Shown here: piece after piece, positions 1 through 45,784 of the stretch
Layout of the letters: each line of letters starts with the position of its first letter
How positions within the stretch are numbered: position 1 is the stretch's first letter
Origin: a virus
UHGV virus genome: UHGV-0211200
Strand: one strand, 5' to 3'
Length of the DNA stretch: 45,784 nt
Translations under genes and position numbers: made by a program
Notes under the pieces: model-generated
What the model was told of the DNA's origin: nothing
The model's input: the letters and a program-made list of their open reading frames with translations, nothing else
Database searches by the model: none

Positions 1-192
1 ATATCCAGTGTACCGACTGGCATTTGTCATTGCCCCGGCCCGGTTGGTGCCATTCCGGCGGCGGCTCATAATATCACCGCCATGCATATCACCAGCAATC
101 CGCTTAAGACCATCACCGCAGCAGTTAAGCCTCGAATAATCATCCGGTCTTTCTGCCGCGGGCTTAAGTGGGTTTTACCAACAGGTATGTAT

Positions 193-420
193 TCAAGCTG
201 TTTCAACAAATTTCATCTCCTTCCCAGTCAATTGCAGAAGTATCTGCAATTTTTCTATTGTCAGTTTTTGAGGGTTGGCTTTACGATCTCTAAACGAGCT
301 TGTACAAAAACCCAAATACAAGGCTAGCTCATTATCATCAAAGTCATTTCTTATTTTGGCTTCTTCTATCAGCAACCGGATACTGTCCTTTTGCCATTCT
401 GACGGCTTCTTAGATTTCAC
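193..420 (-). CDS. small HTH-like early protein (XRE-type helix-turn-helix in C-terminal half)
   Basis: 75-aa ORF. Segment ELALYLGFCTSSFRDRKANPQKLTIEKLQILLQLTG resembles XRE HTH helices 2-3. Same strand as the neighbouring early genes. Confidence 0.4.
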   Translation of the reverse strand: MKSKKPSEWQKDSIRLLIEEAKIRNDFDDNELALYLGFCTSSFRDRKANPQKLTIEKLQILLQLTGKEMKFVETA

Positions 421-438
421 GACCTCACTTCCTTTCGT

Positions 439-651
439 TTATACATTCCAGGATAAATTATCTTCTACTATCTCTTTTACATCCACACCAAGAGCATTTG
501 CCATGCGTCCAGCACACACAGGTGTAACTTCCCGCATATTTAAAATAACATTCATACGCGCCCGGCTCACTCCATACCGTTTGGAAAGATTTGTTATAGT
601 CAAAGAATTTCTAGCCAGAGCAATATCAATTTTATCTCTACTAAGTTTCAT
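439..651 (-). CDS. XRE-family HTH transcriptional regulator (early region)
   Basis: 70 aa. LARNSLTITNLSKRYGVSRARMNVILNMREVTPVCAGRMANALGVDVKEIVE fits the HTH_XRE pattern. Confidence 0.55.
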   Translation of the reverse strand: MKLSRDKIDIALARNSLTITNLSKRYGVSRARMNVILNMREVTPVCAGRMANALGVDVKEIVEDNLSWNV

Positions 652-817
652 CTCTTACTACCTCCTATCAACTTTTTTCAAATACTGGTAAAGCGCTATT
701 GCTATAATTATTAGTATCTCTGTAAAAACAGTGCAAACAACTCCTGCTAAAAATGGATTGATGTACATCGTTTATCTCCTCCTCTTTCTCTTAATTCCCC
801 GGCTCTTGCCGTTCTTC

Positions 818-1096
818 TTAATCCTGGCTTTCTGTCCCATTCTCTAAGTCTCCTTGTGTTCCTGTGTTGATGTTGTTCAGTCCGGTGCCATCCTGGGTTA
901 TATAATCATAAGACTGGAATATGTGTATCCAATAAGCATTAGTGCCTATAAATGCAGCTAATCCAATAACAAAAGTGATAACCCACGCATGAAACCATCG
1001 GTTACTGCTTTTCTTGGCTTGCTCTATTACCTCTACAGCAAAATACTGCTCCAGCCCTTCCCATGTTGGCTTGTCCTTCTGGTTTTCAATGTTCAT
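818..1096 (-). CDS. small membrane protein, hypothetical
   Basis: 92 aa with one long hydrophobic segment WFHAWVITFVIGLAAFIGTNAYWIHIF. AG-rich sequence lies before the ATG. Confidence 0.35.
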   Translation of the reverse strand: MNIENQKDKPTWEGLEQYFAVEVIEQAKKSSNRWFHAWVITFVIGLAAFIGTNAYWIHIFQSYDYITQDGTGLNNINTGTQGDLENGTESQD

Positions 1097-1224
1097 AATT
1101 TTTTTCCTCCTGTGCTTGCGTAATACAGGAGAAAATGGTAAAATATTCCTGTATCCGCATTAGTTGGGTTAATGTGGTTACGGCTCCGGTTGGTGTGTCA
1201 GCACCGCCGGGGCATTTTATAAAT

Positions 1225-1869
1225 CTAATCTTCCGTTTCTATGAGTTCTCCATCTTTGAACGTGTACCATGTATCTGCTTTGATGTTTACTCCATCAACA
1301 ACTACTGCTTTCCAGCTGGAAATTTTACAGCTATTTTGTTCTTCTTCTGCAATAACCAAAATCGAACCTAGCCCTCCTTTTGCTTTTACCCCTTTTCCTC
1401 TTGCAACAGATAATCCGTTTTCGCCTGTTGATGATTTTCCACGACTTGTTGCTGCTCCGCAGTACCCGGCTGTTGCTGCTCCGCACTCCCCGGCTGTTGC
1501 TGCTCCGCGGGCCCCGGCTGTTGCTGCTTTAGATTCTATACAAGTTGTTTTGACCTTTTCTTTGGTATATTTGATTGCTGCATTTACAATTCCAGCGATA
1601 TTCAGTTGCGCACCAATGTGCATCTTTGTTGATGCTATTTTACTATCATCATCGTCTCTGCTTATGTCTCCACTCTGCTCTACCTCACAATACACAGATT
1701 TTGATGGTGGATAATATTTAAAACAATCAAGTGGGTATTCGCATGCATGCATACCGCATTCACAAGCCACGGCTTTATCTTCCTCGTAATCCTTTCCCAC
1801 TTCATATTGTTTATTTTTGCAGGTCATATCCTTATTAAAACCTTTATACGATTTTATTATTTCTTCCAT
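1225..1869 (-). CDS. hypothetical phage protein with Cys/His-rich N-terminal domain (KGFNKDMTCKNKQYEVGKDY...HACEYPLDCFKYY) and internal tandem octapeptide repeat
   Basis: 214-aa ORF. Strong RBS AAAGGAGG 4 nt before the ATG at 1869. The N-terminal motif resembles a conserved phage hypothetical-protein domain. A CGAATAGx repeat is encoded by a 24-bp DNA tandem repeat. Confidence 0.55.
   Translation of the reverse strand: MEEIIKSYKGFNKDMTCKNKQYEVGKDYEEDKAVACECGMHACEYPLDCFKYYPPSKSVYCEVEQSGDISRDDDDSKIASTKMHIGAQLNIAGIVNAAIKYTKEKVKTTCIESKAATAGARGAATAGECGAATAGYCGAATSRGKSSTGENGLSVARGKGVKAKGGLGSILVIAEEEQNSCKISSWKAVVVDGVNIKADTWYTFKDGELIETED
1447..1527. repeat. 24-bp tandem repeat, about 3.4 copies (TGTTGCTGCTCCGC-NNNNCCCGGC) inside CDS 1225..1869
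   Basis: Read directly from sequence: units at 1447-1470, 1471-1494 and 1495-1518, plus a partial fourth. They encode the GAATAG peptide repeats. Confidence 0.85.
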
Positions 1870-1965
1870 GTTTCCTCCTTTAATCTTGTCATTCCTACCC
1901 CTCTCCTTTATAATTTAAGTACAGGCGTTGCCGCGCCGAGTACATAAGAAAGGAATTAAAAACAT

Positions 1966-2145
1966 ATGGTTACAAAGTTTTGCCCGTTTATGAATGCAGA
2001 CCCATCAGATTTGAAAAGCAAAACAGTTCCGTGTATGGATACATGTGCTTTATACTGGAAGGGATGTTGCTCCATAAATGTTCTTGCCCAAAAAGCAACT
2101 TATGATTTTGAGCAAAAAAAGAAAGAAAAAGAGCTAGAAAAATAA
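1966..2145 (+). CDS. possible small Cys-rich protein (59 aa) antisense-oriented between early genes
   Basis: ATG at 1966. Product MVTKFCPFMNADPSDLKSKTVPCMDTCALYWKGCCSINVLAQKATYDFEQKKKEKELEK has a C-x16-C-x3-C-x7-CC pattern. It fits exactly the 264-nt gap between two minus-strand genes. The RBS is weak (AAAGGA 13 nt upstream). Confidence 0.2.
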   Translation: MVTKFCPFMNADPSDLKSKTVPCMDTCALYWKGCCSINVLAQKATYDFEQKKKEKELEK

Positions 2146-2412
2146 TTCATTATTCCCAGTGCAGATATGGCTTGAAAGAAAATCAAATTTATCCACACTT
2201 GATTTTTCAACTACAGTCTTTTTTGAAATTTCTTTCGCCATATCTGCTGCTAATTCAAGTTCTGCTATCGTTAATCCGTTTTTGGATGCAACAGCAATGA
2301 TTTTCGTTGCAATAAATTCTACCTTTTTTAAATTCTCCACCGCTTCACCTCCTACTAAGAATTTCCCAACTGCTGAACAGCTTCTGAAAAAGCTTGCCTT
2401 ACAAATTGTCAC
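2134..2412 (-). CDS. hypothetical early protein
   Basis: 92-aa ORF. Its start overlaps the stop of the upstream gene by 4 nt (ATGA coupling at 2409-2412). Confidence 0.3.
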   Translation of the reverse strand: MTICKASFFRSCSAVGKFLVGGEAVENLKKVEFIATKIIAVASKNGLTIAELELAADMAKEISKKTVVEKSSVDKFDFLSSHICTGNNELFF

Positions 2413-2663
2413 GGAGAATATTTCTTTGTGGTTTCATCTTCTTCGTAGACGTGACTAATCAGAGTACTTGTTACCCTGTCAACCTTCCCATCTTCCAAAA
2501 ATTCAAAATCATTCAAGTTAAAAGAAATGGAAATTTCTGGATTCCTACCTGCTTCATGAACATAAGAAACGGATGAAATACCTTTCCCTATAGATTTTCC
2601 ACATAATTCAAAATAGGTATGTTTTCCATCGCTCACCAACCTAAACTTTGGTCCATTCATCAT
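2409..2663 (-). CDS. hypothetical early protein
   Basis: 84-aa ORF, translationally coupled to the downstream ORF. Sequence is protein-like, no recognisable domain. Confidence 0.35.
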   Translation of the reverse strand: MMNGPKFRLVSDGKHTYFELCGKSIGKGISSVSYVHEAGRNPEISISFNLNDFEFLEDGKVDRVTSTLISHVYEEDETTKKYSP

Positions 2664-2678
2664 CTTTCACCTCCTACT

Positions 2679-3014
2679 CTAAGAAATAAGCTTGTCCACT
2701 TTGACTTTTAAAACATCCGCAACCGCTTTAAGGCTTTTTATTGTCGGACTCGAATCATTACATTTGCTAATAGCACCGTTTTTAAGTCCAGCCGCCACCT
2801 CTACCTGCCTAATGCTCAAGCTTTTTTCTTCGCAGATAGCCTTGATTTTGTCATAAATCAAGCTGTTCTTATGTGTCTCATGAAATTTTTCTGAACGTAT
2901 TCTTCTTAAGCCTTCTTCTATGGCAAATCTCGTTACAGCCAGGCGCTCCGGGGAAATCAGCCCAAATTCAGACAATGCGTCTATTACAATGGATACTTCC
3001 CTGCTTCTTTTCAA
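2679..3014 (-). CDS. XRE-family HTH regulator (C-terminal HTH), early region
   Basis: 111 aa. LSIRQVEVAAGLKNGAISKCNDSSPTIKSLKAVADVLKVKVDKLI is a typical HTH_XRE. Confidence 0.5.
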   Translation of the reverse strand: MKRSREVSIVIDALSEFGLISPERLAVTRFAIEEGLRRIRSEKFHETHKNSLIYDKIKAICEEKSLSIRQVEVAAGLKNGAISKCNDSSPTIKSLKAVADVLKVKVDKLIS

Positions 3015-3265
3015 TCTCTCACCTCCTTAAAATATAGAAAAATTTCATATTTATGTACTGTGTTTCAATCCAAAATCAAAGCATTACTTCTCACAGTATT
3101 TCAGAATTTCGTTCATACATAAGAAGTAAACGGCAAACGCAAATCCGTCCATCATCTTTTCTGGCGTCATAAATGGAAGTTTTACCAAAACTGCATTGAA
3201 CACCAATGTTATAATTGACGCCAGAAGTATTCTATTAATTTTCATTTACACTCCTTTCTCACCTC

Positions 3266-3451
3266 CTACTCTAAGAAATACTCAATTGATACCCCAAAGT
3301 ACTTCGCCAGCACCGCCAGTTTATCCACTTTAGGTTTACTGCGGCCATCACGCCAGTCGTACAATGTTGCTGTTGCTATTCCTGTATCAGCAGCAACCCG
3401 GTAAATAGTTTTGTTGGTTTCTTCCAATAACAGAGCAAATTTTTTGTACAC
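3266..3451 (-). CDS. Cro-like HTH protein (61 aa), divergent from the repressor gene
   Basis: MYKKFALLLEETNKTIYRVAADTGIATATLYDWRDGRSKPKVDKLAVLAKYFGVSIEYFLE is a single XRE HTH domain. It is about 50% identical to the N-terminal domain of the cI-like protein encoded divergently at 3656. Confidence 0.65.
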   Translation of the reverse strand: MYKKFALLLEETNKTIYRVAADTGIATATLYDWRDGRSKPKVDKLAVLAKYFGVSIEYFLE

Positions 3452-3541
3452 TTTTTCACCGCCTTTCTTAGATAAAATGATTGTAATTATATCGGAAATA
3501 TGATATAGTCAAGATATCAGCAAAACCAATCACATTTTCGA

Positions 3542-3640
3542 GATACGAAATCCGTTTGTATCACGGTTTTCTTTCGTATCTTTACTATATCACGGTTTTA
3601 TTTTATAGTCAATACTTTTTTAAGAAATTTTTCCGTGATA
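3542..3640. promoter_or_regulatory. candidate operator cluster of the cI/cro switch
   Basis: Direct repeats TATCACGGTTTT at 3559-3570 and 3588-3599. Inverted copy CCGTGATA at 3633-3640, just upstream of the cI RBS. Perfect inverted repeat GATACGAAA (3542-3550) / TTTCGTATC (3572-3580) brackets the first site. Confidence 0.5.
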
Positions 3641-3655
3641 TTTTGGAGGGATATT

Positions 3656-4024
3656 ATGTACAAAAAATTTGAAATGCTTTTGGAACGAGACCACATAACT
3701 CCGTATAGGGTCTATAAGGATACCGGAATATCAACAGCTACATTATCAGACTGGAAAAATGGAAAGAGTCAACCTAAAAAAGATAAAATAGAAAAGTTGT
3801 GCGAATACTTTAATGTTCCTCTTTCTTATTTTTATGGAGAAGATGAAGATACACCAAAATATTATCTAAATGATGAAACTGCCGCCATAGCCCAAGATAT
3901 TTTTGAAAACAAAGAACTGCGGTTGTTATTCGATGCCGCTAAAGACGCTAATCCAGAGGATTTGAAAACTACACACGATATGTTGCTTGCTTTAAAGAGA
4001 AAGGAACGGGGTAATATTGATTGA
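3656..4024 (+). CDS. CI-like phage repressor (N-terminal XRE HTH plus helical C-terminal domain)
   Basis: RBS GGAGGG 7 nt upstream of the ATG at 3656 (the longer ORF from 3635 lacks an RBS). HTH YRVYKDTGISTATLSDWKNGKSQPKKDKIEKLCEYFNV. First gene of an operon running toward the integrase. Confidence 0.7.
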   Translation: MYKKFEMLLERDHITPYRVYKDTGISTATLSDWKNGKSQPKKDKIEKLCEYFNVPLSYFYGEDEDTPKYYLNDETAAIAQDIFENKELRLLFDAAKDANPEDLKTTHDMLLALKRKERGNID

Positions 4025-4244
4025 CTACAATGTCCAATTGATTAGCTTTCCATCTGGAAAAATACATGAAGTCGTAACGTCTAATGAGGATGGAACCGTT
4101 ACTATATTTTTAGATAAAAATGCAACCAGGGAATCTCAAAGACAGAGGTTCTGGCATGTTATGAGGCATTTAGAAGGAAATGATTTTGAAAAAGATGATG
4201 TACAGAACATTGAATATGATGCACATTATGGAGGATGCTCATGA
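4017..4244 (+). CDS. hypothetical 75-aa protein co-transcribed with the repressor
   Basis: ATG overlaps the cI stop by 8 nt and the gene ends in an ATGA overlap with the next gene. No recognisable domain. The C-terminal ...NIEYDAHYGG is faintly RelE/HigB-like. Confidence 0.4.
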   Translation: MIDYNVQLISFPSGKIHEVVTSNEDGTVTIFLDKNATRESQRQRFWHVMRHLEGNDFEKDDVQNIEYDAHYGGCS

Positions 4245-5143
4245 GTATTAAAGGAACGACTAAGGAATTATATATCGGTAAAACAGGAGTTAATTTGATT
4301 ACATTTATGGGGAATAAAGTATCCCTTACATATGAACAAATGAAAAGAATTGATTATTGTTATGCGACCAGCAAAAAAGGGTATATGAATTTTGTAACGC
4401 AAACAAACATTATAGAAAATTTTAATTTTTCTAATAATGCAAATGAATTGATTCAAAAAACTGTTGACTTTATTCATGAATATGCTCCTAATTTAGAAAT
4501 GATAGAATATCATTTAGACGATGAAAAAAAGAACCGTTCAATAAAAATACAGGCTATTTTTGGATATAAAGAATTGGGATTGAAAACAGGATACATAATT
4601 ATTACTCAAGAACCTTCTGGAAAAATATTTTTAAATAAAGATAAGTCTACATTCTACGATTTAATTGAATATGAATGGGATGGACCAGAGTTTTCAACTT
4701 TAACAACTTCTTCAGGAACTACTACAGAAGAGAGCAAGACAAAATCAAAGGAAAAAACATCTAACATTGGATTAGGAGCAGTTGTAGGTAACATAATGCT
4801 TGGTGGAATAAATGGAAAAAATAAGGGATTATCAAAAACTATAGGGAATGTAGTTTCAAATTCTACAGAACTATCATCTAATATTGAAAAGTCTACCAAT
4901 GCTACTATTACTTTCAGAAATCAAGATAGCAAAAAAATTTTCAAATTGTCATTCAAATGCACTAGAGAAATTGATTCAAAAATACGATGTTTTGATTTCT
5001 CTAAAATTCCTGATAAAGCGATAATAATTAATGATGTGAAGCAAAATTTAGAAGGGATTAAGGCCTTAAAAGAATTACTTGACATTGGAGCATTAACACA
5101 AGAAGAGTTTGATGAAAAGAAGAAACAGATTTTAAATATGTAA
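4241..5143 (+). CDS. SHOCT-domain protein (two N-terminal uncharacterised beta-rich domains, central Gly-rich hydrophobic segment, C-terminal SHOCT)
   Basis: RBS GGAGGA 6 nt before the ATG at 4241. C-terminal IKALKELLDIGALTQEEFDEKKKQIL matches the SHOCT consensus. Central IGLGAVVGNIMLGGINGKNKG is glycine-zipper-like. Position between cI and int is typical for lysogeny cargo. Confidence 0.6.
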   Translation: MSIKGTTKELYIGKTGVNLITFMGNKVSLTYEQMKRIDYCYATSKKGYMNFVTQTNIIENFNFSNNANELIQKTVDFIHEYAPNLEMIEYHLDDEKKNRSIKIQAIFGYKELGLKTGYIIITQEPSGKIFLNKDKSTFYDLIEYEWDGPEFSTLTTSSGTTTEESKTKSKEKTSNIGLGAVVGNIMLGGINGKNKGLSKTIGNVVSNSTELSSNIEKSTNATITFRNQDSKKIFKLSFKCTREIDSKIRCFDFSKIPDKAIIINDVKQNLEGIKALKELLDIGALTQEEFDEKKKQILNM

Positions 5144-5309
5144 AACAAAACCGGCCCCTGCGCCAGCAGGAACCGGCCTACATACCCGAAGATATGCACT
5201 ATAATTCGCACCTATATTGTACCATCTTCGGGGCGGCTTTGCAAGATATTTGCGGAGCTGTATTTTTTATACCTATTTTTAAGAAAATCAATTGAAGGAG
5301 GAAAGAGAA

Positions 5310-6383
5310 ATGACAAAGAAAGCCCCGAAAAAGAAAAAAGGAGAACTGCCGTCTGGAAATGTCCGAGTGCAAGTATATCTGTATACAGATGATAAAGGCA
5401 AGCGGCATTACAAAAGCTTTGTTGCTCCATCACGCAAGGAAGCAAAGGAAATGGCTACCAGATGGAAATTAGACATGAAGGACAAGCCTATAGAGCAATA
5501 TAACGTACCGGAAGAAGATGAGGACGAAGATATAACAGTGAATCAGGCTATCGAACGTTATTTGAGCGTCAAGAAAGGCGTTTTAAGCCCTTCTACGCTA
5601 AGAGGGTATACTGGTCTGCAAAGACAGTATTTCGGCGGAGCATTTGGGCGTAAACGGCTTTCAGAGCTAACAAATCCATCTGTACAGATATGGGTAAGTG
5701 ATTTGGCGGGGAAGCAACTGTCTCCAAATACAGTCAGAAATGCCTATGGCCTGTTATCCGCATCCCTTGAGATGTTTGCGCCAGATTTAACCTTAAAGGT
5801 CAAGCTCCCTCAGAAAAAACGTCCTGACCTATACTGTCCCAATGACAAGGATATTAAAACGCTGCTGGATGCAATTAAAGGTACCGATTTAGAAATAGCC
5901 GTATTACTAGCAGCCTTTGGCCCACTTAGGCGCGGAGAAATAAGCGCCCTAACTGATAAAAACGTGGACGGAAGGATAATCCACGTAAGAGACAATATGG
6001 TAAAGGGGCCAGACAATCAATGGTACATTAAGCAGCCAAAGACGGATGACAGCACACGGGATGTAGAAATGCCAGCATTTGTAATTGAACGGATATCTGG
6101 CAAAAAAGGGAAATTGGTTGACATGAACCCAGATTATATCACACATAGATTTGGGCGGGTGCTTAAAAAGATTGATGTGCCGCATTTCCGATTTCACGAC
6201 CTCAGGCATTATGCTGCATCCATTATGCATGCCATAGGTATACCGGACCAATATATTTTGCAGCGGGGAGGATGGGCCAGTGACAATATCATGAAAACTG
6301 TATACAGGAATGTGATTGACCTGGAATCTGTCCGGCAGAATAAAAAAATTAATAAACACTTTGAAAAGCTAAATAGCATGTAA
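5310..6383 (+). CDS. int: tyrosine integrase (phage integrase family with AP2-like N-terminal DNA-binding domain)
   Basis: RBS AAGGAGG 8 nt upstream of the ATG at 5310. N-terminal domain GNVRVQVYLYTDDKGKRHYKSF. Catalytic motifs LRRGEI, HDLRHYAAS and the Tyr in TVYRNV. Confidence 0.85.
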   Translation: MTKKAPKKKKGELPSGNVRVQVYLYTDDKGKRHYKSFVAPSRKEAKEMATRWKLDMKDKPIEQYNVPEEDEDEDITVNQAIERYLSVKKGVLSPSTLRGYTGLQRQYFGGAFGRKRLSELTNPSVQIWVSDLAGKQLSPNTVRNAYGLLSASLEMFAPDLTLKVKLPQKKRPDLYCPNDKDIKTLLDAIKGTDLEIAVLLAAFGPLRRGEISALTDKNVDGRIIHVRDNMVKGPDNQWYIKQPKTDDSTRDVEMPAFVIERISGKKGKLVDMNPDYITHRFGRVLKKIDVPHFRFHDLRHYAASIMHAIGIPDQYILQRGGWASDNIMKTVYRNVIDLESVRQNKKINKHFEKLNSM

Positions 6384-6671
6384 TAAAATAGCATATTTTC
6401 CGTGTTGCATCGTGTTGCATATGTCTTAAATATTATAATAACTTCCTCCGTGGCAGACGGAGGAAGTGCTATTCAAAAACATGAAAAAACCTTACAAATA
6501 CGTTGTTTTTCCCATATCTACAAGGTTTTATGGAAAAGCTGCTGACGGTTTTACAGACCGCAAAATACAACGGTTTTATGCGGTTTCCAGGCCCCGTGTT
6601 GCATTTCGTGTTGCACATTTCCGAAGATGGTATAATATTTATAAAAGCGTCAGTGTAAAAATCTGGCGCTT
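6384..6671. other. attP-like non-coding region between the endolysin stop and the integrase stop
   Basis: 288 nt with no convincing ORF. CGTGTTGCAT tandem at 6401-6420 and CGTGTTGCA(T/C) at 6595-6604 and 6607-6616. ACGGTTTTA at 6545-6553 and 6570-6578. An 11-bp perfect hairpin and a TATAAT at 6631. Confidence 0.45.
6441..6467. terminator. strong hairpin (11-bp perfect stem ACTTCCTCCGT/ACGGAGGAAGT, 5-nt loop), probable terminator for convergent lysis and integrase transcripts
   Basis: Read from sequence. On the minus strand it is followed by a U-rich stretch (TATTATAATATTT). It lies about 60 nt after the integrase stop. Confidence 0.45.
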
Positions 6672-7412
6672 TTATATTGAGTTAGAATCCTCTATGTACC
6701 AGATTTCCAGCGCCCCATTATCCTGACTATGCCAGCAGGCTCCCTCAAACGGTCCGTTTGGTGTCGGGTCAAAGTAATACCAATCTCCCGAACCGTCAAC
6801 CGGGTCACATGTGCTGCCATTCCAGCGGTGCCAGCTCGTGCAAGCATACCCATCCTTGTTAAATAGATACCAATGATGATTTATGATACACCACTTATTA
6901 GCTGGGTAACTTCCATCCGGTCTGCGGTACCACCATCCATTATTATCCTTAATCCAGCCAGTGCGTTCCTCTGTCACCCAGGTTTTCATAAATTCATCCG
7001 GGTTACGATACAATTTCTTGATTCCAGATGTGCTACTTCCCCAATCCGGCAATTGGAAATGTGGCTTGTCCACAGGAGACTTCCAATTTCCACCCCATTC
7101 AAGTCCCAGAGATACACCAATGGCGCCTACACGATTAAAAAAGCCACCAATTTCGTTATAGGCCCCAGCTCCATCATTGCGGAAGATATCAAATGCAGTC
7201 CCCCACTGATGGTAGGAGCTGTAACTGCTGCCCGGAGCATTGGTAACAATATTTCCAGGCTGTGTACGTCCCTGTGCGTATAATGCATCCTGTTCTGCCA
7301 CGGTTCGGAAGGTCTCGCCTATCTTAATTTTTAATCCCTGTTTATTGCATTCATCCACCAACTGACCTGCTAAAAGCTGTAAGCGTGGATGGCACAATGT
7401 GATATCTCTCAT
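6672..7412 (-). CDS. endolysin: M15/VanY-type L-alanyl-D-glutamate peptidase with C-terminal cell-wall-binding repeats
   Basis: AEQDALYAQGR and SSYHQWGTAFD (SxHxxGxAxD) motifs. C-terminal repeats GWIKDNNGWWYRRPDGSYPANKW and GDWYYFDPTPNG resemble CW_binding_1. Start chosen at the second ATG (MRD), 6 nt after GGAGGA. Confidence 0.8.
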   Translation of the reverse strand: MRDITLCHPRLQLLAGQLVDECNKQGLKIKIGETFRTVAEQDALYAQGRTQPGNIVTNAPGSSYSSYHQWGTAFDIFRNDGAGAYNEIGGFFNRVGAIGVSLGLEWGGNWKSPVDKPHFQLPDWGSSTSGIKKLYRNPDEFMKTWVTEERTGWIKDNNGWWYRRPDGSYPANKWCIINHHWYLFNKDGYACTSWHRWNGSTCDPVDGSGDWYYFDPTPNGPFEGACWHSQDNGALEIWYIEDSNSI

Positions 7413-7414
7413 AA

Positions 7415-7540
7415 TCATCCTCCAATTATGCTGTTTTTCTGCTGCTCTGTAATCCATCCAATTGAAACGGCCCGGTTGAGTTCGGCAACAGTTAATGGAC
7501 CTTTACCATTGTTATATAGCCTTTTTAATGTTGTATACAT
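7415..7540 (-). CDS. XkdX-family small protein (41 aa), absent from the ORF track
   Basis: RBS GGAGGTG 4 nt upstream. Product MYTTLKRLYNNGKGPLTVAELNRAVSIGWITEQQKNSIIGG matches the XkdX signature (GWIT...I.G). Its stop overlaps the endolysin RBS. Confidence 0.55.
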   Translation of the reverse strand: MYTTLKRLYNNGKGPLTVAELNRAVSIGWITEQQKNSIIGG

Positions 7541-7541
7541 G

Positions 7542-7955
7542 TTACACCTCCAGCTGACTTAAAATTATTGCATCCACTGTATCTTGCAATGTCCGCACTG
7601 TATCCCGGATATCTGGCCTACGAAGTTTAACAACCATAATGGTATCCTTCACTTCATTGGTTTCATAATTCGGCTCTTCCTCGGTTCCGGTATTTACTGT
7701 TTCAGATGAAATGACATAATCCATTTTCTTGCGCATCTCAACCAGCTGAGTAAATCCGGTTTTTACTTCCATCGGCTGACCGTCCAAACCAAGTATGTAA
7801 ATTTTTTCTGTATTTGTCGGATTAAATTCGGATTCTACCGTTTCAAAACTATCTAGGACGGGAAGAAACGACAGGGTTAGGTAATCGCCTGATTCTTCCA
7901 CTCCGTTTGTAATTAAGTCGTATTTTGTGTTGTTTAATAGTTTTAATTGGTTCAT
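7542..7955 (-). CDS. hypothetical protein of the fibre/lysis module (XkdW-position)
   Basis: 137-aa acidic protein. RBS AGGAG before the ATG. Located between the fibre gene and the XkdX-like gene, as XkdW is in PBSX. Confidence 0.45.
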   Translation of the reverse strand: MNQLKLLNNTKYDLITNGVEESGDYLTLSFLPVLDSFETVESEFNPTNTEKIYILGLDGQPMEVKTGFTQLVEMRKKMDYVISSETVNTGTEEEPNYETNEVKDTIMVVKLRRPDIRDTVRTLQDTVDAIILSQLEV

Positions 7956-8025
7956 TTTACTCCTTTCATAGGTATGTTTTTATATAGCAAATAGCAATTT
8001 AGAGTCCAAGGCCAATGCTGATACA

Positions 8026-8322
8026 GTGTCTGGATTATCCGCAGACCTGAACAATGTAAAGGAATCCCTGAATCCACTCAAAACAAGCCTTGTGGGAGAC
8101 ATTAACAATAATACCGCGGGAGTTGTCAACATAGTTGCGTGGGATTCCAATACGGCCAGCACCCCCAAGTCCACAGGAAACACTGCGTACGGCAATGGAT
8201 TCTGCCTTACGTACAGCCTTGGTAATCAGTGGCTATGCCAATTGGCAATGGCGGTTGGCGACCCTAACCTATATACCAGATATAGGCGTGAGGGCGTTTG
8301 GAGTGGCTGGACAACGAAATGA
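8026..8322 (+). CDS. possible plus-strand ORF (98 aa, GTG start) convergent with the tail-fibre gene
   Basis: Fills the 367-nt gap. C-terminal GNGFCLTYSLGNQWLCQLAMAVGDPNLYTRYRREGVWSGWTTK looks protein-like. Its TGA (8320-8322) directly abuts the fibre gene's TAA (8323-8325). Weak RBS and non-ATG start. Confidence 0.25.
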   Translation: MSGLSADLNNVKESLNPLKTSLVGDINNNTAGVVNIVAWDSNTASTPKSTGNTAYGNGFCLTYSLGNQWLCQLAMAVGDPNLYTRYRREGVWSGWTTK

Positions 8323-9153
8323 TTATTTTGGAATTAATAACAGCTGAGCGGAAGGTGATGTTGTAATAGCGGCATTGGTGACGTTTCTGAGCTGTAGTGT
8401 AATGTTTGTACCATCAGCTCTAAAATAGTAGATATAACAACCATTATTTCCACTTCCTACTTCTCTGGCATCTAGTAGCTTGTATCCAGATGGGATTTGG
8501 CCGGAAATATTTGTTGTTGAGCCAGCAATACCAGCGTTGGCAGGTACAGTTACTTGATTTAAGCTTACTATTTTTGTGAGAAAATCCGCATTTGTTAAAA
8601 GTGATGATTCATGTTCCCACTTGTTTGCAATAGGGTTCCAAATCCGCTGATGATTCTGTTCTATGTCGTATTGAGTGAATGATTGTCTGATATATTGAGT
8701 GCCATTTGTATAATCCACTTTTAGGATAAATGCTTTGCTGAGTGGACAATTTTTTAAAGTTGCGGCATTAGCATTACCCGGACAATAATAATTGCCGGGA
8801 ACTTTATAATCATCTGAATACAGATCCGCGTTGTCTGGTATCAATATACCTCCAGACAAGCTATAACAATTTTCTAAATTGCTATTTAAGTCATTAATCG
8901 CGAGCTGCATTGTATTAGCTAAAGCCAATGATGGAACCTTATCTGTAGCATCAGATAATACGTTAGATATAGCAGATAACGCTAACTTCTCCCGGTCCAG
9001 TTGCTTTAATGCATCAATTGCTTTATTGGCTGCATCGGTTACCCGTTTTATTGCCTGTTCTGTTTTGTTTAAGTTTGTCTCATCCAAATCTGGCTCAGAG
9101 TCATTAACATACACAGTAGGTATATATTCTTGGATATTTTCTATGTTATTCAT
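8323..9153 (-). CDS. tail fibre / receptor-binding protein
   Basis: 276 aa. N-terminal coiled-coil-like region (LNKTEQAIKRVTDAANKAIDALKQLDREKLALSAISN), then a Gly/Asn/Tyr-rich C-terminal domain. Last large gene before the lysis cassette. Confidence 0.55.
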   Translation of the reverse strand: MNNIENIQEYIPTVYVNDSEPDLDETNLNKTEQAIKRVTDAANKAIDALKQLDREKLALSAISNVLSDATDKVPSLALANTMQLAINDLNSNLENCYSLSGGILIPDNADLYSDDYKVPGNYYCPGNANAATLKNCPLSKAFILKVDYTNGTQYIRQSFTQYDIEQNHQRIWNPIANKWEHESSLLTNADFLTKIVSLNQVTVPANAGIAGSTTNISGQIPSGYKLLDAREVGSGNNGCYIYYFRADGTNITLQLRNVTNAAITTSPSAQLLLIPK

Positions 9154-9162
9154 GTAACCTCC

Positions 9163-10062
9163 TTACAGATTAAATCTAGCCAAATATAAATTGTAGTCAA
9201 ACGCAGCCCCAGAAGCTCCAATATACAGGTAGGCATTGCCAGTTATTCCGCTTAAGGTAAATGTTTTTTCTTGCTCCCATTCAGCGCCGGAAGAGCTACT
9301 TCTTCCAATTGACCCATCAAGTAATATGTCACCTAGATTCGGATTATATCTATATTGCACGCTTGAACCGGACTGATATGCTTCCTCAATATAGTTTTCC
9401 ACCCTATTCCGGCATACCATAACCTTGCAAACCTTTCCGGTTCCAGACATTTGGACCGTAACCGATTTTACATTTGTAAGGTTGATGGGTAGGTCAAAAA
9501 CAAATGCGACTGTTTCTCCTGAACCTGCACTTGCTTCTATGTGGTCCTTTGACAGTTTTACCGTACCAGTACCTTGTCTATATGTTGTATACCTAAAATA
9601 TGTAATACCCTGTGAGCCATAAAATGTCCCGAATAGATATGGGGTATATGGGTCCTCATTTACATATCCTTCCCACAGTCCAGGACCTACGCCTGCAACA
9701 TATTCACCTTTTTTAATGACCGAAGGGGTTAGGTTTTTAACCGGATTAATAGTGATATCACCATTCCCGTATTTTCCAGCAGTCTTGACCGTGATTTGTT
9801 TTGCTCCAGGACCGATTGTCTGTGCATCAAATGTTTCAATGTTCTGGGTGATTTTCCCACCTGAATAATATCCAGGTTCAAGTTTTATTTCCCCGTTTGC
9901 CGACAATATAATTGTTGGGGATTTTTTGTCTGGAAGTGTTCCGGTCTGTTTCTCCTCGCTTCCTTTCCCAAGGAATATATTACCTTCCAATACATCCTCT
10001 GGCATTGCTGTCAAGTCATCCAGATTCGCCTGACTACCAAATTTATGTAACGCCAACTTCGC
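9163..10062 (-). CDS. tail fibre-like structural protein, paralog of 10083..10502
   Basis: ORF 9163..10104 trimmed to the Met in MAKLALHKFGSQ. Shares ordered motifs (PGYYSGG, GPGAKQITVKTAGKYG, LTPSVIKKGEYVAGVGPG) with the upstream gene. Confidence 0.5.
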   Translation of the reverse strand, partial: AKLALHKFGSQANLDDLTAMPEDVLEGNIFLGKGSEEKQTGTLPDKKSPTIILSANGEIKLEPGYYSGGKITQNIETFDAQTIGPGAKQITVKTAGKYGNGDITINPVKNLTPSVIKKGEYVAGVGPGLWEGYVNEDPYTPYLFGTFYGSQGITYFRYTTYRQGTGTVKLSKDHIEASAGSGETVAFVFDLPINLTNVKSVTVQMSGTGKVCKVMVCRNRVENYIEEAYQSGSSVQYRYNPNLGDILLDGSIGRSSSSGAEWEQEKTFTLSGITGNAYLYIGASGAAFDYNLYLARFNL

Positions 10063-10082
10063 CATATACACCATCCATTCCA

Positions 10083-10502
10083 CTAACTTACAAAACCCTG
10101 CCATGTACCAGTTACCGCCCCTTCACCTTCGCCGACCGTCACGCCATATTTTATTACATCTGGTCGCAATCCGCTTACTTCCAATACAATAATATCATGC
10201 ATTGCGTATTTCCCTTTGGTTTCAACCACCTGTGTCCCTGGGCCAGGGTCAACAAATCCACCATTATATGTTTCGAGATTTTGATAGAAGGTATCATTTC
10301 CATCATGGTATCCAGGTATGATATTATATGTTTCGTTTATATCCATCTTTTTATTAACCGATTCAACATCTTGCATTGTCCCAGACTGTTCGTTATCGGT
10401 CCCAGCTCCATAAAAGGTTTTTCCCTTTTTAACTCTTGGTGAGGTAGCGGTTAGGCCGGTAACATCAACCCCACTTCCTTTAAACGGTAATCCAAGTTTC
10501 AT
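10083..10502 (-). CDS. tail fibre-like structural protein (short paralog)
   Basis: 139 aa. MKLGLPFKGSG...PGYHDGND...GPGTQVVETKGKYAMHD...LRPDVIKYGVTVGEG runs parallel to the N-terminal half of 9163..10062. Confidence 0.5.
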   Translation of the reverse strand: MKLGLPFKGSGVDVTGLTATSPRVKKGKTFYGAGTDNEQSGTMQDVESVNKKMDINETYNIIPGYHDGNDTFYQNLETYNGGFVDPGPGTQVVETKGKYAMHDIIVLEVSGLRPDVIKYGVTVGEGEGAVTGTWQGFVS

Positions 10503-10504
10503 TG

Positions 10505-10969
10505 TTATATTCCTTTCAATACAAGTATAAAATCAGCTGTTGGTTTCCTAAAATCACAGGTAATAGTCACTGACCCATTATTTGTTACTATACCGGTAAT
10601 ATATCCAACACTTCTGTCTACGGCTTTCTGTTGCTGCTCCGAACTGATAGTGGGATATTCAAACATGGGTACAGGCTCATCTGTATTCTTTATATTTGCG
10701 TTAACAGTTTGTGTATACGGTGCCTGTGTACTCCACCCAGATGCAGGATAATTGAGCCTAATGGTTCCAATCATATCCGCAACTGTCCCTTCTATTTCAT
10801 TGACAGTCTTATTGGTATTATTGATATCGTCAGCAGAAAATACGTCACCTACCTCTACGTAAATGGTTTTATCCTCCAACGTAGAAAACCCAGTTGTACT
10901 GTCGGTGATAATCTGGTATTTACGCATCCCGGAAAATTTATCATTTTTATAATCCGTTTTTAAACTCAT
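10505..10969 (-). CDS. hypothetical tail/baseplate structural protein
   Basis: 154-aa ORF in the structural operon, 4-nt overlap with the upstream gene. Confidence 0.45.
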   Translation of the reverse strand: MSLKTDYKNDKFSGMRKYQIITDSTTGFSTLEDKTIYVEVGDVFSADDINNTNKTVNEIEGTVADMIGTIRLNYPASGWSTQAPYTQTVNANIKNTDEPVPMFEYPTISSEQQQKAVDRSVGYITGIVTNNGSVTITCDFRKPTADFILVLKGI

Positions 10970-11403
10970 AGACTTATGCTCCTATTTCCTATTGCCTTTG
11001 TTCCAAGTTTAAATGCAAGGTGGGTTGGACCCGGAAATGATTTTTCAATCAAATCTCCCACATCATATATAATCTTTTCTATGGCATTGGCCTGATAAAT
11101 TGACGTATATGTAATTTTATCTGGAGTAAGCGGGGTACTTTCAAATGTGTAATAAGCTGACCGGATAGCAACGATATTTTTATGTAGACGTTCCATCTCA
11201 GCATCAGTCCTATGGTCTTGTGGTTTCCATGTTTTTGATACTATTGTGTGCTTATACCCATATTTATTAAGCACATAGGATACCCACTTAACAGCATTCT
11301 CTATCCGGTTTAAGTCTCCATAGTCTATGTATGCCTTATTTCTAAGGTTATCTACATCAGCTTGTACGCGGTCAAAAATAAGCGCTTCCAAATACTCACT
11401 CAT
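10966..11403 (-). CDS. hypothetical tail/baseplate structural protein
   Basis: 145-aa ORF, translationally coupled (overlaps) with neighbours in the tail operon. Confidence 0.45.
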   Translation of the reverse strand: MSEYLEALIFDRVQADVDNLRNKAYIDYGDLNRIENAVKWVSYVLNKYGYKHTIVSKTWKPQDHRTDAEMERLHKNIVAIRSAYYTFESTPLTPDKITYTSIYQANAIEKIIYDVGDLIEKSFPGPTHLAFKLGTKAIGNRSISL

Positions 11404-13270
11404 GTATTTTTACCTCCGCCTTGATTTCATTGGGAGAAAAACTATAATTGTAACTCTCAATAATGCCTATGCGGTATCCATCATAATCTGTATCAATTTT
11501 AACTTTTTGTCCTAACTTTTTGTTTCCTATAAGTACGTCACCAACAACATTTTCTGCTTGCTGGTAATATGCATATACGCGGTCAAGCACTTGTTGCGCA
11601 TTTCCGCTATAAACTAATGTTGCATCTGTTACTTCGCGAATATTTTTGTTAAATACAATATCTGGATTTTCCTTAAGGATTGAAGTGGTAAGATGGTTAT
11701 ATCTTTTACCAGTTAGCGTTACATTGCCACCGGTTCCGGTTATGTAAGCATAGTTATCACCATACTGACCAATGGTACCACCAGTTATCTCCAAACTGTG
11801 ATAAGGTTCACTAAAAATAACTTCTGCCGTGCCATTCAAATCATCATTATACAATTCCTGCGTTTCGTTTGATTTCTGGTAAGAATGGACTGTCAAACGG
11901 ATTCCAGTGACAATATCAGAATGCTCCAATGTAACACCTGAAAATACTTCATCATTCAAAAATTCACCACTCAAAGCATTCTCCTGTGGATAGATAACAA
12001 TGCCATCGTAATTGCTTGTATCTGCAATAGCCCCAATAGCAAAGCAAATATATACCAATGCATTTCTTTTGGTGGTATATGGGATATATCCATGCAGTGG
12101 AATATTTGAAAATGATTCATCCAACATATAATTAAAATCCTCATTCTCAAATATTTTCTCTAATACTTCAGAAACCGGCTGGCCTGTATATATTCCTCCA
12201 ACAAATTCATTACCATCCAATACCCCCACTGCATCATGCGCGTCCATATGGTAATCCGTCTTGTTTTTCCTTGCACCGTTTTTGAGATAAAAATTTCCTA
12301 TCAACTCACCGTTGAAATATAAAGTAAGTTTCTGCTTTTTCTGTAAATCAAACGGTATATTGGATGTTGTCCTGACCGTGAAATTCAAGGTGTTAATACT
12401 TATACTTTCTGATATTGCATTGATTTCTTGCAAACAGTTTCTTTCCAATAATTCGTTGTCTAGAAAATCACGGTATATTCCATAATCTATTCTGGTGACA
12501 AATACTGGCCTTATGGGTTTTGATGTCTGCAAAAACGTAATTTCAAGTTTGTTATATCCTCTCACATAGTTATTACAAAAATATCGCACTGAATCCGGGG
12601 AAAACTCCATATCTGACAAGAGGTTATTATCTGCATACCACTTTACTCTCATTCGTGTACAATAATCTCCGGACATCATATTAAAAGTAAAGAGCAATCC
12701 TACACTGGTGAATTTTTGATTAAAGGTTACTGTAATCATGGGGGATTCGATTAACTTTTCAGTGGTTGACTTAGGATATAAAAACATTCCTGGATGCAAA
12801 CCTATTTGGGGTTTAAGTCCTTGGCTTTGCTTAACATATCCGAACAATCCTTGCTCATTTGATACTTCAGGGCTTATATACCCATACGGAAGCGGATTAT
12901 CTGGAAAATTGATATACTTTCCATTCAATAGAGAAAACCGTGGAAAGCATAGAGCATACCCAGGATAAGAAATATCATCTCGTTTTAATTCTGGAAATTC
13001 CTGCTCTGTTATTGTCCCACGCGGATGTAAACCGGCACCTGGATGAAGTCCTACTCTCGGTCTTAGTCCGGGTATTGTAATGGATGCTGTACTATTTTCT
13101 TTGGCATAAGGGGCCAAGTCGTCATAAACAATCTTTAATCCCTCAGTATTTTGTTCTGCGTCAGATAATATGGATTGCTTTAAAAACACATCACAGCCTC
13201 CTCTGCGGCTCCATAGCGGTAAAGGTAATAGATAACCCGGTCCAATGGTTACGCTGCCCTTCTTTTCCAT
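11396..13270 (-). CDS. tail-associated protein (Tal-like / phage minor structural protein), start uncertain
   Basis: 624 aa, located after the TMP and a Dit-like gene. N-terminal region has GLHPG-type repeats. The 80-nt overlap with the upstream gene suggests the true start is downstream of 13270. Confidence 0.55.
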   Translation of the reverse strand: MEKKGSVTIGPGYLLPLPLWSRRGGCDVFLKQSILSDAEQNTEGLKIVYDDLAPYAKENSTASITIPGLRPRVGLHPGAGLHPRGTITEQEFPELKRDDISYPGYALCFPRFSLLNGKYINFPDNPLPYGYISPEVSNEQGLFGYVKQSQGLKPQIGLHPGMFLYPKSTTEKLIESPMITVTFNQKFTSVGLLFTFNMMSGDYCTRMRVKWYADNNLLSDMEFSPDSVRYFCNNYVRGYNKLEITFLQTSKPIRPVFVTRIDYGIYRDFLDNELLERNCLQEINAISESISINTLNFTVRTTSNIPFDLQKKQKLTLYFNGELIGNFYLKNGARKNKTDYHMDAHDAVGVLDGNEFVGGIYTGQPVSEVLEKIFENEDFNYMLDESFSNIPLHGYIPYTTKRNALVYICFAIGAIADTSNYDGIVIYPQENALSGEFLNDEVFSGVTLEHSDIVTGIRLTVHSYQKSNETQELYNDDLNGTAEVIFSEPYHSLEITGGTIGQYGDNYAYITGTGGNVTLTGKRYNHLTTSILKENPDIVFNKNIREVTDATLVYSGNAQQVLDRVYAYYQQAENVVGDVLIGNKKLGQKVKIDTDYDGYRIGIIESYNYSFSPNEIKAEVKIHE

Positions 13271-13601
13271 TCTTGTTGATTTTTATTTCATCATCCCCGC
13301 TTGTTATGTATGCCTCAAACTCTTTGGTTTCCTGTCCATAAGGAAATACCATATCGTGAGACTCAACCGGAGCAGATATGATTTCATAAAACGTATCATA
13401 GTCAGCCGGATTACTTCTTTCCGCATCAATATCAAGCGTATAATTATAAAATGTACCAATGATATCCCGGTGCATCCGGTAAGACTGCAAACGTCCAGAA
13501 TTTTCACTATCTGCGACCGAAAAATTTCGCTTTAAGGATTTTACCCATAGGCGGAGATTAACTCCGTCTATGGTAAATACTCCGTTCCCATTCTGCGCCA
13601 T
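13191..13601 (-). CDS. distal tail protein-like (short)
   Basis: 136-aa ORF whose ATG overlaps the TMP stop (ATGA at 13601). Position immediately after the TMP. Confidence 0.4.
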   Translation of the reverse strand: MAQNGNGVFTIDGVNLRLWVKSLKRNFSVADSENSGRLQSYRMHRDIIGTFYNYTLDIDAERSNPADYDTFYEIISAPVESHDMVFPYGQETKEFEAYITSGDDEIKINKNGKEGQRNHWTGLSITFTAMEPQRRL

Positions 13602-16066
13602 TATACACTTCCTTCCGTCACCATTCTTACACCTACACGGTTCTTTTCGTTGTTTCCAAATTTGACTACAAGCTGACCAAATCTTGTGCCATCAAGGATT
13701 AGCTCTGCTTTGGCAATCTGGTTCCCACCAGATATATTGCTTTCTGCCAGCGCTTCTTTAAGTGCTTGCTTCATAGTTGACAGCGGAGAGACAACCTCTG
13801 TTTCACGGTTGTTGTCTCCCAGGATAGCAGCAAACATTCCGGCCCGCGGTGGTACTACAGTTCCGGTTGCAAGCATTGGCATTCTATATGGGACTGCCGC
13901 ATAGGCGGACATAGGGTATGCACTCCTTCCTCCATATCCACCAGAATAACCGGAAGAAGCAGCACGCTTTCCTGCATTTGCCGCAATTTGAGAAGCCGCT
14001 ATCCCTGCTGCTATTGCTAAACCTATTGCAACTGGCATGGCTGGCCCACTTATTGCACCAAGTGCAACTGCTAAAATAGCTATTGCTCCGGCTGCTGCTA
14101 ATATACCAGATATAACTTTTTCCGATGGTGTCATCTTATCCCAGTTTTTATAGATATCATATATAGCTTTAACTACGCTTGCTATTGCAGCTGCCATTCC
14201 TGCATATTTTAAACTTGTAAAATCAAGCTTGGATGCTAAAGTTGTTAAAATCTTAATTAAACCTCCGCTACCTTGTAAAACATTTATCATTGATTTTACA
14301 CCATTAACAAATTCTAAAAATTTCCAGGCTGCAAAAAAAGTCGCTACTACTATTGTGATATTTTCAATAAGATTTTGATTTCGATTTATCCATTCGGAAA
14401 ATTTTTCAAGCCATTCGGTTATTTTTTCTAATGCCGCAATAATAAGTTTACCTGTCCACTCACCAAGTGGTTGCAAAAAGTTTTCCCACAACCAAATACC
14501 CATTGGTTTAAGCGCTTCGATAACACTATGTAGTGTTTTCAGAGCTGCTGCAATTAAATCAAACACTTTTGGTAACGCTTGCTCTATGCCCCATTTTGCA
14601 ATCGGAAGTAAAACATTGTTCAGAAACCACAATAGTAAATTACCCACATCAGATACAATCGGTCTTATAGCTATTAATATCCGGTCAAAACTTTCTAATA
14701 ATGGTGAAAAGTCCAAATTGGCTGACCACTCTTTTAAACTTTCTGATGCTTGACGGAAAAATCCTGTTATTTCAAGAATGATATCCCCAAGATGCCTTAA
14801 AATGTTTGTTCCAGTATCCCCGGATACCCATGCCTTATCAAAATTAGTAACTAAATTACCAACTGTATCGACAAGATTATCAAAAGTAATTAGTAAGTCA
14901 TCTGTAATGGCTTTCCCATATCCCTCTACGTTCCATACCTGCATGAATGATGCGCCCACATCACTTGCAAGTTGTTTAATAGCCGAGAAAGTATTTTGCA
15001 GTGATTTCATTACCTGCGGGCCATTTTCAAGCCATGATTCCTTGAGCGGGTCGAAAAGCTTTCCAAGCGTATTCTTTATTGCTTCTGCCTGCAACTTAAT
15101 GTCATTGGATACTTCCTCTGTGGTAAACATATCCTCCGGCTTAAGTTCGTTCTTATCTTCTTTCTTTTTCTTCCCAGTTGTTATCTGTATCAGCTTATCA
15201 AATGGCGCTAATGCCTTTTCCGTTTCTTTGGCTGCATCTTTGGTTTCATCCTTCGTCTTGTCCAGGCTATCAGCATAATCTTGCTGTACCTTAACCGCTT
15301 TAACAAATGTATCCTTTCCGGTTAATGCTGCCAGCAGTTGCGCTGTCCATGTAACGGCCTGGGATAGCAAATTGATGAACTGAGCCAGGGCCGGAGCTGC
15401 ATACTCAACCAACGGGGAAAAGGCTGTAGCAAAAGAATTTTTAAGCTGAGTCATACTGGACATGAGCATGGATAACGCTTTATTGGTATCATCCGAATAC
15501 TGGGACAGGTTATCCATACCTTCTTTTAATCCGCTTGTTACTGCGGAAATGGAGCGGAATACAGTGCTAAATAAGATAGATGTTGCAAGCATTCGGCCCA
15601 ACCCCATTCGTGCACCGCGGGATGCTTTCTCAGTACCTTTTAAAGATTTATTGAGTTTACTTCCACTTTTGCTTGCTTTCTTTTGTTCATTATCAACACC
15701 GAGCAATTTTTTCTTATAATCCTGCATTGCTTTTTTCGCCCGCTGCAATCCTGCTAATGCTTTGTCGTATGGTGCATCTCCAAGTCCATAACCAGCCTTT
15801 TCGGCGTAATACAATGCGTCCTTATACCGGTCCACTTCATCTTGCAAATTGCGTACACTCGGTGTAAGGCTTTGTATAGATTTCGAAGCAGATGAAAATG
15901 TATGTTTCATTATGCTTGGTATATCTTTAAAAGCCTGGGGCAGAAGCTTTATGTAATCCATCGTTCCAGACAGAGTTCTTTTAATATCTTCGCTTCCTGT
16001 TTTTGCACCATCCGTTTTGATTTTAGTATCTATTAATACAGTTCCATCAGGTTGCAAAGATATCAC
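13601..16066 (-). CDS. tail tape measure protein
   Basis: 821 aa. Coiled-coil-rich N-terminus, long helical/Gly-Ala-rich membrane-like segment near the C-terminus. Preceded by two chaperone-like ORFs. Confidence 0.85.
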   Translation of the reverse strand: MISLQPDGTVLIDTKIKTDGAKTGSEDIKRTLSGTMDYIKLLPQAFKDIPSIMKHTFSSASKSIQSLTPSVRNLQDEVDRYKDALYYAEKAGYGLGDAPYDKALAGLQRAKKAMQDYKKKLLGVDNEQKKASKSGSKLNKSLKGTEKASRGARMGLGRMLATSILFSTVFRSISAVTSGLKEGMDNLSQYSDDTNKALSMLMSSMTQLKNSFATAFSPLVEYAAPALAQFINLLSQAVTWTAQLLAALTGKDTFVKAVKVQQDYADSLDKTKDETKDAAKETEKALAPFDKLIQITTGKKKKEDKNELKPEDMFTTEEVSNDIKLQAEAIKNTLGKLFDPLKESWLENGPQVMKSLQNTFSAIKQLASDVGASFMQVWNVEGYGKAITDDLLITFDNLVDTVGNLVTNFDKAWVSGDTGTNILRHLGDIILEITGFFRQASESLKEWSANLDFSPLLESFDRILIAIRPIVSDVGNLLLWFLNNVLLPIAKWGIEQALPKVFDLIAAALKTLHSVIEALKPMGIWLWENFLQPLGEWTGKLIIAALEKITEWLEKFSEWINRNQNLIENITIVVATFFAAWKFLEFVNGVKSMINVLQGSGGLIKILTTLASKLDFTSLKYAGMAAAIASVVKAIYDIYKNWDKMTPSEKVISGILAAAGAIAILAVALGAISGPAMPVAIGLAIAAGIAASQIAANAGKRAASSGYSGGYGGRSAYPMSAYAAVPYRMPMLATGTVVPPRAGMFAAILGDNNRETEVVSPLSTMKQALKEALAESNISGGNQIAKAELILDGTRFGQLVVKFGNNEKNRVGVRMVTEGSV

Positions 16067-16067
16067 C

Positions 16068-16625
16068 TCACTTTAGCAACTCTGCAAAATAATCAAATTC
16101 TTCTTTAGATTTGTCAGTGGATTTTTCAAGTTCACATAGCTTTTTATTGTTCTGTAAAAACTCCTGCTCCCACTTTTCTAAGCGCTTCCCTTTTGACAGT
16201 TTCTGCCGGATAGAAAGGACCTGAGAAAACAATCCGTCCCCAATTTCCATGAACCATCCGTAGAAAGTCCACCAATGGATTATCTGGCATCCGCGTGTTT
16301 CAAACCCTGCAATCCTGTTAACCGCCGGGAAAATAATTCCTGCGTCCTGTTCCCAGTCAATTACGCGCGGTGATGGAGTATCTTCATGCACCACACCACA
16401 GTCAATAAACCATAATGCTTTTTCTGCCGCTTCCGTTAAATCCTGCGGAGGCGGGATAACGGGCCAGTAAAGAATTTCAAGCATTGCTTGTGTTTTCTCT
16501 GGGTCAGACAATTCTTCATCCGCAAAGGCTGATAAAATATCTAATATTGCCCGGAAGTCCTCACGAATTTCATAATTTACCCCATTAACAGAGAGAGAAT
16601 ATGGGAGGGACCACGCTGCACTCAT
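16068..16625 (-). CDS. tail assembly chaperone (second, GT-position)
   Basis: 185-aa acidic protein between the first chaperone and the TMP. ATGA overlap with the upstream ORF. Confidence 0.5.
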   Translation of the reverse strand: MSAAWSLPYSLSVNGVNYEIREDFRAILDILSAFADEELSDPEKTQAMLEILYWPVIPPPQDLTEAAEKALWFIDCGVVHEDTPSPRVIDWEQDAGIIFPAVNRIAGFETRGCQIIHWWTFYGWFMEIGDGLFSQVLSIRQKLSKGKRLEKWEQEFLQNNKKLCELEKSTDKSKEEFDYFAELLK

Positions 16626-17092
16626 TTAACAGGAAATGGATATTTTCCAGGACCAGCATTATACTGTTGTGTATATTTCCCGGCTTTACTTTCCATTTCC
16701 GTGAAATTTTTACCCGTTTCCTGCTCTATAATTTTTTTAGCGCTCTCAAGTATCACCAGCGCCCAAGGGTCGCCATTTTCCATAGGGGTAAATGGACTGG
16801 CGATTTTGAATAAGCCAGAAGTGTCTGCGTTAAATAGATAATCAAATTTTTCCTGAAGCGACTTTGCATATTTATTAATTATCTCTAACGACATTTCTTC
16901 CTTCTTCTTGTTATCAAGAGTTGTTTTTAATTCCATCCACATGTCCTCGAATGCTTTATATACATTCTGCTGCCGCTCGAATATGTCAAGGTCTGACGGA
17001 ACAAACTTTAAAGTTGCCAGCACATCACCATGCTGGTCCGTGAAATCGTAGTATTTAACAGGGCTTTCAATACTTATTGGAATGTTAGGCAT
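16622..17092 (-). CDS. tail assembly chaperone (G-position)
   Basis: 156-aa acidic protein directly downstream of the major tail protein gene. Confidence 0.5.
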   Translation of the reverse strand: MPNIPISIESPVKYYDFTDQHGDVLATLKFVPSDLDIFERQQNVYKAFEDMWMELKTTLDNKKKEEMSLEIINKYAKSLQEKFDYLFNADTSGLFKIASPFTPMENGDPWALVILESAKKIIEQETGKNFTEMESKAGKYTQQYNAGPGKYPFPVK

Positions 17093-17104
17093 GATTTAGT
17101 CTCC

Positions 17105-17644
17105 TTATTCAGACAATGAAGCAGGGCTTGCTCCATCAGCTGTAAAAGCCATTGTTGTAGGGTCTACCGCACCAAGAGTCCTATCGCCTACATAGTGCAC
17201 CGTATGCGCTGCGGAAACACCTTTCAGTCCTCCTGCAAAGTCTCCCAACTCAACGACACCCTCCTGCACCCATGCGCGCATTTTTCCGGTACTATCGGTT
17301 TTGTATCGTTTTACACAGAGGTACTTCAACCGCAAATCTGACAGAGTTGCCCTTTCTTCCATGAGCGTATCTATCTTCTGGGCGTATTTACTCTCACCCG
17401 ATACATTGGTTGGGTCCACTGTCATGCTTTCCGCATAGCCGGTGATGTCATAGTTATTATTTCCAAGCACATCCTGGCTTTCCTCTGTCTCTGGATTCAT
17501 GGAAATTGGCATATCTTCAACGCCTTTTCCAATAATCTCAAGTTTATCTTTTGTGATATTTGTGGTGCTTCCATCAGTTATCCAAAAGACCATAAAATCT
17601 TTTCTTTTTGCCTCTCCATCGGCATAAGTCCACGTTGCCACTGT
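17105..17644 (-). CDS. major tail protein
   Basis: ORF 17105..17677 trimmed to the GTG (MATWTYADGEAKRKDF) 7 nt after GAAAGGAG. Size, position and Thr/Gly-rich beta-type composition fit a siphovirus major tail protein. Confidence 0.55.
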   Translation of the reverse strand, partial: TVATWTYADGEAKRKDFMVFWITDGSTTNITKDKLEIIGKGVEDMPISMNPETEESQDVLGNNNYDITGYAESMTVDPTNVSGESKYAQKIDTLMEERATLSDLRLKYLCVKRYKTDSTGKMRAWVQEGVVELGDFAGGLKGVSAAHTVHYVGDRTLGAVDPTTMAFTADGASPASLSE

Positions 17645-17705
17645 TTTTCTCCTTTCAAATAAAAATAGAGCCATCACACAAGGCTCTGCGTCTTAGCGTC
17701 TGGCT

Positions 17706-18221
17706 CTACCATCTTTCAAAATCATATTTATATCCTATTGATACAGGAAGTATCCAGTCCTGCACGCCACTTTCCTGCGGTTCCAGTCCGTATGAGTTAT
17801 CACGGGTAACTTTGGTTATCTTTCTTCCCTGGGATAATGTGGGGTAATTTGATAATCGCTGCTCACTCCCATTAATCACAACCGGATCACGACACAGCCA
17901 CTTTCCGAACGTATCAAGAAATTCCTGTATGCTCATTTTCTGACGCTCTTTTGTGGATGATGTACGGTATATAATATAGAAGGGATACTGGCAGGTCTGG
18001 TGCACTCCACCTAGTACATCCTCAGTCTCGGAAAAGATTAAGGCTCCATTATCTGCCGAAAATGCAATCCCACTATCCTCACCCAATTCTTCAAATTTAA
18101 CGGTTTCATTTTCATACAAGCCAGGGAATTGATTAAGCAAAGCCTTTACAGCGATTGTCAGTACATCATATCCGCTTGCATCTTTTCCTATTGGTTTTCG
18201 TTCATCAGCCACGATTTCCAC
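17706..18221 (-). CDS. head-tail joining / minor capsid-like protein
   Basis: 171-aa ORF between the MCP module and the major tail protein. Confidence 0.4.
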   Translation of the reverse strand: MEIVADERKPIGKDASGYDVLTIAVKALLNQFPGLYENETVKFEELGEDSGIAFSADNGALIFSETEDVLGGVHQTCQYPFYIIYRTSSTKERQKMSIQEFLDTFGKWLCRDPVVINGSEQRLSNYPTLSQGRKITKVTRDNSYGLEPQESGVQDWILPVSIGYKYDFERW

Positions 18222-18696
18222 CTCCAGCCGTTTTCTTGGCTTGCTTTATCCATGTTTTACCGTCTGCTTGTTTGGCTGCATCAAACCATTTAGCCTGTGC
18301 CTTAGGATGCGCTGTTTTGGTATACTGTAAATCCTCTTTTGCTTTGGTTTTTCCTCCATATTGGCTTACCAATACCTTTTTAGTACCCTTTGTAGCCCAG
18401 GTACTACCAGTAACAGCGCTAACCATAGTTTTACCCCGGTATAAAAAAAGACCAGCAGGGCCATATGCGGCATATGCTTTTCCGCTCCCTTGTACTGCGG
18501 CGCTCGCTGCTCTGGTAACATCCACAAAATCGCCTGTGACCATCGGCATAAAAGGGACCATACTATTCATCACATTTCCATCAAGCTGATACTGCGCGCG
18601 CTGAAATTGCTTATCAAATCGAGATAAATTGAGCTTGATATTGATATCTCCATCAACAACGGAGAATCCTTTAAAATGTGTTATTTTACTTGCCAT
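18205..18696 (-). CDS. head-tail joining / minor capsid-like protein
   Basis: 163-aa basic protein in the head-tail module. Confidence 0.4.
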   Translation of the reverse strand: MASKITHFKGFSVVDGDINIKLNLSRFDKQFQRAQYQLDGNVMNSMVPFMPMVTGDFVDVTRAASAAVQGSGKAYAAYGPAGLFLYRGKTMVSAVTGSTWATKGTKKVLVSQYGGKTKAKEDLQYTKTAHPKAQAKWFDAAKQADGKTWIKQAKKTAGGGNRG

Positions 18697-18703
18697 AATT
18701 CAC

Positions 18704-19405
18704 CTATGAAATCATCTTTGCACTATTTTCTTGGATAAATGTTTTAATCTGCTCATATCCCCAACCGCAGCTTATAAGGCTACTCACCAGCATTTCCATA
18801 GATTCAATCTGTTTTAGTTCATCCGCTGTCACATACTCCCGAATACTTTCTTTTCCCTTGACACCATACTGTTCCTGGAGTTCTTTCATGGTCTTACCAA
18901 AGATGGTCTTATAAATTAATTTGGTATAGTTGGGATACATGAACTTCTTATGAGGACTATCAGCCACCTTCATTTTGATGGTGTCGGTCAGGATGTGGCG
19001 AACAATAACGCCCTTGTCCCTCTCAATCTGCCACTGCTGCCGCTCTGTATAGATTCTCTTAAGTTCTTTTTCCATGGTGTTGAAAGCCTTGATATAATCC
19101 AACTTCCACTTTAAAGCCTTTTCACCAGTGAAACCCATAGCAAGCAGAGAGAACCCATCTCTGTCCATCTCATACATCGGATATTCTTTCCCGCGGTTCT
19201 TATATGTGGTCAAGGTAAAGAAATTGGCGGCGGAATTTTCCGCCACGAGCTTCCGTATACTTTCAAGCACATCTTTATGCTCTTTCTCAAAATGCTCTGC
19301 CACTTTCAAGCTTGTGGTAACCAATTTTTCCTCGTATCTTTTTCCAATAATTTCTACTAACATAAACTCCATCCTTTCTATGTGTTTATTTACCCAATAA
19401 TTCAA
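18704..19405 (-). CDS. Rha-family phage regulatory protein / antirepressor (with ORF6C-like C-terminal domain)
   Basis: EKLVTTSLKVAEHFEKEHKDVLESIRKL...YKNRGKEYPMYEMDRDGFSLLAMGFTGEKALKWKLDYIKAFNTME matches the Phage_pRha consensus. Unusual location inside the late operon. Confidence 0.75.
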   Translation of the reverse strand: MNYWVNKHIERMEFMLVEIIGKRYEEKLVTTSLKVAEHFEKEHKDVLESIRKLVAENSAANFFTLTTYKNRGKEYPMYEMDRDGFSLLAMGFTGEKALKWKLDYIKAFNTMEKELKRIYTERQQWQIERDKGVIVRHILTDTIKMKVADSPHKKFMYPNYTKLIYKTIFGKTMKELQEQYGVKGKESIREYVTADELKQIESMEMLVSSLISCGWGYEQIKTFIQENSAKMIS

Positions 19406-19841
19406 AATGCGGAATCATAGAATATGGTCCGCCGACAGAACTTATGAGAAAAACAAAATCATAACGGTTATTCATAAAACCATAAAAACCAGAAGTATAA
19501 TCATCCTCATTGACAGCTCCATCGGTCCATTCTCCCTCCATGAAAAAATCGTCTGGACCAAAAGTGATTGAATCGTCCAGCAAATCATTTAGCTGTGATT
19601 TCCATGCTTTTGGAGGTAGCCAAGGAAGTTCTTTTCCAGATACATCATGGATTATCTTCTGTCCGTCTTTCTCTGAGAAAACAATATGTAATTCGGCATT
19701 GTCTGTACTGTCTGGTCCGTACTTCTTAAGCAGCTGTCCTTTATCAGTTATTAAGTCCACACCAGAAAGTACATGAGGATACCACACAGCAGCCGTGCGT
19801 GATTCATATAGATTGAATATTGTCACCGTGGCATTATACAT
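19386..19841 (-). CDS. hypothetical protein (head-tail region)
   Basis: 151-aa ORF overlapping the Rha gene start by 20 nt. No recognisable motif. Confidence 0.35.
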   Translation of the reverse strand: MYNATVTIFNLYESRTAAVWYPHVLSGVDLITDKGQLLKKYGPDSTDNAELHIVFSEKDGQKIIHDVSGKELPWLPPKAWKSQLNDLLDDSITFGPDDFFMEGEWTDGAVNEDDYTSGFYGFMNNRYDFVFLISSVGGPYSMIPHFELLGK

Positions 19842-19856
19842 GTAGTATCCCCTCCA

Positions 19857-20120
19857 TTATTTATTCATCTGCTTATACATCTGGTTAACGCCTGTAGCCG
19901 CTAAGCCAGACATAGCGCCAACTGCTACAGCCGTGATGTAGTCCGATGCCGGGAAGTCTGGTATAGTTCCCATACCAAGCGCGCCGAGAACACCACCTAC
20001 AACAGCCATAATGACCGGAATCCATTCGTCCGGTATCTTCTTTGCTGCCTTGCATCCAAGGCCGACCACATAGCTTAAAGCCACAATAGCCACACATGTT
20101 CCCAATGTTGTAATGTCCAT
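19857..20120 (-). CDS. holin-like small membrane protein
   Basis: 87 aa with 2-3 hydrophobic helices (LGTCVAIVALSYVVGLG, WIPVIMAVVGGVLGALGMG, ITAVAVGAMSGLAATG) and a charged C-terminus. Confidence 0.4.
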   Translation of the reverse strand: MDITTLGTCVAIVALSYVVGLGCKAAKKIPDEWIPVIMAVVGGVLGALGMGTIPDFPASDYITAVAVGAMSGLAATGVNQMYKQMNK

Positions 20121-20138
20121 ATCTTTTCCTTTCTGGAA

Positions 20139-20489
20139 TCAGAGCAAACCCAATTCCATGAATACTTTGAAAATCTTCGGAGACTGAATAGCGAACCAGT
20201 CAATCATTTCTTCATTAGTTGCCCACGCTCCGCATGTATTTGAACTTGAAGAATCCAGACCGCTTTCATACAAAAACGCATGGATGAGTTCATGCCGCAA
20301 TATGGCATTTTTATATCCTTCATAGTCCTTTAATTCGCAATCGTCCTTTTTATTGCAAATCACAATCATATGTGCAGAAAAATCGGTATATCCATCCCTA
20401 AATTTCCCATCCAGGTTTTCATCCGATTTTTCATCACGCTGGAAAACTTCCCATTCCGTTCCCAGAATGTTTACTTTACAATCCTGCAT
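20139..20489 (-). CDS. ImmA/IrrE-like HExxH zinc metallopeptidase domain protein
   Basis: 116 aa. HMIVICNKKDDCELKDYEGYKNAILRHELIHAFLYESG gives an HExxH motif in the context typical of M78/ImmA proteins (...I.IN....R.RF.LAHELGH). Confidence 0.5.
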   Translation of the reverse strand: MQDCKVNILGTEWEVFQRDEKSDENLDGKFRDGYTDFSAHMIVICNKKDDCELKDYEGYKNAILRHELIHAFLYESGLDSSSSNTCGAWATNEEMIDWFAIQSPKIFKVFMELGLL

Positions 20490-20970
20490 ATAAAAGTGGA
20501 GTCCCTTCGTTATCTTTTACTCCCATCAGATACACCTTTGCGGTATCATACAGGAGCTTATTGGTTGCCTGTTCATCCCCTGCCGCAGAGTATACAGCAC
20601 TCCAGGCTTTAGCTCCATTGGCTATTTCAGAAGGGGATGCATAGCTGATTGATTCGGAACCGGATGACTTTGACGTGATAACGCCTGTGGTTGCGCCGCC
20701 GGTCCCGCTGGTTATACTTCCAGCGGCGGCAGATAGCGCCTGTTTTTCTGCCAGATCCAAACCATACAGCTTATCAGCTAAGGCACATACGGCTTTCTTG
20801 ATTTTGGTCTGCTCTCGTTCATTTTCTGGGAGGCCGTCAACCAATCGTTTAAATGTCATCATATCAAGAAAGTCGCTTGCCCGTTCTGCCTGTTTATCAA
20901 ATGATTGGGAATCAGGTATGGCACTGCCGTAGTATTTTGTTGTGTAAAATTCATAGTCTGCATATGCCAT
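20476..20970 (-). CDS. head-tail connector / DNA-packaging (gp6-like) protein
   Basis: 164 aa. N-terminal MAYADYEFYTTKYYGSAIPDSQSFDKQAERASDFLDMMT resembles siphovirus head-tail connector proteins. Located after the MCP. Confidence 0.45.
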   Translation of the reverse strand: MAYADYEFYTTKYYGSAIPDSQSFDKQAERASDFLDMMTFKRLVDGLPENEREQTKIKKAVCALADKLYGLDLAEKQALSAAAGSITSGTGGATTGVITSKSSGSESISYASPSEIANGAKAWSAVYSAAGDEQATNKLLYDTAKVYLMGVKDNEGTPLLYAGL

Positions 20971-20983
20971 ATTGATTCCTCAC

Positions 20984-21187
20984 TCACTCTGCCGCTTGCC
21001 TTTTTCTTTTAATGCTACACAGCTTAGTACATTTTGCCATGACTTCCGCGAGGGTATATTCCCCCATGGAATCCGTCATGGATGACTGTTCCTTGCTGTA
21101 TGTCACCTTACCATCCTTGATGTCGACCGGGTACAGCCTCCCGTTTGATACCATGTAAGGCAGCCCGTCAATGATTGTAAACCTCAT
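20984..21187 (-). CDS. small hypothetical protein after the major capsid gene
   Basis: ORF 20984..21397 trimmed to the Met in MRFTIIDGLPYMVSNGRLYPVD (67 aa), the first ATG after the MCP stop. The upstream part overlaps the MCP gene. Confidence 0.25.
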   Translation of the reverse strand: MRFTIIDGLPYMVSNGRLYPVDIKDGKVTYSKEQSSMTDSMGEYTLAEVMAKCTKLCSIKRKRQAAE

Positions 21188-21197
21188 ACTGTACACC

Positions 21198-22217
21198 TTA
21201 TCCGTTGGAAATAATCTGACCGATACGGATGTTCTTTGCCTTGTATGCAAGCTCCCAGTTAGCCTTGTTTCCAAGTTCTGTCTTGGTCGGGGATTCCCCG
21301 GAAATGCTTGCAACCTTGAGATTGAAGCCGTTCGGATGCAGTACACGGCCTTCCTTGGTATACAGTTTCTCGATACCTGCCTTTGTCTCCGCATCATAGT
21401 CTGTGTAATACGGCTCGTTGTAATTGGTCTTCTCTGCCGTCAGGATGGCACTCTGTCCCACGATTGTGGTGATGTACTTCGGGACATCACCGGATGCATC
21501 CACCGTGAACCGGTCAGACACTACCGGGATGAGGCCGTTGATTGTCGGGAGGTTGACCTCCGATGTCATGGCATTCTGGATGGTGTACTTGTTATAGTTC
21601 ACAAGCCCCATTGCCTGGTATCTCGCAAATATGAGTGAGTTCATGATTGCGATTCCGAAACCGTTCGCCATGTCCCCAAGGGCCTTCTGCTGCGCATAAA
21701 TCATGGTCGTTTCGTCAATCCTGTTGGCATCCTGTACGCTGCTCCCATCCGAAAGGGCAATGTTATATACATGGTCCTTCATCGAATCCAGCCCCATGAC
21801 CGCATTCACGATGTTCATGAGTTCGGCCTCCCATACCTGCCGGTAATAGTCGGACACGCTGTTTGCGATATGCTGAATCGGGTCCGCCCCGGTAAGCTCC
21901 TTCGTGAAGTCCTGCGCTTTCCATGCCATCATCCTCTGAATCAGCATGGCGGTCTGCTTTCCGCCGCTAATCTCCTTCGGCGTGTTGTTCGTGTTACCAT
22001 CATTGTTGTACGGCTCATAGTCTGCAATGTCCATTGCCTTATAGAATGGCAGTGTAGCAACATTACCCTCGGAACCGATGAGGTTCATGATGGTGCTGTC
22101 CTGCTGGAGTATGCCGGATGCGATGATTGCATTGCTCCATGTGGGCTGCTCCGACATATAATCGGAAAATACTTCCGGGTCAAATGCAAACCCTCCAAAT
22201 GTACCTGTTCTTGGCAT
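21198..22217 (-). CDS. major capsid protein (HK97-fold)
   Basis: 339 aa. N-terminal MPRTGTFGGFAFDPEVFSDYM is typical of Firmicutes phage major capsid proteins. Follows the scaffold gene. Confidence 0.8.
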   Translation of the reverse strand: MPRTGTFGGFAFDPEVFSDYMSEQPTWSNAIIASGILQQDSTIMNLIGSEGNVATLPFYKAMDIADYEPYNNDGNTNNTPKEISGGKQTAMLIQRMMAWKAQDFTKELTGADPIQHIANSVSDYYRQVWEAELMNIVNAVMGLDSMKDHVYNIALSDGSSVQDANRIDETTMIYAQQKALGDMANGFGIAIMNSLIFARYQAMGLVNYNKYTIQNAMTSEVNLPTINGLIPVVSDRFTVDASGDVPKYITTIVGQSAILTAEKTNYNEPYYTDYDAETKAGIEKLYTKEGRVLHPNGFNLKVASISGESPTKTELGNKANWELAYKAKNIRIGQIISNG

Positions 22218-22223
22218 GATTCA

Positions 22224-22844
22224 TTATCCTTTCATACTGTTATAGAGTTCCGGGTTGCTGTTCTTGAGCGCAATCCTCTCGTCAAGGCTCATTCCCTTCC
22301 AATCCGCTTTTGTTAATTTTCCTGCGCTTCCGCTTTTGCCGGCCGGGACCGTGAACCTCGCCATGTTCTGTTGTGCCTGTTGCTGTGCATCATCAACAAA
22401 CGCCGAAGCATCTTTTTCTTTCATTTGAGATAAAAGGTCATTCAGCCCCAGGATTTTACCATCTTTTAGCTTTAAATCGGCCTCTTTTACTTCTGCCATA
22501 ATTGCACGTTTAGCTGCCTCGCTGGAAAATTTAATGCCTTCAAATTCTGTTTTAAGCGCATCCGCAAAATCACGTTCATAAAGCTGTGCCTGGGCGTTTT
22601 TTTCGGCTTCTGTAGCTTTCTGTTTCCAATCAGACAGTTCTTTCTGCATCGTCTCCAGGTCAACCCCTTCAAAGCCTTTCAGCGTTGTTTCTGCTGCTTC
22701 TGCTTTTTCTTTCCAAGTATCCCGTTCCGATGTCAGATTGTCGTTTTCTTTCTGCAACTTTTTGAGGTCTTTCCCATTTTCAGCCATGACAAAAGATATC
22801 TGTTCCTCTGTTAATCCCTGTGCTTTTAATTCTTCAGTTTTCAT
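22224..22844 (-). CDS. capsid scaffolding protein
   Basis: 206-aa acidic coiled-coil-like protein (EELKAQGLTEEQISFVMAENGKDLKKLQKEND...). RBS AAGGAG 8 nt before the ATG. Immediately upstream of the MCP. Confidence 0.7.
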   Translation of the reverse strand: MKTEELKAQGLTEEQISFVMAENGKDLKKLQKENDNLTSERDTWKEKAEAAETTLKGFEGVDLETMQKELSDWKQKATEAEKNAQAQLYERDFADALKTEFEGIKFSSEAAKRAIMAEVKEADLKLKDGKILGLNDLLSQMKEKDASAFVDDAQQQAQQNMARFTVPAGKSGSAGKLTKADWKGMSLDERIALKNSNPELYNSMKG

Positions 22845-23106
22845 TGATGATTCTCCTTTTCCGTTATTAGGTTATTTGTAGGTGTGTAACCGTCCACCAA
22901 CGGTTTGCCATTTTGTAGGACTTGGCGTGTCCCAAAACGCACATGCCGGAAATTGCATCCGCTTTTCAACCTCCAGGCTGTTTACGCTAAGCGTTAGAAC
23001 CTGTTTCTTTTAAGGACATGTGCTATAGGAAGGAGGTCAAATATAAGAAAAAGCCACACAAACTACATTGCTGTAATCTGTATGGCTCTGCGACTGGCGA
23101 CTGGCT

Positions 23107-23343
23107 CTAATTAATGTTTTGCATTCTTTTTATTTCACTTCCATATATATCCATTACAGTTGTATTCCTACACTTTGGACAAAACACAGGTAAATTCTTG
23201 GCTTCGGTATCTTTTCTGATTTTTGTTCTCGTCTTATTACTGCATATGGGGCAGTATACCCAACCATCTTTTACCATGTTTTCACCCTTTCTGTTTATTC
23301 TTACTCCCATTTTACTGTATTCGCAAGAAATAATCGTCCCCAC
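23107..23343 (-). CDS. cysteine-rich KTR-domain small protein
   Basis: YCPICSNKTRTKIRKDTEAKNLPVFCPKCRNTTVMDI matches the Cys_rich_KTR pattern (CP.C..KTR.KIR.DT..KN.P.FCPKC). Confidence 0.5.
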   Translation of the reverse strand: MGTIISCEYSKMGVRINRKGENMVKDGWVYCPICSNKTRTKIRKDTEAKNLPVFCPKCRNTTVMDIYGSEIKRMQNIN

Positions 23344-23384
23344 ATTTTGTAAAGGCGGTAGGACTTTTTCCCACCGCCAATGTG

Positions 23385-23930
23385 TTACATCATATTACGC
23401 AACTTTTCGATATATCTTTTCATGGTTTCCCGCTCCTCGCGGCAGTCAGCATCTTTTGACATCTCGCCTAATTCCTCGGTGAGAGCATCCATATGTTCCT
23501 CCAGTGCAGAAAGCATACGCCGTTTGCAATCTTCATCTTTTCCGCCGGATCGGTAACTTTGCTTCTGATTCATATAGTCATCATACGCAGCTGGACCAGT
23601 TGCACGGCTGTAATGACCTCTGACATAATGCTTTCCTCTGGTACCGCGATAAGAGCTGTCATTATCGTAGTCTGGAGACATACGTCCATCAGCGCGGCTA
23701 TAGCGTCCCATACTATCACGCTTGCGGCGTGCTTCGCTGTACTCTCCACCATCCATTTCATCCATTACCTGGTTGTAGTACTCTTCCTTGCATTTCCAGT
23801 ACTCTACATTCTCCATGTCTTTCCACATGTCAATCAGTTTGTATGCGGTTTCAAGGTTGCTAGTGTTCAGGCCCTTTTCCGCAATCTTATCCAGTTCTTC
23901 GTGGATATTCTGCATCATCTTATAACTCAT
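23385..23930 (-). CDS. hypothetical protein with helical ends and a disordered R/S/Y/D-rich centre
   Basis: 181-aa ORF. Central SMGRYSRADGRMSPDYDNDSSYRGTRGKHYVRGHYSRATG is low-complexity, reminiscent of spore-coat-type proteins. Confidence 0.4.
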   Translation of the reverse strand: MSYKMMQNIHEELDKIAEKGLNTSNLETAYKLIDMWKDMENVEYWKCKEEYYNQVMDEMDGGEYSEARRKRDSMGRYSRADGRMSPDYDNDSSYRGTRGKHYVRGHYSRATGPAAYDDYMNQKQSYRSGGKDEDCKRRMLSALEEHMDALTEELGEMSKDADCREERETMKRYIEKLRNMM

Positions 23931-23942
23931 AGCCTTACCCCC

Positions 23943-24341
23943 TTAACCTATTCTGCTAACAACAAGGTTAGCGTCTGATACTGTCGCCGCTGTGGCTCCA
24001 ACGTTTTTTACCGATAAGGTAGCACAACATGGCTTGCACACTCGTACTTCTACAGTTGCTGCTCCATTGATTGTTGCGCCGGCGGCAACTGTGTTCTGGA
24101 TTCTTGCACCGGGAATGCCTTCGCCGTCCTGCTGTATTTCAAAAATTACATCTCCTGCCGCAGCTGCGGAAAAGTTTCCGTTAAATCCTACACGGTACAG
24201 GCCAGGAAGTAAAACTACTCTCCCAGAAAGTGGCTCATGTCTTATATTTGGACAATTGCAAGAATATATCCGGTTTGCTGCAAACAAAACACTTGCATTG
24301 ACTTCAACGGTCTGTGTGCCAGCAGTTACAAAATCTGCCAT
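23943..24341 (-). CDS. BclA C-terminal-domain-like (C1q/TNF-like beta-sandwich) protein
   Basis: 132 aa. GLYRVGFNGNFSAAAAGDVIFEIQQDGEGIPGARIQNTVAAGATINGAATVEVRV...LSVKNVGATAATVSDANLVVSRIG follows the BclA-CTD pattern. RBS AAGGAGG before the ATG. Confidence 0.45.
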   Translation of the reverse strand: MADFVTAGTQTVEVNASVLFAANRIYSCNCPNIRHEPLSGRVVLLPGLYRVGFNGNFSAAAAGDVIFEIQQDGEGIPGARIQNTVAAGATINGAATVEVRVCKPCCATLSVKNVGATAATVSDANLVVSRIG

Positions 24342-24406
24342 AATAATTCCTCCTTATATGCACAGAAGGGCAAGCCTGTGCCTACCCCTCCATGTGTGTA
24401 ATACTA

Positions 24407-24643
24407 CTATTCAGTAGACATGTCCTTTTCGGACAAGATACGCAATATGCGGTTGTTTTGGTCGATAATCTTTTCCATGTATTCTTTATTTTGCTGTTGA
24501 AGCGCCTCCATAATATCATTATTAGAAGCTTCTCCCAAAAGCAAAAACACATCAATCATTTGTAATGCTGCTGCATATAAAGCAAGATTATCGTAAAACT
24601 GTTCGTTTCGAGTTAGCATCCGCATCCAGCATTGCACCCACAA
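24407..24643 (-). CDS. hypothetical small helical protein
   Basis: 78-aa ORF overlapping the upstream gene by 31 nt. Confidence 0.3.
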   Translation of the reverse strand: MWVQCWMRMLTRNEQFYDNLALYAAALQMIDVFLLLGEASNNDIMEALQQQNKEYMEKIIDQNNRILRILSEKDMSTE

Positions 24644-25317
24644 TTAGATGCATATGGATATGGCGCCGGTACTGTATAAGCCGGTACAGGCTGCGGCTGA
24701 CGAAGCTGGGCAACGATTGAGTTACCAACTGCATCAATAAAGCCGTTCTGGGCTGTCTGGCTTGCCTGGAACCTAAGAGTCTGATTCTCTGCCTGGAGGC
24801 TGGAAATCTTGTCCTGAGTCAGGAAGTCAAGGATAGCCCTGGTGTTGCTGTTATTATTGTCCAGGATATCCCTAGTTGCAGTCTGAATGGTATTTCTGGT
24901 GTCGCAAGACTGTGTAGCCAGATTGTAGTTTACGCCATCAATAGCGCGCTGTGTCTGGCAGCAGCAATCCTGGAGCTGATAGCCCATCTGGCATAAGCTA
25001 CGGTCAACACCGTTAAATCCGCTGGTAATAGTGTTGTTCAGAGCGTATGTGCTGTCACAGATACCTTGCTGGATACCTCTAATTCCGTTTTCTATACCGT
25101 TCAAAGCAAAACCTTCATTGATATCTGCTCTGGTTGCAAGACCCTGGAGTCCCGCTCCATTTGCACCGTTGCCGCCGAAGCCATTGCCCCAGCCTCCCCC
25201 AGCGAACAGGAAGAGAACGATAATCCAAATCCAATCGCCCCACATACCATCGCCATTTCTGTTATTTCCGTTTCCTGTAGCGGCTGCAATGTCCGCTAAA
25301 GAGTAACCACTTTCCAT
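24613..25317 (-). CDS. membrane protein with YjcZ-like Gly-rich hydrophobic segment and Cys-rich C-terminus
   Basis: 234 aa. WGDWIWIIVLFLFAGGGWGNGFGGNGANGAG. Cys clusters DCCCQ and a terminal NCGCNAGCGC. Confidence 0.45.
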   Translation of the reverse strand: MESGYSLADIAAATGNGNNRNGDGMWGDWIWIIVLFLFAGGGWGNGFGGNGANGAGLQGLATRADINEGFALNGIENGIRGIQQGICDSTYALNNTITSGFNGVDRSLCQMGYQLQDCCCQTQRAIDGVNYNLATQSCDTRNTIQTATRDILDNNNSNTRAILDFLTQDKISSLQAENQTLRFQASQTAQNGFIDAVGNSIVAQLRQPQPVPAYTVPAPYPYASNCGCNAGCGC

Positions 25318-25371
25318 AAAATTTACTCCTTTTAAAATATATTTACAAAATCATGCGCATTGATTTATGTA

Positions 25372-25620
25372 CTATTTTTTCATTCCGCCAAGCATCTGCT
25401 GAAACTGCTGGGCCATCTGCTGTGCTTGATTAAGCTGGTCCTGTGTAATCTGCCCCGACTGTAGCATTTTCTGTACTTCTTCCTGGGGATTACCTTTAAA
25501 GTTGTTTTTAAATTCCATAAATTTCTGAATCATTTGCATTGGGTTATTTCCGCCTCCCATTCCAGGCATCATGCCACCCATTGGTGAAGCGCCGCCCAAC
25601 ATGCTAAATAATGGATTCAT
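25372..25620 (-). CDS. Met/Gly/Gln-rich small protein
   Basis: 82 aa. MLGGASPMGGMMPGMGGGNNPMQMIQKFMEF...QQMAQQFQQMLGGMKK, low complexity. Confidence 0.4.
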   Translation of the reverse strand: MNPLFSMLGGASPMGGMMPGMGGGNNPMQMIQKFMEFKNNFKGNPQEEVQKMLQSGQITQDQLNQAQQMAQQFQQMLGGMKK

Positions 25621-25623
25621 ATA

Positions 25624-26094
25624 TTATTTCCCCTTTCCGCTTGGAGCTGTGCTGGATTCTAAAAGGCCGTACAATTCATCATATTTTGCCTTTAAATCCT
25701 GATACTCGTTTCTGGTAACATACTTTTCATCCAGATTTTCAGCCGGTACAGATTCTTTTTTCTGACCATTGACAATCTCTTTATATTCAAAAGTGCGAAG
25801 CGTTGGCATTCCTGCCGCATCGGTTGTCTTAATATAAAAATACTCATTTTCGCTATCCATCAGCAATATGGATGTGCTGGGAGCCACTAAATATGACTTT
25901 GCCCCGGCTTCCCCCTGTACCCATAAGATACCCTGATTCGTCTGCGGAACCTGCGGAACTTGTGTCTGCTGTTGCATCTGATATGGTGCCTGTAGCTGCT
26001 GCAATCGGTCCATAGGTGGTTGCATCTGTGGCTGATAAGGATGTGCGTTTGGATATGTATTCAGATAGTTTGGATTGATAAATGGTTGCGGCAT
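25624..26094 (-). CDS. Pro/Gln-rich N-terminus protein with C-terminal beta-rich domain
   Basis: 156 aa. RBS GGAGGGG before the ATG. First gene after a terminator. Confidence 0.45.
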   Translation of the reverse strand: MPQPFINPNYLNTYPNAHPYQPQMQPPMDRLQQLQAPYQMQQQTQVPQVPQTNQGILWVQGEAGAKSYLVAPSTSILLMDSENEYFYIKTTDAAGMPTLRTFEYKEIVNGQKKESVPAENLDEKYVTRNEYQDLKAKYDELYGLLESSTAPSGKGK

Positions 26095-26132
26095 TATATC
26101 CCCTCCGTTCTTTTATAATCAAATTATCCCAT

Positions 26133-26168
26133 AAAAAATAAGCCAATGACAGGTCATCAAAGGCTTAT
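26133..26168 (-). terminator. rho-independent terminator (minus strand)
   Basis: Stem ATAAGCC (26138-26144) / GGCTTAT (26162-26168) with a nested TGAC-AG-GTCA. On the minus strand it is followed by TTTTTTAT. Confidence 0.5.
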
Positions 26169-26211
26169 AAAAGTATCACACTGTTATTATTACAGTTTTT
26201 TTCATTCTGAT

Positions 26212-26502
26212 TTAGATGTGCCTCCACTCTAAAACAATCCACTTTTCTATTCCATCCTTATCAATCACATGGAACTTCGGATTTTCCTTTCCACCCAGTA
26301 CCTCATTCGGTGAATAAGTCCAGCCCCATGGTGCTGTCAACACAATGCCTGTTTCTGTTTCGTCACAGGCCCATCCTTCTGGCACTGTGTATTCTATCGG
26401 TTCACTTGTGGTTGCTGTTGGGGATGGATTCCCCTCAGTGAATACCGGATGCTTCTCAGCAGATAAACATCCATAATTTATGTATCCTTTAAAAGTTTTC
26501 AT
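26212..26502 (-). CDS. hypothetical protein
   Basis: 96-aa ORF, last gene of the XRE-headed minus-strand unit. Confidence 0.4.
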   Translation of the reverse strand: MKTFKGYINYGCLSAEKHPVFTEGNPSPTATTSEPIEYTVPEGWACDETETGIVLTAPWGWTYSPNEVLGGKENPKFHVIDKDGIEKWIVLEWRHI

Positions 26503-26520
26503 ATTTACATCCTCCTCTTC

Positions 26521-26838
26521 TTAGTCCAGTTTATATTCAAATATTGTTTCCAGCTGTGAGGAATAGAAACGTATTACCCTGTATTTCTCCTCGACTTCCT
26601 GCGCAGGGAAGTCACCCTCCCCTATGATTTCGTTGCCGTCATAGATGGTAAAGCAATAATGCACACCCATGTTTCGGTCATATTTCATCAGATATTTTTT
26701 TCCATCCACTACGATATCATCAACAATACCATAGGTTCTGAGTGTCCTATCATAAATACTCTTATAATGCCGTTTGATTTCTGCGGATAAATCATCCGCA
26801 AACCCTTTTGTCAACCACCTCATTGCATTCACCTCCAT
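26521..26838 (-). CDS. hypothetical protein
   Basis: 105-aa ORF. Start may be the internal Met (MRWLTKG). Confidence 0.4.
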   Translation of the reverse strand: MEVNAMRWLTKGFADDLSAEIKRHYKSIYDRTLRTYGIVDDIVVDGKKYLMKYDRNMGVHYCFTIYDGNEIIGEGDFPAQEVEEKYRVIRFYSSQLETIFEYKLD

Positions 26839-26923
26839 CTTTTGCTATACTTGTATTGGATTGGGGGAGCGGTGGCAAGCCCGCCCTCCCCTGATTCATT
26901 GTCCTGTCCTTTACGGGACTTTT

Positions 26924-27136
26924 TTAATTGTCCTCAATACCTTTCTGGGTATCGTCTATGAGTTTGTCCACCATTATTTCGGCACGCTCATATTCTTTGT
27001 TTTTAAGTGCTTCCTTCAAATCTTTCAAATCCTGTAGCAATCTCCGTAAGTAGCTTTTAAATACGCTCATTTCCTCTGTCAAGTTCCTTTCCTCCTCATA
27101 TTCGTTAAGGACCTTGCCTTCCTTAACCATCTTCAT
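26924..27136 (-). CDS. hypothetical coiled-coil protein
   Basis: 70-aa ORF (EERNLTEEMSVFKSYLRRLLQDLKDLKEALKNKEYERAEIM). Confidence 0.4.
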   Translation of the reverse strand: MKMVKEGKVLNEYEEERNLTEEMSVFKSYLRRLLQDLKDLKEALKNKEYERAEIMVDKLIDDTQKGIEDN

Positions 27137-27165
27137 TATACACTAATTTAGTGCATATGTCAATG

Positions 27166-27399
27166 CTATTCAAAGAAATATTTCACTTTTTCTTCATCAG
27201 TTGCTTCTATCTCTATAATGTCTGATGGCTGTTTTCTAAGCATTATGCAAACCGATTCCAGCGCCGTAATTGGCAAGGGTTTTCCAGCACGGATATTTGT
27301 TAATGCCGTTTCGCTTAAGTATTTATTTTTTCTTATTATATAGGTACTGTATCCTTTTTTCTTAAGTTCTTCTAAAATATCTATCTTATATTTTATCAC
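27166..27399 (-). CDS. XRE-family HTH transcriptional regulator, divergent from the plus-strand cassette
   Basis: 77 aa. GYSTYIIRKNKYLSETALTNIRAGKPLPITALESVCIMLRKQPSDIIE is a typical HTH_XRE. Confidence 0.6.
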   Translation of the reverse strand: MIKYKIDILEELKKKGYSTYIIRKNKYLSETALTNIRAGKPLPITALESVCIMLRKQPSDIIEIEATDEEKVKYFFE

Positions 27400-27482
27400 T
27401 TTTCCACCTCCCTACAATTGCATTATATCATAGGTTTAAATAAATGCAATAAAAATATACACTAAAAAAATGCATTTTTCTA

Positions 27483-27511
27483 TTGACATATACATTAAAA
27501 TAATGTATACT
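27483..27511 (+). promoter_or_regulatory. near-consensus sigma-A promoter with an overlapping operator-like inverted repeat
   Basis: TTGACA at 27483-27488, 17-nt spacer, TATACT at 27506-27511 with an upstream TG. Inverted repeat TATACATT (27489-27496) / AATGTATA (27502-27509). Palindrome AAAAATGCATTTTT at 27466-27479. RBS AGGAGG before the ATG at 27553. Confidence 0.55.
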
Positions 27512-27552
27512 ATAGTCAGAAGTTAAGAGTACGAAAAACAGGAGGTAGCAAA

Positions 27553-27939
27553 ATGAAGAAATATAATTTATCAAACATCATGAAGCGGGCATGGGAATTA
27601 GTAAAGAAAACAGCAATGACAATGAGCGCCGCACTCAGGCAGGCATGGAAGGAAGCAAAGGAAATGGGAGGAAACTTACTGGAAACCTTAAAGACAAACC
27701 TTGAGGCTATGGCTTATGGTGATTACCACATCAATGCTGGCGTTGATCGCCAGGTAGCCGTAAAGAAGTGGGAAAGTGGTAATGCCAAGAGGGCATACCT
27801 CACCATTAACTGTTACACCGCAAATGGCCGCGGCAAAGGCTCCTACAAATGCGGTTACGTAGATTTAGTAACCAATCAGTATGTTGTTGGTAAGTATGAC
27901 GATGTAGACGCATCCAACAGACAGTACATCGGCAGATAA
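27553..27939 (+). CDS. hypothetical protein (plus-strand moron gene 1)
   Basis: 128 aa with strong promoter and RBS. N-terminal helices (IMKRAWELVKK...SAALRQAWKEAK), then a beta-rich Gly/Tyr-rich domain. Confidence 0.55.
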   Translation: MKKYNLSNIMKRAWELVKKTAMTMSAALRQAWKEAKEMGGNLLETLKTNLEAMAYGDYHINAGVDRQVAVKKWESGNAKRAYLTINCYTANGRGKGSYKCGYVDLVTNQYVVGKYDDVDASNRQYIGR

Positions 27940-27997
27940 TTTAATTTTAAAGATACATGATATCCTGGCCCCCAGGGATAAGGGGAGAAAGATAGAT

Positions 27998-28546
27998 ATG
28001 AATACATATAAAGAAGACGGCATGATAGTCAAGCCATTTTATTATTACTCAACTACGATATATGGCAAAGATAGCAGAGGCACTGCAGCTATAATAATTG
28101 ACCAGTGTAACCGCACGGTAGACATCGACCTTACTGCCGGTGCCATGCCGTTCGCAAGGGATGTAATCCTGTTCCTATTATCTGATAAGGATGTCAGGTT
28201 ACTTATTCGGAAATATCAACAGTCGAAACGCCACGAACTGTTTTCCATCAGGGTTTCGGCAGGATTTTCTGGGAGGCATGACATCTATATTAATTATTAT
28301 AATAAGCACGGCCTCCAGACAGGCGGGAAGAAGCTTTTACATGTTTCCCAGTATGGGAAGCTGAATGAGGGATGGAGGAAAATGTATATAGGGGACTTCG
28401 TAGAGATGGCGGCGTTCCTAATGGAACAGTCGAATTCCGATTATGACCTGTCCAACCCAAAGCGGCTCCGCAGGTTAAGCGGTTGCCAGTACATCAAAGG
28501 GTATTTCTGTGATAATGCAGCATGTGATGTCAGTAAGATATTTTAA
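27998..28546 (+). CDS. hypothetical protein (plus-strand moron gene 2)
   Basis: 182-aa ORF, 58 nt after gene 1, same strand. Followed by a terminator hairpin. Confidence 0.55.
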   Translation: MNTYKEDGMIVKPFYYYSTTIYGKDSRGTAAIIIDQCNRTVDIDLTAGAMPFARDVILFLLSDKDVRLLIRKYQQSKRHELFSIRVSAGFSGRHDIYINYYNKHGLQTGGKKLLHVSQYGKLNEGWRKMYIGDFVEMAAFLMEQSNSDYDLSNPKRLRRLSGCQYIKGYFCDNAACDVSKIF

Positions 28547-28583
28547 GCGGCTGCACGACTGGGCAAGGTACATTAAATACAAC

Positions 28584-28614
28584 AAAAAAACAGGCCAAAC
28601 TTATGCTTGGCCTG
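28584..28614 (-). terminator. terminator hairpin at the convergence of the plus-strand cassette and a minus-strand unit
   Basis: A7 run (28584-28590), then stem CAGGCCAA (28591-28598) / TTGGCCTG (28607-28614), 8-nt loop. On the minus strand the stem is followed by U7. Confidence 0.5.
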
Positions 28615-28956
28615 CCTACGACTTAACAGTAAACCACCGATAGCTGGATGATATGGCTTTTTTCAATCCACGCCCTAAAGGGCGAACAGCAACTGTTGTG
28701 CCGGTACTTAGATACACGGAGCATATCCTCCGAAGTAATCATATTATAGCATGATTTCCTTGAAATGTAAATAGCAAAAAGTGAATAGCAAGATGCTACG
28801 CACTTTTTACACACTCATAAATTTAATATAACTTATTTCTACCCACAGGGATGGTTTCCCATCCCTGACACGTACATTGTATGTCTGCCACTGACTATAG
28901 TATATATCAGATGGGGCAGGAAATCAAGAATATAGTAACGATGTGCATTTTTTATA

Positions 28957-29157
28957 TTAACACACCCTTATAATTTTGTTATTTACTTTTCGACTCAACC
29001 TTTTTGCAGTGGAAATACTTACATTCATCAGTTCAGCGCAATATTCCAAAGGATAATTTTTAGCCCGATACTCAAACAGTGCCCGTTCCTCATCCGTAAA
29101 GTTACAATATGTACGAAAATAATTTAGTTCTGGCACTGTAAAGTCATATACCTTCAA
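28957..29157 (-). CDS. sigma-70 region-4-like / LuxR-type HTH mini-protein
   Basis: 66 aa. FTDEERALFEYRAKNYPLEYCAELMNVSISTAKRLSRKVNNKI resembles sigma region 4. Confidence 0.45.
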   Translation of the reverse strand: MKVYDFTVPELNYFRTYCNFTDEERALFEYRAKNYPLEYCAELMNVSISTAKRLSRKVNNKIIRVC

Positions 29158-29168
29158 AGCAACGCTCC

Positions 29169-29462
29169 TTAAATACCTTCTGACAAATGTTTTATCATTG
29201 TTTCTTTTGTTTTTTTTAAACCATCTATGTTGTTACCAGTTATACGATTATCAATTAATGCTATCATTCCTTGGCATAAAAGAGATTGCATATCTCTTAT
29301 TTCTTGGATGGATTTATAATCCTTTTCTACATTTATTTCCAATTTATCCACTCGTTTTTTTAATTTAAATGCTGGATGAAACAATTTGTATATTACGGCT
29401 CCTGCGCCTCCAAGAGTAATAAGCCAACCGCATACAACCATAATAGAGTTTAATGTTTCCAT
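29169..29462 (-). CDS. small membrane protein with N-terminal TM and coiled coil
   Basis: 97 aa. IMVVCGWLITLGGAGAVIYKLF, then a helical region. Confidence 0.4.
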   Translation of the reverse strand: METLNSIMVVCGWLITLGGAGAVIYKLFHPAFKLKKRVDKLEINVEKDYKSIQEIRDMQSLLCQGMIALIDNRITGNNIDGLKKTKETMIKHLSEGI

Positions 29463-29465
29463 AAA

Positions 29466-29846
29466 TTATCGCCTTTCCCAGTAGTATATTGGTATTTCCT
29501 GCCCGCTGTCCCATGTATCGTAATAATATCCATCCTGCACGCATACCACATGACCGTCTATTGCCAGTATATAAGTACCCATAGGATTATCCTGGCAAAA
29601 GTCCTCTACCGTGTAAACATCTTTCCCGTGGTCGTCAACTATGTATCGTTTAAACCCATTCTGCCTCAGGTACGCTCCCCATACATGATTAGCTGACGGC
29701 ATATCAGATAGTGCACAGGCGCAGACAGTCACACCAGCAAATACCATTTCCCAGTCACTGTCTATGGCTTTGGCTATAGCTCGGATGGGGCAATCACCAA
29801 CACGCTGATTGCGTGGATTAGGATTAAATAGTTTCCATCTGCTCAT
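29466..29846 (-). CDS. hypothetical protein with conserved Cys and His (possible papain-like hydrolase fold)
   Basis: ORF trimmed to MSRWKLF, whose ATG overlaps the minor-head-protein stop (ATGA). GDCPIRAIAKAI ... GHVVCVQDGYYYDTWDSG. Confidence 0.45.
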   Translation of the reverse strand: MSRWKLFNPNPRNQRVGDCPIRAIAKAIDSDWEMVFAGVTVCACALSDMPSANHVWGAYLRQNGFKRYIVDDHGKDVYTVEDFCQDNPMGTYILAIDGHVVCVQDGYYYDTWDSGQEIPIYYWERR

Positions 29847-31066
29847 TCTTCTTTTCCTTTCGCATTCTGATACCGCCGCGCTGCTCCCCTGGCCTTTGCG
29901 GCTTGTTCCCGGTTCCATCTCGCAATCTGTAACCGTTCTTGCTGGGTGCGCAAGTCGTTCATTTTACAAAATTCGTTATATGCCTTATTCTGCCGCTGTA
30001 ACAGATACGACTTGCGGTCAATGTCTAACTGCATTTCAAATTTAACTGATTCGTCCTTGCATTTATCCACGGCCTCCTGCATCCCCATGACTTCACGTTT
30101 GGTCTTTCTGATGCGCCGTTCAAGCGTTCGCTGCCGATTCTCCAGCTGCTCAACCTTGTAATTGTCTGCGGTTTGGATGTCTTTGTATGGATTGTTTACC
30201 CCATCACCGCTTCCGAAGGAGTGACGGCAGTTCCATCCACATAACCCTTCACCTGTTCCGTATCCAGTCTGGGAAAATGGAGGAAAGCGCTTATCCTTTC
30301 CAGTCCTGCTATAAAACTGCCCTTGCCACCATAAATGATTGCCCGGATTCTGCCCTCCGTCACCGGTTCTGGCCCCGATGTGCGCCGACACCAGTATGAT
30401 ATCCCAGTCCATTTCTTCCATACGCTTAATAGATATATCTCCCGTGGCCTGGGCTACTCCGGTGCGTACTGCGCGCGCTGTGGCAGTTTCTATGGTATCT
30501 TTGTGGTCCGAAGGATATTGTACTATCACTCCGACCGATACCACATTATTAACTGCCCCTTTGACAGCCTGTGTGTATGATACAGCCCCAGAAGATACAA
30601 GATGGTAAGCATTATCGCACTCATTGATAAAAAGCCTTTGTGCGGCTTCTGCTGTGGTCCTAGTATAGTTTTTCCACTCTCCTATTGTTGCATCCATGTT
30701 TCGTTCCATCAATCGAATAAGCTGCGGTGATTGGGTAAGCGGTGTTGGAGACAAACCAGCAGCTTCATATATTTTATGGTCGTATTCCAGGGCCTTGACT
30801 CCAGCTTCTTCCATTGCGGACTTGATTTCTTTTTTCTGCCGCTTAGTGACTTTGGATAACTCTGCCGTTATATCCTCCAGCAGATATCCTGCATCCTGCA
30901 ATATCTGTATGCGCCATCGGTCAGATGAGGTGAGCAGGTAATCATCACCGCGGCCTATGCGTATCATCATGCGGTCTATTATCTGACGGATAATGTATGT
31001 ATGGAGCTGTGAGGCTATTTCTTCGCTTCCTTCTGCGATTCTTGCAAGGTACTCAGGGCTTAACAT
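29843..31066 (-). CDS. minor head protein (Phage Mu F-like / SPP1 gp7-like)
   Basis: 407 aa. GWNCRHS motif typical of Mu-F-like head morphogenesis proteins. Immediately downstream of the portal. Confidence 0.8.
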   Translation of the reverse strand: MLSPEYLARIAEGSEEIASQLHTYIIRQIIDRMMIRIGRGDDYLLTSSDRWRIQILQDAGYLLEDITAELSKVTKRQKKEIKSAMEEAGVKALEYDHKIYEAAGLSPTPLTQSPQLIRLMERNMDATIGEWKNYTRTTAEAAQRLFINECDNAYHLVSSGAVSYTQAVKGAVNNVVSVGVIVQYPSDHKDTIETATARAVRTGVAQATGDISIKRMEEMDWDIILVSAHIGARTGDGGQNPGNHLWWQGQFYSRTGKDKRFPPFSQTGYGTGEGLCGWNCRHSFGSGDGVNNPYKDIQTADNYKVEQLENRQRTLERRIRKTKREVMGMQEAVDKCKDESVKFEMQLDIDRKSYLLQRQNKAYNEFCKMNDLRTQQERLQIARWNREQAAKARGAARRYQNAKGKEE

Positions 31067-31171
31067 TTACTCTTCCTTCTTTCCCTTATGTCTAATCGAC
31101 CATTCAAATACTTTCGGGGCAAATGGACCAAGTGGTATATTGAATACTATCCAAATTAATAAGCTTCTCAA
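31067..31171 (-). CDS. possible 34-aa hydrophobic peptide between portal and minor head genes
   Basis: TTG start 7 nt after GAGGAGG. Product LRSLLIWIVFNIPLGPFAPKVFEWSIRHKGKKEE. Its stop overlaps the ATG of the minor head gene. Confidence 0.2.
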   Translation of the reverse strand: MRSLLIWIVFNIPLGPFAPKVFEWSIRHKGKKEE

Positions 31172-31172
31172 T

Positions 31173-32606
31173 TTATTCCTCCTCAAACATCCTAGGTCCA
31201 TCCTTCGGCTGTGCTTCCTTTACCATAGCTTTTGCATCTTCTTCAGATAATCCCTCAAACTTCTGGAAATACATCCAGGGTGGTACCTTCCCCTGCACAA
31301 CATACTGCCACCATCTTGCCCGGTCCTCTTCACGGTTGTATGTAATGTCCCCAAAATCATATGTCATTTCGTAGTTTCCGGCTGGTGCCAGTCCGTACAG
31401 GTCAGCATATACATTGAGCGCATATATTGCCCCGTCAAGACAACTTTCCAGTTTGTCGCGCACATCCTTGATTAGCTGTATGGTTCTCCTGTCGTCAGCC
31501 TCTACCTGTGTGGCTGTGACCATTCCTGTTTTTTCATCAAGCACAAAATACCCATTGGAATATCCACACTTAAATCCCACAAATGAGAGTAGGTTGTTTA
31601 TTCCGGTAATTCTGATATCAGTATTCAACGATGGAACAATCTCCTGATAGAAAGACTCTGTTCCATTTCCAAATACATTTTTAACATAATGAGGAAGCTT
31701 TTCATTGCTCATGCCAGCATAACGGCTTTTAATGTTTGTACCGCTTCCAAACATCAGCTGGTCATCTGCCAATATGATTTTCTCACTGTCAAATATTTCA
31801 CCCACGTTTCGGCTATATGCTATATCAAGGTCCTTTAATTCTTCTATGGCCTCGGCATACATCGGCAATCCCAAATGTGATGAAATATCCAAATTATTAG
31901 CCTGTGGAGTGCGTAATATGCCAAACATGGGACCATCTATTTGCTCATTGTTTGCTTTAAGTATAGGTGGAGTCTCTGGAAGCAAATCGGACCACTTAGT
32001 CCTATTTAATGCTATCGGGTCCCCCACACTTTTTGCAGAGTGAGACACATAAGCCCTATTGGATATGTAATATGGGTAATAGGTGTTCTCTCCATCTTTG
32101 ACTTCGACAAACCGATGATACTCAAACCGAGTATAATACTTATCATTTTCGCTGTAGCTATCCTTGAATACGATTCCGTATATACCTTCATTGTCGCAGT
32201 CTGTAATGATAAAATCCATGGGTGTGAATATGTCCAGTCCCTTTCCATTGGGCTTAAGGATGATTGTGCCGTAGGCCATACCATATTCTACCCAGTGACG
32301 AATCTGGAAATATATCTTATCAATCTGCTCCTGGAGCCATGCCGCCCGCGCGCTTCCATCAATCTGTATTCCGATTGCCAGGGTAGCAAGCCGGGCCGTC
32401 TCGGAGCAGATGGCCTTTGCAAAATTGATTGTCTTAACGTTATCGTCAGCGTTCACCCAATAGGGCGTACCACGGTAGATATTGGCGCACTCTGCAATCT
32501 TGCTTTCCATCTCCGGGGATACTACTGACTCAACATTAAAATCTTCTTCTGCCTGTCGCTTGAATATCATTCCTATCACCTTTTTAGCACATGTTATTAG
32601 TCCCAT
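31173..32606 (-). CDS. portal protein (SPP1 gp6-like)
   Basis: 477 aa directly downstream of the terminase. AGGTGA RBS 4 nt before the ATG. Size and acidic C-terminus typical of portals. Confidence 0.8.
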   Translation of the reverse strand: MGLITCAKKVIGMIFKRQAEEDFNVESVVSPEMESKIAECANIYRGTPYWVNADDNVKTINFAKAICSETARLATLAIGIQIDGSARAAWLQEQIDKIYFQIRHWVEYGMAYGTIILKPNGKGLDIFTPMDFIITDCDNEGIYGIVFKDSYSENDKYYTRFEYHRFVEVKDGENTYYPYYISNRAYVSHSAKSVGDPIALNRTKWSDLLPETPPILKANNEQIDGPMFGILRTPQANNLDISSHLGLPMYAEAIEELKDLDIAYSRNVGEIFDSEKIILADDQLMFGSGTNIKSRYAGMSNEKLPHYVKNVFGNGTESFYQEIVPSLNTDIRITGINNLLSFVGFKCGYSNGYFVLDEKTGMVTATQVEADDRRTIQLIKDVRDKLESCLDGAIYALNVYADLYGLAPAGNYEMTYDFGDITYNREEDRARWWQYVVQGKVPPWMYFQKFEGLSEEDAKAMVKEAQPKDGPRMFEEE

Positions 32607-32610
32607 TTAG

Positions 32611-32799
32611 TCACCTGATTTTTTCTGCTATTTTTTCACCTATGAAAAACGCAAGATTAAATGCGCCAAAGATTAGCATAAGAAATAATGTCAACGGCCA
32701 AAAGAACAACGGAATCAGCGAAGTCTCTCCGTTTACTTGCATAAATCCAGAAACAATAGTCCCGATTAATAAATAAATTAAAATCAATATATAAATCAT
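32611..32799 (-). CDS. small hydrophobic protein between terL and portal
   Basis: 62 aa with two hydrophobic helices. 4-nt overlap with the TerL stop. Confidence 0.3.
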   Translation of the reverse strand: MIYILILIYLLIGTIVSGFMQVNGETSLIPLFFWPLTLFLMLIFGAFNLAFFIGEKIAEKIR

Positions 32800-34049
32800 G
32801 CGCTGTTTCCTCTCCTCATTGACAGTGGGCTTGTAGCATACCGCAGAGCGTCTATCCAGTGGTTATTGTGGTCTGGATAGTCTGCAATCACTTCCCCATT
32901 GCTGTCTACTTCATGTTCATACTCTATGATTTCCTTGTATGCTCTCGGCGTTCTGGCCGGGTCTATAACGATTGTCCGGCACTGAAGCCATTCAAAGGTA
33001 TATTTCACACTACCCGGCCCAACATTGGCCTGTCTGGCAGGAAGTCCAGCATCCCTAAAGTCAACTATGCTTTCCTGTTCATCAGCGCCGCAGCGGATTT
33101 CATAATCATCATAGCCCTTTTCCTTTATATCCTCTGCCATTTGGCTGTTACGGATTTTACAGCCGCCCAACTCGTCCAACAGATAGATTGTTTCAGTGCT
33201 ATGGATGTACGCCGCCCGGATAAAGGCTTTCGGGTCAGGATACCAGCCCCAGTCTTGCCCTTGATAGATACGCTCCATGCGGCTGATTTCTTCGTCTGTT
33301 ATTGTACGCACATCCAACATATCAAAAATATTCGTTCCCAGTCCAACGGGATTGCCCATGTATTCATGTTCATATGCCCTTGGATTGGTGGCTTTCAGAT
33401 GTTCGGCGTCTGCTATAAACTGTTCTCCCAGCCATTCCTCCGGCACTGTGGTATAGTCGCTCTTGTGCCGGCAGCTGTCCTCTCTTGGCTCGTTGACGTA
33501 CACATTCGCCCAGTTGCTCCGGCTGATTGGAGGGTTGAAGGACTTGAACACCACAAATTTACTCCCGCCACGAAGGACGGACTGCTGCACTGTTCGGATT
33601 TCCTCAATCCCGGCAAACTCGTCCAATTCCTCGAACCAGAGGTATTTAAAATATCCTCGGCTCGTCTTGATAGATTTCGTTTTCTTCGCCTTGTCCAGTC
33701 CTCGGAAGATGATTTTCTGGCCAGTGGGTTTATACACATACTGCATGTGGCTAACACTGGACTCCCACAGGTCATTGGCCCCCAGTGCATCAATCGCCCA
33801 TGCAATTTGTTCAAATACAGATTCCCGTAAGGTGTTTCCTACCTTACGAAATACTGCCGAATTGCTGAAAACTCCGTCCTTTTCGTCCTGCATCATCCCC
33901 AGTATAATTTCCACGGACATGAAAGAGGACTTCGTGGAGCCGCGCCCGCCGTAGAGGTCATAATATGTATGCTTTCCGTCCAGGATATCCCAGTGAACGT
34001 CATAAAAGGAAGGGGCGATTACATCAGTCAGATTTATTATGTCACTCAT
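32796..34049 (-). CDS. terL: terminase large subunit (PBSX/XtmB-like)
   Basis: 417 aa. Walker A YGGRGSTKS near the N-terminus. ATGA overlap with terS. Confidence 0.9.
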   Translation of the reverse strand: MSDIINLTDVIAPSFYDVHWDILDGKHTYYDLYGGRGSTKSSFMSVEIILGMMQDEKDGVFSNSAVFRKVGNTLRESVFEQIAWAIDALGANDLWESSVSHMQYVYKPTGQKIIFRGLDKAKKTKSIKTSRGYFKYLWFEELDEFAGIEEIRTVQQSVLRGGSKFVVFKSFNPPISRSNWANVYVNEPREDSCRHKSDYTTVPEEWLGEQFIADAEHLKATNPRAYEHEYMGNPVGLGTNIFDMLDVRTITDEEISRMERIYQGQDWGWYPDPKAFIRAAYIHSTETIYLLDELGGCKIRNSQMAEDIKEKGYDDYEIRCGADEQESIVDFRDAGLPARQANVGPGSVKYTFEWLQCRTIVIDPARTPRAYKEIIEYEHEVDSNGEVIADYPDHNNHWIDALRYATSPLSMRRGNSA

Positions 34050-34471
34050 GCATCACCATTCCCCTTTCCCGGCTTTGGTATATCATTCAAAATGGTGACT
34101 CCTTCTGCATTTTCTCCTTTTTTTGTATTATCCATAAATTTATCAACTACTATCCCCATCGCTGTTGCAATTTGGGATATAGTTGCACTTTCCAGCTTTT
34201 CCGGGTCTGCCAGCTTTTCAAGGTACTTATCTATTATCCCTTGTGCCTGCTCTTTTCGGGAATCCATATAAGCTAACATGTCCGCTGTGTTCTGTTCTTT
34301 TTTTTGTTTGCATTTTTGTGCAATATCTGCATTTTGTGTGCATATCTTTTTGACTGTGTTCAGCGCCACTCCAAATTTCTTTGCTGTGGCATTATAACTT
34401 CCAGTCTCCACATAATCAGCGATAATATCTTTTTTCTGCTTATCCGTCAGCCTGGAAGCCACACTCACCAC
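34046..34471 (-). CDS. terS: terminase small subunit
   Basis: N-terminal HTH LTDKQKKDIIADYVETGSYNATAKKFGVALNTVKKI typical of TerS. The start may be the internal GTG about 9 nt downstream of AGAGG. Confidence 0.65.
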   Translation of the reverse strand: MVSVASRLTDKQKKDIIADYVETGSYNATAKKFGVALNTVKKICTQNADIAQKCKQKKEQNTADMLAYMDSRKEQAQGIIDKYLEKLADPEKLESATISQIATAMGIVVDKFMDNTKKGENAEGVTILNDIPKPGKGNGDA

Positions 34472-34569
34472 CTCTTATTCTTTGTGCTTCACACGGTATA
34501 ATAGTCCTATACTAATTTTACCATGCGTATGTAATGTAAATCGTCCCCACATTTAAGCATATACACTAA

Positions 34570-34878
34570 TCATCCTTTCCACCTCCCAAACAATGTCATC
34601 AACCGCCTATATTCATCCAGCGTTTTTCTTTGATACCCGTAAAAATCATCCCGTTTGATTGGTATATTCTTCCTCTTACTCAGCTTGTCATATCCGATAT
34701 TACTTACAAGGCTTTCGTATATCTCCACCTCCAGACCAGGAGCCGAGGATATGGCGCACTGGAACAATGTTAGCTTATCTTCTACGCTGGCGTTCTGGCA
34801 GTATTCTTTTATGCGCTTAGCTTCATCATCAGTAATACCATAGTCGCTGTAGTTTTTATATCTGGTTCTCATGTCCAT
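34570..34878 (-). CDS. hypothetical protein between the recombinase and terS
   Basis: 102-aa ORF, no recognisable motif. Confidence 0.35.
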   Translation of the reverse strand: MDMRTRYKNYSDYGITDDEAKRIKEYCQNASVEDKLTLFQCAISSAPGLEVEIYESLVSNIGYDKLSKRKNIPIKRDDFYGYQRKTLDEYRRLMTLFGRWKG

Positions 34879-34883
34879 CCTTT

Positions 34884-36032
34884 CTATACTGCCACCCTTT
34901 CCCTAATGCTACGCAGTCTTCTATTATCAGTCTGAGCATAAAATTTCATTGTTACTTCCGAACTTGCATGTCCAAAAATTTCCTGTATAATTCCTATCTC
35001 TACACCGTGATTTCTAAGATTCATTCCTAATGTTTTTCTAGATTTGTGCGGATAAACCCTGCATGTAAGTCCTGCCCTTTTTCCTATGGATTTTATTATG
35101 GCTCGAAAACCGCAAGTAGTCATTTTCCCATATGGTTTCCTTGAACGCGGAAACATATATGGGCAATCATCTGTCCGATTGTCTAAGTATAGGCCATAAT
35201 AATATCTTGCATCATCATCCAAATATATAGTACGGTATCTACCGCCTTTTTCCCCCTGAATTAATACATCTCCTGTTCTCATGTCTATCTGGTCCAGGGT
35301 TATTTCCGCAATCTCCCCTATCCTGGCCCCAGTACTTCGAAGTACCTCCAGCAAGGCCCTCTCGCGGATATTTTTGCACGCATCCCTTAATCTTGCAGAT
35401 TCTTCCGGGCTGTAGTAATCAATTGGTTTAATGGGTACTTTTTTAGCCGGTATAGACTCTACCGGATTATCTGTAATAAGCTTCTCAAGGCGCATCCATG
35501 TAAAGAATGCTGACAAAAAACGGCGCTCGTTATTATAAGTGCTAGGCTGGTTTTTCTTTCCTCCACTGGACACATTTCTGATTTCATATCGCGATAAATA
35601 CCAATCAATATCAGTGGTGTCCATCTGGTCCAGTGATTTTGTGCTTATCTCTGTCAGCAATCTTCGTATGGAATTAAGATAGTTTTCTTTGGTTCCTCTT
35701 GCTAAATCACGCTTTTTAATCAGGAATAACTGTATTATGTACTGATTCCGTTGACTTATATCATCTTTTCTTTCTACTGGAAGTGTAGTTATTTCTTCCA
35801 TGTTCACCCTAACCAATTCCTGCTGCATTACATTTTGCAGAATGGTAAGAGTCTGCTGCTCCATGATATATAAGGACATTGCTACCAGTACATTGTTGAT
35901 GATTTCAGCTTTTATTGTCTGTGTACTCATAATTATATCCTCCTCATTCGTATTGATTTTCACGTCTGAGTAAGGTATAATATACTCAGACGTATTTACG
36001 GGAGCGGTGGATTCATCTTGGCGTGTGACCAT
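34884..36032 (-). CDS. second tyrosine recombinase (XerC/D- or Cre-like, SAM-like N-terminal domain)
   Basis: RIGEIAEITLDQID (Arg I), HKSRKTLGMNLRNHG (H-x-x-R), IQEIFGHASSEVTMKFYAQT (H...Y). The true start is possibly an internal Met. Confidence 0.8.
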   Translation of the reverse strand: MVTRQDESTAPVNTSEYIIPYSDVKINTNEEDIIMSTQTIKAEIINNVLVAMSLYIMEQQTLTILQNVMQQELVRVNMEEITTLPVERKDDISQRNQYIIQLFLIKKRDLARGTKENYLNSIRRLLTEISTKSLDQMDTTDIDWYLSRYEIRNVSSGGKKNQPSTYNNERRFLSAFFTWMRLEKLITDNPVESIPAKKVPIKPIDYYSPEESARLRDACKNIRERALLEVLRSTGARIGEIAEITLDQIDMRTGDVLIQGEKGGRYRTIYLDDDARYYYGLYLDNRTDDCPYMFPRSRKPYGKMTTCGFRAIIKSIGKRAGLTCRVYPHKSRKTLGMNLRNHGVEIGIIQEIFGHASSEVTMKFYAQTDNRRLRSIRERVAV

Positions 36033-36132
36033 CGCTCAGTTTTTATTCTGTGCATATATGTTCCTCTATTTATTTTTCTTTAGTCGTAAAATTTCAGTTT
36101 TGGTGAGTAATGATACCCACCAAAACCTACCA

Positions 36133-36333
36133 TTACGCAACATCACTAAGGTACTTATCCAGGGCCTTGCGGATAACCCATGACATGGCCCTGTCTTCTC
36201 GCTGGCAGTAGGCAATCAGTCTCTCCAACTGCTCCGGCTCCATTGATATGTTCTGCTTGATATACTTCCGGCCCGGTTCCTTCTTCGGTCTTCCGCCCGC
36301 CATAGCCTCTGCCCCCTTTCGTGAAATCGTCAA
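36133..36333 (-). CDS. ribbon-helix-helix DNA-binding protein (Arc/CopG-like)
   Basis: 66 aa. KQNISMEPEQLERLIAYCQREDRAMSWVIRKALDKYL gives a beta-strand plus two helices. Followed by the hairpin GTTTTGGTG/CACCAAAAC at 36097-36126. Confidence 0.5.
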   Translation of the reverse strand: MTISRKGAEAMAGGRPKKEPGRKYIKQNISMEPEQLERLIAYCQREDRAMSWVIRKALDKYLSDVA

Positions 36334-36699
36334 TTATTTCTGCATGGTTCCCAGGACTTCCCTCTCAATCCTATCCTCAACCCTGCGGTTCATCCACATA
36401 AGCGCTTCCTCTATGTGGGTAAGAGCGCAGGCATTTTCGCGTGAGGAAAACGGCCCAGCCTGGAATGATTTCAACCTGTCCCGGACAATTTCCAGGAGGT
36501 CACTGTCAATCACTCCTTGAATGGAATCGTCCTCTTTTCTTGGCCCTTTCTGAAATCCGATACGCTGCTCCTTTGGCTGCATCAGCCCGGTGTCTGACAC
36601 AATCAGATATTCATGGTTAGCCCCTCCTGGTCCCTGTTCGTCTACTGCAAATACTCTGTTCAAATTTTCGCGTTTCTGAATTGTTGATAATCCTCTCAT
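36334..36699 (-). CDS. conserved phage hypothetical protein (GANHEY...FQKGP...[10 protein letters not shown] motifs)
   Basis: ORF 36334..36801 trimmed to the Met in MRGLSTIQ, because the 5' part overlaps the DUF551 gene. Confidence 0.4.
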
Positions 36700-36775
36700 G
36701 TTTACCTTCTTTCTCCGCCACTTCGGCAGGTAGCATCCATTTCGGTGTATATTGTTCTTTGCTTTTTGGTTTATG

Positions 36776-37189
36776 TCAGTTTTGCGGATTAAATGGCTCA
36801 TGGATTTTCCATGCTATAACATTTCCATAGGTACGTCCAAACTTATCAAACCATTTATGTCCATCATAAAAGACAAAAAAGTATTCAAGGGTGTCACTCA
36901 TTACAGCAATTTCCATTCTCCTAAGATAGTGTTCCTCACCTTTGGTTCCCAGCCATTCTTCACGCTCTGGCAACCGATCATCCACCGAAATCCAACTCGT
37001 CACTCTATCTAGTTCTTTCATCAAAGCACCAATTGATCTTCGCATAGCCATCATGATACATATATCTCCGCTATCTTCAGACTGCATATCTTTCTTATTT
37101 GAGTAATATCGTTGTATATATCGATTTGCGTCTTCTAGTGCAATATTTGTTAATTCTCTATAATCTTTTTTTGCTACTGCTTCGTTCAT
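36776..37189 (-). CDS. DUF551-domain phage protein
   Basis: [14 protein letters not shown] motif characteristic of DUF551. Confidence 0.55.
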
Positions 37190-37212
37190 CCTCTTCTCCT
37201 TTAAATCCTAAT

Positions 37213-37518
37213 TTATTTAACTATTTGCCTTGCAACGTTCTCAATCAGATAGGTGACAGTCTCTGCCTGTGTATGAGATTCTTTCGCATATATAAACATT
37301 TCCTCTGACATAAGTGTTTTATCAACGCTGTTGATAAAAGTACTTATCATTTCCAGTTCTTCCACTTCGTCATAGCGCACAAATTCTTCTTTACGTTGAA
37401 AACGCCTAAGTAGTGCTTTATCTAGCCTATCTGCTCTGTTGGTAGCTGCTATGATGATTTGTCCATCTGCGAGGTTATCTAATGCTTGCATCAAGGAAAT
37501 AACAGTTTTCCTTAACAA
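37213..37518 (-). pseudogene. isolated C-terminal fragment of a classical AAA+ ATPase (sensor/lid region only)
   Basis: TTG start directly after an in-frame stop. LMQALDNLADGQIIIAATNRADRLDKALLRRFQRKEEFVRYDEVEE aligns to the ...MDGF...VIAATNRPDxLDPALLRPGRFD... region of AAA proteins. No Walker A/B upstream in any frame. Confidence 0.4.
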
Positions 37519-37837
37519 TTAAATTATTGTCTATCTTCAAAGGATCTCCCTCGAAGTTCCAAAACTGAATTTCCTCACATACAGCTCCACATTTCATGCA
37601 TTGATCAAACTCAGACCAAACAACATCAATGTGTTTGCTGTCCTTTATGTATCTTTCCTCTACTGGGCGTTCTGAAATAGGTTGAATATAAATACTTCCG
37701 CATTTTTCGCATGTCATTACTCTTATTTTTCCACGCCCGTATCTAATCAAATTATAAGAGACTTTTATCCTGTCCCACAGACTGTTTCGTCTCATACTGC
37801 TCCTTTCATAAATGCTAATATTCGGTTTCCCCATCAC
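37475..37837 (-). CDS. zinc-ribbon protein
   Basis: 120 aa with CEKCG ... CMKCG pairs. Its 3' end overlaps the AAA-fragment frame by 44 nt. Confidence 0.4.
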   Translation of the reverse strand: MMGKPNISIYERSSMRRNSLWDRIKVSYNLIRYGRGKIRVMTCEKCGSIYIQPISERPVEERYIKDSKHIDVVWSEFDQCMKCGAVCEEIQFWNFEGDPLKIDNNLIVKENCYFLDASIR

Positions 37838-38022
37838 TTACTCAAAAAGTACGCTCCTGCTAAAAGTGCAGTTATAAACATTTCAAAATGCACCATCGCC
37901 CAAATCTTTTGTTTAAATGTAAAATCCATCCCGAATAGACAAATGCATCCGAAGATGACTGCGGAAAACATAAGCCACATACCAATTAATCCATTCATGA
38001 TTATCCTTTCTGCACAATATCG

Positions 38023-38172
38023 CTAATTGTCCTTAAAAATCTCCTCGATTGCGTCTTTGTCCTCCTGGTCCTGTTTAGCCTCCATGTAGCATGTATCGCA
38101 TAATATAGGACCGCCGTGTATATCTGTCCTTTCGCAACAATCACCGCTGCCGCACATTTCGCAAAAAAACAT
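38023..38172 (-). CDS. small Cys-rich zinc-ribbon protein (49 aa), not in ORF track
   Basis: AGGAG 6 nt upstream of the ATG at 38172. Product MFFCEMCGSGDCCERTDIHGGPILCDTCYMEAKQDQEDKDAIEEIFKDN. Confidence 0.3.
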   Translation of the reverse strand: MFFCEMCGSGDCCERTDIHGGPILCDTCYMEAKQDQEDKDAIEEIFKDN

Positions 38173-38594
38173 ACTGCTCCTTCCCGATTTTCCGCCGTTA
38201 AAATGTTAATTCTCCTCTTTCACGATTTCATCATATATTTCGTTAGATACTTCTATAATTTCTTCCACGGTAAACTCTTTATCGTTCGGATATTTATTAA
38301 ATCTCCTAAGGAGCCTGTCCATCCCCTCTATCATTAATCGCTGCTTATCATTCATAAATTTTCCTTCTTAAACATCGATTTTGAATAATTGCCGGTACTG
38401 GCTCCCAGCTTTGGCTTTGGCCCAATCAACGGCCCCGGCTGCCGTCCAACTTTGGCATGGCGCTCCCGTTGCTTTCTCGGCGCGTTATCAGCTCACCCTC
38501 TTTTTTATTGTCTATCTGGTTTTTGCTCCAGAGATTTTTTTACAAGGTCCCTCGTTCGTCCTTGCACCGTATAGCCGATGTGCCAGCTACCGAT

Positions 38595-38840
38595 TTAAAA
38601 TAGTTCATCTATCGTGAGTCCTGTTTCATATGCCTCTCCATTTTTACAAAAGTACACATTTCCATCTCCTAAGACAAAGAATCTATACCATGTTTTTCGC
38701 ACCATCATGATTGCATATGCGATATCCATGGTTTGGTACATATCAAAGACATATCTCCAACTCATCCTCTGCCTCCTATATTGGTGTCTGGAACCGGCAC
38801 GGCATGTCCAGGTAGCACCGGGCCTCCGCCAACGGCGCAT
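38595..38840 (-). CDS. hypothetical small protein
   Basis: ORF in the early region. The start is probably an internal Met (MSWRYVFD...). Confidence 0.25.
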   Translation of the reverse strand: MRRWRRPGATWTCRAGSRHQYRRQRMSWRYVFDMYQTMDIAYAIMMVRKTWYRFFVLGDGNVYFCKNGEAYETGLTIDELF

Positions 38841-38984
38841 CCTCCACCGCTATGAGCGGACACCATTCCGGCCTGTCCATCCGGTTGGATACATCCCTCT
38901 GCCCCGCCGCATTTCACTTCATATCACTATTGCTGCATAGGCAGTAGCGGCACATCGATGGCATTTCTATGGTTAACATTGCTT

Positions 38985-39761
38985 TCATCCCTCTGCCTCC
39001 TCGTCATTTCCGGTACATTGCGAACATCCCTTGCACATTTCGCATGGTTCATCCGCCCAGGCGTCCCCATATCCAATACATGGCCTTTTTTCTTCTGCCG
39101 GTTCTACTCCGCGCAGAATGCATGGCTCCGGCTTCTCGCACCGTTCAAACTCTATCACCCATACCCATGGGTTGGCATCCCATCCATATTTGGCAAGGTC
39201 AAATTTTTTGGTGGTTGAATCCCATAAATCAGAAAACATATCTTCCGCCTGGTCTTCTGCTCCACAAAATCCATCTTCTGATGTTTGCGGCTTACATCTT
39301 TCATTCAATTCCAAACATGGCTCACACCCAAAGGCTCTAACTCCTTCTTTTATCATATCTGGTACTGAAATATCCTGTAATCGCTCCACCCTCACATCCG
39401 TCACCTTCAGCCAGATACGGGCGGCCTTCTTCGGCATATGGATAGACGGCCTCCATTTTGGTTCCTGGCTGTACCCGGCAGTTTTGGCATTTCCTCCATC
39501 TGCCCTATATATGTAATGGTCACACCAATCCCCGTTCCAGGTTTCCCGGACATACAGGATATCCCCTGGATGGTATCTACACAGTTCTTCCGGCTTATAT
39601 CTATCTCCTGTCTCTGGGTCTATGTAGCATATGACCCTTCCATCCACCTCAACGTCAAACTGATTGGATATGTCGGTATCAATCTTTCTCCGTGTAACCG
39701 TCTTGCGCCCTTCCAGTATCGCCTGGACCATATCGCTGTTAAATAATATCGGTCTTACCAT
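38985..39761 (-). CDS. ASCH-like domain protein with Cys-rich C-terminal extension
   Basis: N-terminal MVRPILFNSDMVQAILEGRKTVTRR matches the ASCH/PUA-like signature (...G.KT.E.R). The C-terminus has many CxxC/CxC clusters. Confidence 0.5.
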   Translation of the reverse strand: MVRPILFNSDMVQAILEGRKTVTRRKIDTDISNQFDVEVDGRVICYIDPETGDRYKPEELCRYHPGDILYVRETWNGDWCDHYIYRADGGNAKTAGYSQEPKWRPSIHMPKKAARIWLKVTDVRVERLQDISVPDMIKEGVRAFGCEPCLELNERCKPQTSEDGFCGAEDQAEDMFSDLWDSTTKKFDLAKYGWDANPWVWVIEFERCEKPEPCILRGVEPAEEKRPCIGYGDAWADEPCEMCKGCSQCTGNDEEAEG

Positions 39762-39786
39762 GACCTGCTCCTTCCTCCGATCAAAG

Positions 39787-40014
39787 TCAGTTAAGTAGCT
39801 CTCTAAACTCTTTTGTTGGTGTCCTTACATTCTCCCAATCCAGTTCTGCTGCGCAGCAAGGGCAGCAAACATAATCATCAGCCACACCGTATCCACACAC
39901 TGGACACCGATATTCCGGCTCCATATTTTCAATTCCAGGCCCTTCCCCCATATAAGCCACAATATCAGGCACTACAACCTTAACCAGTCTTAGTTTTCTC
40001 ATTCTTCCGTCCAT
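39787..40014 (-). CDS. small zinc-ribbon protein
   Basis: 75 aa. CPVCGYG...CCPCC. Confidence 0.35.
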   Translation of the reverse strand: MDGRMRKLRLVKVVVPDIVAYMGEGPGIENMEPEYRCPVCGYGVADDYVCCPCCAAELDWENVRTPTKEFRELLN

Positions 40015-40020
40015 CCTCCG

Positions 40021-41172
40021 CTAAATACGTGTTTTGGTTCCCAGTTCTATCTCCGCAATGGCCTTGAATACTGGGTAGAACTGTTGCGGTACTACCGCGT
40101 TTCCGAGGCACTTGATTCTGTCCACCCGGTTGGGAATCCCATGAGCCACTCTACCCACGTTGGGTTCAACTGCCCACTGCCGACTTCCGTCCGGCTCTCC
40201 TCTGCGGCTATCTGGTCGTTTAGGTTCCTGCTTCGTTCCTGGCTCTCCCACCGTTCTTTTTGTCCCGTACGATAATCTCTGGCCTGTGGTGTTGCGTACC
40301 TCATAACCATTTCCGGCAACCCTTGTTGTCTGCTGTTTGGTCCTCTCCGTTTGAAATCTTGGGCGGTCGGGGTAGGGAACAGTTTTGCAACTTGACATAA
40401 ATTCATCAAGCTTTGTCCTCCAGCTTTGTTTTTGTGCCGTATCGTCCCATTTTTCGTTATTATCGGATTCCCAATTTTCTTGTTTACTACATCTGAGGCG
40501 GTAGGGGTTGGCCACATCTTCACAGCATCTGCCAGATTCAGGCTGTGGCGGCTTCCCTCTTTCTGTTCCGATGATTTCAGGTTCCCCACAAAACTGTCCG
40601 ATGCGGTCGGCGTGGGCCACGATTGCGGTCCTGTATCGCTGGTGTGGGGCATTGACACCTGCAGCTGGTATAAGAAATGTCCGTGTGGTGTATCCTTGGC
40701 CCTCCAGGTCAGATAGCACCTTGTCGAGTGCCATATTGATGATTCCAGCAACATTTTCTCCAACAACCCAAGTGGGCCGCAGTTCCGCGATAACCCTAAC
40801 CATTTCTGGCCAGAGGTAACGGTCATCTTCCTCGCCTCGCTGCTTCCCGGCCGTGGAAAATGGCTGGCAGGGGAATCCTCCTGAAATAATGTCAACTGTC
40901 CGCAAACCTGTTCGTTCATAAAAGCTTTCTCCTGTTAATGTCCTTATGTCCCTCCAGCGTGGTACATCCGGCCAATGCCGCTCCAGTATCTTTGTGGGGT
41001 AATCAGCAAACTCGCACTGCCCCACGCTAGAAAATCCTGCCCATTCCGCTGCCAAATCCAGGCCCCCAATCCCGCTGAACAGGGACAGATGGGTGAGCCT
41101 CCGTTCCGGGGCAATGTCCTCTATCTCCATCTGACCATCACATACGTAATGGTCAAACACTTCTAATCCCAT
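40021..41172 (-). CDS. DNA (cytosine-5)-methyltransferase, alpha-like polypeptide (motifs I-VIII and X in this frame)
   Basis: LFSGIGG (motif I), GGFPCQPFS (IV), GENVAG (VI), GVNAPHQRYRTAIVAH (VIII) and C-terminal CLGNAVVPQQ (X). The ~150-aa region between VIII and X in this frame is highly charged with almost no hydrophobic residues, unlike a target-recognition domain. Confidence 0.85.
   Translation of the reverse strand: MGLEVFDHYVCDGQMEIEDIAPERRLTHLSLFSGIGGLDLAAEWAGFSSVGQCEFADYPTKILERHWPDVPRWRDIRTLTGESFYERTGLRTVDIISGGFPCQPFSTAGKQRGEEDDRYLWPEMVRVIAELRPTWVVGENVAGIINMALDKVLSDLEGQGYTTRTFLIPAAGVNAPHQRYRTAIVAHADRIGQFCGEPEIIGTERGKPPQPESGRCCEDVANPYRLRCSKQENWESDNNEKWDDTAQKQSWRTKLDEFMSSCKTVPYPDRPRFQTERTKQQTTRVAGNGYEVRNTTGQRLSYGTKRTVGEPGTKQEPKRPDSRRGEPDGSRQWAVEPNVGRVAHGIPNRVDRIKCLGNAVVPQQFYPVFKAIAEIELGTKTRI
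40092..40919 (-). CDS. nested alternate-frame ORF encoding a C5-MTase TRD/motif-IX-like polypeptide (beta-like); start uncertain
   Basis: Same strand, +1 frame, fully inside the MTase gene. Carries four (W/F/Y)(P/A)TP(T/Q)A(S/Q/R)D repeats and the C-terminal NPTWVEWLMGFPTGWTE, which matches the conserved ...RLQGFPD.. block preceding motif X. Candidate internal start at MPHTSD (about 40652) after AGGTG. Confidence 0.4.
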   Translation of the reverse strand: MNEQVCGQLTLFQEDSPASHFPRPGSSEARKMTVTSGQKWLGLSRNCGPLGLLEKMLLESSIWHSTRCYLTWRAKDTPHGHFLYQLQVSMPHTSDTGPQSWPTPTASDSFVGNLKSSEQKEGSRHSLNLADAVKMWPTPTASDVVNKKIGNPIITKNGTIRHKNKAGGQSLMNLCQVAKLFPTPTAQDFKRRGPNSRQQGLPEMVMRYATPQARDYRTGQKERWESQERSRNLNDQIAAEESRTEVGSGQLNPTWVEWLMGFPTGWTESSASETR

Positions 41173-41187
41173 GGTTTCCTTCCTCCG

Positions 41188-41658
41188 CTAAATGGGCATC
41201 TTGGTGTGTGGCTGCTCTGCCAGCAGTTCCCCCACAGCCTTTGCAAATTCCCGTTTGAGGGCCGGGATATTATCAATCAGCTCCCCATTGGTCACCTTCC
41301 GCTTAATGCCTTTTTCCTTCCGGTATCCATCTGCATATGCCTGGAAATCTATCCTGTTCTTCCGCATCCTGGCAGCAACTGTGGTGTATGTATTACACCC
41401 AAAGTTCGACTTATCGCCCCTTGCCACAATAAGCGGCTGTATGATTTCCTGACGTGTCTTTCCTATCTCTGCCTCCTGGGCCATCCGGCGTCGCATCTCA
41501 AGCTTCCAGGCGTAGGCTTCCGTTATGGTTTCCTCTTTTTTCGGCTTCTCATCCCCTCCTTCCAGAAGCTTAATAATACGCTCCTGGTTATTCTGGATTG
41601 CCCGGAACTTGGCATCCATTTCCAAAAACAGTGCGCTCCTTCCATCCGGTTTTCCCAT
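41188..41658 (-). CDS. hypothetical early protein
   Basis: 156-aa ORF between the replication protein and the MTase. Confidence 0.4.
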   Translation of the reverse strand: MGKPDGRSALFLEMDAKFRAIQNNQERIIKLLEGGDEKPKKEETITEAYAWKLEMRRRMAQEAEIGKTRQEIIQPLIVARGDKSNFGCNTYTTVAARMRKNRIDFQAYADGYRKEKGIKRKVTNGELIDNIPALKREFAKAVGELLAEQPHTKMPI

Positions 41659-41661
41659 AAA

Positions 41662-42378
41662 TCAATCATCTCCTCCTTGTAGCCATTCCTGCGTTTTCTG
41701 TATGGCAATGGCATCATAATCTGTATCACGCTGGTCAAAATTGTGGAATTTATTATTGTTTTGCTTTACAGGTATTTGGGATGGTCTTGCCCTGTCCTGC
41801 GCCCTTGACAGCCATCCGTTTAGGAACCGTTTTGCCCCGCTTCTGGTTTTTCGGTTCTTCGGATTGCTCTCACACCATCCCACAACCTTACGCATCTCCT
41901 GCATGACATCAATGGCCGGATAGAGCTTCTGGAACATGTCCACGTCATTCTCCGTCACATCATACATGGATTTATCATTTAACATAAAGGATATTGCCAC
42001 CGGGCTGCCTGGAGCGGATTTATCCGGCTCCGGGCAAAATGTATTATCATTTACATTATCATTATCATTTACATTAGGTTCTGGTTTGGTTACGGTTTGG
42101 TTATTACTAGGTTTGCATTTGGTTTTGGTTTGGTTATCGTCAGGTTCCACGGAGGTTCTTGGTCTTCCTCCCTTGGTTCCGTTTTGGTATCTCCTGTTAT
42201 TGGCGTCTATCTGTGGTTTTACAAGAAGATAAATAGTACGCTCTATCCCTTCCGTTCCTGGCTCAACGCCATCGAATCCATAGCCCATGATTGCCATAAC
42301 CGCATTTTTAAACTGCTCCGGCGGTAGGGTCTTTACTGCCTCAAAAAAACTTCTGTAAAACACCATGCTGTCCCTCAT
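41662..42378 (-). CDS. putative phage replication / replisome-organiser protein with low-complexity Asn/Asp/Val linker
   Basis: ORF trimmed to MRDSMVFYRSFFEA, whose ATG is 2 nt after the resolvase stop, after GGTGG. C-terminal LYPAIDVMQEMRKVVGWCESNPKNRKTRSGAKRFLNGWLSRAQD resembles the conserved C-terminal motif of Firmicutes phage replication proteins. Confidence 0.45.
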   Translation of the reverse strand: MRDSMVFYRSFFEAVKTLPPEQFKNAVMAIMGYGFDGVEPGTEGIERTIYLLVKPQIDANNRRYQNGTKGGRPRTSVEPDDNQTKTKCKPSNNQTVTKPEPNVNDNDNVNDNTFCPEPDKSAPGSPVAISFMLNDKSMYDVTENDVDMFQKLYPAIDVMQEMRKVVGWCESNPKNRKTRSGAKRFLNGWLSRAQDRARPSQIPVKQNNNKFHNFDQRDTDYDAIAIQKTQEWLQGGDD

Positions 42379-42379
42379 A

Positions 42380-42742
42380 TCAACCACCATCCAACTGTCT
42401 GCCAGCATCCCACTCACGGTAAAGGTTTATCCAATCCTCCAGGCGCATTGTAACCAGCCAGGTGCCACGATTACGGCGGTGAAACACTGCAGGGTATATT
42501 TCCTCGCCGAATGGTAATTTCTCCGCCTCCGTGTCATCTATGGCCTGTCTCATGGCATCCCCAAGGTTAAGGCGCTCTACCCTCTTGCATTCGATGTGTA
42601 TGCCCGGAAGTCCCACCACATCCGCATCACCGTTGGTGCCACAATACTGCTGGCCCCTCCGGCAGTTGTATCCATGGTCCTTAAGGAGATTGGCAAGTTC
42701 CCGTTCACCACGCTTCCCTTTTTCGCGCTGTGCTTTCCCCAT
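42380..42742 (-). CDS. PD-(D/E)xK Holliday-junction-resolvase-like nuclease
   Basis: GDADVVGLPGIHIECK gives a D...E-x-K catalytic motif. 120 aa, located in the recombination/replication cluster. Confidence 0.5.
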   Translation of the reverse strand: MGKAQREKGKRGERELANLLKDHGYNCRRGQQYCGTNGDADVVGLPGIHIECKRVERLNLGDAMRQAIDDTEAEKLPFGEEIYPAVFHRRNRGTWLVTMRLEDWINLYREWDAGRQLDGG

Positions 42743-43195
42743 CTACATGCCTCCCATCCCGAACATACTTATCTGGCCTGTGATACCCTTGCTCCTTACC
42801 TCGTTCACGAACCGCCTAGCACCCTTTGTAGATGCCTTCATGGACTGTATCCTCCTGTCCTGCCTTGCAATCCAGGCAGCGGCTTCACGGCGGCCCTGGA
42901 GCGTTGAGTCAGGTATGTAATATCCGTCACCATTGTCCAGGTTAATGATAACCTTACTGTATCGCATGGCCTCTATCGCCTCACGGATACGTCTATCCTT
43001 ATATCCAGTGATCCGGCTGAGTTCCGCCCTGCTTATGGCATTCTGTTTTCCTACGCCCAGGGCATTGTACACAGCGCATTGGATAACATCAGAATTTTTT
43101 ATGTATCTCAATTCAATCCCTCCTTTCGGGCCGGGTAAAGGAGGTCTGATAGGTCCCGGCCCAGGGTCAGAAAGTATGTCGTGACATATCAGCAA
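42743..43195 (-). CDS. winged-helix DNA-binding protein; true start probably the TTG at 43111
   Basis: NAISRAELSRITGYKDRRIREAIEAMRYSKVIINLDNGDGYYI. RBS AAAGGAGGG 6 nt before an in-frame TTG at 43111. The listed N-terminal PGPGP segment coincides with an 8-bp hairpin. Confidence 0.4.
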   Translation of the reverse strand: MLICHDILSDPGPGPIRPPLPGPKGGIELRYIKNSDVIQCAVYNALGVGKQNAISRAELSRITGYKDRRIREAIEAMRYSKVIINLDNGDGYYIPDSTLQGRREAAAWIARQDRRIQSMKASTKGARRFVNEVRSKGITGQISMFGMGGM

Positions 43196-43256
43196 TCTGA
43201 CCAGTAATCATTTCCGTTGTATGTATCAGCCTATTGGCATTGATACTAATATCAAT

Positions 43257-43547
43257 TTACAAAATCTTATGAAATCCTTTTCCCTCAGCTCTTCTAAGCG
43301 TCTTATATCTAAATCTGTTTGGATATATGTATTTTTCTTTGTTGTTTTCAAATGTTACACCTAAAATGCATGCAAGTTCTTCGTATTCATCAGAATCATC
43401 ACAATTCCTGTAATAATGATTGACTATGACATCTTCGTGATACATTCTTTCTTGCCTTTTTAATTCTTTGTAAGACATTACATATCCCCAAATCTCCTCG
43501 CAATCACTTCCGTGTGCATTTCTCTTTTTCTTTTTCCGCTTGTTCAA
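43257..43547 (-). CDS. hypothetical early protein
   Basis: 96-aa ORF with a basic N-terminus. Confidence 0.35.
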   Translation of the reverse strand: MNKRKKKKRNAHGSDCEEIWGYVMSYKELKRQERMYHEDVIVNHYYRNCDDSDEYEELACILGVTFENNKEKYIYPNRFRYKTLRRAEGKGFHKIL

Positions 43548-43567
43548 TTTCGGTCTCCTGCTAAATG

Positions 43568-44197
43568 TTATTTATTATCAAACTTGATTCCATATACTTT
43601 ATATTTGCTCTCAAATTCTGTCATACCTATGTTATGCGCTTCTGTATGGTGCTGCCGGCATAGACATATTTTCCGATAATCCGAATCATCAACCTTTCTC
43701 CGGTTATTCCCCATGCCAATTGTGTTTACATGGTGTACCTCTCCATCTCGACCGCATATAGCACATTTCCGAAGTTTGAGACATGCATATAGGTAATGGC
43801 CTATATCATCGGTACGGTTAAGGGCAAAATCCAGCAGTGGTATTCCCTGTTCCAATGCATAATCCAGCATGGTATTAATAAATTCCCTGGCAGTATCCAT
43901 AGAGCAATCAGACAGAGAAAAGTATCCGCATCCGGTCCGGTTGATATGTAAATACTTAAGCCACTCTTTCTCGACCTCTGGCACATTCCCAGAATAAGCC
44001 GATATGTCATTGACTGTGGCATAAATCTTTCGGCGCTGGTCTGAACTGATGTGCCTGCCATCGTCAAGCCATATGCTGCAACTATTCATGTGCTTCTCAA
44101 TAATCGGTTCCATGAGATTCTTCCCAGGAATAAATATCTGCAAATATGTTCCCTCAGGAACCAGCTTGTATGCTGTAATATCCGCTGACTCATGCAT
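43568..44197 (-). CDS. HNH-type nuclease domain protein
   Basis: C-terminal CAICGRDGEVHHVNTIGMGNNRRKVDDSDYRKICLCRQHHTEAH gives the Cys/His pattern of HNH nucleases. Confidence 0.5.
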   Translation of the reverse strand: MHESADITAYKLVPEGTYLQIFIPGKNLMEPIIEKHMNSCSIWLDDGRHISSDQRRKIYATVNDISAYSGNVPEVEKEWLKYLHINRTGCGYFSLSDCSMDTAREFINTMLDYALEQGIPLLDFALNRTDDIGHYLYACLKLRKCAICGRDGEVHHVNTIGMGNNRRKVDDSDYRKICLCRQHHTEAHNIGMTEFESKYKVYGIKFDNK

Positions 44198-44209
44198 ATA
44201 ATCACCTCT

Positions 44210-44881
44210 TTAATTCCAGGGAAGTCCACTATCCTGCATATCATTTGGAGGCTGGGTTGCTGATTCTTTATCTGGATTCTTTTTCAGCTTTATAATTGTT
44301 TCATTCGCCTGGGAATTGGTCATATCATGGATATCAGTCAGTCCATACTTTGATAGCACATTCTTAATTCCTATTCCTGTCCGTTTCAGCTCCAGGAATA
44401 TTTCATTGATATCAGATTCAGTAATCAAATCAGGATTATTCTGCTTATTGTATTTAGTTCGGTCTGAATCCCAATACACATCAGCGCCAATCCCAAGCTG
44501 CTTACACGCTACCGATATAGCATCTGTGGTTGCCATCTTATAACATTCGTCCGAAACGTATATGCCGGATTTCTCTTTTGATGCAAACATGCTGCCGCCG
44601 TTTCCTGGTATTGGTTTAGACCATTCCCCATCAACCTTTACATATAACTCGATATCCACAAAAGCTGCTATCTCATTACCCGATGTTTCCAACCACTTCT
44701 TCGTTGGGATGTAGTACCATCCTATCCCACATGGCCCGAACTGCTCGGTAAGGACTTTTATGCGCCACATGGGGTTAATATCGGTCATACCGCTGGTACG
44801 GCCTCCCTTAATGGTTTTCTTGGCGCTATCTGGGACAGAACGGACCTTTTGGTATAAGTCAAGATTTTCCATACACAACAC
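44210..44881 (-). CDS. single-strand annealing protein (Rad52/Sak-like or Erf-superfamily recombinase)
   Basis: NPMWRIKVLTEQFGPCGIGWYY and YKMATTDAISVACKQLGIGADVYW resemble the conserved blocks of Sak/Rad52-like phage SSAPs. Immediately downstream of the Gp157 gene. Confidence 0.6.
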   Translation of the reverse strand: MLCMENLDLYQKVRSVPDSAKKTIKGGRTSGMTDINPMWRIKVLTEQFGPCGIGWYYIPTKKWLETSGNEIAAFVDIELYVKVDGEWSKPIPGNGGSMFASKEKSGIYVSDECYKMATTDAISVACKQLGIGADVYWDSDRTKYNKQNNPDLITESDINEIFLELKRTGIGIKNVLSKYGLTDIHDMTNSQANETIIKLKKNPDKESATQPPNDMQDSGLPWN

Positions 44882-45343
44882 CTACTTAATCTGTATATTC
44901 TGTTTCTGTTCAATATGCGCCCCTGGAACTGTAAGACCTCCTTTTATGGCTTCTTTAATTTTGGTTTTGCTCGGTTCCGGCTCCTTGGTAACAAGGTATT
45001 CTGTAGGGATATTAGATGTATCCTCAATCACAACCGATTCTGATTTACGGTAAGATATTGAAATTCTCGCCGTTTTGAACTTCTCACCGTCAAGATATCC
45101 AGATAAGTATTCCTTAAGCCGTTCGGCCTGATTACCTGCGGCTACTTTTCTTGCATTAAGATTTTTAATTTCAGAATCAATGGCACCCTCCTCCGCTTTG
45201 AGATTTTTGTACCAGCAAGCTATATTCTCAATCTTCTTTTCCTTTTCCATCTGGAGTCGGTCCAGACGTCCATCGTCTATGATTTCCCCTGTTTCCATGT
45301 CAACGCAACCCAATATTTCTGTATCAATTTCATATAAGTTCAT
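44882..45343 (-). CDS. Sipho_Gp157-family protein
   Basis: MNLYEIDTEILG...NLKAEEGAIDSEIKNLNARKVAAGNQAERLKEYL...KFKTARISISYRKSESVVIED matches the Gp157 family usually paired with phage SSAPs. Confidence 0.7.
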   Translation of the reverse strand: MNLYEIDTEILGCVDMETGEIIDDGRLDRLQMEKEKKIENIACWYKNLKAEEGAIDSEIKNLNARKVAAGNQAERLKEYLSGYLDGEKFKTARISISYRKSESVVIEDTSNIPTEYLVTKEPEPSKTKIKEAIKGGLTVPGAHIEQKQNIQIK

Positions 45344-45518
45344 CTACTTGTCCTCCATCTGAATATAAAGTGTAATTCTGACCCTCTGTTTTGATAGACT
45401 CCTGCATTCTTTCTACCTTTTTCACTCGCTTAAGTTCCCTCTGATGGCATTTGTCACATTCCTTCCAATGTTCCGGGTCAAGGAAACATCCGCAAGAATC
45501 ACATTGACTGTTATTCAC
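45330..45518 (-). CDS. small zinc-finger protein (GTG start)
   Basis: CDSCGCF...CDKCH. GGAGG 7 nt before the GTG. The start overlaps the stop of the upstream small ORF. Confidence 0.35.
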   Translation of the reverse strand: MNNSQCDSCGCFLDPEHWKECDKCHQRELKRVKKVERMQESIKTEGQNYTLYSDGGQVDELI

Positions 45519-45684
45519 AATATTCCTCCAAAATAACTTCTGCCTCTATCACAGCCATATCCTCTAATATTTGGTCATAATGCTCTTTCACCTCAGTACT
45601 AGCTGCATCTATGGCCTTTTGTGCAGTCTCTTTTCTAAAACGTGTCCAAATATAGTGATATAGTATCTTATACTTATCTTCCAT
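45511..45684 (-). CDS. possible 57-aa early protein, not in ORF track
   Basis: ATG at 45684. Product MEDKYKILYHYIWTRFRKETAQKAIDAASTEVKEHYDQILEDMAVIEAEVILEEYCE. Stop overlaps the next gene's GTG. Confidence 0.25.
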   Translation of the reverse strand: MEDKYKILYHYIWTRFRKETAQKAIDAASTEVKEHYDQILEDMAVIEAEVILEEYCE

Positions 45685-45738
45685 CTTGCAAACCTCTATA
45701 ATCTCTGATATAATCAGACTGAGTTATTTTTTGTATCC

Positions 45739-45784
45739 GGTCGTTTAGCTCTGTCAAGCTGACGACCTTTTTTATTGGCTTACC
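45739..45784 (+). terminator. hairpin plus T-run at the right window edge
   Basis: GGTCGT (45739-45744) / ACGACC (45772-45777), followed by TTTTTTATT. No plus-strand gene is evident upstream. Confidence 0.3.

What the first reader, a model, noticed from the sequence alone, without database searches (positions are those of the whole stretch)
22845..29846. ~6.6-kb accessory island splitting the head-morphogenesis module between the minor head and scaffold genes
In SPP1-like siphoviruses, portal, minor head protein, scaffold and major capsid genes are normally contiguous or separated by only a few small ORFs. Here about 6.6 kb of small genes sits between the minor head gene (29843..31066) and the scaffold gene (22224..22844). 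It contains at least four transcription units with their own signals. These are a minus-strand terminator at 26133-26168, a convergent terminator at 28584-28614, a near-consensus plus-strand promoter, and two plus-strand genes antisense to late transcription. The island also carries two dedicated HTH regulators. Contents and organisation look like a compound moron or lysogenic-conversion region, not virion components. Such regions are where phage-borne defence, anti-defence or host-manipulation systems are usually found.
Basis: partly seen in the sequence, partly recalled or inferred. Interest (0 to 1): 0.7.

Follow-up and report, generated by a model that had tools for sequence, protein, structure and literature searches.

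The report
Nested accessory cassettes splitting phage head genes
The 7 kb between the minor-head and scaffold genes of this Enterocloster prophage is real accessory DNA made of three nested layers, the largest being a widespread, self-regulated gene cassette of unknown function found in temperate phages of gut Clostridia.

Summary

The region is not one island. It has three layers:

- **Backbone (22845-23343).** Two known structured RNAs (GP20-b, RAGATH-21) form the scaffold-gene leader. A strong terminator and a small zinc-ribbon gene follow. Relatives that lack everything else still keep these.
- **Conserved cassette (23385-26178 and 28955-29846).** It holds g150, g97, a sigma-region-4-like regulator (g66), a conserved cis element, and then g156-g82-g234-(g78b)-g132-g181. 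About 60 of 80 close relatives and 80 species-level Clostridia genomes carry it. It sits in this head slot or, more often, elsewhere, typically between lysis genes and the integrase. Its dN/dS is 0.015-0.15. A relative with about 82% identical head proteins lacks it.
- **Nested 2,776-bp insertion (26179-28954).** It carries three of the window's four near-consensus sigma-70 promoters, an HTH gene, five orphan genes and a strong terminator. Nearly all relatives lack it.

No defence, anti-defence or structural family matched. The moron reading is therefore partly supported, and function remains inferred.

The parts
22868..22932 (-). GP20-b RNA (RF03003), a candidate cis-regulatory leader directly upstream of the scaffold (GP20) gene. 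Backbone, not cargo.
   Evidence: Rfam 39.4 bits (gathering score 36.2), full-length model. The leader is 91-96% nt identical in relatives. The motif is described upstream of GP20 genes (PMC10690425).
22938..23024 (-). RAGATH-21 RNA (RF03097), a structured RNA in the scaffold-gene leader.
   Evidence: Rfam 83.7 bits (gathering score 70.3), E=1e-15. Also found in L001, L002 and L081. In five relatives two tRNA genes sit exactly between it and GP20-b.
23050..23089 (-). Strong intrinsic terminator that ends the cassette/KTR transcription unit before the scaffold leader.
   Evidence: 18-bp stem plus U-run, -25.0 kcal/mol, z = -6.9; no shuffle out of 200 folded as well.
23107..23343 (-). Cys_rich_KTR zinc-ribbon gene. 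The likely start is the ATG at 23277, giving 56 aa. It belongs to the backbone.
   Evidence: PF14205 E=1.5e-19. Retained next to the scaffold gene in relatives that lack the cassette (L029, L041, L067, L068). dN/dS 0.06.
23385..23930 (-). g181, last gene of the cassette. Helical ends flank an Arg/Tyr/Ser/Gly-rich low-complexity centre.
   Evidence: phrog_28802 E=2.6e-75. Syntenic in about 126 ORFs of the fetched loci. dN/dS 0.018.
23943..24341 (-). g132, a stand-alone BclA-C-like (TNF/C1q-like) beta-sandwich candidate with 5 Cys.
   Evidence: phrog_20016 E=2.2e-12. Orthologues P0136, P0139 and L081:8912-9322 hit PF18573 BclA_C at E=1.5e-7 to 4.9e-7, below the gathering score. hhalign of family alignment A7 against F-BclA-CTD: probability 73.5%, E=3e-5. 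dN/dS 0.043.
24407..24643 (-). g78b, a small helical protein (70 aa from 24619 by public gene calls). Facultative cassette member.
   Evidence: PF22556 E=2.6e-6, 27.8 bits against cut-off 27. Present in only 53 ORFs of the loci. dN/dS 0.15.
24613..25317 (-). g234, the signature protein of the cassette. Features in order: N-terminal hydrophobic/Gly-Trp-rich segment, helical region with an invariant CCC motif, long helix, Pro-rich stretch, CGC tail.
   Evidence: phrog_16490 E=6.9e-62. At least 7,998 homologous clusters with no Pfam domain and no name. Invariant residues listed. AF2 model is poor (pLDDT 47) but helical, with H131-206. KD19 maximum 1.46 at residues 30-48. dN/dS 0.049.
25372..25620 (-). 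g82, a Met/Gly/Gln-rich small protein.
   Evidence: phrog_22984 E=5.4e-23. Translationally coupled to g156 in most loci (gaps of -7 to +7). dN/dS 0.031.
25624..26094 (-). g156, first gene of the operon. Pro/Gln-rich N-terminus, small beta domain with the invariant motif NQGxLWVQGEAxAxSYLVAP, and a C-terminal helix.
   Evidence: phrog_21718 E=1.2e-47. 679 homologous clusters. Alignment A2. AF2 pLDDT 53 with five strands and a helix. dN/dS 0.040.
26123..26177 (-). Conserved cis element between the regulator and the operon. It comprises an ACTTT box, the palindrome CTTTGAY-N5-GTCAxxG (hairpin 26138-26168), a T-run, and an extended -10 (TG at 26131-26130, GATAAT at 26128-26123).
   Evidence: The composite pattern occurs 61 times in 2.79 Mb of loci. 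57 of these lie less than 150 nt upstream of a g156 homologue, against 0.25 expected. Alignment and partial covariation. Hairpin energy -12.6 kcal/mol.
26179..28954 (.). Nested 2,776-bp secondary insertion in the g66-to-g156 spacer (hot spot 1).
   Evidence: L001, L004 and L026 join window 26178 directly to 28955. Other relatives carry unrelated inserts of 313-1,909 nt at the same junction. The identical insert is seen at this site in 8 metagenome contigs.
26212..26502 (-). g96, an orphan gene that moves between hot spots.
   Evidence: Homologues (72-81% aa) lie upstream of terS in L026 and L053, and in inverted orientation in hot spot 2 of L057. dN/dS 0.22.
26521..26838 (-). g105, an orphan gene (100 aa from 26823 by public gene calls).
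   Evidence: No family hit. Only near-identical copies were found.
26924..27136 (-). g70, an orphan coiled-coil-like gene whose start codon overlaps the -10 box of the perfect promoter.
   Evidence: ORF and sequence. No family hit.
27135..27163 (-). Perfect sigma-70 consensus promoter, TTGACA-17-TATAAT.
   Evidence: 12 of 12 matches.
27166..27399 (-). g77, a Cro/C1-type HTH regulator transcribed divergently from p128 and p182.
   Evidence: PF13443 HTH_26 E=1.2e-5, 25.9 bits against cut-off 22.
27483..27511 (+). Near-consensus promoter for p128 and p182.
   Evidence: TTGACA-17-TATACT, 11 of 12 matches.
27553..27939 (+). p128, an orphan gene and the conserved partner in the mobile HTH module.
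   Evidence: 87-88% aa homologue in L026 and L053, next to an HTH gene but with a different downstream payload. dN/dS 0.25. No family, PADLOC or PDB hit.
27998..28546 (+). p182, an orphan payload gene.
   Evidence: Its 90%-identity cluster has 4 members. No hit in phages, Pfam, PHROGs, PADLOC or PDB.
28588..28617 (-). Strong terminator facing the late operon. The same hairpin lies after p182 on the plus strand but has no U-run there.
   Evidence: -19.8 kcal/mol, z = -4.7 on the minus strand; -13.6 kcal/mol on the plus strand.
28588..28771 (-). Near-consensus promoter (28771-28743, TTTACA-17-TATAAT with TG) followed by an approximately 150-nt structured transcript that ends at the terminator. 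Candidate sRNA or 33-39-aa ORF.
   Evidence: -51.2 kcal/mol, z = -3.1. Only near-identical copies are known.
28957..29157 (-). g66, a 66-aa sigma-70 region-4-like HTH protein. Putative dedicated regulator of the cassette.
   Evidence: phrog_1190 E=1.8e-5 over region 4. Named 'ECF sigma factor' in a TPA record. It sits 53-280 nt upstream of the operon in both genomic slots. dN/dS 0.015.
29169..29462 (-). g97, a small protein with an N-terminal transmembrane helix and a coiled coil.
   Evidence: KD19 maximum 1.98 at residues 6-24. The 15-21-nt spacing to g66 is conserved. dN/dS 0.10.
29466..29846 (-). g150 (126 aa), whose start codon overlaps the minor-head stop codon (ATGA). Candidate Cys-His-Asp enzyme.
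   Evidence: phrog_3754 E=6.5e-35. ATGA overlap read directly from the sequence. Invariant D18, C19, R22, W32, L60, H99 and D110 in 28 diverse orthologues. 1,411 clusters at 50% identity. dN/dS 0.041. No Pfam or PDB match.

Best explanation
**Overall.** The gap between the minor-head and scaffold genes is a recombination hot-spot region holding three nested layers. None is needed to build the capsid.

**Layer 1, backbone.** This is the scaffold gene's structured RNA leader (RAGATH-21 plus GP20-b), a strong terminator and a KTR zinc-ribbon gene.

**Layer 2, the conserved cassette.** It is a mobile, self-contained accessory cassette shared by temperate phages of gut Clostridia.
- Gene order is g150, g97, regulator g66, a conserved cis element, then the operon g156-g82-g234-(g78b)-g132-g181.
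- The same cassette occupies either this head slot or a site outside the head module, typically the classical cargo slot between lysis genes and the integrase.

**Proposed working of layer 2 (inferred).**
- The hairpin and T-run after g66 stop read-through from the head operon.
- g66, a sigma-region-4-like HTH protein, acts on the TTGAC-containing palindrome and ACTTT boxes next to an extended -10 promoter. It thereby sets expression of the operon.
- The products form a multi-protein assembly associated with the cell envelope. g234 would anchor through its hydrophobic N-terminus and project a coiled coil with a Cys-rich tail. g132 would be a TNF-like trimer. g156, g82 and g181 would be low-complexity partners. 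g150 would process or cross-link them as a Cys-His-Asp enzyme.
- This assembly would act on the host cell, for example in surface or envelope conversion or in exclusion, and would not be part of the capsid.

**Layer 3, the nested insertion.** A recent 2.78-kb moron-type insertion carries three near-consensus sigma-70 promoters, an HTH switch, orphan payload genes and a terminator. It is probably expressed from the prophage.

**Confidence by claim.** Architecture about 0.85. Accessory rather than essential for the capsid about 0.8. g66/operator regulation about 0.45. Host-level envelope role about 0.35.
For: **Shown: nested structure.**
- Exact insertion junctions are 26178/28955.
- Relatives carry other inserts at the same junction, and there are two further hot spots, g181-to-KTR and KTR-to-scaffold.
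- L029 lacks 23348-29869 although its flanks are 76% nt identical.

**Shown: cassette conservation and mobility.**
- The same gene order occurs in about 60 of 80 IMG/VR relatives and in 80 species-level genomes.
- 20 of those 80 genomes have it flanked by minor-capsid and/or scaffold genes, and 60 have it elsewhere.
- Where it is elsewhere, upstream ORFs carry endolysin or holin domains. Downstream ORFs carry Phage_integrase (13), Resolvase (2), HTH_3 (6), Peptidase_M78 (3) or host genes.
- In bajarodcaudo virus 5 the cassette follows the holin and lysin.

**Shown: independence from the capsid.** The MCP is swapped for unrelated types (339, 298 and 390 aa) in contigs whose cassette is otherwise about 95-100% identical.

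**Shown: selection.** dN/dS is 0.015-0.15, tighter than the scaffold gene at 0.19.

**Shown: cis element.** It is specific to the position upstream of g156, with 57 of 61 occurrences there against 0.25 expected.

**Shown: regulator position.** g66 or an s85 analogue always lies 5' of the operon.

**Shown: nested element.** It holds 3 of the window's 4 near-consensus promoters and a strong terminator. Parts of it sit elsewhere in L026 and L053 with a different payload.

**Precedent.** SPP1 ORFs 8-10 are morons in the same slot.
Against: **Function is untested.**
- No family, structure or literature match assigns a role to any cassette protein.
- Both AF2 models are of low confidence.

**Points that fit late, possibly virion-related expression.**
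- The cassette is co-oriented with late genes in both slots.
- g150 is translationally coupled to the minor-head gene.
- None of the proteins has a recognisable signal peptide.

**Weak points in individual assignments.**
- The g234 hydrophobic segment is short, with KD19 of 1.46, below the usual 1.6.
- The BclA_C assignment is sub-threshold, and the family profile did not retrieve BclA from the PDB.
- The Cys-His-Asp reading of g150 rests only on invariant residues.
- Binding of g66 to the element is inferred from position and from the TTGAC core alone.

**Limits of the comparative data.**
- Many of the 57 motif occurrences come from closely related phages.
- L029 is an 8.9-kb metagenome fragment, so its viability is unknown.
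Confidence: 0.6

Rival explanations
1. The conserved cassette encodes non-essential virion-associated proteins. They could be internal or ejected head proteins that travel with the gp7/MuF-like minor head protein, or head or neck decoration built from the TNF-like g132. They would be made late and packaged or attached during assembly.
For: - The cassette lies inside the late structural operon and is co-oriented with it.
- An ATGA overlap couples g150 to the minor-head gene. A -3 overlap recurs in L097, L126, L155 and L161.
- No signal peptides are present.
- Gly-rich hydrophobic and low-complexity segments resemble those of ejection proteins.
- BclA-C-like/TNF-like domains are common tips of phage fibres (own knowledge).
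- Purifying selection is strong.
Against: - 60 of 80 species-level loci place the cassette outside the head module, typically after the lysin and next to the integrase. That is a cargo slot.
- The cassette stays constant while the MCP is exchanged for unrelated types. A lattice-binding decoration protein would not be expected to tolerate this.
- A relative with about 82% identical head proteins lacks the cassette.
- The cassette has its own regulator and promoter element, and a terminator separates it from the head genes.
- No PHROG structural annotation applies.
Confidence: 0.25
2. The region is a phage-borne defence, anti-defence or superinfection-exclusion island. The HTH/p128/p182 module, the membrane proteins g97 and g234, or both would block competing phages or host immunity.
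For: - Variable hot spots in structural operons often hold such genes (own knowledge).
- The nested element has prophage-type sigma-70 promoters, an HTH switch and a payload position that differs between relatives.
- Membrane-anchored prophage proteins are typical of exclusion systems (own knowledge).
- The same phage carries an Acb2/Tad1-hairpin protein elsewhere.
Against: - PADLOC gave no hit for 10 island proteins.
- No Pfam, NCBIfam or PHROG function was found.
- p128 and p182 have no PDB relatives.
- dbAPIS and DefenseFinder were not available.
- A six-gene cassette rich in low-complexity and Cys-rich proteins resembles no described defence system.
Confidence: 0.2
3. The intervening genes are conserved, essential head-morphogenesis components of this phage lineage and are not accessory.
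For: - Most close relatives carry the same genes in the same order at the same place.
- dN/dS is low.
Against: - 12-14 of 80 relatives have only 300-1,300 bp between the minor-head and scaffold genes.
- L029 has a clean deletion.
- The cassette occurs outside the head module in most species.
- Nearly all relatives lack the nested insertion.
Confidence: 0.03
4. The small ORFs are chance ORFs in non-coding spacer DNA.
For: - Several genes of the nested insertion (p182, g105, g70, g77) have no diverged orthologues, so selection cannot be measured for them.
Against: - Cassette genes match PHROG families at E values down to 1e-75.
- They have hundreds to thousands of homologous clusters.
- Their dN/dS is 0.015-0.15, and g96 and p128 show 0.22-0.25.
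- g77 has a Pfam HTH domain.
Confidence: 0.01

Closest known systems
SPP1 ORFs 8-10 plus oriR segment between gene 7 (minor head) and gene 11 (scaffold), described as morons (Godinho et al. 2018, PMC6316719)
   Same: The slot in the gene order is the same. The segment interrupts an otherwise conserved head module, is bracketed by transcription signals, and holds small genes of unknown function.
   Different: The region here is about 7 kb with 16 genes and is nested. It includes a 6-8-gene cassette that is conserved across many species and also occurs in a second genomic slot. No sequence similarity to SPP1 ORFs 8-10 was tested or seen.
Classical lambdoid/HK97 morons (a promoter-gene-terminator unit inserted between genes of a phage operon; Juhala et al. 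2000, cited in PMC6316719)
   Same: The nested element 26179-28954 has its own near-consensus promoters and a strong terminator. It is present or absent at a precise junction.
   Different: Its composition is not clearly atypical, with GC 0.40 against 0.45-0.46 in the flanks. Expression from the prophage is untested. The element holds several units, not one gene.
BclA C-terminal domain / F-BclA-CTD (TNF/C1q-like trimeric head of exosporium and endospore-appendage collagen-like proteins; PF18573; bioRxiv 10.1101/2025.02.11.637640)
   Same: The g132 family gives sub-threshold full-length Pfam matches (E about 1e-7). hhalign against F-BclA-CTD gives probability 73.5%, E=3e-5. Domain size is similar at about 130-140 aa.
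   Different: g132 has no collagen stalk and no exosporium leader. It is phage-encoded and rich in Cys. The window protein itself scores no Pfam hit, and the family profile does not retrieve BclA from the PDB. The match to ExsF is negligible.
GP20-b (RF03003) and RAGATH-21 (RF03097) RNA motifs
   Same: Both match above the Rfam gathering score, and GP20-b lies directly upstream of a GP20/scaffold gene as described.
   Different: Nothing differs in kind. What is new is the tandem arrangement, and the tRNA pair inserted between the two RNAs in relatives.
Small sigma-region-4-like or ArpU/RinA-type phage transcription regulators of Firmicutes phages
   Same: g66 is a small HTH protein resembling sigma-70 region 4. 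It is placed immediately 5' of the operon it presumably controls.
   Different: g66 is only 66 aa, with region 4 alone and no region 2. It sits inside the late region and controls, by inference, an accessory cassette and not the whole late operon. Family membership was not established.

Membership tests
Moron (independent accessory transcription unit in a phage operon): nested element 26179-28954 | Presence/absence polymorphism at a precise junction between related phages | tested here: met
   L001, L004 and L026 join 26178 directly to 28955. Other relatives carry different inserts at the same junction.
Moron (independent accessory transcription unit in a phage operon): nested element 26179-28954 | Own promoter and own terminator | tested here: met
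   Three sigma-70 sites with at most 1 mismatch lie inside the element, against 0.55 expected for the whole window. The terminator is -19.8 kcal/mol, z = -4.7. These are consensus and energy evidence only, and no TSS data exist.
Moron (independent accessory transcription unit in a phage operon): nested element 26179-28954 | Nucleotide composition distinct from neighbouring genes | tested here: inconclusive
   GC is 0.401 against 0.448-0.464 in the flanks. CAI values overlap.
Moron (independent accessory transcription unit in a phage operon): nested element 26179-28954 | Expressed from the repressed prophage | not testable with these tools
   This needs RNA-seq of an Enterocloster lysogen.
Essential head-morphogenesis genes (conserved cassette) | Present in all relatives that share the head module, and linked to the capsid protein type | tested here: not met
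   12-14 of 80 relatives lack the cassette. L029 has a clean deletion. The MCP is exchanged while the cassette stays constant. The cassette lies outside the head module in 60 of 80 species-level loci.
BclA_C (PF18573) TNF/C1q-like domain: g132 | Match to the family HMM above the gathering score | tested here: not met
   The window protein gives no hit. Three orthologues score 30-32 bits against a cut-off of 38, at E about 1e-7 with full-length coverage.
BclA_C (PF18573) TNF/C1q-like domain: g132 | Profile or structural similarity to a solved BclA-type head domain | tested here: inconclusive
   hhalign of A7 against F-BclA-CTD gives probability 73.5%, E=3e-5, over 71 columns. The A7 profile against the PDB finds no BclA. 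No structure model was made for g132.
Papain-like Cys-His-Asp peptidase/transglutaminase fold: g150 | Invariant Cys, His and Asp in that order | tested here: met
   C19, H99 and D110 are invariant in 28 orthologues down to 22% identity.
Papain-like Cys-His-Asp peptidase/transglutaminase fold: g150 | Sequence or structure match to a known peptidase family | tested here: not met
   No Pfam family has E below 0.03 in any of 28 members. No PDB hit has E below 0.3. No structure model was available.
Known anti-phage defence systems (PADLOC-DB v2) | HMM match of any island protein | tested here: not met
   No hits for 10 proteins at E of 0.01 or below.
GP20-b RNA (RF03003) | Covariance-model score above gathering, and a position upstream of a GP20/scaffold gene | tested here: met
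   39.4 bits against 36.2. The match ends 24 nt before the scaffold start codon.
RAGATH-21 RNA (RF03097) | Covariance-model score above gathering | tested here: met
   83.7 bits against 70.3, full-length.
Sigma-70 family / ECF sigma factor: g66 | Regions 2 and 4 both present | tested here: not met
   g66 is only 66 aa. The PHROG match covers profile positions 110-155 of 167, which is region 4 only. There is no Pfam hit.

The most novel reading that the evidence does not exclude
The conserved g150/g66/g156-g181 cassette would be a previously undescribed functional system of temperate Clostridia phages. It would be a self-regulated operon that builds a cross-linked, membrane-anchored protein layer or fibre. 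Its composition (Cys-, Gln-, Tyr-rich proteins, a BclA-C-like trimer and a Cys-His-Asp enzyme) recalls spore-coat and exosporium proteins. It would convert the surface of the host cell or its spore. A sigma-region-4-like mini-regulator would switch it on by acting on a TTGAC palindrome.
Probability: 0.2. Interest if true: 0.8.

Novelty: new member of a known kind. Interest (0 to 1): 0.5.

Why it matters
- **Scale of the unknown.** The g234 family alone has at least 7,998 clusters at 90% identity, and g150 has 1,411 clusters at 50% identity. None has a name, a Pfam domain or a mention in the searched literature. Yet the cassette is under stronger constraint than the scaffold gene. It spans Lachnospiraceae, Oscillospiraceae, Acutalibacteraceae and other gut Clostridia.
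- **A tractable entry point.** A cassette this common, mobile between two prophage slots and equipped with its own regulator and operator, is a promising way into unknown biology of gut temperate phages. Enterocloster lysogens are culturable.
- **A worked example of mosaicism.** The locus shows hot-spot nesting inside a head module in fine detail. There are three junction-precise hot spots. Their cargo includes homing-endonuclease-like genes, tRNAs and a mobile HTH module.
- **A link to orphan RNA motifs.** The locus places RAGATH-21 and GP20-b together in the scaffold-gene leader.

Tried and rejected
**Searches that returned nothing useful**
- Megablast of 20000-34000 against 50,697 phage records gave only a 44-bp hit.
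- Pfam, PHROGs, NCBIfam and PADLOC gave no functional annotation for cassette or payload proteins.
- PDB sequence and profile searches for g150, g132, g156, g234, p128, p182 and alignments A1, A2, A5 and A7 found nothing below E=0.03.
- Literature searches for the PHROG or DUF identifiers returned no papers.
- The names sources give these proteins are all 'hypothetical', apart from 'ECF sigma factor', a 'DUF2680' label on a homologue, and a spurious 'CTP synthase'.

**Structure prediction**
- AF2 with 31-sequence alignments gave pLDDT 47 for g234 and 53 for g156.
- Foldseek of the g156 model against the PDB gave no match with E of 0.001 or below. The models were not used further.

**Ideas considered and set aside**
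- g150 as a C39-like or papain-like enzyme is supported only by invariant C/H/D residues, not by any profile. It is kept as inference.
- The g234 N-terminus as a double-glycine leader cleaved by g150 was dropped, because the Gly-Gly is not conserved in alignment A1.
- g132 as an ExsF-like protein was dropped (hhalign probability 2.8%).
- Sporulation-sigma promoters upstream of g156 were considered, but the element reads as an extended -10 sigma-A-type site. No test was possible.

**Compositional and statistical tests without signal**
- GC and codon usage do not discriminate the island.
- Loose promoter counts are not enriched.
- The hairpin in the cis element shows only modest covariation, with 2 of 6 pairs changed on both sides.

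Full report
**Observation**

- 29843-31066(-) is a Phage_min_cap2 minor head protein (PF06152, E=9.7e-73; phrog_581).
- 22224-22844(-) is a scaffold protein (PF06810, E=1e-28).
- 21198-22217(-) is the major head protein and 31173-32606(-) is the portal.

Between the two flanking genes lie 6,998 bp with 16 plausible small genes, two of them on the plus strand.

The named signals exist.
- The hairpin with U-run at 26133-26168(-) is moderate: -12.6 kcal/mol, z = -2.5.
- The terminator at 28588-28617(-) is strong: -19.8 kcal/mol, z = -4.7.
- The plus-strand promoter at 27483-27511 is TTGACA-17-TATACT.
- g77 is a Cro/C1-type HTH protein (PF13443, E=1.2e-5).
- g66 matches a sigma-factor PHROG over region 4 only (E=1.8e-5).

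Loose promoter-like sites are not enriched (24 found, 25.4 expected). Sites with at most one mismatch to the full consensus are enriched. The window has four against 0.55 expected, and no shuffle out of 100 reached four. Three of the four lie within 27135-28771.

- a stronger terminator at 23050-23089(-), -25 kcal/mol, z = -6.9;
- a perfect consensus promoter at 27163-27135(-);
- two Rfam RNAs.

**Comparison with relatives: three layers**

The minor head protein retrieved 80 IMG/VR loci at 61-100% identity. tblastn and blastn against them gave the following.

*(a) A precise nested insertion.* In L001, L004 and L026, window position 26178 joins directly to 28955. The window therefore carries a 2,776-bp insertion (26179-28954). 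It starts immediately after the g66 stop codon, inside what is otherwise a 96-nt spacer.
- Other relatives carry unrelated inserts of 313-1,909 nt at the same junction.
- Eight independent metagenome contigs carry the identical insert at this site.

*(b) A conserved gene order.* About 60 of the 80 loci share this order: minor head, (g150), g97, g66, [hot spot 1], g156, (g82), g234, (g78b), g132, g181, [hot spot 2], KTR, [hot spot 3], scaffold. Spacings are conserved to the nucleotide.

*(c) Relatives without the cassette.* Twelve to fourteen loci have only 300-1,300 bp between the minor-head and scaffold genes. L029 has head proteins 81-83% identical and flanks 76% nt identical. It joins window position 23347 to 29870 and keeps only the KTR gene and the scaffold leader.

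**Layer 1: backbone (22845-23343)**

Rfam finds two RNAs in the scaffold-gene leader:
- RAGATH-21 at 22938-23024(-), 83.7 bits against a gathering score of 70.3;
- GP20-b at 22868-22932(-), 39.4 bits against 36.2.

GP20-b is a published candidate cis-regulator found upstream of GP20 genes (PMC10690425).

The 262-nt leader is 91-96% nt identical in relatives, more conserved than the adjacent scaffold protein.

In L002, L005, L014, L057 and L097, hot spot 3 lies exactly between the two RNAs. There it holds tRNA-Ile(UAU) and tRNA-Gln(UUG).

**Layer 2: the conserved cassette**

*Family membership and coding status.*
- Its proteins belong to PHROGs of unknown function: 3754, 21718, 22984, 16490, 20016 and 28802, with E values from 1e-12 to 1e-75.
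- g234 has at least 7,998 homologous clusters, g156 has 679, and g150 has 1,411 clusters at 50% identity. None has a name or a Pfam domain.
- dN/dS is 0.015-0.15. For comparison, the minor head gene gives 0.107 and the scaffold gene 0.19. These are real, constrained genes.

*Distribution.*
- A degenerate-pattern scan of one genome per species with the g234 alignment gave 80 loci. Almost all are gut Clostridia. The closest are Enterocloster hominis (95%) and a 'Dorea sp.' MAG (97%).
- Cluster members name Enterocloster aldenensis, bolteae, clostridioformis and citroniae.
- Iterated local HMMs show the order g150-(s66)-g156-g82-g234-g132-g181 in nearly all loci, often with overlapping stop and start codons.

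*Genomic position.*
- 20 of the 80 loci have minor-capsid and/or scaffold genes flanking the cassette.
- For the other 60, Pfam scans of flanking ORFs gave the following.
  - Upstream: Glyco_hydro_25, Amidase_2, PG_binding_1, Peptidase_M23, Peptidase_M15_3 and a holin.
  - Downstream: Phage_integrase (13), Resolvase (2), HTH_3 (6), Peptidase_M78 (3) and host genes.
- Annotated examples agree. In L091-L093 the order is holin, Amidase_3, s85, g150-like, g156-like, g82-like, g234-like, g132-like, g181-like, DUF7841, followed by host DNA or a serine recombinase.
- In bajarodcaudo virus 5 the cassette follows the holin and a C39-like lysin.
- Dulem virus 35, a temperate phage, has the cassette in the head slot.
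- In this window's lineage the lysin-to-integrase junction holds no cassette genes.
- The MCP is exchanged for unrelated types in contigs with an otherwise near-identical cassette.

Together these results argue that the cassette is mobile accessory cargo and not part of the capsid-assembly machinery.

**Cassette regulation**

g66, or an analogous 85-aa HTH protein, always lies 53-280 nt 5' of the operon. The spacer holds a conserved element made of:
- ACTTT boxes at roughly 10-11-bp spacing;
- the palindrome CTTTGAC-N5-GTCAAAG, which also forms the hairpin;
- a T-run;
- TGnGATAAT.

The composite pattern occurs 61 times in 2.79 Mb of loci. 57 of those lie less than 150 nt upstream of a g156 homologue, against 0.25 expected from shuffles. 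Many of these loci are related.

The palindrome contains the TTGAC core of a -35 box. Sigma region 4 binds -35 boxes, so I infer that g66 acts there.

In one lineage the T-run is degenerate while the palindrome is kept. This suggests that the sequence matters beyond termination.

The nested insertion split this spacer after the g66 stop codon and removed the first box.

**Cassette proteins**

- **g150.** Its start codon overlaps the minor-head stop codon (ATGA). It has invariant D18, C19, H99 and D110. No profile links it to a peptidase family.
- **g97.** It has an N-terminal transmembrane helix (KD19 1.98).
- **g234.** It has a short hydrophobic Gly/Trp-rich segment, an invariant CCC motif, a long predicted helix and a Pro-rich/CGC tail.
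- **g132.** Its orthologues give sub-threshold, full-length BclA_C matches (E about 1e-7). The family profile aligns to the crystallised F-BclA head domain at hhalign probability 73.5%, E=3e-5. It does not align to ExsF and does not retrieve BclA from the PDB.
- **g156, g82 and g181.** These are rich in Pro/Gln, Met/Gly/Gln and Arg/Tyr/Ser/Gly respectively.

This composition suggests a self-assembling, possibly cross-linked multi-protein structure. That reading is inference.

**Layer 3: the nested insertion (26179-28954)**

- **Contents.** On the minus strand it carries g96, g105, g70 and g77 (HTH). On the plus strand it carries p128 and p182, driven by divergent promoters. It also has three near-consensus promoters and the strong terminator. 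That terminator would stop head-operon transcripts from running antisense through p182.
- **Candidate small transcript.** An approximately 150-nt unit lies between promoter 28771-28743 and the terminator.
- **Mobility.** Homologues of g96, the HTH gene and p128 lie between an integrase-like gene and terS in L026 and L053. There a different payload replaces p182. g96 also occurs inverted in hot spot 2 of L057.
- **Function.** No payload protein matches any family, defence model or solved structure.
- **Cargo elsewhere.** Cargo in relatives' hot spots includes HNH/AP2-like endonuclease genes on the opposite strand, HTH proteins and a KilAC/Ant-like protein.

**Comparison with what is known**

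In SPP1 the same gp7-gp11 slot holds oriR and three moron ORFs, bracketed by transcription signals (PMC6316719). The phenomenon is therefore a known kind.

New here are the depth of nesting, the junction-precise hot spots, and above all the widespread, uncharacterised, self-regulated cassette with two alternative genomic slots.

GC content and codon usage do not mark the island.

**Verdict**

- **Observation.** Confirmed.
- **Interpretation.** Partly supported. The region is accessory and compound, but much of it is a conserved cassette and part is backbone. The defence idea has no positive evidence.
- **Architecture.** Well supported (about 0.85).
- **Mechanism.** The proposed mechanism is regulation by g66 at the conserved element and an envelope-associated assembly acting at host level. 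It is inference, at about 0.35-0.45. A virion-accessory role (about 0.25) is the main rival.

Noticed in passing
window 22868-23024 (-); L002 16613-17258; also L005, L014, L057, L097: RAGATH-21 and GP20-b sit in tandem in the scaffold-gene leader. In five relatives a tRNA-Ile(UAU)/tRNA-Gln(UUG) pair is inserted exactly between them. This hints that the leader is an RNA-processing site.
   Followed up: partly
window 28588-28771 (-): A near-consensus promoter (TTTACA-17-TATAAT with TG) is followed about 150 nt later by a strong terminator. The transcript folds at -51 kcal/mol (z = -3.1). It is a candidate sRNA or 33-39-aa peptide gene, and only near-identical copies are known.
   Followed up: partly
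window 26123-26177 (-) and 57 related loci: A conserved cis element lies upstream of g156: ACTTT boxes, the palindrome CTTTGAC-N5-GTCAAAG, a T-run and TGnGATAAT. It is a probable operator/promoter for the small sigma-region-4-like protein g66.
   Followed up: yes
window 19857-20120 (-): An 87-aa Phage_holin_5_2-family gene lies among the head-completion genes, far from the lysin region at about 6672-7955. Dulem virus 35 has the same arrangement.
   Followed up: no
window 34884-36032 (-) and 5292-6383 (+): The window has two tyrosine-integrase-like genes. One (Phage_int_SAM_4 plus Phage_integrase) lies just upstream of the small terminase gene, with one small gene between them. The other is at the usual lysin-adjacent position.
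   Followed up: no
window about 36334-36801 (-): A gene product carries an Acb2_Tad1_hairpin domain, the anti-CBASS/anti-Thoeris sponge family, according to precomputed Pfam hits on the matching contig.
   Followed up: no
L094 5538-7466: The minor capsid protein of a cassette-bearing relative is 642 aa. It has a C-terminal extension containing an HEFGH zincin-like motif, reminiscent of MuF-type fusion proteins.
   Followed up: no
L083, L084 and L085 (equivalent to window 21198-22217): The major capsid gene is swapped among otherwise near-identical phages: 339 aa, 298 aa, and 390 aa with an S-layer SbsC_C domain.
   Followed up: partly
hot spot 2 (g181-to-KTR) in L004, L011, L014, L015, L054 and others: Relatives carry 0.9-1.3-kb inserts here with reverse-strand cargo. 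The cargo includes HNH/AP2-like homing-endonuclease-type genes, HTH proteins and a 113-aa orphan. The window has the empty 41-nt state.
   Followed up: partly
window 27134-27136, 26092-26094 and 28740-28742 (-): Three ATG codons overlap or directly follow a TATAAT box. At g70 and g156 the string is TATAATG. Upstream of the short transcript it is TATAATATG. For g70 this might mean a leaderless mRNA starting from the second Met. For g156 a normal Shine-Dalgarno sequence makes it probably coincidental.
   Followed up: no

Follow-up and report, generated by a model that had tools for sequence, protein, structure and literature searches.

A phage locus with two overlapping reading frames that probably encode the two chains of a C5-cytosine methyltransferase

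The virus genome UHGV-0211200, a stretch of 45,784 nucleotides analysed in its whole length (the window), carries on its minus strand two open reading frames (ORFs) that share the same DNA. The outer one (α, 40021..41172, 383 aa) encodes the catalytic subunit of a C5-cytosine methyltransferase (MTase) with motifs I-VIII and X, as identified from the ORF list and profile matches. The inner one (β, 40092..40919, 275 aa) lies wholly within α in the +1 frame and comprises an N-terminal domain followed by four PTP modules and by motif IX (ORF list, phrog_1008). The overlap is 828 nt long (1,263 nt in the relative L007), and no other ORF nested on the same strand of the window (42% GC) comes near β in length, the runner-up having only 133 aa. 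The first-pass annotation, made from the letters alone, had described an inner ORF in a shifted frame of a 383-aa MTase ORF; both ORFs are indeed present with these ends, on the same strand and in a shifted (+1) frame, with the correction that both genes are on the minus strand. The comparisons below confirm that this nested pair is real and more than a product of chance.

α is preceded by the Shine-Dalgarno sequence GGAGG (41182..41186), 9 nt 5' of its ATG (41170-41172). Motifs I, IV, VI, VIII and X could all be located by position in the outer frame, as had been proposed, and are present on one polypeptide: motif I FSGIGG, involved in AdoMet binding (41062..41079), motif IV GFPCQPFS with the catalytic cysteine (40855..40878; the same bases encode β residues 14-22 in the +1 frame), motif VI GENV (40750..40761), motif VIII QRYR (40630..40641) and motif X LGNAVVP (40087..40107), which starts just ahead of the β stop codon (40092-40094). 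The protein matches PF00145 (E 5e-37, residues 28-370), TIGR00675 (105.6 bits, cut-off 100.65) and, over its full length, phrog_363 (E 3.6e-82, residues 16-379), and its residues 26-182 align to residues 12-166 of M.HhaI. Motifs VIII and X are separated by a linker (aa 186-346, 40135..40617) that is open, predicted to be disordered by AlphaFold and unconserved as protein among 111 loci, and that corresponds to the -1 shadow of the β modules and motif IX. In the AlphaFold model of α, the core has a pLDDT of 70-91 and the C-terminal helix with motif X of 84-89; residues 194-344 have a pLDDT of 30-60, and the structure matches the large domain of M.HhaI/HaeIII over ~172 columns only. Judged by identity, pLDDT and structure match, no folded small domain (target-recognition domain (TRD) and motif IX) is present between motifs VIII and X of α. 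The variable region (aa 186-330) had been described as extremely charged, almost free of hydrophobic residues and unlike a folded TRD. It is indeed highly charged (34% charged residues) and, with its low pLDDT, unlike a folded TRD; "almost free of hydrophobic residues" is an overstatement, because 19% of its residues are hydrophobic, compared to 35% in the core. Among relatives, the length of the α linker ranges from ~50 to 330 aa.

The N-terminal domain of β (residues 1-100, 40620..40919), as delimited by codon constraint, is overprinted on α motifs IV-VIII. It is followed by the PTP-module array (residues 101-245, 40185..40619), the putative target-recognition part according to its sequence, variation pattern and homology, with module cores at 40596-40619, 40491-40514, 40356-40379 and 40275-40298 (WPTPTASD twice, FPTPTAQD and YATPQARD), and by motif IX, LNPTWVEWLMGFPTGWT (40119..40169). 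The four (W/F/Y)PTP-type repeats and the GFP block of the motif IX region, which the first-pass annotation had placed in the inner frame, can be read there directly. Motif IX is the best-conserved block of β (amino acid identity of 0.75 vs 0.54 in the α frame). The protein matches phrog_1008 over its full length (E 1.1e-49, residues 5-270), and its homologues fall into >6,800 clusters; the β profile matches 40,263 clusters at 50% identity, part of which are single-chain enzymes. No match to β was found in Pfam or NCBIfam, neither of which contains a model for it, and its profile had no match among PDB sequences even at E 10. AlphaFold modelling of β alone (110 sequences) gave a pLDDT of 60 and a pTM of 0.25, with a confident hairpin at residues 69-89; a model of this quality does not allow the modules to be assigned by fold to a TRD. 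The sole match of β to M.HhaI (C-terminal half) in hhalign was motif IX (residues 273-290, weak E of 0.35); this similarity is suggestive, but short and non-significant by itself. A conceptual chimera (α motifs I-VIII, β modules and motif IX, α motif X) scored 136.3 instead of 128.4 bits against PF00145, a gain of only 8 bits. Relatives of β possess 1-7 PTP modules. Typing of the modules by single-linkage clustering placed 175 of 294 in one cluster, and no module 'alphabet' could therefore be defined. One related locus (L066) contains one α and two βs. The relatives P0131 and P0140 combine an α core 91% identical to that of the window with different modules.

For comparison, 167 loci were collected; 160 of them were fetched via the C-terminal signature of β, and relatives without β therefore cannot show up in the sample. 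Of these loci, 152 have β nested in the +1 frame and an α without interruption between motifs I and X; they belong to many phyla and include viral contigs as well as genomes. Nine loci show a variant in which α ends right after motif VIII (stop 4-12 codons past it, overlap of 310-440 nt) and the β frame continues through motifs IX and X, the essential motif X being accessible in the β frame only. The nested arrangement is almost never annotated among related loci. In complete E. coli genomes, only two partial nucleotide matches to a P2-like phage member of the family were present, and our literature search for widespread nested β genes in phage C5-MTases retrieved only the work on M.EcoHK31I and M.AquI along with generic papers on overlapping genes.

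A layout in which motifs I-VIII share one frame, TRD and motif IX occupy another and motif X is back in the first would, in an isolated sequence, be the pattern of two indels. An artefact, i.e., a canonical single-chain gene altered by two indels that compensate each other or by sequencing errors (the alternative considered in the first-pass annotation) or an untranslated chance shadow ORF, has nevertheless a negligible probability. Compensated frameshifts can be ruled out because 152 of the 167 loci use these very frames and near-identical contigs are free of indels; indeed, the nearest independent metagenome contig (L174) has a gene of the identical length of 1152 nt. Furthermore, the β frame is stop-free over ~100 codons upstream of motif VIII in 165 of the 167 loci (~0.03% expected), the third frame having on average 7.4 stops over the same stretch, and the codon choice of α is specific for β residues. 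We also resampled synonymous codons with one protein fixed at a time, asking whether the other frame stays open. With the α protein fixed, the +1 frame was open across motifs IV-VIII in ~0.03% of the resamplings, so that the opening of the inner frame by chance is as improbable as had been supposed. With the β protein fixed, α was open across the linker in ~2.8% of them, compared to the 152 of 167 loci where it is open in nature.

Selection on the second frame is visible in the codons of the first. Synonymous-codon identity in α is 0.30-0.40 before the β start, 0.46-0.71 in the overlap and 0.35-0.45 past the β stop (Mann-Whitney p = 2e-11), and it climbs from ~0.35 to ~0.60 at the boundary of the β N-terminal domain. 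Over this domain, the third-position identity of α is 0.566 (0.346 before it and 0.302 after it). Leu120 of α is encoded by CTC in 106 of 108 sequences, Leu149 by CTC in 103 of 103, Ala170 by GCT in 108 of 108, Asp116 by GAT in 97 of 111 and Asp117 by GAC in 102 of 104. Each of these fixed codons encodes a (nearly) invariant β residue, and their synonymous alternatives create no stops. Near-fixed α codons likewise map to the invariant β residues P24, G25, A29, M32, T33, S36, L57, S65, W72, L86, S89 and P91. The protein identity of the β N-terminal domain (0.467) is modestly above that of the third-frame shadow (0.412), and α is the more constrained of the two frames here.

In the linker (111 loci), amino acid identity is 0.262 in the β frame, 0.152 in the α frame and 0.156 in the third frame. 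Identity at β codon positions 1, 2 and 3 is 0.44, 0.45 and 0.32, respectively, with variation concentrated at β position 3, and substitutions relative to a close relative are distributed as 44, 17 and 16 over α positions 1, 2 and 3. In the variable region, only the β frame is conserved; the α frame is kept open there and is conserved no more than the third frame. Conservation of the inner frame as a protein in homologues, on which the first-pass annotation had made its reading depend, is thus evident from the linker identities and from the near-invariant N-terminal residues. The codon-level comparisons demonstrate true dual coding, with both frames under purifying selection. The overlap reaches beyond the α variable region, and the first ~100 residues of β, which overlap motifs IV-VIII, are selected at the protein level as well.

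The start of β is marked by an internal Shine-Dalgarno sequence AGGAG (40929..40933) located within the α codons T-G-E-S. Among 60 relatives whose ATG lies a few codons ahead of the QLTLF motif, 52 have an SD-like core at the equivalent position. The most likely start of β is the first ATG of its ORF (40917-40919), since the synonymous constraint in α sets in there and AGGAG lies 9 nt upstream. The internal start MPHTSD (~40652) suggested earlier was not borne out and is rejected: the corresponding Met90 is unconserved in the family consensus, and the constraint in α begins at the first ATG.

Sequence comparison shows that the motifs are divided between the two frames, that the start signals of β are conserved and that β is homologous to the TRD and motif IX which a single-chain relative carries in frame. 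We consider it highly probable that the locus encodes a heteromeric phage/prophage C5-cytosine MTase of the M.EcoHK31I/M.AquI kind, whose two chains are encoded by one stretch of DNA in different frames. The two-polypeptide MTase with TRD and motif IX in a nested +1 ORF that had been proposed for this DNA is upheld by the comparative and codon-level evidence and by the M.EcoHK31I precedent (PMC2836561, PMC3404938). In such an enzyme, α would be the catalytic subunit, with motifs I-VIII, a disordered spacer of ~160 residues and then motif X. β would be initiated independently at the internal AGGAG and ATG in the +1 frame, near α motif IV, and would provide what α does not have, i.e., the ~100-residue N-terminal domain, the tandem modules and motif IX. 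We infer that β is translated, that the two chains form a heterodimer in which both are needed, and what the target-recognising part and the biological role may be. The N-terminal ~100 residues of β would dock onto α, and its tandem (W/F/Y)PTPxAxD modules of ~35-45 residues would recognise the target sequence. The assembled protein would resemble M.HhaI, with the large domain coming from α and the small domain from β, and would methylate phage DNA and thereby allow evasion of host restriction. The TRD is assigned to β because only the β frame is conserved in the variable region and because the modules are homologous to a single-chain variable region. The best reading of these data is that both the TRD part and the ~100-residue N-terminal domain overprinted on motifs IV-VIII belong to β, unlike in the published description of M.EcoHK31I. 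With slightly better than even confidence, we further suggest that the N-terminal ~95 residues of β were born by overprinting on motifs IV-VIII, where the C5-MTase catalytic core is most conserved, and have been kept by selection in phages that span Bacillota, Proteobacteria and further phyla, that the α variable region is selected for openness only, and that the TRD of M.EcoHK31I-like enzymes is on β.

Two other explanations accept β as a coding frame. It could be a real protein but no MTase subunit (a regulator, an inhibitor or a separate DNA-binding protein), with α alone being an MTase of low specificity. This would agree with the missing Pfam, NCBIfam and PDB sequence matches and the poor fold of β on its own, and accessory functions are frequent among overprinted viral genes. 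We regard it as unlikely, as β has the motif IX block as its C-terminus, its modules share homology with the variable region that a single-chain MTase carries in frame, motif X is also on β in nine loci, and α itself has neither a small domain nor a motif IX; besides, the nested β is needed for activity in M.EcoHK31I (PMC2836561). Alternatively, programmed ribosomal frameshifting could produce a single chain through a +1 shift after motif VIII into the module/motif IX frame and a return shift for motif X. This order of domains does occur in single-chain relatives, and in the nine variant loci, with their α stop shortly past motif VIII, one +1 shift near this stop would suffice to restore a canonical enzyme. 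Moreover, two database proteins (P0013 and P0075) consist of α (motifs I-IV) joined to β at a T-run in PCQPF; motifs VI, VIII and X are missing from both, so that they look like indel mutants. The window layout would require two shifts, and an Rfam scan of the locus found no element. In a frameshift gene, the second frame would have no start of its own and a coding signal only from the shift site on, but a conserved SD and ATG open the +1 ORF here, and the β frame is open and amino-acid-selected for ~100 codons upstream of the needed shift. We therefore consider frameshifting very unlikely and retain the two-chain enzyme as the preferred reading.

If the N-terminal part of β was born by overprinting and the α variable region is selected for openness only, α and β would be among the longest same-strand dual-coding gene pairs of prokaryotic viruses, and the pair would be very widespread, as indicated by the number of clusters matched by the β profile, some of them single-chain enzymes. 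As gene callers bar long same-strand overlaps, one ORF is kept and the other lost. In metagenomes, β is often the retained ORF, left as a domain-less hypothetical protein; elsewhere, α alone is retained and mistaken for a complete methyltransferase. If β carries the recognition modules, the specificity of a large class of phage MTases has to be predicted from β. β could then be an exchangeable specificity subunit, as the locus with two βs hints. The target-recognition determinant of M.EcoHK31I-like enzymes would be on β, contrary to its published placement on α, and this placement, made for the one nested enzyme that has been characterised, would need re-examination. The pair also offers a natural experiment, with replicates, on dual coding, in which a conserved catalytic core doubles as the code for a second conserved domain, a spacer is selected only for openness, and some lineages have motif X shifted to the other chain. 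Naturally split methyltransferases have already served as scaffolds in targeted methylation (PMC2836561), and a large family with modular β subunits would broaden this toolbox.

The single-chain relative mentioned above is gp71 of Mycobacterium phage WillSterrel. It shares the catalytic core and possesses LLPTPxAxD modules in tandem, motif IX (LNPAFPEWMMGWPTGW) and motif X, but here motifs I-VIII, modules and motifs IX and X are all in one frame and on one chain. gp71 matches β residues 94-267, and its in-frame LLPTP modules are homologous to the β array; it has no counterpart of the N-terminal ~95 residues of β, as the tblastn match begins at β residue 94. Phage-borne multispecific C5-MTases whose variable region contains recognition units in tandem, in variable number, are known from the Bacillus phages SPR, phi3T and rho11s. 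In contrast to the pair described here, these are single polypeptides with TRDs of another sequence type and without an overlapping gene. The same nested α/β architecture with homologous proteins is found in Paenibacillus larvae Fernvirus Likha (LIKHA_51/LIKHA_52), for which both CDSs were deposited, each named DNA cytosine methyltransferase; its β is ~38% identical to that of the window, and the number of modules differs. The accessible part of the 48-genome P. larvae phage paper lists two methyltransferase genes and does not discuss nesting (PMC6070908).

Among the characterised two-chain enzymes, M.AquI (Synechococcus/Agmenellum, CYCGRG) is, by description, divided in the same way as the nine variant relatives, with motifs IX and X on β. 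The window differs from it in having motif X (40087-40107) on α and a fully nested β. In M.EcoHK31I (E. coli, YGGCCR), β is encoded wholly inside the α ORF in another frame and both chains are needed for activity (PMC2836561, PMC3404938); when the start codons of β are removed, activity in vivo is lost (PMC2836561), and the N-terminal part of β is required for association with α (PMC2836561, PMC3404938). The window shares with it the nested β and the division into α with motifs I-VIII plus X and β with motif IX. For M.EcoHK31I, however, the predicted TRD was put on α and only motif IX on β in the literature, whereas in the window, compared with this published description, the conserved modules are in β, which also overlaps the catalytic motifs IV-VIII. 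M.EcoHK31I may simply be a compact member of the window family.

The outer ORF (alpha; 383 aa, 40021-41172, minus strand) encodes a C5-cytosine methyltransferase (PF00145, E 5e-37; NCBIfam TIGR00675; phrog_363, E 4e-82) with motif I (FSGIGG, 41062-41079), motif IV (GFPCQPFS, 40855-40878), motif VI (GENV, 40750-40761), motif VIII (QRYR, 40630-40641) and motif X (LGNAVVP, 40087-40107), all on the minus strand. Inside it, in the +1 frame relative to alpha, lies the beta ORF (275 aa, 40092-40919, minus strand), which contains the repeats WPTPTASD (twice), FPTPTAQD and YATPQARD and ends with LNPTWVEWLMGFPTGWT, followed by SSASETR. The first-pass annotation had described a nested ORF and a methyltransferase with motifs split between frames; both ORFs were recovered at these positions, with the strand corrected to minus for both. 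Beta matches phrog_1008 ("DNA methyltransferase") over residues 5-270 (E 1e-49), and had no match in Pfam or NCBIfam. It is twice as long as any other same-strand nested ORF of the window; the second-longest (33413-33814, minus strand, 133 aa, inside a 417-aa ORF at 32796-34049, minus strand) may be due to chance. The surrounding genes belong to phage replication and recombination (a RusA-like resolvase, a replication-initiation-like protein, PHROG families of unknown function), which places the locus in a phage or prophage, within the early or replication module. Directly downstream of the methyltransferase are genes for a 258-aa protein of phrog_874 (unknown function; 38985-39761, minus strand) and a 75-aa Cys-rich, zinc-ribbon-like protein (39787-40014, minus strand).

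Each ORF has its own start signals. On the minus strand, a Shine-Dalgarno sequence GGAGG precedes the alpha ATG by 9 nt, and AGGAG (40929-40933) lies 9 nt upstream of the beta ATG (40917-40919). An internal ribosome-binding site and start had been anticipated and do exist, but not at the suggested MPHTSD, as this methionine (Met90) is not conserved in the family. In the clade nearest the window, the ATG stands 7 codons upstream of an invariant QLTLF motif, and 52 of 60 loci have a Shine-Dalgarno-like GGAG 9-13 nt before this ATG. The alpha residues overlapping this site vary among loci (TGES, TKES, others), yet the site is kept. The start signals of beta are thus independent and conserved.

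The two chains supply different parts of the enzyme. Alpha residues 26-182 align to M.HhaI 12-166, i.e., motifs I-VIII, and Foldseek matched alpha to M.HhaI, M.HaeIII and DNMT1 over only ~172 columns, corresponding to the large domain. The structural and sequence matches of alpha also include PDB 3g7u and 3lx6, prophage 'putative DNA cytosine methylases' from E. coli CP-933R and Shigella flexneri. In the AlphaFold model of alpha, pLDDT is 70-91 for the core and 84-89 for the motif X helix, versus 30-60 for residues 194-344. The C-terminal block of beta follows the canonical pattern of motif IX (L-x-P-x-E-x-x-x-L-M/Q-G-F/Y-P); motif IX was also the sole, weak hhalign match between beta and M.HhaI (E 0.35), and alpha scored 8 bits higher against PF00145 once the beta modules and motif IX were inserted into it. 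For beta residues 94-267, a match exists in Mycobacterium phage WillSterrel gp71, in the same frame as the annotated CDS. As gp71 combines motifs I-VIII with three LLPTP modules and motifs IX and X on a single chain, the module and motif IX segment represents the ordinary variable region of this lineage, carried here on a separate chain. Relatives possess 1-7 PTP modules (median length ~35-40 aa). Modelled alone, beta folds poorly (pLDDT 60) except for a hairpin at residues 69-89 (pLDDT ~87); we would expect this of a subunit folding on its partner and DNA, although it is no proof.

Beta homologues form more than 6,800 clusters at 90% identity, nearly all of 200-340 aa and without a Pfam domain. 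The beta profile matched 40,263 clusters (50% identity) at E <= 1e-3 and 23,851 at E <= 1e-10, part of these being single-chain enzymes. For comparison, 80 viral and 80 genomic loci (Bacillota, Proteobacteria, Chlorobiota, Planctomycetota, Spirochaetota, CPR bacteria, others) were retrieved via the beta C-terminal signature; with the window and six previously found loci added, the resulting 167 were each mapped by tblastn with the N- and C-termini of alpha and of beta. The window arrangement, with beta in +1 and an alpha frame uninterrupted between motifs I and X, was found in 152/167. In nine loci, alpha stops 4-12 codons past motif VIII and the beta frame continues through motifs IX and X, so that a natural variant with motif X shifted onto beta exists. 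The remaining six are broken, were misclassified or are odd in some other way. All loci have the beta N-terminus lying over alpha motifs IV-VIII. Among cultured phages, the nesting occurs in Paenibacillus larvae Fernvirus phages, Salmonella phage SEN4, Burkholderia phage BcepC6B and an E. coli P2-like phage. One odd locus, L066 (IMGVR_UViG_3300025112_000507, 187-1955), encodes a compact alpha with nested beta directly followed by a second, longer beta (987-1955, 322 aa), which overlies an alpha remnant (1061-1936) lacking motifs I-IV and having a broken motif X; here a single catalytic subunit may serve two alternative specificity subunits.

Selection was analyzed in 111 nested loci with alpha identity below 80% between them, scoring, among pairs sharing an alpha amino acid, the fraction that also share the codon. 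This synonymous-codon identity was 0.30-0.40 upstream of the beta start, 0.70 in the 10-codon window with the beta ATG, where the constraint sets in at the ATG codon itself, 0.46-0.71 through motifs IV-VIII, and again 0.35-0.45 after the beta stop. The per-column median was 0.621 inside the overlap versus 0.344 before it (Mann-Whitney p = 2e-11), and third-position nucleotide identity of alpha was 0.346 before, 0.566 inside and 0.302 after. Some alpha codons are almost fixed: Leu120 (CTC, 106/108), Leu149 (CTC, 103/103), Ala170 (GCT, 108/108), Asp116 (GAT, 97/111), Asp117 (GAC, 102/104), Leu156 (TTG or CTG, 104/106) and Gly113 (GGC, 96/108), specifying beta Ser36, Ser65, Leu86, Met32, Thr33, Trp72 and Ala29, respectively, which are invariant or almost so. 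All synonyms of these codons are in use elsewhere in the family, and since the synonymous alternatives create no stops, selection acts on the beta amino acids, beyond mere openness of the frame. With the alpha protein held fixed, ~0.03% of resamplings left the +1 frame free of stops throughout motifs IV-VIII, a stretch where the third frame averages 7.4 stops. Amino acid identity in this stretch is 0.60 for alpha, 0.47 for beta and 0.41 for the third frame, and close relatives differ mostly at the alpha third position. Alpha is thus the more constrained frame here, and constraint on the beta N-terminal domain is uneven, falling on particular residues. Dual coding extends further than originally described, including motifs IV-VIII.

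Between motifs VIII and X the relation is reversed. Beta codon positions 1/2/3 have nucleotide identities of 0.44/0.45/0.32 (111 loci), and amino acid identity is 0.262 for beta versus 0.156 for the unused third frame, in line with the expected protein-level conservation of the inner frame; the alpha frame equals the third (0.152), so that the variable region of alpha lacks conservation at the protein level. Substitutions against a close relative fall 44/17/16 at alpha positions 1/2/3, and are therefore concentrated at the beta wobble position. In the motif IX block, beta identity is 0.75 versus 0.54 for alpha; the alpha peptide EPNVGRVAHGIP is therefore a shadow of beta NPTWVEWLMGFP. The alpha linker is nevertheless kept open although unconserved: when resampling preserved the beta protein and its codon usage, alpha stayed open in only ~2.8% of cases, whereas it is open in 152/167 loci (45-281 codons). 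As first supposed, openness of both frames is thus unlikely by chance. Linker length among relatives ranges from ~50 to ~330 residues. Some relatives combine a 91%-identical core with another linker, a sign of module exchange. The alpha relatives P0131-P0140 (305-322 aa in total) share 90-94% identity with the window in the catalytic core and have shorter, unrelated linkers, which implies that recombination has exchanged the beta module region between otherwise near-identical genes.

Purifying selection therefore acts on both alpha and beta, two coding sequences that overlap and carry complementary sets of motifs. The nesting in 152/167 loci and the codon-level selection on both frames support the two-polypeptide reading, and we consider a two-chain methyltransferase read in two frames the likely explanation as a whole. 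An artefact is hardly credible, and the compensated double frameshift first offered as the alternative is not borne out: the same frames recur in the 152 loci, in the closest metagenomic relative (L174) the gene is likewise 1152 nt long and free of indels, and another relative (L172) differs by in-frame gaps only. Production of a single chain by frameshifting appears very improbable, beta having start signals of its own. In two metagenome proteins, P0013 and P0075, alpha motifs I-IV are joined directly to the beta frame at PCQPF(S), where the T-run CCATTTTCC lies, and motifs VI, VIII and X are absent. Assembly errors or 1-nt indels are the probable cause, and low-level slippage at the T-run may occur. 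A beta role other than in the methyltransferase is unlikely, though somewhat less so than frameshifting: its modules and motif IX are homologous to the in-frame target-recognition domain and motif IX of WillSterrel gp71. The N-terminal ~95 residues of beta have no counterpart in that enzyme.

For the two-chain enzyme, we propose the following steps because of the M.EcoHK31I precedent. Both chains would be translated from one mRNA; the beta N-terminal domain would dock on alpha, the PTP modules would read the target sequence, and motif IX of beta would complete the small domain. The disordered spacer would tether alpha motif X, the sole requirement on it being the lack of a stop codon, and the enzyme would protect phage DNA from host restriction.

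Annotation loses alpha or beta systematically, depending on the pipeline. In three metagenome contigs (L003, L006, L007), the gene caller retained the inner beta and lost the outer methyltransferase ORF, leaving a ~200-nt 'gap' upstream. Outside Fernvirus phage records, beta is named "hypothetical protein" in public databases. Taken singly, the gene is one more phage methyltransferase; of specialist interest are the depth and breadth of dual coding, the open but unconserved spacer, the mobile motif X and this annotation blind spot.

The kind is already known, as nested or overlapping two-chain C5-methyltransferases have been described (M.EcoHK31I, M.AquI), and the nesting itself is in databases, as two deposited CDSs in Fernvirus phages and two PHROG families; the literature searched yielded no paper treating it as a widespread, conserved dual-coding architecture. 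In M.AquI, the alpha and beta genes overlap and motifs IX-X are on beta (PMC3404938), an organisation shared by the nine relatives rather than by the window. In M.EcoHK31I, beta lies wholly inside alpha in another frame and both chains are required; removal of the beta initiation codons abolished activity in vivo, and N-terminal truncation of beta weakened its association with alpha (PMC2836561). The window gene resembles it in its nested beta and presumably works in the same mode. Compact pairs exist (267-aa alpha with one-module beta in L066), and M.EcoHK31I is possibly a compact member of the same family, set apart here by its published description, which puts the recognition part on alpha, whereas the window family has the putative recognition modules on beta, and the window beta extends, as a second conserved coding layer, over catalytic motifs IV-VIII.
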